DNA from: Saccostrea echinata
Lineage: Eukaryota
Reading direction: 5' to 3'
DNA: 64,000 nt
Assembly: GCF_033153115.1 (NCBI RefSeq)
Contig: NW_026889803.1
Location: 61,008,001-61,072,000 of the forward strand
This document shows positions 1 to 64,000 of the stretch, in pieces. The position numbers were made by a program, and so were the translations under genes. A model generated the notes under the pieces. It made no database searches, was not told the origin of the DNA, and was given only the letters and a program-made list of their open reading frames with translations. The stretch's first letter is position 1, and each line of letters opens with the position of its first letter.

Positions 1-899
1 CTATATGAAATAATTATTCTAAGTATATACATTATCAAGAGGTAAATGGATTAGAAGTGTCAAACATAAAAATGAGTTATGTAAATTGCACAATTTAAAG
101 AACACAAACGAATGCTCGAATCAATAATATTGATGCTGTAGGGCTATGTAAAAAGCATATAATTTGTATGACTAAAATTAAAATGGGTAAAACACTGCAG
201 TAAATTTGGCACGTGAAAAAAAATGATGGGTTATCAATTTCTCACAGAATAAACTCAAGAAATACATGAATTCAAAATCTCAATGGCGTACAGCCTAAAT
301 ATCGAACCATTTCTAATCGAAGGCACTTTGTCATTGTTAAAATATCATCTAACTGATTGACGAAAGATCGGACAACTTTGATGATGTTAGATTAATTATC
401 CCTCCCGTAAATAAAGACGACTATAATTATGAAACTGTGGGATAGTTATTCTAAATTAAACTTAAATTCAAACCGGGATGGTCTCCGTTGTATTTACGAT
501 GTGTATTCTGCTGAGAAATCTTAAATAAAGTTTTCAATTTTGGCACTTTAATGTATTCATTATTTGAAACAAATTAGAAACATGCTTTGTGAGCATACTA
601 GTATTTTTGTGATACAATGCGTTGAAAATATGAGGAAACCCAGTGTTCTTGGGGTGTTTCATAGTCATGGAAAGAAAACTTGCTTTATCTGAAAACTTAT
701 GACCCAGAATTAAATTTTTCTTCATATTTTCAAACAAAACTACCAAAAAATCAAAATGTGAAGGGGGGTAGTGGGCAAAAAATATTATTATTATTTTGAT
801 GGCTAAAAACAGGAGGGTTCCGTAAAAATGGATGACAAGTAAGCATAGTCAGCAGAATACAATCATCAATAATGTTATTTTTTTTTTTTTACATTTCTT

Positions 900-948
<49 letters not shown>

Positions 949-1410
949 CTTAGCTAATCTTGATGACGATGGTTCTTCCAATGTCAGCCATATCTTCCTG
1001 AGAATTCTTTTGACTTGACTTGTACGACATTCCTCTTCAGTGTAATCCAGTTCATATTCTTCAAACGTCTGCCTTAATTTCTGTGTCGTCTGGATGTCGG
1101 CCTCTGATTGGATATATTGTTGTAGACAACAATCTGAAAGCATATTGGGTGAAAGCTCCCAAAATTCCAGTTCCTGTTTTATTACGGTGCTGCAATAGAA
1201 CGAAGGAAAGTGTAGGGTGCCCGTACGATACAAATCCAAAATTGATAGAAATACGTTAGGATTTTTGTCGAAGAAATAAGACTGTCTTGTGCTGTCGTAG
1301 AACTTCGATTGTTTTGTTAGTCTTCCCAGTAAAGTATTTGGGTATCGAGAGAGAGTCACAGCCGATGTTTCAAATACCGAGCCCCCCACATTAATTTTCA
1401 CTGTCTCCAT
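949..1410 (-). CDS. Voltage-gated K+ channel (Shaw/Kv3-like), paralogue B, coding exon 1 (T1/BTB domain); remainder of gene lies beyond the left window edge
   Basis: 154 codons METVKINVGG...YFFDKNP...EEPSSSRLAK, typical Kv T1 domain; ends AAG|GT (GT at 948-947) followed by (TC)n; ~97% identical to 11380-11841. The ORF-track LSLSLS tail is intron read-through. Confidence 0.9.
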
Positions 1411-1886
1411 TGTGTTGCCTCAGTTCCGCTATCGGGATACTGGTCTGCGTAACCCTTTTGCTATTCTTGAAGCATCACGGCGTTAAATTATTAACTTGGT
1501 GTTTTTGTTAAATTATTAATTTATGCTTATAATCAATAGTTAGCATTCATAACAAATTGATGCCGATGATATTTTTAAAACTCGTATATTTTTACTGATA
1601 CCACTATCCTTAATTAGAACATATTGATGTGTTTCCCCGCTTAGCTCCTGTGGAACGAATTCCTTAGCGTTAACTCTTGCGCTTATAACCATTCACTGTG
1701 TCTTGAATAATATAAATTTGATGTCATACTTCACCAATGTATTTTTGCAATTCTTCAAATCTTTCATATTCAATTATGATCCTTACAAATACGGAAATGG
1801 AAACTTTTTAACATGTTGAATAGCTCTTGACGGCTTAACTTGACTAAGAACTAATTTGTCCACAGATGCTTTGTGTAAGAAAGAAT

Positions 1887-2234
1887 GATTAATTGATTGA
1901 TTGTATGTTGTTTAATGTCCCGTTCGAGAATTTTTCACTCATATAGAGATATCACCATATACCGGTGAAGGGCTTCAAATTTAGACCTTTACTCGGCACT
2001 CAGAGCTATTGGGCATTAAGGGATGGTTATCGTGCCAACGCCTACCGTGACACTGTCGGGGCCTCGGTTTTTAAGGTTTCGTCCGAAGGACCCGCAACTT
2101 TCACTTCCGAGTTCTTGGCGAAGGAACAGTTGCTACCTGTATTTTGTCGACTTAGGTCAGTCGCAGCCGTGATTCGAACACACGACCTTCCAATCACGGA
2201 GCGAACACCCTACCGACTGAGCTACCGTGACGGT
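1887..2234 (-). mobile_element. tRNA-derived SINE (bivalve type)
   Basis: Minus-strand head with A box (TAGCTCAGTCGGTAG) and B box (GTTCGAATC), (ATCA)n tail, flanked by ~10-bp direct repeat TGTAAGAAAG; homologous to 16028-16376. Confidence 0.85.
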
Positions 2235-2789
2235 TTGTAAGAAAGGAAGAAATATGTCAAGTGCTTATGAAGTAGAAATGAAAGATTGAACTTCAGCTTT
2301 GAATAATTTATAAGGAACTTACTTTCTTACTATAAGAAGTGCTTACAAATCAAACCGAAATATTTCACGTATCAAAATTTTCTGTTATATGGTATATTGT
2401 ATAAGTATTTATGAAATGAAATTTTAACCCTTCATACATCAATATATGAATAAAATCATTGCTACATGTAATATTATTAATTCTATTTTAGCTTCTTAAC
2501 ATTCCTCCTCCACCTTACACCAAACACCCTTAAACAAAACAAAACTCTTCTTGATAATTCTTGACATTCTTGGTAAGTATTTCTTTAAATCTGCAATAAT
2601 TAAAGTCTATTTATGTACTTTGTCAGGATATAAATGAATTATGACTGACACTCAAAAAGGTGCGTTAAAATTTGAAGGATAGGATTCTAAAAAATGAGAT
2701 TTTTTTGAAACATAAATTAAGAATTCAAGCAATAACAATGAGACAGCGTTCCATTCTTCATAAGTATTGTTATTTTATGCTATGCCTTT

Positions 2790-3330
2790 ACATTCTGAAT
2801 AAGAAGTGTCTTTACATTCTAAATGAGAACTGTTATACATTCTGAATAAGAACTTTTAAACATTCTGAATGAGAACTAACTGTTATACATTCTGAATAAG
2901 ACTGTTATACTTAAAGTTTCTAAATAAGAACTGTTATACATTCAAAATGAGAACTGTTATTTTGTGTCATCTTTAAATTCTGAATGACAACTCTAATTTC
3001 CTGTCGTTGCCAATACATTCTGAATAAAAACTGTCTTTACATTCTGAATAAGAAATGCCATTTTTGTCGTTTCCTATACATTCTAAATAAGAACTGTTAT
3101 TTAATGTAGTTGCCAATACATTCTGAATAAGATCTGGCTTAACATTCTGAAAAAAACCCTGTTATTTATGTTGTTTCCTATACATTCTAAATAAGAACTG
3201 TTATTTTATGTCGTTGTCTATACATTTTGAATAAGAATCGTTGTTTCATGTTGTCTCCACATTCTTAAGAAGAACTCTTATTTTATATCGTTGTTATACA
3301 TTCTGAAAAAGAACTGTTATTTTGTGACGT
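2790..3330. repeat. Degenerate minisatellite, core ACATTCTGAATAAGAACTGTTAT
   Basis: More than 15 degenerate copies mixing ~23-bp and ~38-bp units. Confidence 0.85.
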
Positions 3331-4526
3331 TTCCTGTGCACTGAATCTGTATAATTAGCCACCTGATTTGATGACAATCAGAAAAAAAGGACACCAAGAA
3401 ATAATATTTGAGATCACAAAAATTTATTGGTCGGGTTACAATCGACAAAAGAGTTACATATGTAAAAGTGACTATCTTTTTTTTAATGCAAACTTACTTT
3501 TACTGTTTGAGTAAACAAGATGTTATAGGTATGAAGATTGCATTGGGTACAATGTGATTCCTTTAATTTTGGGGTACCAATATTTGTGAAACGTTTAAAA
3601 TTCACAATTTCGATTTAATTTAGTGAATACAAGATTTTAAAAAAGAAGTGTTAGGGATCGAAATTCTCTATTTCACTCTTTTTGGGACGTCATTTTCAAG
3701 AATATCTAGGTTCCATTTAATCCTAGAAAAATATCCTTATGGTGAAATGATGCCAGGTTATTATCAGGGGAGAAACTGGAAAACAAAAGGCTGGTGATGC
3801 TTTGCTTCTCAGATAGAAGTTTGATATAAGGTAATGTAGATGTAGATTCAAACAATACTAGTACCTTGGGCAGAGAGACTGATCAACCTCACCACAGAGA
3901 TGGTTAAATTGGAAAAAAATTGTGTGAAGTTCGATTCTGTGTCATGTTTAGAAAGGCGATACATGTAGTATTAAATTATATTTTTGATATGGATGCATCG
4001 TGTATTTTAAAATCAATTTTTCAATGTCCTAAAAATGTTAAAAAGATCTTCCAAAAAAGAAACCACTCTTTCTTGTTGATAATGTAGCTTTTAGAAGCTA
4101 AAGTGAATTATAAAAACGTGTAAAAAAATCAATGAACGAACAATTCATCATGAATTCAAGATAGTTAAAAAAAAGAAGAAAAAAAAATCCCAAAATAAAC
4201 TAATCAATTTAAAAATAATTTAACATTATGATAATATAACGGATTTAAAGAATTGACTTTTATTTAAATTTTAAAACATTAGAAAGAAAAAGATTGTTCT
4301 AAATAGACTTTAAACACAGAAGAGATTTTAGTTAAGAAGTTGGTTCTATTTGGGTTCTTCTCTTGTAGTTCCCGGCACAAAGGTTTTTGGTCATTGTTTT
4401 TTTTTTCAAAGATTGCTTTTTGGATTTACACAGAAAGATGCAATCGACGAAAAAGTAACTATTAAGGCCACCATCTATTGTAGGAGATCCATACAATGAT
4501 AACACACCTCTGCTGTGATAATAAGT

Positions 4527-4657
4527 NNNNNNNNNNNNNNNNNNNNNNNNNNNNNNNNNNNNNNNNNNNNNNNNNNNNNNNNNNNNNNNNNNNNNNNNNN
4601 NNNNNNNNNNNNNNNNNNNNNNNNNNNNNNNNNNNNNNNNNNNNNNNNNNNNNNNNN
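4527..4657. other. Assembly gap
   Basis: Run of N. Confidence 1.
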
Positions 4658-5871
4658 GCATAATATTCTTGCTAAATAAATAAAAAGGAAACCCAACCAT
4701 TTTTTATCAACTGAAATTCATGATACAATTAAAATCAATGTCACAACTATTATCTTCATAGACGGCGTTTATATTTTTGGTAATGTGATCTTTATTTTTT
4801 TCAAAGCGTCGATAATGGTCTTGCCAGCATGTAAATATTAATTTATTGATTTAAAAGGATAATTTTCAATTTAAACAAAAAAACATGAATAATAAAGGAC
4901 TCAGCAGTGCGCTTTTAACAATACTCCTCTCTTTAAATTCTTGATCTATAAAAATTATCTCGAAATTACAATGTATAGGTAAATCTTGTAATTATGTTCT
5001 GAACATGAAGTCTGCATGTTGAAATATACTCATTTTTAAGCTGCATAAAGATTGGTCGTCGGAAAAAAGAAATGTTGGCTTTGTGCTTGGACTGCATAAC
5101 CTCACAATCTAAATGTTTACTCAAGAGACACCTATATCTATAGTTTTTTATATTCTTTATTTTTTTCACTTTTAATTAGTATGCATATTGTGTATTAAAA
5201 TTATTCAAGTTTCTGCATCGTAGTCATCATATTAAAACCTGTCCTTCGACCTTTGACACATTGACTCCAAAATTTACACTTGTCTTTTCCATGGCCTGTT
5301 CCTCCTACGTGCTAAAATATAAATTCTGCAAGGTACAGCTAGAATAACTTAGTACTTTTATCACAATTGTCTTATCTCGATCTTTGACATTTAATCGAGT
5401 AAGTCGAAAATTTGTGTCTTCCTCTAGGTATTTTTAACACCCATGGAATCATTATACATGCGAATTCCTATTGTGGATTCATCGGTACTCCTTGTCAACA
5501 AGTAATATTCTAAAGGATACTAGTATTTCATATATAGACGGTCGCCAACGAAACTACTTTCCCATGAACACGTAACTTTTAACGTGTATATGAAAAAAAA
5601 TGATTCCATAGAATGTACAGTCCATTTGAAATACACGTAGGTTGAAAGGTACGGTTAAGTTATTGCATGATTTCAATATGCCACGGTCATCACAACTGTG
5701 GTAGGTTTGAGCCTTGATCTTTGTTACACTGAGACTGATTTTGGATAATTTCAATAAATCTCTTACTGGACATATTACTAGTACATAAAATAAATTGTGA
5801 AAGAAGACAAACTTCAATGAAGTACTCAAACAGATCCTTAATGGTGGGTTGATTATACCTCGTATTACCAG

Positions 5872-6956
5872 TTACATGTCTTGATAACTGAATGGTTCCC
5901 ATTGTCGTGAATTGGATGTACACCTGAGCTCGGTAAGTGTACTTTGTGAACAACTTTGCTTTTTTTTATTAACAAGTGCCTTCTTCATCTGTTGTAGTTT
6001 GTTTTTATGATAAAGATCGCTGAAGTTTGTAGTGAGGATGGCTACAGGCATGGCCAAAATAAGCATCCCAGAGAATGCACACGCCCCTCCAACAATGTAA
6101 CCAAATGTAGACTTTGGAAACGTGTCTCCGTACCCCACGGTTGTCATTGTAATCACAGACCACCATATCCCGATGAAAATATCCGAGAAGGTGTCTGCCA
6201 CGTAGAATTCAGCATAGTAGATGAAACTTGCAAAGAATAGTGAAGCGATAAGAAACGTCAAGGAGAGAAGAAGAAGGTCTTCGAAGCTAGCCCGTATCGA
6301 CATCATCATTATTCGCAAACCGGAGTACAGCTTCATCAGTCTAAACACCCGAAATAGCCGCAAAACTATTAAGGACCTGCTCACTAAATAGAATTGCACT
6401 ACTTCATAATGCTTCACCAGAAACCCCAGATCCTTTTCGAGAATAAAGGTTACCCACATGGCAACCACCAAGAGAAGGTCAATGATGTTTAAAGGTAATC
6501 GAAAATATTTCAATCTTCTTGGACAAGATATGAAATGAAAAATTAGTTCAACCGTGAAGAAGACGGAGGTGAATATTTCGCAGTGCCTTAGTGCTTCGTT
6601 AGGGAGTGATGTTCCAAGCATGACTTCTTTGGGGTTCTGCAAATTGAGTTCTTTGAAAAAGCGAATGCTTCTGTTTGCAATAACGAATGAAAGTCTATCA
6701 TATGATAGCTTCTCCTCTCTGAATGGCGGATGTGAACCTAACACAAAGGTCACCATTGAAATAATTACAAAGACCAGGAAAATGTAGTTAAAAACCTGGA
6801 AACATAAAAATGCATGAATATATATGCAATAATTTTCAAAGAATATTAATATACTAAAAACTTCATCAAATACTTTAGAATTTTATCAAAACTGTCCATG
6901 TGTTCAAACTTTCAATTTTGTATGAAAATATGACTAAAATATAGTATCATATTATA

Positions 6957-7049
<93 letters not shown>

Positions 7050-7831
7050 GGATGGCAATCGAATACAGAATTGCTAATCGGTTAACCGCAAGACGTTCCG
7101 ACCGATTAATCGGTTAGTCGCATCGTATCAAAATACACATTTTTTGACTTTTTTTATGTATTTGTATTTATATACACTAGAAGACTGAAAGAGAGACGTG
7201 GTTTGAAGTTAGAAACATTCTGTTCATTATCTTGATCAGGAAACTATATGTACATATAAATTATTTTATTTCAATTTCAATAGTTAGACAAGAAAAAAAT
7301 AAGAAAACCATGAATCTTGCATGAGAAATCAGACACAGAAAGATATCTTTCCAGTGCATATGTCGCACAAATTCATTCTTCATTGTCACAGTAATCAAAA
7401 CTTTGTCCGAACTTTAACTTATACAATGTTTTTCTAATAATATAATAGAGAACGGCAAAAGATCGATACGTATACATACTCATTAAAACTGCTCAATGGA
7501 GATTATGTAAAATCAAAAGTATTACGGGAGGGTCAGGGTACCAATATAATGTTTTTAAAAACAGTAATTGATACTTCACAAACTGATCAATTATTACCTC
7601 GCGATCTCAATCCTGAGAGCCATAATTACCTCCAAATCAGCTTAATAAGATGTGTAAAAACGCTGAACTATCAACTTTTATGCAGAGATTCCCTTTCTTA
7701 AAAACGAAATTTAAGAAAATTGCGTTCAATTTTACATATCTTAAATTTTCCGATTAACCGATTGCAGATTTTCTAACCGATTACCATCGTTCCGACCGAT
7801 TAATCGATTAACCGGTTACAAATTGCTATCC

Positions 7832-7906
<75 letters not shown>

Positions 7907-10900
7907 TCAACAGCAATGAAGGAGAAACTTCAAGAGTTCTGTGCAACAATATATCCGAGAAGTCGTGTAAATCAGCTGTGGATACTTAAAAATTCCAAGG
8001 AACTTTTGAAAAATTTGAAATCACAAAATTTCACCAAAATCAATAACATAAAAGCGTACAACTTTTCAACTCTGTATACAACCATTCCCCAAGATAAATT
8101 AAAGTCCAGATTTTTTGACATCATTGACAGCTGCTTTTTCAATAAAAATGGAACTCGTAAATTTACTTACCTTGTCATTGGTCATTTGCAAAATTATTTT
8201 GTTAAAAACATTCTGATTGTACACGCAAGTACTAAGAAGTTGATAATAAAAAGATGTTTGAGTTTCTGATTGACAATATCTATATAGTTTTTGGAGACCA
8301 GGTCTTCCAACAATCTCAACAATCTGTTGGAATTCCCATGGGTACTAATTGCGCCCCGTTGTTAGCAGACCTATTTTTTTTATTCATATGAAGCAGAATT
8401 TATTTAAAATTTTATACATGAGAAAAAGAAATCTCTTGCTAAGGCCTACAACTCGACATTTTGATATATCGACGACGTATTGTCAATTAACAATAGTTAT
8501 TTTCAATCATATGTCGACACGATATATCCCAGTGACCTTGAAATAAAAGATACCACAAAGTCTGACACATCTGTTTCATATTTGGATATTTTACTGGAAA
8601 ATGACGTTAAGTAAGTTACTGCGAATTAAATTTGATCCCCGTTCACACGGGGAATTTAATTCGAATTAGTTTACTGCGCATTAAATTACTTCACATTAGC
8701 TCCGTGTGAACGCTAAGCGAAGCTAAATCGAATTAAATTTTGACGCATGCGTAAGGGCAGAATTAAGTCACATGCCACATGTCGGTGGTCAAATATAGGT
8801 ATCTGTGCTATTTTTGAGTGGAAAACAAAGGAAAACTATCTTAATCACTAAAAACTGTACAGACACTATGAAATTATGTCAAATGTATATCTGCTCTGCA
8901 CAATGTGACGTGATCTGCAAATGACGTCATAATAGCCTTACTGAAAAGCCTAATAGTAGAAATTTAACATTTTTAAAATTCGCATAGGTTTACTTCGCAT
9001 TAGCTGTCGTGTGAACGCAATTTAATTCGCATTAGTTTACTTCGCATCATTTTACTTCGCATTAATTTACTGCGAATTAAAATCTCCGTGTGAACAGGGC
9101 ATTAGTTTGCGTTATTATTTGAAATGTAACAACGCTAATTGCTTTGAATAAGACGGAAAGGGGAGTTTTAAAATACTTCTTTTTTTAAAAGTAATTTATA
9201 TTTTTAGTAGTTCATTTTAGTGACAATTACTACACCTTCCATCGAAGTACATGTACATTGGATTAAACTACTTCTTGAGTAAATCGTCTTTTGTACTAAG
9301 GTATAATCTAATAAGTCGGAACCTTTTGTAGTTTTTTTTAATAAACGTCATATTAGACATATCTTAACAATAAATTTACATGATAAAAAAAACTAAAAAA
9401 ATATTATGATACGTATCAAAATTGAGAAAATGGGGTCACGGTCAAAATTGAGTACACATGTCTATATAGTCACATCTCTAAAAAATAGATCAGAAACGAA
9501 ATAAAATATATATTTTCATTTAACCATTGTTACATTATTTCAGACAAGTAGTCCTAAAGTCCTAATTGGGGGGCGGGGGCTAACGTCGCAGGCAGGTAGC
9601 GATACAATTTTATAATTTTTCTCGAGAAATCTTTAACCTCTCTAACAAACTCTGAAAATGCTGGAGGAACTAGGAGATAATATAATTTATATCAAAAGTG
9701 AGCCAAGCATTTGTATTTAAAAGCATAAGACCGTTTTGAGTGGTACAGACTTTCAACGCGGTAAAGAATTCGAAAAACTTGCAAACTAACTTATGCTACT
9801 CATACAATTGTTTGCAAACGAAGTGTCAAGTGTTTATGCGGATGCTTTAATGAAAGGGTAGGGCACTACACATCATATGAGAAATGAAAAGGGGGAGTAA
9901 TTTTCAGAAACTTTCATGACATTGTGAAGAGTGCGCCTATTGACGAAATATATTGATTTTAAAATTAAGGAACATGAATTAGGTTTACTCAAATCGAATG
10001 AAATTTTACATATCGACTTAATAAATGTTTTTACATTTGAAAAAATGTTGATCTTATTTTTTTTTTAAATAATATGATGATGTACGACATTTTCCTCGTT
10101 TTTTTTAAATGACCCTCGTAAGTAATTAGTCGAAAGCAGTTAGAAATTATTTAACGGATTTACCTATTTCTAATAACCATGTACATGTACTTTGTTCATG
10201 GAATCTAAAAATAAAGAATTATAAGAATTCTATACTAATATACCAAAATCAGAGGAAACTGGAGAAATGAAACGTGAAGGACCAGGATTACAAACAACTT
10301 GTGGAGATTATTCTATTTAACTAACTCAGACTACATCGTTCATAGAAGATTAAATCGATACAAAGAATTATGTTTCCTTTAATGTTCTGTTCAAAAATAG
10401 ACGAAAACTGTAGAAGGTGTTTTAGAACAAGTTAAACATTAATCTTTGTTAGTTACCATAGCAACACATATAATCAAAATAAAAGATAGAGATGTAGATA
10501 TTAAGTATCCAGATTTAATCAATTTGTGTGCAAAGTATAAATGAAATGAAATCGGGCAACTGTTGGAGAAGTAGCAGTAAAAAAAAAGTGTTTACATACA
10601 GAAAAATGGGCACTTTAGCACTGCATATAAGTTTTTCTTTTCTTCAACAAATAAAGCTAATAACAACAGCGGCAATCAAAACTGGAATACAGTTTACGAC
10701 GCAAGAACGGGAAAGTGTTATATTCTAGAGTCATCATTAATTAATATTATTGTGTGTTTAAGAGACCTCACTAACACTAGGAAGAACAAACCAAGTTGAC
10801 CTATTACAGTTTTCGTTTGATACTCTAAACTAACAGCTCGCAGACGTCTCTAGTCGCAAAACAGTTGAAGAAACAGGAAAACTCGATCGGGAAAATTATT

Positions 10901-11326
10901 TATTGTAGGTCAGTTTTCAATTGGCGATTCGCGAATAAAAAATATCGGGTATATAATTCTTAGTTAGATGCATAGAGGACTTCCAGCCATCTGCCTGAAC
11001 TATTTGTTAGATTTACTCGTATTTAGCTTGTTTTCTTTATTTTCGATAAACTTCATCAAATACTAGTATACAAAATTTCATTTACATGTAATAGTATATT
11101 CAGAAAGTATTATCCGCGCCCTCTAGTATAAAAGAAAATTATCTCCCTTTTCTTTAGAAAACTGTCATATTTATAAAATATTCATTTTACTGAACAAGTG
11201 TACGTGTTCGTACTCTCTTCAGTTTTAGTTTGAGGAATTTATGTAAAACATGTCCAAACCAATTTCCAGGTAAAACAATCAATATGGTTGTGAAATAGAT
11301 TAAAACTTACATTCACATTTTTAATT

Positions 11327-11379
<53 letters not shown>

Positions 11380-11841
11380 CTTAGCTAATCTTGATGACGA
11401 TGGTTCCTCCAATGTCAGCCATATCTTCCTGAGAATTCTTTTGACTTGACTTGTACGACATTCCTCTTCAGTGTAATCCAGTTCATATTCTTCAAAAGTC
11501 TGTCTTAACTTCTGTGTCGTCTGGATGTCGGCCTCTGATTGGATATATTGTTGCAGACAGCAATCTGAAAGCATATTGGGTGAAAGTTCCCAAAAATCCA
11601 GTTCCTGTTTTATTACGGTGCTGCAATAGAACGAAGGAAAGTGTAGGGTGCCCGTACGATACAAATCCAAAATTGATAGAAATACGTTAGGATTTTTGTC
11701 GAAGAAATAAGACTTTCTTGTGCTGTCGTAGAACTTCGATTGTTTTGTTAGTCTTCCAAATAAAGTATTTGGGTATCGAGAGAGAGTCACAGCCGATGTT
11801 TCAAACACCGAGCCCCCCACGTTAATTTTCACTGTCTCCAT
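5872..11841 (-). CDS. Voltage-gated K+ channel (Shaw/Kv3-like), paralogue A, complete 2-exon gene, ~461 aa
   Basis: Exon 1 11841-11380 (T1 domain, AAG|GT); exon 2 6795-5872 after tttccag acceptor, in frame (VFNYIFLVFVIISMV...). S4 SRSLIVLRLFRVFRLMK, pore WWSVITMTTVGYGD, S6 GMLILAMPVAIL. Confidence 0.92.
7047..7834. mobile_element. Non-autonomous hAT-like element inserted in a (TA)n microsatellite
   Basis: TIRs TAGGGATGGCAAT / ATTGCTATCCCTA (1 mismatch; Ac-like TAGGGATG start), subterminal CCGATTAA/AATCGGTT repeats at both ends, ATATATAT on both sides, consistent with an 8-bp TSD. Confidence 0.85.
7903..8608 (+). mobile_element. Penelope-like retroelement RT fragment (Naiad-like), frameshifted
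   Basis: Translates NQLWILKNSKELL...FSTLYTTIP...FLIDNIY...GIPMGTNCAPLLADLF...YIDDVLSIN...YPSDLEIKDT...YLDI across frameshifts; abuts (TA)n. Confidence 0.88.
8611..9103. mobile_element. PIF/Harbinger-like MITE with internal subrepeats
   Basis: Inverted CCCCGTTCACACGGGGAATTTAATTCG (8637) / CGAATTAAAATCTCCGTGTGAACAGGGC (to 9100); internal CGTGTGAAC and TTAC(T/G)(T/G)CGCATTA repeats; the Penelope-like RT stops at its left edge. Confidence 0.7.
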
Positions 11842-12114
11842 TGTACTGCCTCAGCCTGTAATCGTGACTGTCTAAATTCGATCATCATTATGTAGTTGCA
11901 AACAGAAATATTTATTGGAAAGAGTGTTATTACAATCAACACGTTAGTTTTTAATATTTTTAAATTAGGATGCTCTGGAAATTCTTGGTAAATTATATAT
12001 GAATTATGTCAACTACAGCTAAAAATATCCCTATGGCCCTGTGGGGCAGGAATACGATTGCTTTGTTCTTATAAGTGTTTCATACCAAAATCGATAAGAT
12101 TTAATTTTCCAGAA

Positions 12115-24100: not shown

Positions 24101-27100
24101 TTCTCTGACCCATCGAGTTCGAGATAACGAGGTTTGAGTGTATGTACATATCTGTAGGTAACATACCTGGAGGTTTGCTTCCAGAGTCTGGCCTGTTCTG
24201 CTCACTAGGTGGCGAGGGTTTCTTTGTAAAGTTTTGCTCTGGACTTTCGGGACTAAATCTCCCCCTCTCCTGGTCCTTGTTACCAGAGTTAGGCCTCACT
24301 GGAGAGGGAGTTCTTCTTGGGGGAGGAGGTCTGGGGGGCTGTTGTCTGTAAATCTGAGCCTGACGAGGGGCGGGTCTGGGGCGAGCTGGAGGGAAAGTCT
24401 CTTGAAGATTTATTGACTGATCAAAGTGTGGAGCAATCACTGCCTGGTTAAATTTTGGTGGAGGCTTTGGTTGCATTACTCTCTGCATTGGGAAGCCATC
24501 TTGATTTTCTTCTCTTGGTTTATTGAAAGGTGGTCCCTGAAAAATCATTTTAAAACTGAACTACATGCAGCACTCTAAACCCTAATTCAGACATTCTAAA
24601 CCCTTATTTATAGGATTTTTCCCATCTATCTGGTATTCAAGTGCGTAAAATTTATTTTGTTTTCAATAGCCTTTAAAAATTCTTTTTACCTTAAGCAAAT
24701 TGTAGAATTAAAATAAAAGTAGACATCTTTAATGGAAAACAATTGTTTAAATACTCTGACTTTTCAATGTATATGTACATGTAGTGTCTTTTATCAACAA
24801 CAGAAGAGTAACATCCCCTACTAGAAAGAGAAAATTGTAATGCATCAGTGCAGTATACCTGTGGCTGGGAGTAATGTTGTTTCGGTGGGCTGGGTTGGTG
24901 GGGATATCTGGGAGGTGGGCGGGGCTTTAATGATCCCTGACTATTAAAGCTCCTCTGACTAGCATGACCTCCAGTCTGACGTGAGGCCATTGACATGCTA
25001 TCATGGTCCTCATCCTCAATGTCTGACACATCCATCCCTCCTACACTCACTCCATCAACATCCTCCTCATCTGGAAATTCAACATATAACTACATCATAA
25101 CATCAGTCTTTATATAAAAAGAAAAATCTCCCTCACAGGACTGGATGTACAGCACGTCAAGATTTAAAGTGGATTACAGCACATCAAGATTTAAAGTGGA
25201 TTACAGCACGTCAAGATTTAAAGTGGATTACAGCAAGTCAAGATTTAAAGTGGATTTTATGAATGCCAAATAAATGCTGACCTTGTACTGCATCATCATC
25301 TGACATCATGGGGATGTCCTCCCGCTGGACATAATTGACAGAATGGCCGTCTCCATTCATCAAACCCCTTCTCTGGTGATTAAGCTGAACCTGTATTCAT
25401 TCTTATTCATAGTTATATAACAAAAAACTCATCATGTCTGTACGAATTCATAAAGAATAAAACAAATCATAACATACTGTGATTTTGATGGGTAGAACAT
25501 ATTGCTTAAAGTTTTCAATAAACGTAGGTATGCAGGATGAAAATAACAATGCATCTGCCATTTCTGATACAATGTAATGATGGAAGAAGATAAATAAATA
25601 TAGGTTCCATAACTCTCCAGCTTGCATTCCTTAATTTTTTTAATTGTCACAAGACAAGATGTAGCTAAGTGTCTTTTAACAATTTAAAAAAAAAGATCAA
25701 GAGATAGAAACAAATTGGTCACTAAAGAGCACATTTTATGAACCTTTATCTCCCTTTGCAAAACTGAATTTCTTCAAAAATTGTTCACATTATTACTTCA
25801 CACACCAATTAAATGCTGCACAGATCACAGCAATCAATCAAATGCTGCACAGTTCACAGCAATCAATCAAATGCTTCACAGATAACAATAATCAATCAAA
25901 TGCTGTACAGATCACAGCAATCAATCAAATGCTGCACAGATCACAGCAATCAATCAAATGTTGGCTAGGGTTTTAAAGAGAATCAAAAAAGGAATAACTG
26001 TAGTGATGAAACATACAGAAACAATGAGAGAAAAAAAAAGTTATCTAATCTAAATCTACTTTTCTTATGAGAGTAAAGTCCTATTAACCTCAATTCTCTC
26101 CTTTCGTCGGTTCTGGAACTCTCCCCCTGCACTTGTTGACTGACGGTTGTCCTCCACATAGTTAGAGGATTGTTTAGGTTCAGATAAGCCTAGACTTTGG
26201 GATCGTCTGAGGGGGGTTCTGGGGGTAGACATTGTCCTGGGTCTCTTGGGAGGATGAGGAGGGGTAATGGGGGTTCTATAATCAGTGCTCTGCCTGGAAT
26301 TCTGAAGAAAAACATGAAATGATCCATAACTACATGGTAATAGAAAGCAAGATTCTAAGTATCTTGCCAATACAGACAATCAGAAGTCTGAAAGGCTTTA
26401 ATGGCGTCGAACATGAAAGACAATTTTAAAAGTTCCTTTGAATTAAATATTAATTAAACATAGTAAACATAGTATCGCAATTATAGGTATGAGGCTCTAT
26501 TCCTTGGTCTGAACTAACCAGGGTCAGGATTAACCAGACTTCATTGAAAGTAAACAAACATGGGAGCCTTTTCATGTTGTTGAATAATTAATTCATCTCT
26601 TTTCAATTTTGAAGCACTAGGAAGAATTTATTTTGTTACTATTCTTTTTAATAATGTCTAAGCGGTTTTAATATTTTTAGCTTACACAACATTTTCAGTG
26701 ATTTCAACTTAGCTAAGGGTTACGATCGGGTGTGGTATATGGTATAATACCAAACCCAGTAATGGAGCTCTAATCTTTAAGGTTTACAATAAAAATTTTG
26801 AAGGCTAAAGATTGAACTTTAAAAGTAAATGTTCCTAACCGTCTTGCTTGCCCATTTAAATAGTTTTGAGATTTTTTTTTTTTTAACTCTTTGTTGTTCA
26901 TTTTCTTTTTACTTAGTTTTCCTGCCAAAAACCAATGATTCATGTAATTCAACTCATCGCTTTTTCGAAATTAATCTGCAGCAACTATCAGTATGGTCTC
27001 CACTTTATCTTTTGTTAGAATAAACACAGTATCTGTAATTTGTATCAGAATTAATTGTAGACATACTTGATGTAATTTTACTTTCAAGTTATTCAGAAGA

Positions 27101-28273
27101 GATTGATATGTTCTATTTTCTTTTGCGGATGAATTGACTGACACTTATGGTTGTGTAAAACCAGTTATGATCCGTAGTATGGCTTTCGACCTTCGGTCTA
27201 CGCCATAAAAATGACTTAACTTTACTGACCATCATATATTCATAGTCCAGATCTCCATTTCCCAATCCATTAAAGCTGGTCATAGAAAGCCCCATACGGT
27301 TAGGAATAGGTGTACTGGGGTTACTCTGTAAACGTTGACGCTGGTGTGACATGATGATCAGCTGACAATAATGGAGCTGCTTGTTCCTGGCATAATCCCA
27401 AGCAGTGGCATTAAACTTGTCCAGCAAGTTCAAATCGGCTGTATAAAAATGGTCAAGTTTATAAATATCATATTCAATAATTCTTTGTGTTTGAATGTTA
27501 TATTCTCTGTATTTTTTTCTTCACCATTTTTTTCTGGTATGTTTATGTCATGTTATCACTTCTTGAAATAAATTCACATCTTCAAGAATTTCTCTAAATC
27601 TTGTTCTTTAATCATACTTTCCAGTAAAAAAATACATTAGTTATGCTTTAACATGTTTTTATGGATGTAGTGAAAAATTTTAATTTGATGTGTCAAAATT
27701 CACAATGTACCTCCATAGTCTAACAAGTGGTTGATGACATCACCATGCCCATTTATAGAAGCCAAATGTAATGCTGACCGATCATTGTTGTCACGGTCCA
27801 CTACTCTTTGTCGACCAGCTATCTCTAAAATTATCTTACAGGCCAGTAAGGAACCTAAATTAATGTAGAAATAGTGTTCACACCACGAAACAATGAAAAA
27901 CAAAAACATTACCATAAAAATTAATTCATTTAGCAATGAGATTATATTCATTGCAATAAATACTAGGTATATATATGTAAATCAAACTTAGTAACTGCTC
28001 TTCATACATTTAAAAAAAAATTATAAGATTACATTTTACAGAATAATTGTTGATTCGCAGAAATAACCTGAAGTAGAGTGTGATAAAATTACCTGTCTCT
28101 GCAGCCAATAACAGAACTGTTTTACCATTTTCATCTTTTATTTTTGCTGTTTCTGAGGTCAGTAGAGTCTTAAATCAAAATAAGCTCAGCAATAAATAAC
28201 AAAATAAAGCTAATTGTAAAGCTGAAAAATTCATTTGAAATACAAGTATGTGTTGTTCAACCATCACTTCATC

Positions 28274-28313
<40 letters not shown>

Positions 28314-30874
28314 TATTTAAGAAAACATTCTCAGATTGCATAAAATCATGCATTCTGCTTTATTACTAGACCCAAGGAAAGGTTTTATTTTAATTAAAAG
28401 ACACACAAATGAACATTTAATAAGTTAAGTGTTTTTTTTTCACCTGTAAGCACTCCAGTGGTTCTGTTCTTCTGACAGACCAATGCATCCATGTCCTCCC
28501 ATTCAGATCTCTCTCGATACCATCAGCCTCATCCACCGTGAAGTTTGGGGAGCTACTCAACAGTTCAAAATGTTTGATGTGATCTAGCCGACATGCCCAC
28601 ATACAAGGTGTAATGCCATCTTTGTCACGGATGTTAACATCGGCATTGTGCTGAATTAAGTACTGTTATAAAAGAGAAAATTTGTGCTTATCTTGTACTC
28701 AGTACCTTATTGACAAATAATGAAAGCAGTTAGACAATGCTGATATTACTGACAATGGATCAATTACCTCCTAATTAAAGCAATTACTATCTCACACTTA
28801 ATTCTATTTTCTATCAGTCATGATAAGTGATAATTAGCCTTCTGATATATCTACAGATGTGAGTATGTTAGTGTGTAGGTTATACCTGTATTTTACAATG
28901 TTTTAGTATATTGTTGGTATCCCTGCCCATCTTCACAATTCTCCATAAATTTTAATAATTGTTTTAACCATTCTTTTTTTGTATGTTTTGCCATTTACTA
29001 TAAGTGTTCACAACATTTTTGCCCCAGGAGTCCCTAGAAAAGGTGTGATTTAAACCTTGAAATTGAATCATTATAACTGTGACTCCGGAAAGGAGTTTTT
29101 GGTTGGAGAATGACAAAATATCTTCCTGGATAATGAAAATGAGCTGAAGTTACCTTTCAAAACATTTATAAATCTATGAACATCTTGTTCGCCTTAGCTA
29201 CCACATACCTTTAAACACTCTGTGGATTTCGTTGTCACTGCCCAGTGTATGGGTGCTCTCCCATGACTATCTTGTATTGTAAAATCTCCACCATACTGTA
29301 GCAACAAACTGAGAGCCACATGGTTAGCATCATGGCAGGCCTGGTGAAGTGCAGTGGATCCATCTGAAAAAAAGTCCTACCTTGATCATTTCTAAATAAT
29401 TTATATCTAATTGTCTGTAAAACCTCCCAACAAATTGGGTAATACTAGAGATATTAAGTATAAATAAAGATGTTATTTCATTGTGCATAAATTGGTTCCT
29501 TTCAATAAAATATCTTAGGTAATTTTTGGTCAGAGTAGATCTTTATCACTTAGTAAATTTTTAAGTAATTGATCTATAAAATATTATGAATGACTATGGT
29601 GTTTTAACCAATAAAAGTAATAAATAAAGCTTTCATTTGGTTCACTTCCATACTTTTTTGGCAAAGAGCCAATAAGATACTATTTGTACATTCATAAGGG
29701 CAATATCCTGCAAATGACCAATCAAGCATGTTCTTCGTAGATAATGATTATCTAAAAACTTCAATTATTATTATCAATCATTCTGATTCAGTATATATAT
29801 ATATATATATATATACCATGGCCTGTGATGTTAACATCTGCCTGATTTTCCAAGAGATAGTTAAGCATTTCATTTTGATGAAAATGTACAGCATAAGACA
29901 AAGCTGTTCTTCCTATTCCATCTTGTTCATCAATGCAATGAGGATCTGAGAAAATGTAAATTTTAAACTTAAAACAAAAGAACACATATAATTATACTTA
30001 TCAACTTACTTATTATTACCTTTCAAAGCATTAAATTTATCATTAAACATATTTACACAAAGATAATTTGTCTTTCATTGAATTCTAATTGGACAGTATA
30101 CTCTGTTTAAAACATGAAAAAAGTATGTTTAATACAAGTTATTTTTTTTTATACCACAGCAATGTCAATAGATAATTAATATACCTCCTTGAACAAGCTC
30201 CATTAGCAAGTCCGAGTCTTTCTGTTTCACTGCTTGCATTATTGGAGGCAATGTAGTTATATTCATGCTTTCATCTGTCATTATTCCCTGTAAGTTTTTC
30301 AGGTTGTCTAAGTTCACCCATTTCCACTGAAATTTGTCAGGGGCATCAACAAAAGGAGTCATTGGACTAAAGCCCCTAGCTGAGAGCGATAATGTTTTTT
30401 CTGCATTCTTTTCATGAGACCTGGTCTGCAGCATTCGATAGTACTTCTGCATATGTAGAAGGGCCAAATTCAAGGTGTCCCTTAGCTCAGATCCTTCTGC
30501 GTCTTCATTGAGTTTCAACAGAAACTCATTAATGAATGCAGCGGCTTTTTGGAAATCTTAAAATAAATACATCATTTGTTGAGGACAACAATGCTTATTC
30601 CCACTGTCGCATTAAAATGGAATGTTCTTAAACATTTTATTTGATACAATTTCAATGCAATGTACACCAACCTCTAAAATGAAGCGTTTAAATAATTATA
30701 AAAATAGCATCAATAATGAATTTTACATTTCTCATAATAGTGTTTTTATCAGTGCAATGTATTAAATTATGTTCAATTTTTTCTGAAATTTTATATCGTT
30801 AACTATTTACATTTGTTTACAAGATTGGACGTGAGTTGCGATCCTGAGTGCTTACCTTTCCGTTTGATACCCAT
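19907..30874 (-). CDS. Ankyrin-repeat protein (inversin/ANKRD55-like architecture) with long Pro/Ser-rich tail, 15 exons, ~989 aa
   Basis: GT-AG exons with consistent phases: 30874-30856, 30556-30185, 29945-29817, 29363-29209, 28662-28444, 28168-28093, 27854-27711, 27438-27230, 26301-26089, 25390-25282, 25070-24859, 24536-24167, 23676-23361, 22472-22187, 20047-19907. Ankyrin motifs GRTALSYAV, GSTALHQAC, GRAPIHWAV, GITPCMWAC, GRTWMHWSV, GKTVLLLAA, DRSALHLAS. First and last exons are least certain. Confidence 0.82.
21123..21622. mobile_element. Tc1/mariner (pogo-like) MITE
   Basis: TA-CAGTAAAGCTGGTTTA ... TATAACCGAGTTTTACTG inverted ends; internal GATATA(A/G)CGAA repeats. Confidence 0.7.
23966..24140. 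mobile_element. Short Tc1/mariner-type MITE
   Basis: ~24-bp imperfect TIRs CAGTTAAATTTCGGTATCTTGAAC / GTTCGAGATAACGAGGTTTGAGTG, TA on both flanks. Confidence 0.75.
25147..25256. repeat. Intronic 27-bp tandem repeat x4
   Basis: TACAGCACGTCAAGATTTAAAGTGGAT units. Confidence 0.9.
25811..25961. repeat. Intronic 29-bp tandem repeat x5
   Basis: AAATGCTGCACAGATCACAGCAATCAATC units. Confidence 0.9.
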
Positions 30875-32109
30875 GCTGTTAAGGCTATGAAAAGTCACCG
30901 AAACCCTAGATATTGATATAAAATATAAACCTAGGAGGACTGCGATACATCGCATGAACCCATGAAGGGTTTATTGACCTCCATCACATTTATGATCCCA
31001 TGCTAGGTGCCCTCGGCAGCCATTTGTTATTTTCCCATGATGCATTGGTTGCGGAAGACCGTTCACTCTGTTATAAAATGTAGAAATTGTGCGTTGTTAC
31101 TTGAATTAAATGTAAGCATACGTCTATTGATATAATAAACATACAATATAACATTTATAAGTTTTATCATAGCTTGTTCAAACACTTTAAAGTAGAAGTA
31201 AACATAAATGCACTATATTCTTTTATGTCCCTATGTTGCTATGTAATCTTCCGCCTTCGAAACGGCGGGAGACATGTAAGACGTGCAAGAAGTATTCGGA
31301 CACTTTCGCCATTCTTGATCACATCAATTAATATAGATCTTCACATTCTCTTACCTGCTTTTACCAGTAAATACACAGCTTTACACAGCTTCATTGGATG
31401 CTTGGTACCTTGTAAAAAATATTTATATCGATGTTTAAAAAAAAGAAGGAAAAAAAAGAAAAAGAAATATAACCTTAATTTACAATATTTAGTCTGAGAA
31501 GACTTAATCTATTCCTATGTGCATTTTCGGTGCATAAAACCCGCCNNNNNNNNNNNNNNNNNNNNNNNNNNNNNNNNNNNNNNNNNNNNNNNNNNNNNNN
31601 NNNNNNNNNNNNNNNNNNNNNNNNNNNNNNNNNNNNNNNNNNNNNNNNNNNNNNNNNNNNNNNNNNNNNNNNNNNNNNNNNNNNNNNNNNNNNNNNNNNN
31701 NNNNNNNNNNNNNNNNNNNNNNNNNNNNNGAAATATTTTGAACGTTTTACCAAGATATAACCAACCTGTCTCTGGTTGAACAATTTAAAAGCAGCTTAAA
31801 AAGTAAAGAGTGAGTTTTTTCACATTGAGACAACATGTACATACTTTATTTCTTTTAAAATACTTCAAGAACTGATACACACCTATGTACATTTTCTTTA
31901 TCATATCGACGACCCCCCTCTCTCGATTAGTATATCTTGCACGAATAGAACATGATCGACTTATCTAACAAACATCCTTCGTTACGTCCGCCATTTTCTT
32001 TCTTGTTTTGATTAGTGGGGGGAACCTGAATAAATCCGCCATCATCTGGTTTATTTGAGCTCAAAGTAGACGATTCGGATATTGAGATTGCAGTTCAGGC
32101 ATTCTTGTT
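30875..32109. promoter_or_regulatory. Divergent (bidirectional) promoter region between ankyrin gene and PP1
   Basis: Start codons 1.2 kb apart on opposite strands; local CpG enrichment; YY1-like GCCATTT/CGCCAT at ~31019, ~31990, ~32037; ZNF143/Staf-like TTTCCCATGATGCATTG at 31031; contains a gap. Confidence 0.55.
31546..31729. other. Assembly gap
   Basis: Run of N. Confidence 1.
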
Positions 32110-36458
<4,349 letters not shown>

Positions 36459-38732
36459 GGGATTGAGACCTCCAGCATCAAGTTTTTAGTGTAGCTCTGA
36501 CATCACACAGAAATGTATACACCATATCACAGATTCATATGATTTCACCTTACTCATCTGACAGCAACATAACTTGGCTTATTTACATGGAACGGTTCAG
36601 TGAAACCGACACTGTGTTGTCATTATTGGTGAATACATTGTGATTTAAGCTCTGTCTTGGCAATCCAGACATAGGGGATTATTCATCTGTTTATACATTA
36701 TACATGTGTTGTACAATTGAGGGTTAAAATTTCGCATAACTGTAGCTTTGTGTAGTGTAAAGTTTTGTAATATGTAGAGCTAGGAGCAAACCCTCAATAG
36801 AACATGATATAAGTTAATAATAGTCTGCCAGAAATGTTGACCTGGAAAGAGAGAACAGATGGTTGAATTTCAGTATATTTTATAGTGAGGGCTTGGGCTC
36901 TTCTGCTTTCTCACAGGTCCACATCTCTGCTGTGTCTTTTTGAACTGAGATCTTTGTGAAGTTGATGTTGTACTCAGTACATGTAGATAAAACTGTACAC
37001 ATTTGTAACTTTTATCCCGAATATAAATCATTATTTTATTCTATGTGTAAATAATTTTCTTCTCAATATTTATTGTATTAACTGCATGGTAATTTTACTG
37101 CATTCCTGGAATAACCTGTCTATATTATAAGCAAGTCCACAATGAAATCAAAGGTTAGCCAAATTACATGAAATGTAAGATTCACCCTGTATTAATTATG
37201 ATGTCCTACAGTATAAGCAACATGTATGGATGTACTTTGCTGTTGAAAGAAAAATTTTTATTAGAATGATGGAAGAACAAATAAACGATGTTTTCTACTT
37301 TGGTTCTTTTACTTTTTACTTAGTTCGTAAAAAATGAAATTACAGTTGGCTTATGCAACCAGAGTGGTGCATGTATATTCTGTGATGGATGTTGAATGCA
37401 TATATACCAAACTGAATGAATGTACCTTGGACTTAATTGTGAGAGTCATGTATGTCCTGGTGGTTTGTAAAGTATGAGACAGGCTCTCAACTGTCTATAA
37501 TTGGGGCTGTTTCAAGGGCCCCATTCCCAATTCAAAGAGGTACCTTTTTTTCCTGGTGGAATGTGTTAATTTTCCGAATAGTCATTTCTCCAAAAAATAA
37601 ACGAATATGAGGGTTGTTAGAAAAGTTCACAGACACATTGATCTATGGAAAATTTATTGTGTACTTTGAAAAATGATATATGTTTTCTAAAACATCTTGT
37701 GGTGTGTTGGATATTTGTAAGATCTTAAAATTAATGTCTATGCAGTTAAGCAATCATGTAGGGAAACAATGCAAAATCCATAAGAGCAAGGCAAAATCCA
37801 TAAGTGCAACGTCTGTGCGATATGCGGTGTTTTGGGGAATCGCAGTTGATCATCAAAAATGTCAATCCTTCCATTCTTACATAGTCACTACCTTTTGAAC
37901 ACTTTGGTCCTAGGTACGTGTAGGCAATCCCCAGCATCATTTTAAAACATTTTAGTCTCTTTTTGGCATTTCCCTGTCTGCACACATAATAATCCCTGCA
38001 ATTTAATTCAAATTTTTGCTAAATAATGTTCATGGATATTGTAGTGACAGGTGAATATTAATTTTAATGCACTACAACAGTGCAATTTTTAATTTCCAAA
38101 ATTGTCTATGTAAAAGTGCGAAAAAGTGACATGCTCCGTAATTCAAATAATATAGCTGGACATTTTTTAGGGATCATTGGAAAACACCAAATCTTTGCAT
38201 ATTTATTGGAAAATACGTATAGTTTTTATCTGCAGTTTTTCTGGTTTCATACAAATAGCACGCTCACAATAGAACTTGTCCAGGAACTTTTCTAACAACC
38301 CTCATACACAGAGAAACTTGAGCTTAAGTGATGATGCAGTCAGGCCATAGAGACATTAACGATATAGGGCAGTGAGAGATTCAAGCACCGAGTGTATTTT
38401 TGCTGCTTTTAAACACGTAAAATATATGTAATGTTTTTTTAGTTTTTAAGTGAATTATTGGTGTGTAAATCACACAGACTTGCAAATAGGCATATTTTTC
38501 ATGAAACACTAGCTTGACATGTCTATGTGATTTACACACCAATAACAAAAAACTTAACAACATTCCTCAATTGAATACTGTATACAGGGTTATTTTCGCC
38601 CTTTCACACTAGCAAACAATTTTGCCCCGTTTTAAATTTTCCCAGTTACAATTCTGTTTAAGAAATTATACTCTGTTTTTTGAATTTGCCCTGTTTTAAA
38701 TTTGCTCTTAAAAGGAACTTTAATCGCAGCCT

Positions 38733-38791
<59 letters not shown>

Positions 38792-39116
38792 CTTCTAAAC
38801 CCCTGTTTTTCTCAATGATTCAGAGCTTCCTTTCACAAAACACAAACTAGGTCAGAAAATTACATTTTTTAATGATTTAAGACAAGTAAAAAACAAAACA
38901 TACATATAAGAAGCATTTTGTTGGACCTATACAAATTAAATTGATAATTTCATATGGGACGACACTTTAAGTTAAAATTAATAAAACATTGTAAAACACT
39001 CAAGATACATGTATTTACATGTACAATACCTTCTTAAGTACACATTATATCCAAATCAGATATTAAGATGTTGACCATCATGAAATGCTCAGTTTTTAGT
39101 CAATGTAAAGGTCATT

Positions 39117-39276
39117 TAAGGACTGTGTAGTTTGTTGGGTATGCCAGGGCATAAACGACAGTTGGAAACTTGGGATAAACTGCATTACGGGCTTCACCCG
39201 TTATGCAAATTATCCCACATTTCCAACTGTTGTTGATGTCCCTGGCATACCCAACAAACTACACAGTGATTCCTTA
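39117..39276. repeat. ~150-bp near-perfect foldback (hairpin MITE)
   Basis: ACTGTGTAGTTTGTTGGGTATGCCAGGG...CGGG-CTT-CACCCG...CCCTGGCATACCCAACAAACTACACAGT, outer TAAGGA/TCCTTA. Confidence 0.85.
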
Positions 39277-39316
39277 TATTTACATTTCTTTGCAAAACAG
39301 AATTGTTAAAATAAAT

Positions 39317-40005
39317 AAACAAGATGTGTTTGTGAAACACTGATGCCCCCATATGGCAACTTATAGGAAGGTTAAACTTTCTCAAATGCAAATCAAATAT
39401 GCCAGTACCCAAAGTAAGGTCGTGTCCCAAGGAATATACCTGTGGAATATGAAAGCCCTAGCAGCAACCATTGAAAAGATATGGAAAAGGTTAAAGTTTT
39501 TCAAAAGTAAGTCAAACATCAAAGTCAAGGTCAAATGGTCAAAATTAATGGTGCCCAAGGAAAGGCCTTCTCACAAGAAATACACATGTGAAATATGAAA
39601 GCCCTAGCACCAACCATTCAAAAGATATGGCCAAGGTTAAAGTTTTTCAAAAGTAGGTCAAACTCGTAGGTCAAGGTCAAAGGGTCAAAGTTGTTGGTAT
39701 CAAAAGGATGGTCTTGTCACAAGAATTACACATATGAAGTATGAAAGCCCTAGCACCAACTGTTCAAAAGTTAAGGTCAAGGTTAAAGTTTGGTAAAATT
39801 TTGTAAAACTGGGTCAAACTCCAAGGTCAAATATGATGGTACCCAAAGAAAGGTCTAATCACATGGAATACACATGTGAAATATTATAGCCATAGCTGCA
39901 ACCAATCAAAAGTTATGGGCAATGTTACATTTTTGCGGACAAACAGACGGACTGACAGGGCAAAAACTATATACCCCTGAATCTTCGACATGGGGGCATA
40001 AAAAA
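39317..40005 (-). mobile_element. Non-autonomous Helentron (HINE), same family as 14966-15921
   Basis: Reverse-complement termini (AACAAGATGTGTTTGTGAAACAC...GGGGCATAAAAA) and ~4 satellite units. Confidence 0.85.
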
Positions 40006-40048
40006 TGCTGTCTAATAGATTTAAAATACATGAGGCCTTCCATGTTAA

Positions 40049-40523
40049 TTAGTCCCCTATCGGTGAGTCCGGAGGGGAATATAGGTTTCCTCTGAGTCTG
40101 TCCGTCCGTCTGTCTGTCCGTCTGTCTGTCTGTCCCTCTGTCTGTCTGTCAGTCTGTCCCACTTGGTTTTCCGCACTTTTTTCCTAAACGCTTGCAGATA
40201 TTGAGCTGATTTTTGGTATGTGAGTGTATCTTGATGAGTTACAGATCAAGTTTGCATTTCGTTCCGCTTCATTGATTTTTGACGGAATTACGGCCTTTTC
40301 AATTTTTATGGGTTTTCCGCAATTTTCTTCTAAACGCTTGTAGATATTGAGCTGATTTTTGGTATGTGGCTTTACCTTGATTAGTTATAGATCAAGTTTG
40401 CATTTCGTCCCGTTTCATTAATTTTTGACGGAATTATGGCATTTTCAATTCTTACCGGAACCAGATTACACTTGCCGGTAGGGGACTAGTATTGCTAATG
40501 CAATACTCTCAGAATGCTTGTTT
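40049..40523 (+). mobile_element. Non-autonomous Helentron (pearl/DINE-1-like architecture)
   Basis: Subterminal IR TAGTCCCCTATCGG / CCGGTAGGGGACTA, (GTCT/GTCC)n, two 146-bp core units (40165, 40311), 3' palindrome AGTATTGC-TAAT-GCAATACT. Confidence 0.85.
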
Positions 40524-41204
40524 CAATAGTCTCTGCCCACTGACGTCAGACGCAAAGACAGCCGCACGAGATTGACATACATATCAAGGAATCAACTCAG
40601 CTAACTATTAAAGAGTTATCACAGAGAAAACAATTAGAAATGTAAATATTGTTTGGTAAATGCAGCCATCAGAGGGATCAATATCTGTACCACTGTGTTC
40701 TGATTTCAATTACAAAAAATTCATTATGTAGGACTAGTAATCTCTGTTTTGGCCATAACTTGAGAATCTTTCAATCACAAAATATTTAATAACATAACAA
40801 TCTGCATTATGTACAACTCTGTCTGTACTTTAAAACAAATGAAAAATGTCCACAAAATCAAACAAAATACATTGATCAATATAATAACAAAAATACTTTT
40901 TACATGTATTACAACTTAAAAATTTGAATATACTTTATATGTTAGGAATCAACGTACAATCAAATTGTACCAATCACTTCAAAACAAATATAAAATACAT
41001 GTAGCAGTTTATTGAGAAATAACAGGAATGTGAAGCCCACTTATCACAAGGGAAAATATACACTGCCATGTGGAATTGGCCAAGTTCCCACCTCTCTGCG
41101 CCTCCCTTCAAGATGTTTCTACAGCTGCCTGCTAACTGAGATCGGGGACTTGATGCACAATGAATGCTGGGATTGTAAATCACACAAGGAATTATGGGAA
41201 ACTG

Positions 41205-44200
41205 TCATGTGGTGTCTATCCGTATCATCCTTAACTTGTAATTGTCTGCCAGCACACATGCTGCCTCGTTGGATCCACCACAGTAATGAGAAGAAGAGAA
41301 CACAGTCATCAGTCTACCCTGCTGCTGAACCTTTTTCAGAAACAGAAATAAATGCTTATTAAACACTGGGTCCACCACAAAAATGTAATAAGGACATTGT
41401 GTTGTAACTGTACAATACAACTCGTAAGTTCATGTGTACAAAAATTAATGCATAGATCTTCCTCTGACTAACATAAGACGAATATGAACAAGGAATAAGT
41501 ATTTACCCAAACTTAAATAAACATTTTACTAACTTTGATGTAAAAATTAAAATTGCGACTTAGATAGATGTAACAGAATGAATAAAACTGGTAATTACAT
41601 TATCCATTTTATTTGGTACAAAGAATTTATATTATTACTTTGTGTACAGGAGCATCAACATTATTTTACTGAAATGTCCTCCTGTATATTTAAAAAAAAA
41701 ACTTTGAAACCTTACATTCCAAACCAAATGAACAAACAAAATTTATATCATATGCAACAATACAGATCATTTTTAAAATTCATAATAATTACAAATTTTG
41801 TCAGCAGTTTTCTAACAGGGCAACACTGTACCCTGTACATATATGTGTAAAATAATCCTTGCATACCTGAAAGCCATTTTCCTGCACCTCATGAGCTCTT
41901 ATAACATGAGACAAGCCATTTTTGTCCAAAAATGACATTAGAGCCTCACAGCTAAAGAAATATGCTGTTCCCCGCCTTGTGTTGTAAATAAATCCATTGT
42001 GCTCATTTAAATCCTTGATATTATCTGGAGTCATCAAATCCATGCTACAATGTACATGTACATGAAATATGAAATTGTTCTGCACTAAAAAATTTACACT
42101 TCAAATTATCAAAATTCAACTACAGCAAAATATGATTACCTGAAGTAAAACTCTGTGTACATATAGATGTCCATTATCTTAGACAAGATCTAACCCACTC
42201 TCTATCCCACTTACCTGACAGGGTCACTCCACATGATCTAATAGGTCCTCACCTGAAAGGGTCACTTCACATGATGTCTCAGGGCAGAGGATCTCAATCT
42301 CAACTCACCAGGCTTTGAATTCTCATTTTTAACTCACCAGACAGGGTCTTCCACACAATCTTCTATGCTAAGGATTCTCAATCTCAACTCACCTGACAGG
42401 GTCACTCCACATGAATCTTACAGGCCTGTGAACCCTATTCCACTCACTTGAATAGGTCATTCCACATGTTCTCCCAGCCAGTGGATTCTTACCTGACAGG
42501 GTCATTCCACATGATCTCCCAGCCAGTTGATTCTTACTCACCTGACAGGATCACTCCACATGATATCCCAGGCCAGTGGATTCTTACTCACCTAACAGTG
42601 TCACTCCAATGATCTCCCAGGCCAGTACAGTCTCACTCACCTGACTGGGTCACTCCACATGATCTCCCAGGCCAGGGGACTCTCTATTTCTGGATCCTTC
42701 AAAGGCACTGGAATCTTGTTTATGTTCTCAATATTAATGTCAGAACAGGGTATCCCTCCATGAACACAAAACACCTAGAGAAAACAGTAAGTCACCACTT
42801 AATGAACTATAATCATAGCTTACAACCAGAAATCCACTCTGAAAGCTGTAAATTTTCTTAAAATCTACCCAATGCTGATGACTAGGAAATGCACCAGTTG
42901 GTAAACATGGCAAATGATATACTGTAAGGGTTGAGGTTGGGGAAATTGATCAATACAATATGTACTGAAAATGTTTTAAAAAAATAAAAGAATAACAAAA
43001 ATGTGGAGGAATGTGGAAATTTATAAATAAAACAAAAAAAAAATCTCTTTAAAAATGTGTACTTATGTAGTACAAAGTGAAAGATGAGGACTCTGCTCTG
43101 AATCTTTTACAGCAGGTAAGATAATTAATTTTAAAAACTTAATTTACATGTACATGTGATCATCCTCACTTTGTACATTGTAATAGCAAAGTTTTCATCA
43201 GACCTTCACCTATCTTTGCTAATTATTCTTGTAAAGCTAGAAATCTATCCCATTATCAAGTCCACATCCAGCTGACATACAAGACCAAAGGACAAGATAG
43301 GCTAAGACCCCTTTTTGGCCCCTGGTTTGGGGTGTCTTTTAGAATGTTGCAACAGTTTATCAATTAAAAACCTGTTGTCACCTCTGCCACAAAATGAGTA
43401 TTGGTTCTAAGTTATGGGATACACAGAGGTCACAGGAAGGTCAGAAAATATGTCAATTTCCAAATTTTCTCATTTTTATGCAAATTTTTCTTGATTTAAC
43501 AGCAGATTTTGGTTCAGAAAACAAAGAGCACAAGCTTGCCTATCTGCCAAATTTATATATTTCATACACAAGTATCAGAAGCATCTTATATATAAAAATC
43601 TCAGATAGGCAAGCTTGTGCTCTATGTTTCTTGAAGTGAAAAGTTTCTCAAATTTGATGGAATTCGACCAGAATTGAGGAAATTCGGGAAAATGTCCTAC
43701 TTTTGCACCCTCTTGTGGCCTCCTTGTAAACTTTGAATCAAAATTAGTGCTGGTTTTAAAACAAGCATCATTTTAAGTTCTTAACTGCAAACTATCACAG
43801 TTTTAACTGTGTTCTGATTTTTACATCATATAAGGGGCCAGATTCAGCTGTTACCATACCTTGTCCTTTAGAATCAATATGTTTAATATGTTGCCAAAAT
43901 TTGGAGCATTATATGACAATAACACACGCATATATATATATATATAAAGATATGGCTAGATACATGGACAGATAGAGTGGTAACTGCAGAATATGAAATA
44001 TGTGTTCAATTACTAAGAATTTGAAACCCATTTCCAAAATATACTTTATCACAAAACTTAAATGTCTTAAGAATTAACCTTATCATCCACAGTAGCTGCT
44101 ATTGGCATGGCATCAAAACAGTCATTGACTGCCTCCCAGACCTGAAGTCCCACTGACTCCCCAAACTTCTGTATACACTCACTGTAATAGAGAATATTTA

Positions 44201-47200
44201 TACAATTATTGTAACCATGCGTATATACACTTGTAACCATGAGTAGATTTACATGTATACACTTGTGTAACAAAGAACAGATATAAACCCTCACTGTAAC
44301 AAAGATAAGATTTATACACTTGTTGTAACCATGAGTAAATTTACATGTATACACTTGTGTAACAAAGAACAGATATATATACACTAGATACACTCACTGT
44401 AAGCAAAACAGATCTATACACTCACTGTAATTTACAATGTTGATACGACTTGCACCCACTCAATAATACAGAACTCATTTATACACTCAATACAGATTTA
44501 TACACTCACTCTCAAACAAAACAGGACTAAACATTATGCCATATTTTAAGAGAAATATGACCTACATAGCTAGAACTCACTTTTTAAATGAGAACATTTC
44601 CTGTACAGATCTGAGTTCATGGTTTCCTCTCAAGAGATAAAATTTGTTCTGTGCAAGCATCTTTTGGGCAAACAAATAGGAAATTACCTAGGTAAAATAA
44701 AAGATGTCAGTGGTTATTACACAGAATTTTTGCTGTTATTATAAAGAAAACCAAGAGTTCTAGATATTGCCTTTAACATCATATCTTTCACCTTTGACCA
44801 ATACCTGAATCTGACTTTTCCCCCCCTATCAGGGCTATCAAAAGATTAGAAACAGACAGCACTTTTACAAAAATAGGAGGTATTGTTGAAGCAATTTTAA
44901 TTAAATATGTTATCAAATTTTTCTCCATCAAATATTTTGGCTGGTACAATCATGATTTCAGCTGGGTAAAAGTACTGGGTATTGGCAGATTTTGAAAGGC
45001 CTGCCCTATTAAAACTAATAACTATTAAATGAGACTATAAATGATGTTGATTACTGCATCTGACAGGTTTATCTCTAACCTCTACTCCATATTCCCCTCG
45101 ATCCACGTAGTCCCCCAAAAACAAGAAAGAGGCTGGTGTTAACAATGGTCCCATCCTCCATAATGCTTTCTCAAAACACACCAAATCCCTGTAGTTCCCA
45201 TGGATATCTCCTATAAACACAAGTATATGACATTTTAAATCTGCCTTCATTGTAATCTGGGAAATATGATGCAAATTAAGATTTATTCAAAAAAAAAAAA
45301 AAAGAAAAAAATTCATCTAGGCTATAAAAAAAGAAAAAAAGAAAGACAAATACGGTTTATAATCAGACACAGTTTATATCAGATGGATAAAATATTTATG
45401 GAAACCTTTCATTACATTCATCATATTATTTGTGTTAATGACTTGTTGCAAAACATAAATATTACTGTAAATATAGAAGTAAATTTTACCAAGAATGTAG
45501 ACCGGAGATTTAAGCTTTACTAATCGTGGTTCCAGACACAGTGAGTCCTTCAGTTCACGACACAAGGTCAGCAGACATTTAGCGAGAGCATTGGTGTCCA
45601 CCTGTCCCCAGTCAAATCCAGGCTGCACAAAAAACAAGACCAATCAATTTTATGTTTATGTACAAGAAAGATTACTTTTGAAATGTGTATCTAAAGGGAC
45701 AGTAAACAAGTTGATTATTATCTATTTATCACAACCTTTGCTGGCCCTCCATTATCTCCCTTGATCGCTCTCTCAAAATACCTCAGACCAGTCAACATTT
45801 CATTAGGGTGAGATCTCTGTTAAATAAATAGGCATATAAAGTATATGTAAATCATTCATTCATGAAATTTTTTTTTCTTCAGAACAGTATAGGACTTTAT
45901 GTTGCTGACTTAGAAGTTGCCTTAACAATGCTGTATAGGACTTTATATTGCTGACTTAGAAGTTGTCTTAGTAATCTCATATAGGACTTTATGTTGCTGA
46001 CTTAGAAGTTGCCTTAACAATCTCGTATAGGACTTTATGTTGCTGACTTAGAAGTTGGCTTAACAGTCTCTTTTGCACATTTTGCTTTAAGGTTTACTTT
46101 CCAAATTCATCTCCATTTTGAAATACACTTACTGCATTAAATGAGTCTATTGAAGGCATCCTCTGAAATCGTGAAATGTCTCCCTCTAGATGACAAGCTG
46201 CACTCTCAGTCACAGCTGGGGTTCCTGAAGAAGAAACACACATCAGAAAAAAATACAGTACTATTTTTTCAACTCACAGAATAATTCTGACTATGCATTA
46301 TACCTTGTAAATCCCAGAGTTTGATGACATCTGATAAGACCCCTGTCCGTCGTACTTTGACTGTGTGTGTGGCAAGTTCATATCTGATCTGGTGGTGGAA
46401 TCTCCCTGCAGATAATGGACGACCTTCAGGAAGCTTGAACACTTCCATTTCTGTATCTGTCAAAACATATTGATATAGACTAATCCGTTTAATAACAAAA
46501 GTTTACAACTCCTGTATGCATGTACATGATTGTTAACTCCAAGACTTCATGAAATCTTCAAGTTAGTAAAAAAAACATTTTGCTTTATAAGTAATTTTTA
46601 AAACTTCTTATAGTTTCAAGACTAGAAAAACATGTGCAGAGAAAACATATTTATCATGTTCTAACCATGCATGATTTTGCATAGATTATATAGGTAAACT
46701 ACTGTGTGTCCCTATTTACTCAGATGTGTCCCTATCTCTAATAATGGATGGACAACTTCATTGCTGATGGGAAGGGTTGAAGATTAAATCTGAGTCTATA
46801 TATATACAAGCAACACCGTATATTTTTGAGAGAAAAAAAGCCAATAAGTGGAATTACTATGGTGATTGATTTTTTTTTCTTTAAGTGTTTGGAAAGCTCA
46901 ATGCCCAATATAACACTCTGTCTTTGATCCTTAGCTCTCAGAAACACCACTTCTCAAAGCATAAATTATCTCCAGAATAGCAAGAGTTCTCTCAAACAGT
47001 ACTAAAAGAAGACAGTGGAAATTGTTTTTTTAGTTTTCTAGTCACTTGTTTTTAAACTGAGATTTACCTGTAGCATTTAATTTTCTTGGTGGGGATGATT
47101 TGACAGAATCCAGAAGTTTGGGACGACATCTTTTTAAAGGTGGTTCCATTGTCTCCCCAGTGTGATTTAAATGGTTCTCATTCCTACAATGATGTACTAA

Positions 47201-50200
47201 GATCAGTATCACTCTAAACTCCTTTGATGAAATCAAACACTAGTATATTGCATGAAATAAACTTAAACTCTGTAGATATCACATGGTACACCTTGTTACT
47301 TAATAGAGCAGAACTCTTTTTTTTATTTAGACACAACACTCATCCAGTAAGAGCTGAACAGGAATGACACCCTTAGTATACTGAACACATGTCCTTCAAA
47401 ATTTTAGCTATATTCTCAACTTTAACAATTACAATATATCACCTATCATTCATGTGTAGGGTAAAAGTCATTCCATAGAATTTCATTTATATACATCCCC
47501 CACCCCTCTCCTATACTCGCTTTTAGCTCACCTGAGCTGAAGGCTCAAGTGAACTTTTCTGAAATTTGTCAGTTCTCTGCTGTTCTAGTTGTCATTGTCA
47601 TTATTGTAAACTTTTTACAATTTCATCTTCTCCAGATCCACTGGGCCAATTTCAATCAAACTTGGCACAGAGTATTCTTGGGTGAAGGGGACTGGGGTTT
47701 GTTCAAATGAAGGGCAACACTGTCTTCCAGGGGGAGATAATGGAGAAATAATGAAAATCAGATGGGGTAATTTAAAAATCATCTTCTACAGATTTTATTC
47801 TACAGATTAAGTCAGTGTCACAGTCACACTTGACTGAAGTTATCTGAACTGTAGATCTACATTACTCATCCTTTAAGTCCTGTCAAACATGACTAGGGTA
47901 ATCTGAATTATAGTACAATACTCACCCTTTAAGTCCTGTCACACAGTCACACAGGACTGGGGTAATCTGAATAGTACAATACTCACCCTTTAAGTCCTGT
48001 CACACAGGACTGGGGTAATCTGAATAGTACAATACTCACCCTTTAAGTCCTGTCACACAGTCACACAGGACTGGGGTAATCTGAATAGTACAATACTCAC
48101 CCTTTAAGTCCTGTCACACAGGACTGGGGTAATCTGAATAATACAGATGTTCCTCTGAATTTTAGTTGTCCTACAGCTGTCAAAAATTCTCCTAGAGGGA
48201 GCTTGTTCTTCGTTTCATTTCCAAACAACCTATACATAGACAGATTTCACATCGCCATCATTAGAGTCAAGTTTGGGCAATTTCAACTGCATTTTTTAAA
48301 TGAGATATTATGGGCACACATTGAAACACTCACTTGGCACTTTTCTGAGCATCTTCATTAACTGCTTCTTCATCCAGAGATAATCCTTTGATTTTACGTA
48401 TGTCTCTAACCATACATCTTAGAAAAATAGAGGGTAACTACCTTAAACCATTTTCTATCTACAGTATATTATTTAGAGATTAGCTATGTTAAACAATTTA
48501 GAAAATAGTTAGGGCTATTCCAGGAAAAATTGTATGGGGGGGTTGGAAGGCACTTTTATTTTTACCCCACCACCCATACATTTTTAATTACCTTCTACCC
48601 CACCCCCCATCAATTTAAAATTGCTTTTGATACAACCACCCATCTAAATTTAAAAAAAAAAAAATTGTGTCACACATATATATGCAATAAAATTTTATGT
48701 ACTTTTTTCAGGTATTGTAATTTATCTGACTTCGAATGAGTGTTGGGTTTTGACATCTATCCAACCAGGGCCTGTTTTACAAAAGAACTTATGACTAAGA
48801 TCAAAATGTTATTATGCAAATAAATTTCTTTTTTGCATTACTTTAAAAATGTTTTAAATCTTTTTGAAAAAAAATAAGATGGTTTTATGCGAACAATTTT
48901 TAACAGAAACATAAGTTTTGTAAGATTTTATGAACAGCTAAAGTTTTTAGTCTTAGTAATAAGTTTTTTTGTAAAACAGTTCCCCATGTTCCTGCTACAG
49001 CTTAAAAAAATATGTTCCTTTAAGCCTATGATACACACCACTGAAAGCCTTTATTATAGTGATTTGTATATCTGTTCTGATGCACGACTTTGTAGTCTGT
49101 AAAGCTTAGGTAAAGCTTTTACAAGTATGTATACACATGTACTAGTAGAAATGACATTCTTACAATTAATTAAAATTAATATTGTAAATTATATCCTAGC
49201 TATCCTTAACAATTGTTGTTCACCTTGTTCATAACAAAATGATTCCTGCTTTTTTTTTTTTTTGGTGGTGGTGGTGGTGGGGGGGGGGGGGGGGGGGAGG
49301 GGGACTAAATTTCTGACTTCTGTAGGCAGTGTCTGTGAAGTGAAAACTTTGATTAAAAAAATATACTTAATGAATTCTAAATCCCATCTAACAACTTAGA
49401 CCATTGGTGCATACAAGTTCAACAAGTTAACACTTAACAGGTTAACATGGTTAAGGACTGGCATGTTTTTGACATATAAATATATTTCATATTGTTTTCA
49501 AACTCATATCTCATCTTCCTTTTACTCTGTATGTGGTATAAAGTAAAATATTTGACTTGCAAACTCCGTAGTCATGCTCTAAAACGTTCATTATCAGATA
49601 CGTTTTTTCTACTTTCGGTTTAAAAATAAAACGATCTTTCTGATTGTTTCTAATATAATTTAATTTACCAATGTAATCATGTTTGATTAAACTGGTGAAA
49701 AGAAACTGGATCAGGGAGTCCAAAGCACAACTAATCCGTTTTCCAATCCCCAACTGTCATTGCAGTCACAGTTGCACATGCTTTTATAGTTATCTGCCCT
49801 TGTTTCCGTTTTGTTCGATTCTACTTTCACTTTCAATGTAAACAACACTTTACAACTGTTTAGGACGAAAATATCAGTATTTACCGATTTATACAAAATG
49901 AGAGGAAAGAAGTACTTTGCACTTGATTATTTGTGAGGGTAAATACAACCACCCATCTAAAAATATATCGAGTGAGGACAACCACCCATACAAATTTAAT
50001 TGCTCCAGACCCACTACCCATACAAAAATATATGAAGTGCCGTCCAACCCTCCCGTACATTTTTTCCTGGAATAGCCCTTATGTTAAACAATTTAGAGAT
50101 TAGCCATTTCAATTTTCATTATATTTCATGTAAAGTATATATTTTTAGTGAACTTTGATAAGGTACATGTAGGAAAACATATGTACACAAGTTTGCTAGA

Positions 50201-53200
50201 CCAGATATACAGATATACACCAGGTATCTCCAATGAGACTGATGCTCAACTGGATTGTACTTATCATAGCGAAAACAAAGGCAACAATTGGACTGAAGAT
50301 GCATTTTTTTTTTTACAGAATCATGTGGTCTAATGTTTTTTGAATTTGTACAGAACTTTATTAAAATCCAAACTAAACTAGAAGAGGGGGCGTGCTTTAA
50401 AATATTAGATAAGTCCATCATTTACAATAAATTTTCATATTTTATTCCTGATTTACAATGCCAACACTTTCTACAATCAGTAAAAATTTCATAGATATAC
50501 ATGTACATGTGTGTGCACCTTGATGAAGTCTATTGAAAAATGTTTTGTTCAAATTAAAAGAAATGAAAAAGAAATACAAGGGAAGAAACATTATGAAATT
50601 ATTAAACACATTAACTTTTCTTTTATTAAAAAAAACAAGGCAAATTCATTCATTGATATTTTAAAAATCAACAGAATTTCCATTCTCATCTTAATATTGT
50701 CTACTTATGCCCCATTTTTTCCAAATTATTTGAACGACCATAATGACTATCAAGCAAAGGCTTTTCAAGATATTGGTTGGAATTTATTGGTCTACCAACC
50801 AGCCCTCAAACCAACTTTTGGAAAGCCACAATTCTTGAGACTTTGAAACCAATTTAGAAAATCATCAACATACTTAAATTCCTCAAATTGCAGGAAACCA
50901 TCTACGTTGTGATCATAAAACCTGAAGATATATCGACATCTCATTTCTGCTGGCATTCCACCATGTTGTGTAGAGGGTTCGAGGGCTGCCAGGCCAACTA
51001 GGACATCTTTAAACTGTAGAATCCTCTTCTTATGCATATCAAAAGACCTAAAATTAGCAATGAATTCTTAATGTTGTATCAAACATTGAAAAATTAACAG
51101 CTTGTCATGAAAGCAAAGTTAAACAATATTAAAAGAAGAAATTGTTTATTCTTGAAATTATATATAACTAAATGTATTGCAAAACATTATATAATATACT
51201 CCAAGTCATTTTTGTATTCATAGTTAAAAGGATTTAGAGCATCAAGTCTTGTGAATAAACAGTTTATATTGATAACTGATTTTTTTTTTTTTTTACCTAA
51301 ACAGGGCATATTCCTCTTATTCCCTAGAGCACAATGAATTACCTAAACAGGACACCTTCTTGGTCCCCATTTGCCTCTACACAGGGCATATACTTGATCC
51401 TCTTTTGCCCCTAAACAGGGCATCTACTTAATCCTCAATTGCCCCATAGTGTATGATTCTTACTTAAACAGAGTATCTAACTGATCCTCTTTCGCCCCTA
51501 AAGAGGGCGTTTACTTGATCCTTTTTTTGCCCCATTGTGTACAATGAATTAATGTATTGTTTTTTACCTAAACAGGGCATCCACTTGCTCTTCTTTTGCC
51601 CCTTTGTGTACAATGTACTCCTTGAATACAGTTTTGTTCATCATAGAACACGGTAGACACCAATCCATAAACTCTTGATACAGAAGGTCTTGCTCTTCAA
51701 AAAAAAAAAAAAAAAGAAAAAAAAAAGGAATTATTTTGACATTTCAACATACTTCACCTACTCCAGTAAATCATGGAGAGTTTTTCATCAGAAGTGATCA
51801 TTAGGGAATTTTGAGGTGTTAATTTTCACTGGGCTTCTTGCCAAGTTTTTATAAATTTCTTTTTGACTCATATTACAAACCTTTCTTGCCGAGTTTGGCC
51901 GACTTGACCACAGCCTCCTGAGCAGAAAGCTGTGACGTATCCTCTTTATCTGTGTCAATGTATTCTGCTCTCATTTCACTTAATACGTTCATTGTCAAAG
52001 ATGCTGAAAAAAAAATTAAAAGGGGAAATATTTTACCCATGTTATATCATCATACTACACTGACTTAATCATAGATTGTGTTTGCTGACAAGGTCATTGT
52101 TTCGGCCATAGAACTTTAAACAAGACTGTTGATATCCTTGTTTCATCAACTAAACAAGATCTCCCTGGTATCTGGTATAACTAACCATTATTGAGGTGTT
52201 AAGCCTATTGAAGATAGGTATAACTAACCATTATTGAGGTGTTAAGCCTATTGAGGATAGGTATAACTAACCATTATTGATGTGTTAAGCCTACTGATGA
52301 TAGGTTTAACTAACCATTATTGAGGTGTTTAGCCAGATTGATTGGCTCCAGTCCTAGGAGTCCTGGATCTGCATGAGTCTGTTGTTCCATCTCTTCCACA
52401 TTACACCAGACAGCATCATCACAACACTACATCAAAATCAAAGCTAGTAACGTGATCTCCTCCACAGTATACAAAAGGTGTCAACAAAAACCTGTAGCTT
52501 CTTTAGAAAATGTTTTTCAGATCCTTTAAAAATTTTTCTATAACTGCTTCTGATGATGACCATCTCTGGTCGAAACCAGTCAACAAAATAAATCTACTGC
52601 CGCATTCTCACAAAGTGTTTGTGATATATTTTGTCTTTAAATTTATATTATCTATGCAAATAATGCATTTTATATCAGAAAAAAATACAAACTTTATTCT
52701 TAAATGTTTCTTCATCCTCATGACTATGATAACTAATAATTCTGTAATCATTAATTTGTTTATTTTAATTTTAAAAGAGTATTGATATTTGCTCCTCTTT
52801 AAGAATGTACCTTATTTTTTTTTTTTAATATGCTATTAATTTTCACTTTGATCATGGTGATCATGGGAGGAGATTTATGTAGATACAAAGTTTAGGGCCA
52901 CAGGTTTTTAGATGCTTTGTTTACCGTGTCGCAGTCCTCTACAGGCTGAGTCAGGAAAACAATGTGTGTGGCAGTGGGACTGGAGGTGAAATGGTAGAAA
53001 ATCATCTTGATGATCCCTTTACATGGAGCTAGCTCCTGGCCAGTGACCTAACAATAAGGATATTGCAACAACTAAAATACACATATAGGATTCTACAATG
53101 ATCAAACATTTGGCAACTCCATCTTTAACATTCAAAAACATTAGCTATGTCTTGAATGATCTCAGGTTAATTTAGGGATGCACAATTTCATCGGTATACC

Positions 53201-56200
53201 GGTACATCATGATTTTTTTTATTGCATGACACATATTGGAATAAGGGGCCCATTTTACAAAAGAAATTATGACTAAGACCAAAAAATTTAGTTGAATGTA
53301 AAATTTTGTAAGAGTGATGATTCTGTTTGAAATTGCTAGCATAAAAATATACTGTTAGGTTCTTTTTAAAAAGATTATAACTGTTTTCAAATAATTGTAA
53401 AATAGGAAGTAATAAGCAGAATTAAATTTTGGTCCTAGTCGTAAGTTCTTTTGTAAAACGGGCCCAAGGAGACTAAAATACCAGTCTTAGCATCCAAACA
53501 TGCTTTATAAATAATAAAAATAAAACAAGAGGCCCAAGGGCCTTAATGGTCACCTGAGTATAATGTAATAATCCATAGATTAAAACAAAATAAGCTGATA
53601 AATAAAGCTACACTGTATGTACATAAATTGATGTATTTAAAATTAAGCGCAATCACTGGGTATGGAGTTGTTTGGGTAATCATGAATTAACGCTACATAC
53701 ACTCGTGCTGTGTATTACATTATTAATGAATTCTTAGCGGTATTCATGAATTAGTGCATCACTGTCCTTGCCACAGCCGTTACAATACGTAGCCTGCTTT
53801 ACATGTAGTAAGTACACATAAGTATGTTGCCCAAAAGCAAGAGAAATACGATGATCAGAGATCAGCAAAATATTAATTTAGTACTCTTAAAGTTTATCTA
53901 TTCATTTGCCTGTACTTTCCCCCATATGCGGACTAAACAAAGCAATAGAGTACTATTAGTTAATATTTTCCATTCCCCCTTGCATTGGCCTCTCTTAGTC
54001 TTTGAAAATTATTTGTTGTACAAAGATACAGTATTTTTTCCCCATTTTCATTTATCTACTATTTAAAAGTTTACTTGACCATTTAAAACTCTGAAAGTAC
54101 TTTTGTATTGTGATATTTCAGATTTTAAAGTACCGGTAATATATAAATTTGCTGCCACAAATTGTAACATGTTTGTTTGTGCATGTAGATGTAAGTAGTT
54201 GGTAGTTGGCATGTAGATGAAGTAGTAGAGGCATGTTACAACAATTGGGTTCTAAGGTACCTGTACACTGTTCAAAGTAAATTTAAATAAAACAAGTGCA
54301 TGCAATCAATAAAAATACATTTATTAAATTGATAAGTATATATTTAATACAATATACAGATAGGGCCATAATAAAAAAATTCCTAGATTCTCATCCCAAC
54401 TTTTTGAAAAATTGAGGTGGGCGGGCGGATTTTATATATTTTATTTTTTCCATCGTGCAGATTTTGTGTTCGACCTAATCATTCGGTGCAGATTTATCTT
54501 CAATGCCTAAATAAATGCATATCTCTTACTACTCATCATCACCAATCTTTCATAACCAATGATCCCTGTTTAATGGGCTGTTTAATACATATTACAGCAA
54601 TAACATCTTGTCAGCTGTCAAATTCATGCCAACATTCGAAGGATTCAAAACAAAAGTTGAATGGTAGTTGAATATATACCGATCCCGATCAGAATCAAGA
54701 CAAAGAAAAACAGAAATAAAAAAAAATTGAGGCGGGGTTCAGGGATTTTTTTAGGGTCTCTCTGGGGCTGAAATTCGGCCCCATTCCCAATGCTGAAAAG
54801 TGCATGTTTTTCCCAAAATCATACCTAAAAATTCCCAATATGAAAAAAGTATTAAGTTGTAAATTATTAAAATAAAATAATGACAAAAAGGTGTTTATGT
54901 TCTCTATGTGCGATGTACGAGCCATCCGAGGACTTCTGAGAAGTTATTCAGAATACTATGGATGTTTGCATGCATACTTTTTAAAGCAGGATTGATGTTT
55001 AAAAATTGAAGTCGGGATCGTTATCTAAAAAATAAACGTGCATCATGTCAGTCTCTCCAGTTTGCCTTGGACGGTAATTTTCAGGCTGGGTTGAATCGCT
55101 CTTATTCTTATAAATTGGTCAAACAATACCTATTAACCACTCATCTGGAACAAACCCACTATCAAATGTTATTTTAAAGAACTTCTTACATAAAGGTAAA
55201 AAAGATGACAATGTATAAATCAGTGTAAATATGTTCATTTACAATATTATCATACCCTGCGGCTTTGCCATTTTTAAGCTTCTGAACTTCAACAGCTGCT
55301 ATTATTTCATATCACTAAAGCTGGTTTAGGCCAGCTTCATACTATAAAAAATAAGAAAAATTATTAAATATTTGACTTTTGCTTGTTTTTTCCTATTTAT
55401 TTGTATGAAGATATTTTTCCCAATTTCAACCAAATATCGCTATTTTTCCCAATCTTGACGGCCCCGGCCCCTGGAATCAAGGGGTAAAAAAATCCCTGGG
55501 GTTAAAAAATTAGGGCGGGCGGGGATGAGAATCTAGGAATTTTTTTTATTATGGCCTAAGGTATAACGTCCCACTCCACAGTCTTTATTATAAACAATAA
55601 TAATACATGTAATCATATTCAAATGTCACAGATACTCGGTGATAGGTGCTACAGTCTTTAGGTGTCAGATGCCACAGATGGTATCGATGTGCCGTCATGC
55701 AATGGCTTCTCCGTAAAACAAATGTTTACATGAAATCGAAGAAAGTGGGTATTGACAGCATTTGAGAAGGGTTAGAAAGCAAATTTTAGTAGAGAAATGT
55801 TGTTTGAAGTGAATGCTGACGAGTTGTATTGAATAAGCTGTGGGTAAAAACAAATTGGTTGATTTCTCAAAAACATGTTGCATTCCTGTTTTCTACGCTA
55901 ATGCATAGCTCATGGCTTGGTCAATCGAGTGATTTCTATTGACATTATTGATAAAATTGCGAACTCTTGTGGTGATATACACTAAGTCGAAGGTGAGACT
56001 GTAAACAATTTGTTTCTTTCTCTTTGTAAAAATCTGATTTGGCAGTATTCTCTTTACTGGAATTCTGTGGTGATCAGCATGCAACAAAGTTAACCTTTCC
56101 CTTAATTATTATGGCGTCATTATTTTTAGAATATGTATATACTGAATGGATGTGTGGATAAGAAATGGGAAATATATTTCAACAGAAAAATGTACCTCTG

Positions 56201-56360
56201 TTATTAATTTATTTGCGACACTCTGAAAGGTTTCTACATCATGGCGAAGTGCTGTTGGCATCCATAGCCCCTTCCCATCTAGGGTTGTAAGTAAAAGTCT
56301 TGAATCCCTTTTCCTTGGGATGAGAACACTAACAAATTCTCGTGATGTTTGACCTGCCAT
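41205..56360 (-). CDS. Atypical PPP-family Ser/Thr phosphatase with N-terminal Nudix-like and EF-hand domains, 19 exons, ~796 aa
   Basis: Phase-consistent GT-AG exons: 56360-56196, 53047-52925, 52426-52315, 52003-51881, 51694-51568, 51047-50874, 48417-48334, 48229-48101, 47183-47068, 46456-46304, 46224-46133, 45816-45736, 45622-45490, 45210-45080, 44687-44581, 44181-44079, 42774-42641, 42044-41867, 41330-41205 (2391 nt). EF loop [12 protein letters not shown]; catalytic GDIHG, GDYVDRG, RGNHE, HGG, WSDP, RAHE, SSSHYC. Confidence 0.9.
42205..42640 (-). repeat. Tandem array of exon-17 end plus 5' splice site (~9 degenerate copies, mostly ~50 bp)
   Basis: Units resemble CTGGCCTGGGAGATCATGTGGAGTGACCCTGTCAG|GTGAGT. 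Confidence 0.9.
43287..43869. mobile_element. Foldback MITE, unclassified
   Basis: AAAGGACAAGATAGG / CCATACCTTGTCCTTT ends; internal inverted AGCACAAGCTTGCCTATCTG / CAGATAGGCAAGCTTGTGCT. Confidence 0.7.
44182..44515 (-). repeat. Degenerate repeats of 3' splice site plus exon-16 start
   Basis: TTACAGTGAGTGTATA-like motif (plus strand TATACACTCACTGTAA) at ~44285, 44388, 44415, partial at 44480, 44499, besides the true junction at 44172-44187. Confidence 0.7.
45887..46065. repeat. Intronic 43-bp tandem repeat x4
   Basis: GTATAGGACTTTATGTTGCTGACTTAGAAGTTGCCTTAACAAT units. Confidence 0.9.
47520..47790 (+). mobile_element. Helentron/HINE 5' fragment
   Basis: TTTTAGCTCACCTGAGCTGAAGGCTCAAGTGA terminus followed by one satellite-like unit (GGGCCAATTTCAATCAAACTTGGCACA...GTTTGTTCAAATGAAGGGC). 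Confidence 0.7.
47860..48100 (-). repeat. Tandem array of exon-8 end plus 5' splice site (4 copies, 53/61 bp)
   Basis: Units TATTCAGATTACCCCAGTCCTGTGTGACAGGACTTAAAGG|GTGAGTAT. Confidence 0.92.
48512..50078. mobile_element. PIF/Harbinger non-autonomous element, TTA TSD, with nested MITE
   Basis: TTA-GGGCTATTCCAGGAAAAA...TTTTTCCTGGAATAGCCC-TTA, inverted homology ~45 bp; nested MITE at 48768-48985. Confidence 0.88.
48768..48985. mobile_element. Harbinger-like MITE (nested)
   Basis: GGGCCTGTTTTACAAAAGAACTTATGACTAAGA ... TCTTAGTAATAAGTTTTTTTGTAAAACAGTTCCCC; second copy at 53245-53465. Confidence 0.8.
51290..51567 (-). repeat. Tandem array of exon-5 end, some units with the 5' splice site (~6 degenerate copies)
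   Basis: Units resemble GGGGCAAAAGAGGATCAAGTAGATGCCCTGTTTAG; GT retained at ~51463, 51342, 51296. Confidence 0.85.
52174..52314 (-). repeat. Tandem array of exon-3 end plus 5' splice site (3 extra copies, 43 bp)
   Basis: Units ...GGCTTAACACCTCAATAATG|GTTAGTTATACC; GT at 52271, 52228, 52185. Confidence 0.92.
52544..52592 (+). ncRNA. Minimal Penelope-type hammerhead ribozyme motif (probably degenerate)
   Basis: CTGATGA-T-GACCA-TCTC-TGGTC-GAAAC-CA-GTC followed by AATAAA; stem I weak. Confidence 0.55.
53245..53465. mobile_element. Harbinger-like MITE
   Basis: GGGGCCCATTTTACAAAAGAAATTATGACTAAGACCAAAA / TTTTGGTCCTAGTCGTAAGTTCTTTTGTAAAACGGGCCC. Confidence 0.82.
54363..55556. mobile_element. Harbinger-like non-autonomous element with nested insertion
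   Basis: GGCCATAATAAAAAAATTCCTAGATTCTCATCCC / GGGATGAGAATCTAGGAATTTTTTTTATTATGGCC-TAA. Confidence 0.85.
54740..55498. mobile_element. CAGGG-ended element with 5-bp TSD, nested in 54363-55556
   Basis: CAGGGATTTTTT ... AAAAAAATCCCTG flanked by GGGTT on both sides. Confidence 0.75.
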
Positions 56361-59023
56361 TTTCCCTTGTTACTACAAACGGAAACAGTGATGTTGTATG
56401 TCCTTAAACATTCTACATTTGATCGAGAGACTATCGTCACTTCCAAATTACACAAATCTAATGTAAAATACTGAAATCAGAGAGTATATATTTGGCAGCG
56501 TAAATCACTAAATGATATAAATTGGTTTCACTTTCATGACGACCAGTTTACCTTTTGGTCATACGTACTTCTGATGATTCGTAAAATTATGACACGCCAT
56601 TGTGCTTTAATACCTTTCATCATCATTAAGTAATTTTATTATTGAAATAAAATTATTTGAATTCTTTATATATCTTCATTTAGTTTATCGAGTTTCATTA
56701 TATGACGCGTCACCATTAAACGACAAGGTTAACAATATTTATTGGTTCACAAAACGAGAAGCGGGCACTAGCAAATTGTTGCGAAGCTAATCAATACCGA
56801 AGTCTAAGGTGCGAACAGGTGAGTGATGACTACATTCATATGCAAATCTGTAAAGAATTTAAAGAAATTGAACTTTCTATTTAAATTAAAGAATTATAAT
56901 AGCTTTCTAAGGAAACTACAAATATCGATAAAAAAAATTATGGAAAAAACCCCACAGAAAAAGGGCTTCAGAAATGCTCTCTTTTTATTCTCTATTGGTG
57001 AAAACTTTTGAGTTTGTAAAATATTGTAAAATGTTCCATAAAAATCCATTACTTAATTATAAGTTTAGGGGGAGTTTGATGGTGACCCGATAAGGAGACC
57101 TCATTTTCAACATTATGACCCCCCTCCCCCTCCCCATTTCTACCCCCCCCCCCCTTACCCATTCTTGGCTTGGGTCTGTGATTTCGTGAATGCAAGTGAG
57201 AATTTGGTCTTTATTTAGTGAATTATTTAAAACTTAAGAATTATGGTGAAACTAAAGTATGATTCAACTTGAACTAGAATGAAATGATGCATTTAATTGA
57301 TATCTATATATATATGATATGCACAAATATCTGTAGGCTATTTTATCTTGGTTAGAATTTAAAAATATATATAAACCAAACAAGGTATGGCTATTATAAA
57401 CAAATTACTTTTCATGTATGAAACCAGATAACAAAGGAGAATCAGCCAACTGGATCCACAGCAGCTGTTCTTGCACACCTTTAAATGATAAGTCTAGAGT
57501 GTACATTCACCTGAGATTTAAGTATGTAGCATGATGTTGCTTTTATATTTGATTAAAAAAAACTTTTAATTTCTCTCTTTTTTGCATTCTAGCAATATTG
57601 TCTACAGTTAAAAACTGAAAATATCTTTTAGAAACCATTAATAATACAGACAAGAAGAAAATTTATTAAGATGCGGTTTAATTTCATATGAAAAAGTACC
57701 TGGCCTATAGCACCAGATGATATCAGATCTTAGAAGAAGAAATGTTAGTGTTATTACAAGTGTTGTACAGTGTGTATTGCGAGCTTGAAATGATGACTAC
57801 ATCCACTTTCATTATTAAGTGACAATTTTTAATTGGTGCATATGCAACATGTGCAACAAAATGTGATTTGTTAATAATGAGTAGGCCATAGGTTTTCTTA
57901 CTGGAGCTGCAGTATGTGTGTTTGTACTCTATTATTCACTTGTTACTTAAAGTATACATATTATATGCTGCACTTAATGATTGTGACCTAGGAATCACTG
58001 CTTTTTATTTTTTACATTTCACACTTAAAGAAATATCTCTAAATGTGCTTGTAATTATGCCATGGTTTATCTTGTGTTTTATTTCTTTCAATCTAACAGA
58101 GATCCAGATACTGTGGGATACATTGCAAAGAACATTGATTTGTTCTATAGATAAGTCTGTCTGCTGTACCAGATAGCAGGAGATAAAAAAACATTAAGAG
58201 ATCAATTTCTTCACCTCAGTTTGTAGATGTGATACTTTATATGCATGCATTTACACAGTTAAAGGATCACTTAAACAATTCTGTGTAAATGTCTGTGATC
58301 ATAGATAAACAAATTAATTTCTATGACTGTTTATTACTTACAGATGAAGAACCTTTAAAAAGCTGATATTGATAGGGGTCTGTATATTGATGAGTGACTT
58401 CTTGTTTGTGCCAACACAAAAAGGAATTAGACTCTTTGGGTAGGGATGGGAGGGGGTGCTGTTGTATTAGCCTTGTATTGTTTTGTTTTACACTACAGTG
58501 ACAGTGTCTGAAGGGAATATTTCCATTCACAATAACTGTTCCTGGTGGTATTGGAAGATGAAGGAAACTGTTAGTGATTGAATGAGACTGATTCCTAAAA
58601 CTACTTTAATTTAGGTGCAGCAGCTACAAATATATAGCAAAGAAACATACACATGTACTATTGAATATAGTTGCATAATTGTACCGTGATCATTTTTTAA
58701 AATACTTATAGAACAATATTTACAATCAATACATATTTTGATTAATATTAAGTGTGTGGAAAGCTATGGCATTCAAAACACCATAACACAGAAAGGAGGT
58801 CAAAATGTTAAAGTATGCATTTTATTTTGATGTCATGCACAAAGATTGAATGCAGTGCAAGTGCAGCGTCATAAGCGAAAATCAAAATTCACACTCACAT
58901 TGAACAGAAGCTGTTGCAATGGCTCTTCCATTAATTGTAACTTATCCGAAGGATAAAACAGGGATTTTGAAATAATTAAATCACATTTGCAGACAAGGCA
59001 AGGAGTTAAAAAGTGTAAATTAT

Positions 59024-59180
59024 AAGCATAATCATTATTTTTTTAATAATGTAGTCTCGTAACTGCAACTGTGTGTGCAAACAAATTTTCAAAACGCGCT
59101 TTCACGTTACTCGATCAATTTGTTTGTATACATCGCTGCAGTTATGAGACAACATCTTTCAAAAAATGATTCAATGCTTA
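59024..59180. repeat. Degenerate foldback element
   Basis: AAGCATAATCATT...GTCTCGTAACTGCA...CAAACAAATT versus AATTTGTTTG...TGCAGTTATGAGAC...AATGATTCAATGCTT. Confidence 0.65.
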
Positions 59181-59400
59181 ATTAATTACCTTATGCTTAA
59201 CCATGCAAAGACGGGGCCAGCAGAGGACAGTTTGGATCAATTTTGTAGAAAGAAATGCCTAAGGAGAAATGTACTGGGTATTGTTTTATTTTATGCCGGT
59301 TAACCAGGTACCCATTGCCATCCCTATTTTATACCGATGTTCTCTTTTGGATTTCTGTATCTGAACTGAGCAATTGTAATGGTTTGGGTTGTGGATATCA

Positions 59401-59497
59401 GCCTGGGTAGCTCATTTGGTAGAGCACCTGACTAGTGATACAGGGGTTCTGGGTTCGATTCCCGGTCCAGCCATACATTTTCTCCTTTCCTGTTTAC
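59401..59497 (+). mobile_element. tRNA-Thr(AGT)-like SINE or tRNA pseudogene
   Basis: GCCTGGGTAGCTCATTTGGTAGAGCACCTGACTAGTGATACAGGGGTTCTGGGTTCGATTCCCGGTCCAGCCA: D and T arms intact, acceptor and anticodon stems imperfect, pyrimidine-rich tail. Confidence 0.7.
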
Positions 59498-59537
59498 CAG
59501 TTATTGAGTGGGAGGATGCAATTTAATACTCAAAATT

Positions 59538-59580
<43 letters not shown>

Positions 59581-62500
59581 AATGCAAAGATTGTAGAAAC
59601 AATGCAAATAAAAATATTAAGCTATGTTTCAATTTTCCAGTACTCTATTTCACGAGGACTTGAATGGAAGAATGTGAAACTTGTATGGAATTTTTGAATA
59701 TTTTTTTTTTACCCTTTACTGCTTTGATAGATTTTAGGAAACTAAGTGACTATTATTGTTACAAAAGTTCCTTCCAAAAAGTAATTTATAATAGGTATTA
59801 TAAAATTAATTCTTAGTAGGTAATGAAGGCTTATTATTTTGTGTCTTGCTGTTTGACTTTTTATTTTGTCTTGGTCATGCAGTCACCTTTTTGCATTATT
59901 CACACATTTATTAAGTCTGGGGAATTCCCATCTGTGTGGTTTTTTGATCAATTTTCATATCAACACATAGGTTATACTGGTAAAAAGGTTAGAGGGTTGT
60001 CTAATGACTGGTCATATTTGGAGAAGAATTACAGGTTTTAAGAGCTGATACTCCACTTTTCTTTCCAAATACCTGCCTTCTGTTACATTTTTAAATAGCT
60101 GTGTTTTCCATTTAAATGCCCATGTTCTTCTTGGTAAATCTATTTGAGGGAGATAAGACTAGCTGAATAAATAAGAAGTCTTGAGAAAATGTATGTATTC
60201 TGCATTGTGTCAGTATTAAATGCCAATACGTATACACACAGAAAAAAATGTAACTGCTGTGTGTACTTAAATTTCTCAAGGTAAAGTTTAGCTGTAACGA
60301 CCTGTGTGTGGTACCATCTTACGATTGACCAGCCTAACATCTTATACCAGTTTCCTATAAGGGTTTGGGTGGTAAAACAGAAGGGATATATTTGGATTAA
60401 AATTATTAATAGTACATTTATGATATAAGTTGATGTGGCTTTATCCTGTATGTATAGGCGTTAGGTGATTCTCTGTGATAACGGATGTTGTGTTACATGA
60501 GTACATTCTGGGTTAATATGTGAGGATCAATACCTGCAATAATATCATAAGGTAAATATTTTATTATCTAATTTCTTTCTTTTTTTTGTTTGGAAGAGAG
60601 TATTAACTGACAGAGGGATTATAAGATCACGTAATGATTTATATTTCTAGATCTATAGTACACTAGCATAGGTTAATTTACACTAGCAAAGATAATGGAG
60701 CTATACTGAATCTGGTTTCTAATTATTTATGACAATAAATGTATACTCTGTATCATACAACTCCTTTCTCTAATCAGTGTTCCCCCAGGACTTCCTTTTC
60801 CTTACCAGACCAGTATATCTCCTGGTACTACTATAATTTCCATATCCTTTTTTAACTTATGTTTAGGGGCTTGATAAATTGTCAAAAATGATTGTGGCAT
60901 CATAAATGTAGGTTAGGGAGTACCTCCACTATGATCACAACTCCTCCCAATAATATGAAAGACTGTTCCTATGATAAAAATCTCTCTTTCTTTCTCTCTC
61001 TCTTTCACAGAGAAACTTCTTTTTTTCCCATTCTCCCCACTTTTATGAACCTTTTAGTCACAGAGAGAAGCATTGAACACCTGGATTCTTTGTAATTCTT
61101 CTTACAGTTAAGTGATTATGACAGATGATTTACCTCTTTGAGAAGTTACAGAGATACAGACAGTTTGGGATTTTATCTGATATTAGGAATTTAAATGCTT
61201 ATTCATAGTTATGTCATCATCCCATTGTTGGCATACTTTTAAAGCCCTCTGACCTTCAGTCTCTTTTGTCAGTCAGAAGTTTAAACCAGTTCCAGGATGT
61301 AATATTCAGAAAGGATTGACTCCTAATCTTTTTTAAAAACCATTTTCTATGAATTTTTGTTGAGCCAGGGTTGGATTTGTGTGTATATTTAGAGGATAAA
61401 ATTAGCAACCATATAGGAAAATATAATAATCTCAAGAAGGAAACAGGAATGTAAGTTTTATTAAATATTTATTGGGTTGATTGAGACAAGAGTTATTATA
61501 TTTCTGGCAGCACAGATATAATTTTTATGAAAAATGTGTTTAAAGGGGAATAACTCTTCATATCATTTCAACACATAGCCTAGCTCATTGTGAAAGTGAC
61601 TTTATTTGCCTTTAGTTTTTAGAGAAAGCGCGGAAAATAATTTTTATTGAACAAATTAAAATGTTTGTACAAGTAAAACTCAGATTCTGTAGTTTTTGGT
61701 TTCTACTAATAGAATCAATTTCACTTACATTTAACTGAATACATATTATTTAGTTCAGTGTGACCAATGCTGATTCAGGAGTTATTTCCCTTTATAACAC
61801 AATTTATATTATCACCATATTAGGGAAAAAAATTGTTTAGCTTTAATAGTCTGCATGTGACCTGACTCATTTAAAAAATAAATAGAAACTCTGAATATTG
61901 CTTCATTGCAGATCAATCATGCACTTGTCAGACAGAATGTGTGCTCAAAGCATTTTTTCTCTGGTTATAATTGTGTAGATTTAAATGCTGAAAGATATTT
62001 ATATCTTGTTCAATAGATTTAAAGTTGTGCCCTGGCTTGCTTGCACAATTTTAGAGTTGTTTGTTTTCCTAAACTCCAGGTTATTTGAATATTGATTTTC
62101 ATGTTTGGAAAAAAACAGTAGCCTGATTTGGGGTTTTCTTCTTAGAAAATTATGGTATGTTAGATGCATCTTGAGGGTTTTATGTCATTTGTGTGGGAAC
62201 AAAAAGAAATTATGAGTAATTCACTCAAGTTGAGGCATATGATAATTTCAGTGTTATGGTGCACTTTTGAATCCAACACTGCATAAATTAACAAACATAC
62301 TAATACCCCAGGGAGAAACGCTAACTTCAACTTAAGTTTCTTTTAATTATAAATTTTGCCAGTTTCTTGTTTCATTACATCTTATCTGTGTAAAATGCTC
62401 TACATCACCCAGTCATAACAATATATATAGGTAATATGTTCATATCTGTATACCTGGTGACAATACACAGATTTGACATGTAAATGGAGGTTACCTGTAT

Positions 62501-64000
62501 CAGATATTATCGGGCTGGGCCTAATGGAGAGCGAGCTTTAGTCGGCATTGATACGATTTATACTGTACATGATTAAATTCTTTGTAGAGAGATGTTTAGT
62601 TACTGGATATCCAGGGTTGATCAGATTGATACAAAAAGAAAGTGATTGTACCACTCACTTCCATACTGAGTGGTGACCTGTCCTCATAAAAAGTGCATTG
62701 AAATATATTAAGGAATGTTTTAATGATATTTAAAAGTAAGTTTACCAGAGATCTAGATGTTTTGAAATTCCATAATGTGCGTCATTTTAATATTTTGATA
62801 TATCTTAGTACATGTATATGGCATTTGGCGTATGTTGCCTGGTTTATATTTGACTGTAACAGTTATACATAATGTATTCAGGAATGTGTATGTCTTTCGA
62901 GATCATTTATAAGGTGTACTGTGATATTTATAACTGGTGGATGGTGTGTCATCTTATAGCCCATGATTATCACTTTGTTCATTAGTCAATCACATGGGAA
63001 CACTTTGATGTGATGTAACATCTCAGGTATTATTCAGCCTCTAAAGGAGTAACTTTCTCTAAATTAAACTATTTGTATCAATATGCAATCTTTTTTTATG
63101 TTGATTAGGATGAGAATTGCTTTTCTTGTCCTATTAGTAAGTGATGTCAACTTAAGTACATCAAACAAGATACTCATTTATAGACACATAAGGGAGCCAA
63201 AAAACAAAGATCCGTTTTCCTGTGTCTGGACACATCTTTCCTGTAGAGAACATGTAAAAAAGCTAAATATGTAGACAACTATCAAGTGTCTGCAAAACCT
63301 TAATAATGGACAACCCAACTCAGACTACTGTTTCCCCACCCCAGGGCAGAGAACACCTAGTTATTAAACTGAGAGGGGGATCAAAGATCTTTGTGGGTGT
63401 AAGTGTTCAGGATTTTTGATGAGTTACATATTGATGTAGTCAATTTATAAGGCTTTTAAAGTGCTCTGAGGACTTGCAATATAAATGTTGTGAATCTATA
63501 TATTGTATAAGTTAACCATATGAAATTGTAATTAGCATTGATGTAGACGCATCTAAAGGTGTCTATTTTGTCCATTGCTGTGATGTAGTTTCCCATTGAT
63601 TGTAGCATTACTCTTTGAAAGATTTAATGAAAAGTCTGCTTTTTTTCCATTTTTGATTATCATAATTTTTAAAATTTTCCCAGAATGGTACTCCAATACA
63701 TAATTACTTTTCAGCATAGGAATTGTCTTTGTGAATGTGAAGTGGAGTGGTTTATTTTTCCACACGTAGAAAATTGAATTCTATTGATGTTGAGTTAAAA
63801 AAAAAAAGTCTCGTTTATATTTTGTTACTTTCCAGGTTACTTAAAAATCCAATTAATGTCACCTCACAGAGTAAATATATAGGAAGCCATTAAAGGTTCA
63901 CTTAATAACATGCTTTGTATGCAAAACTTCCTAGCAAGCAGTCACTGATCAAGAAAAAAGTAGTTTAATAAATCTGTCTGTATTGCAAGTTTGTGTGTAA

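Follow-up and report, generated by a model that had tools for sequence, protein, structure and literature searches.

The PPP phosphatases of animals are taught as a closed list comprising PP1, PP2A, PP2B, PP4, PP5, PP6, and PPEF, and Bsu1-type enzymes are, to our knowledge, taught as non-animal. PPEF is activated by Ca2+, which releases autoinhibition via the EF-hands, according to PMC11962071. Kelch-less protist proteins termed 'Bsu1 with EF hands' are described by Kerk et al. (2021) in parts of PMC8249667, and the new Bsu1 sequences listed in those parts include no animal row. Apicomplexan PPP8 domains are inactive in vitro, even after motif repair, and PfPPP8 is a pseudophosphatase (passages of PMC10317984). 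The gene LOC133172682 of the oyster Saccostrea echinata codes for a probably inactive Nudix-type domain, an EF-hand module, and a PPP domain in a single product.

Gene structure and domain composition

The window analysed is the whole stretch of 64,000 nucleotides. LOC133172682, labelled 'uncharacterized' in RefSeq, lies on its minus strand (56360-41205) and has a 796-aa product encoded by 19 exons (Table 1). Mapping of the RefSeq protein onto the window DNA gives exact agreement for 795 of 796 residues, and the single mismatch arises because its codon spans an intron. A GT donor is present at 18 of 18 introns, and the exon lengths total 2391 nt, which corresponds to 796 codons and a stop. All the motifs quoted in the initial annotation, including the NLS-like basic motif PPLKRCRPK, are found at this locus on the minus strand. 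Exons 6-19 are spliced together across all 13 of their introns in one public contig (run X5), so that the EF and PPP exons, which had been assigned to one protein, share a spliced contig. The joints of these exons number 13 in X5, three in X4, and none in X1 and X3. The X5 contig holds 847 further bases 5' of exon 6, and the predicted splicing of exons 1-5 rests on these bases, the RefSeq model, and short Logan contigs of relatives. None of the sequencing runs listed as carrying the gene is recorded as RNA.

Table 1. Exons and motifs of LOC133172682, by position in the window (all on the minus strand)
Feature	Residues (aa)	Position	Content
Exon 1, coding part from ATG	1-55	56196..56360 (-)	Pseudo-Nudix first half and degenerate Nudix box
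WMPTALR motif		56264 (-)	N-terminal half
Exon 2	56-96	52925..53047 (-)	Pseudo-Nudix domain
Exon 3	97-133	52315..52426 (-)	Pseudo-Nudix domain end
Exon 4	134-174	51881..52003 (-)	Link and first helices of NCS-type module
Exon 5	175-217	51568..51694 (-)	Disabled EF1; Pro189 kept in 53/56 rows
Exon 6	217-275	50874..51047 (-)	Non-canonical EF2, EF2-EF3 family signature, canonical EF3
EF3 canonical loop	262-273	50914-50879 (-)	In exon 6
DHNVDG motif		50914 (-)	N-terminal half
Exon 7	275-303	48334..48417 (-)	Placed by protein mapping and spliced contig
Exon 8	303-346	48101..48229 (-)	Degenerate EF4 and highly conserved tail, aa 321-336
Exon 9	346-384	47068..47183 (-)	Linker predicted to be disordered
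PPLKRC motif		47143 (-)	In exon 9
Basic NLS-like motif PPLKRCRPK		47143-47117 (-)	In exon 9
Exon 10	385-435	46304..46456 (-)	Conserved linker strand, aa 410-423
YELATH motif		46382 (-)	Linker
Exon 11	436-466	46133..46224 (-)	Low-pLDDT linker with R457, S460, F464
Exon 12	467-493	45736..45816 (-)	Helix running into catalytic domain
HPNEML motif		45810 (-)	Linker
Exon 13	494-538	45490..45622 (-)	PPP domain start
Exon 14	538-581	45080..45210 (-)	GDxHG and GDYVDRG motifs
GDYVDRG motif		45115 (-)	PPP domain
Exon 15	582-617	44581..44687 (-)	GNHE motif
GNHE motif		44627 (-)	PPP domain
Exon 16	617-651	44079..44181 (-)	Placed by protein mapping and spliced contig
Exon 17	652-696	42641..42774 (-)	HGG and WSDP motifs
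HGG motif		42762 (-)	PPP domain
Exon 18	696-755	41867..42044 (-)	R720 and RAHE motif
Exon 19, coding part to stop	756-796	41205..41330 (-)	SSSHYC replaces SAPNYC
3' untranslated part		40834..41204 (-)	Covered by spliced contig of run X5

The predicted model of residues 5-135 has a Nudix fold (Z 14.8, rmsd 2.6 A, 124 aligned), with some 25 rows of Nudix structures among its fold matches, and the mussel member again gives this fold (Z 13.0, rmsd 3.9 A, 128 aligned). Active Nudix hydrolases have the box Gx5Ex7REUxEExGU with metal-binding glutamates. Of the 118 proteins matched by the Nudix-region profile, none contains RExxEE or an intact box, and five have the partial box Gx5Ex7R. The Nudix-like N-terminus with a dead catalytic box, first aligned by eye, is thus borne out by the two models and the box counts. 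By sequence, the nemertean member P0062 clears the Pfam NUDIX cut-off (30.0 vs 21.1 bits) and P0039 and P0040 stay under it. The Pfam scan of the oyster Nudix exons and of the whole protein gave no NUDIX match, the NCBIfam scan gave weak matches only, and Foldseek with the whole oyster model returned only PPPs among the matches listed.

The region of aa ~158-340 comprises a complete four-EF-hand domain of the NCS/CBL/calaxin type, in which only EF3 has a canonical loop. The initial annotation had described two EF-hands, the first degenerate and the second canonical; the canonical one stands, but fold and profile give four EF-hands. The predicted model resembles calaxin (Z 15.6, rmsd 3.4, 174 aligned) and AtCBL2 (Z 15.0, rmsd 4.5, 176 aligned), and the EF-module profile spans the length of NCS-1 and neurocalcin (E 4e-8 to 5e-8). 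The compact four-EF arrangement with a disabled EF1 is that of NCS-type proteins. NCS, CBL, and calcineurin B-type proteins usually keep at least two Ca2+-competent loops; two or more are not seen in this module by sequence, as EF2 passes as canonical in 1 of 56 rows and EF4 is without the ligand pattern.

In the catalytic domain, conservation was counted over a 56-row family alignment, in which shortfalls at catalytic residues are gaps. D571, D574, R575, N603, H604, H656, and R720 are present in all 56 rows, D539, H541, and H747 in 55, and Y771 in 53. The metal ligands are each kept in 55-56 of 56 rows, and GDxHG, GDxxDRG, GNHE, HGG, and RxHE are all present, in agreement with the earlier reading of a PPP domain with all metal-binding motifs. 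Pfam Metallophos scores 114.9 bits on this domain. Its predicted model has the PP1/PP2B-type fold, and comparison with the structures of calcineurin A, PP1, PP5, and RDGC gives Z 32-34 over 282-286 residues, with an rmsd of 2.5-2.8 A. The metal ligands, both phosphate-binding arginines, and the equivalent of Tyr272 (PP1 numbering) are kept. Because the catalytic site is complete, the oyster protein is very probably an active Ser/Thr phosphatase.

Family range and catalytic-domain tree

Of 6597 candidates, 84 are related to residues 1-400 alone (E<=0.001), so that the observation is not due to chance. The architecture of Nudix, EF, and PPP is present in corals, molluscs, arthropods (beetles included), and echinoderms. 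The family spans at least 10 animal phyla, with farmed molluscs, crustaceans, and insects among its carriers, and its members are labelled in databases as 'uncharacterized' or mislabelled as BSL1 homolog, pef-1-like, or PP12-like. Chordates and nematodes are absent among the named matches of a word-based search, which has limited reach and returns many matches without names.

The tree of catalytic domains has 76 rows, in which PP2A and PP4 stand in for the PP2A/4/6 group and which include no PP6, plant PP7, or Plasmodium PPP8. The family forms its own clade (support 100/100) on a long stem branch of 1.52, and also lies outside the PP1 clade (100/99). Cryptophyte and Rhodelphis proteins share the family's catalytic clade but have no EF module. 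In the best tree the family is sister to a clade of BSU1/PPKL/EFPP type (98/98), with a joint node of 99/96 that drops to 87/93 in a 26-row subset of the 76. AU tests of the sister group gave p 0.138 for EF-Bsu1, 0.153 for choanoflagellate rows only, 0.203 for PP2A/4, 0.332 for PP2B, and 0.332 for PP5; only the grouping with PP1 is rejected (p 0.031, one of six tests, uncorrected). The suggestion that the protein falls outside the standard animal PPP classes therefore holds for the classes tested, and several neighbours are left possible by the AU tests. That the gene arose when the adjacent PP1 gene was duplicated in tandem was also considered, and is not favoured by the tree or by the AU p of 0.031.

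The literature search found no paper on the animal family or on a protein with Nudix, EF, and PPP domains; surveys covering sea urchin or sea anemone lie outside this comparison. These are the phosphatome surveys by Chen, Dixon and Manning in 2017 and by Byrum et al. in 2006, which reportedly cover one or the other animal, and because of them the term 'undescribed' is limited. With that limit, the family is likely to be an undescribed PPP subfamily outside the standard animal classes. The word 'Nudix' is absent from PMC7016017.

Proposed working of the protein

The two halves of the protein are joined by a linker with a few nearly invariant residues. R457 is kept in 55, S460 in 56, and F464 in 56 of 56 rows, and all lie within the low-pLDDT part of the linker, which may be a regulatory phosphosite or an autoinhibitory segment. 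The motif R-x-x-S-I-D-x-F is present in 45/56 family rows vs 6/104 Kelch-BSU rows. A likeness of this motif to the plant BSL linker was rejected, with a profile-profile probability of 1.6% vs 1.1% for a control stretch.

When modelled alone, the Nudix+EF half has a pTM of 0.77, and its two domains are predicted to pack as one unit. The full-length model has a pTM of 0.50, and the positions of the domains relative to each other are therefore unfixed by it. Predicted docking of aa 1-345 onto aa 405-796 scored 0.53 vs 0.01 for the best control, which is graded as weak support. The docking runs have at least 69% of contacts in common and a partner pLDDT of at least 79, and one of the three scored 0.21. 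The docking mark is passed by 51/78 solved complexes and 2/108 mismatches (among eukaryotes, by 39/65 solved complexes and 2/126 unrelated pairs); scores <=0.60 comprise only 5/78 solved complexes, yet all 4 passing mismatches (of 180). Docking of the N-terminal half on the catalytic half is somewhat more likely than not.

The proposal given the most weight, with chances evenly divided, is a single-chain phosphatase whose N-terminal half folds back and tunes the catalytic half by Ca2+; that Ca2+ alters the activity in molluscs is an equally balanced expectation. Ca2+ at EF3 would shift either the EF module or the conserved part of the linker at aa 410-481, which holds the invariant R-x-x-S, and this shift could alter access to the active site; calcineurin B and the PPEF EF-hands achieve such a change by other routes. 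The pseudo-Nudix domain may act as a scaffold or targeting surface without hydrolysis, and the basic motif at aa 363-366 may bring about nuclear import of the enzyme.

A less probable reading, still to be taken seriously, keeps the phosphatase active and makes the EF module structural or substrate-targeting, with EF3 always occupied or dispensable and control exerted by partners and by phosphorylation of the linker serine. One of four loops is canonical, it fails in 9/56 rows including corals and rotifers, and it is degenerate in all three aligned choanoflagellate BSU1-type proteins. The conservation peaks of the module, aa 241-260 and 321-340 (mean 0.85), lie outside the Ca2+ loops, and the invariant S460 is in the low-pLDDT stretch. 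However, the EF3 pattern D-x-[DNS]-x-[DNS]...E12 is intact in 47/56 rows, which span molluscs, chelicerates, and echinoderms, and solved structures of recoverin carry Ca2+ at EF3 alone, as given in PDB entry titles. Ca2+ regulation of the oyster phosphatase is plausible from this one loop, which nine of the 56 members have lost.

It is improbable that the pseudo-Nudix domain is a binding-only nucleotide sensor (for ADP-ribose, NAD, Ap4A, or RNA cap) that resembles NrtR and co-gates the phosphatase with Ca2+, a role for which TRPM2 is a precedent. Members from corals through to molluscs retain the Nudix fold, with W33 and P35 in 51/56 rows, NrtR and AraR regulators are among its fold matches (Z 11-12), and the domain packs against the EF module in the predicted N-terminal half. 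Its mean conservation is 0.33-0.47, in contrast to the 0.85 reached by the best-conserved EF and PPP blocks, the fold matches of the oyster and mussel models single out no Nudix subfamily, and only 34/89 distant representatives with EF and PPP, some of them fragments, score on the Nudix-region profile. Sensing of nucleotides or phospho-metabolites, as first proposed, finds little support, as conservation over this domain is among the lowest in the protein. Similarly improbable is a wider reading of an overlooked animal PPP class, dating back to the split between corals and bilaterians and with plant BSU1 as its sister, which would be a one-chain coincidence detector: the NCS-type module would read Ca2+ and the dead Nudix domain a nucleotide (e.g., ADP-ribose), jointly gating a nuclear phosphatase that would have been missed because vertebrates and Drosophila are without it.

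A role as a pseudophosphatase scaffold, on the pattern of Plasmodium PPP8, or as an enzyme for small phospho-metabolites instead of proteins, would fit the long stem, GDxHGN in 78/89 members vs GDxHGQ in 118/119 comparison-set proteins, the change of the PP1 SAPNY loop to SSSHY, and the inactivity of PPP8-type domains after motif repair, but is very unlikely in view of the complete set of metal ligands, phosphate-binding arginines, and Tyr272 equivalent, and of the fold matches to protein phosphatases at Z 32-34 vs only 16.6 for ApaH.

Comparison with described systems

In the EF-hand Bsu1/EFPP proteins of protists and alveolates the EF module precedes the PPP domain, as it does in the oyster family, and both groups share the motifs that follow EF2 and EF4. 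With one EF-module profile, 4/6 of these proteins score 39-64 bits per domain vs 35.8 for the highest-scoring NCS protein in the PDB. Since they carry the same EF-module subtype, the EF-before-PPP arrangement is already known, and what the literature searched does not describe is the family in animals and the Nudix domain it carries, the latter matched in 0/119 comparison proteins. The parallel with EFPP drawn in the initial annotation is sound, but it goes beyond mere likeness, as the same subtype indicates kinship. The catalytic domains fall in separate clades (98/98 and 100/100). By eye, the post-EF2 and post-EF4 motifs also appear in the Thecamonas, Nannochloropsis, and Cryptosporidium rows of Table S4 of PMC8249667. 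The family links animal signalling with the protist EFPP/Bsu1 branch, and is a further, strongly conserved animal PPP class.

Among the named classes, BSU1/PPKL lies closest in the tree of catalytic domains, and the best sequence matches in the PDB include Arabidopsis BSU1 (E 7e-69). BSU1/PPKL has an N-terminal Kelch region, whereas the oyster family has a Nudix and EF half, other motif letters, and a separate clade on a long stem; no Kelch families were found in 17/17 members scanned with Pfam. PfPPP8 is a pseudophosphatase, in contrast to the oyster protein, which keeps every catalytic residue. NrtR and AraR likewise have a Nudix fold with little or no hydrolysis, fused to a signalling partner, and TRPM2 NUDT9-H and DBC1 are further Nudix folds used without, or with little, hydrolysis. 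The oyster domain shows no specific kinship to NrtR and AraR, whose Z values equal those of many ordinary Nudix hydrolases.

Calcineurin also combines a PPP domain with a four-EF-hand module of CnB/NCS fold, and CnA scores highest in the PDB, both by sequence and by fold. However, calcineurin has two chains, CnA and CnB, whereas the oyster protein is one chain with an N-terminal module and one canonical loop. Because it ends with the catalytic domain, it is without the C-terminal CnB-binding, calmodulin-binding, and autoinhibitory tail. PP2B forms its own clade (100/99), and the oyster carries a separate PP2B gene. PPEF/rdgC (PPP7) is a single-chain PPP with EF-hands like the oyster protein, but its EF-hands act with an IQ motif and calmodulin. 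It groups with PP5 (100/95), and the oyster has separate PPEF genes. The PPEF EF-hands are C-terminal (passages of PMC3137614), at the end where the oyster protein has its catalytic domain. If the oyster enzyme is tuned by Ca2+, it would represent a third animal route from Ca2+ to dephosphorylation beside calcineurin and PPEF, in one expressible chain.

Gene model and neighbouring features

The motifs quoted in the initial annotation are all found where it placed them, on the minus strand. With the EF-hand exon as query, 48 proteins among 51 candidates reach E ≤ 0.001, and the top match is a 796-aa RefSeq protein of Saccostrea echinata (P0001, XP_061163616.1, 'uncharacterized protein LOC133172682'). 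It maps onto the gene with an exact match at 795 of 796 residues; the lone mismatch is a codon split by an intron. GT is present at 18/18 donors, and the EF exon has at least one genome match.

Contigs of public sequencing runs, presumed to be RNA, were compared with exons 6–19. A single 2959-base contig of run X5 joins these exons across 13/13 introns, whose ends all read CT..AC on the plus strand. Run X4 contains 3 of these 13 joints, and runs X1 and X3 none of the joints listed for exons 6–19. The X5 contig extends 847 bases 5' of exon 6, where exons 1–5 require 650; this fits, short of proof, their being joined to exon 6. In the 56-row alignment of P0001 and its relatives, 16 Logan-derived proteins have all three domains on single contigs of 2.5–4.8 kb, which are best read as cDNA since the gene is intron-rich.

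Four of the 18 introns contain repeated copies of the preceding exon's last bases with its GT donor, mostly as tandem arrays with units of 34–61 bp. For exons 8 and 17 the X5 contig splices at the first of the repeated donors; the spare donors could give longer exons. A PP1 paralogue elsewhere in the genome (L024, G000:C2:26992000-27001999) has a like habit, with the piece around its WSDP motif present four times at 75-bp spacing.

Features of the window
Feature	Position	Strand	Remark
Nudix + EF + PPP gene	56360-41205	minus	19 exons
Donor-copy repeats	52174-52334		intron after exon 3
Donor-copy repeats	51342-51445		intron after exon 5
Donor-copy repeats	47858-48145		intron after exon 8
Donor-copy repeats	42387-42683		intron after exon 17
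PP1 catalytic-subunit gene	~33500-36230	plus	conventional; convergent with the gene, whose 3' end lies ~4.6 kb away
Kv-type potassium-channel exons	892-1419, 5875-6882, 11242-11850	minus	by eye; T1-like exon in two near-identical copies
Ankyrin-repeat-like gene	~22100-30560	minus	by eye; multi-exon, proline-rich tail
Possible first exon	56800-56825	plus	strong GT donor, ~450 bases upstream of the gene's ATG; possible head-to-head pair

Domain composition and candidate regulation

The full-length AlphaFold2 model, built from 56 rows without templates, has a mean pLDDT of 80.4, a pTM of 0.50 and three confident blocks, with a low-confidence linker at residues 349–406 and 427–465. The initial reading of a dead Nudix fold, EF-hands and an intact PPP domain holds except for the number of EF-hands. 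One canonical hand was correctly seen, but residues ~158–340 make up a whole NCS/CBL/calaxin/CnB-type domain with four EF-hands, not two. The initial interpretation, a single-chain Ca2+-regulated and possibly nucleotide-sensing phosphatase, is upheld in part.

The canonical loop is kept by EF3 in 47/56 rows and by EF2 in 1/56; EF1 carries a disabling proline and EF4 has no ligands. In the favoured reading, to which we give an even chance, Ca2+ at EF3 would act through the EF module or the linker to tune access to the active site. The EF-hands of PPEF can release its PPP domain from autoinhibition, according to PMC11962071. A purely structural EF module is distinctly less probable. The off-loop blocks 241–260 and 321–340 have a conservation of 0.85, equal to the catalytic core, which would suit such a module, and the wide retention of the EF3 loop speaks against it.

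Residues 5–135 of the model match Nudix proteins with a best Z of 14.8 (rmsd 2.6 A, 124 aligned); modelling a mussel relative separately again yields a match, at Z 13.0 (rmsd 3.9 A, 128 aligned). One nemertean member passes the Pfam NUDIX cut-off. Among 118 proteins scoring on the Nudix-region profile, RExxEE occurs in none and the partial box Gx5Ex7R in 5. The predicted fold agrees with the Nudix domain of the initial annotation, and by sequence the box is dead family-wide. The Nudix and EF half modelled alone has a pTM of 0.77, so the two domains are predicted to pack together. A nucleotide-sensing role would suit the retained fold and is improbable; the region's conservation (0.33–0.47 per 20-residue block) is among the lowest in the protein.

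The linker comprises a conserved strand (410–423), the residues R457 (55/56), S460 (56/56) and F464 (56/56), and a basic motif, K363 (46/56), R/K364 (46/56) and R/K366 (55/56). The motif, annotated earlier as NLS-like, is well kept and fits the monopartite NLS pattern. The PPP domain forms the C-terminal end and keeps all metal ligands and phosphate-binding residues across the family. With its catalytic site complete, the protein probably works as a Ser/Thr phosphatase. That it is dead, or a phosphatase of non-protein substrates, is very improbable given these residues; the precedent for a dead form would be the EFPP-type PPP8 of Plasmodium, an inactive scaffold (PMC10317984).

Calcineurin and PPEF have C-terminal regulatory tails, whereas the family has none, so control would have to come from the N-terminal half and linker. 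Docking of aa 1–345 on aa 405–796 scores 0.53 against 0.01 for the best control, in a range (≤0.60) where the mark is reached by 5 of 78 solved complexes and by all 4 passing mismatches (of 180). Runs agree in at least 69% of contacts, and partner pLDDT is at least 79. Overall the mark is reached by 51/78 solved complexes and 2/108 mismatches, and on eukaryotes by 39/65 solved complexes and 2/126 unrelated pairs. The docking weakly suggests contact between the two halves.

Catalytic kinship and taxonomic range

Over 278 columns, the tree (LG+C20+F+G4) covers 76 catalytic domains, and omits PP6, plant PP7 and Plasmodium PPP8. For PP1, PP2A, PP4, PP2B, PP5 and PPEF it draws its references from the oyster's own genes as partial rows, to which we assigned class labels by characteristic motifs. 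Two PPEF loci (L020–L023; G000:C27 ~2.35 Mb and C30 ~2.66 Mb) give identical translated exon matches on different contigs, and reflect either a recent duplication or haplotypes left unmerged.

The family and 15 EF-less relatives, cryptophyte and Rhodelphis included, form one clade (100/100, stem 1.52). The BSU1/PPKL + EF-Bsu1 clade (98/98) stands as sister to it through a joint node at 99/96. This position is not to be over-read, since on a subset of 26 rows out of 76 the joint node has 87/93, and union with PP1 is the only one that AU tests reject (p 0.031, one of six, uncorrected). The algal-side proteins P0130, P0133, P0149 and P0144, cryptophyte Hanusia and Rhodelphis among them, have the family's catalytic domain and no EF or Nudix match; P0130 holds a piece resembling the linker strand. 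They are nested among animal rows (88/98), which would mean an old origin with loss, or transfer.

The layout is shared by bivalves, gastropods, a chiton, a brachiopod, nemerteans, an annelid and rotifers; by a priapulid, chelicerates, a millipede, crustaceans, a beetle, a moth and a tardigrade; and by hemichordates, echinoderms and corals. Among the best 150 representatives (50% identity), 89 have the EF module and PPP, 34 of these 89 also the Nudix region, and 54, some of them fragments, have PPP without an EF match. Chordate, nematode and Drosophila proteins are absent from the named matches, many further matches carrying no species name. Drosophila and eight other insects have 7–8 core PPPs, all of standard classes, according to PMC3137614. 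Dozens of fast-evolving members (P0106–P0233), below 50% identity to each other, suggest lineage expansions somewhere.

A literature search found no account of an animal EF + PPP family, its Nudix domain or a separate catalytic clade; the 2017 phosphatome and 2006 sea urchin surveys, the likeliest to list such a family, lay beyond its reach. The family has probably not been described as a subfamily, and unseen supplements may bear on this.

Comparison with protist EF-hand phosphatases

An apusozoan, choanoflagellates, a fungus and a stramenopile have Kelch-less Bsu1-type PPPs with EF-hands, and no animal is listed for them in the rows of Table S4 consulted (Kerk et al. 2021, PMC8249667). The EF-hand of Plasmodium PPP8 is noted in PMC2559854. 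Six EF-hand Bsu1-type proteins score 31–67 bits on the family's EF profile; on a second EF profile 4/6 score 39–64 bits, against 35.8 for the best PDB NCS protein. This evidence is separate from the catalytic tree. The simplest reading is that an old ancestor with an EF module and a Bsu1-related phosphatase gave rise to the Bsu1/EFPP line and the family's line, and that the Nudix domain was gained in the animal line before the coral-bilaterian split. On this reading, the EF-less algal members would require losses or domain shuffling. EFPP is presumably PPP8, an equation drawn in part from literature listings.

EF-hands N-terminal to the PPP domain are common to the family and to proteins already known in protists. 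The profile of the Nudix region has no match in 119 comparison proteins (118 BSU1-type, one calcineurin).
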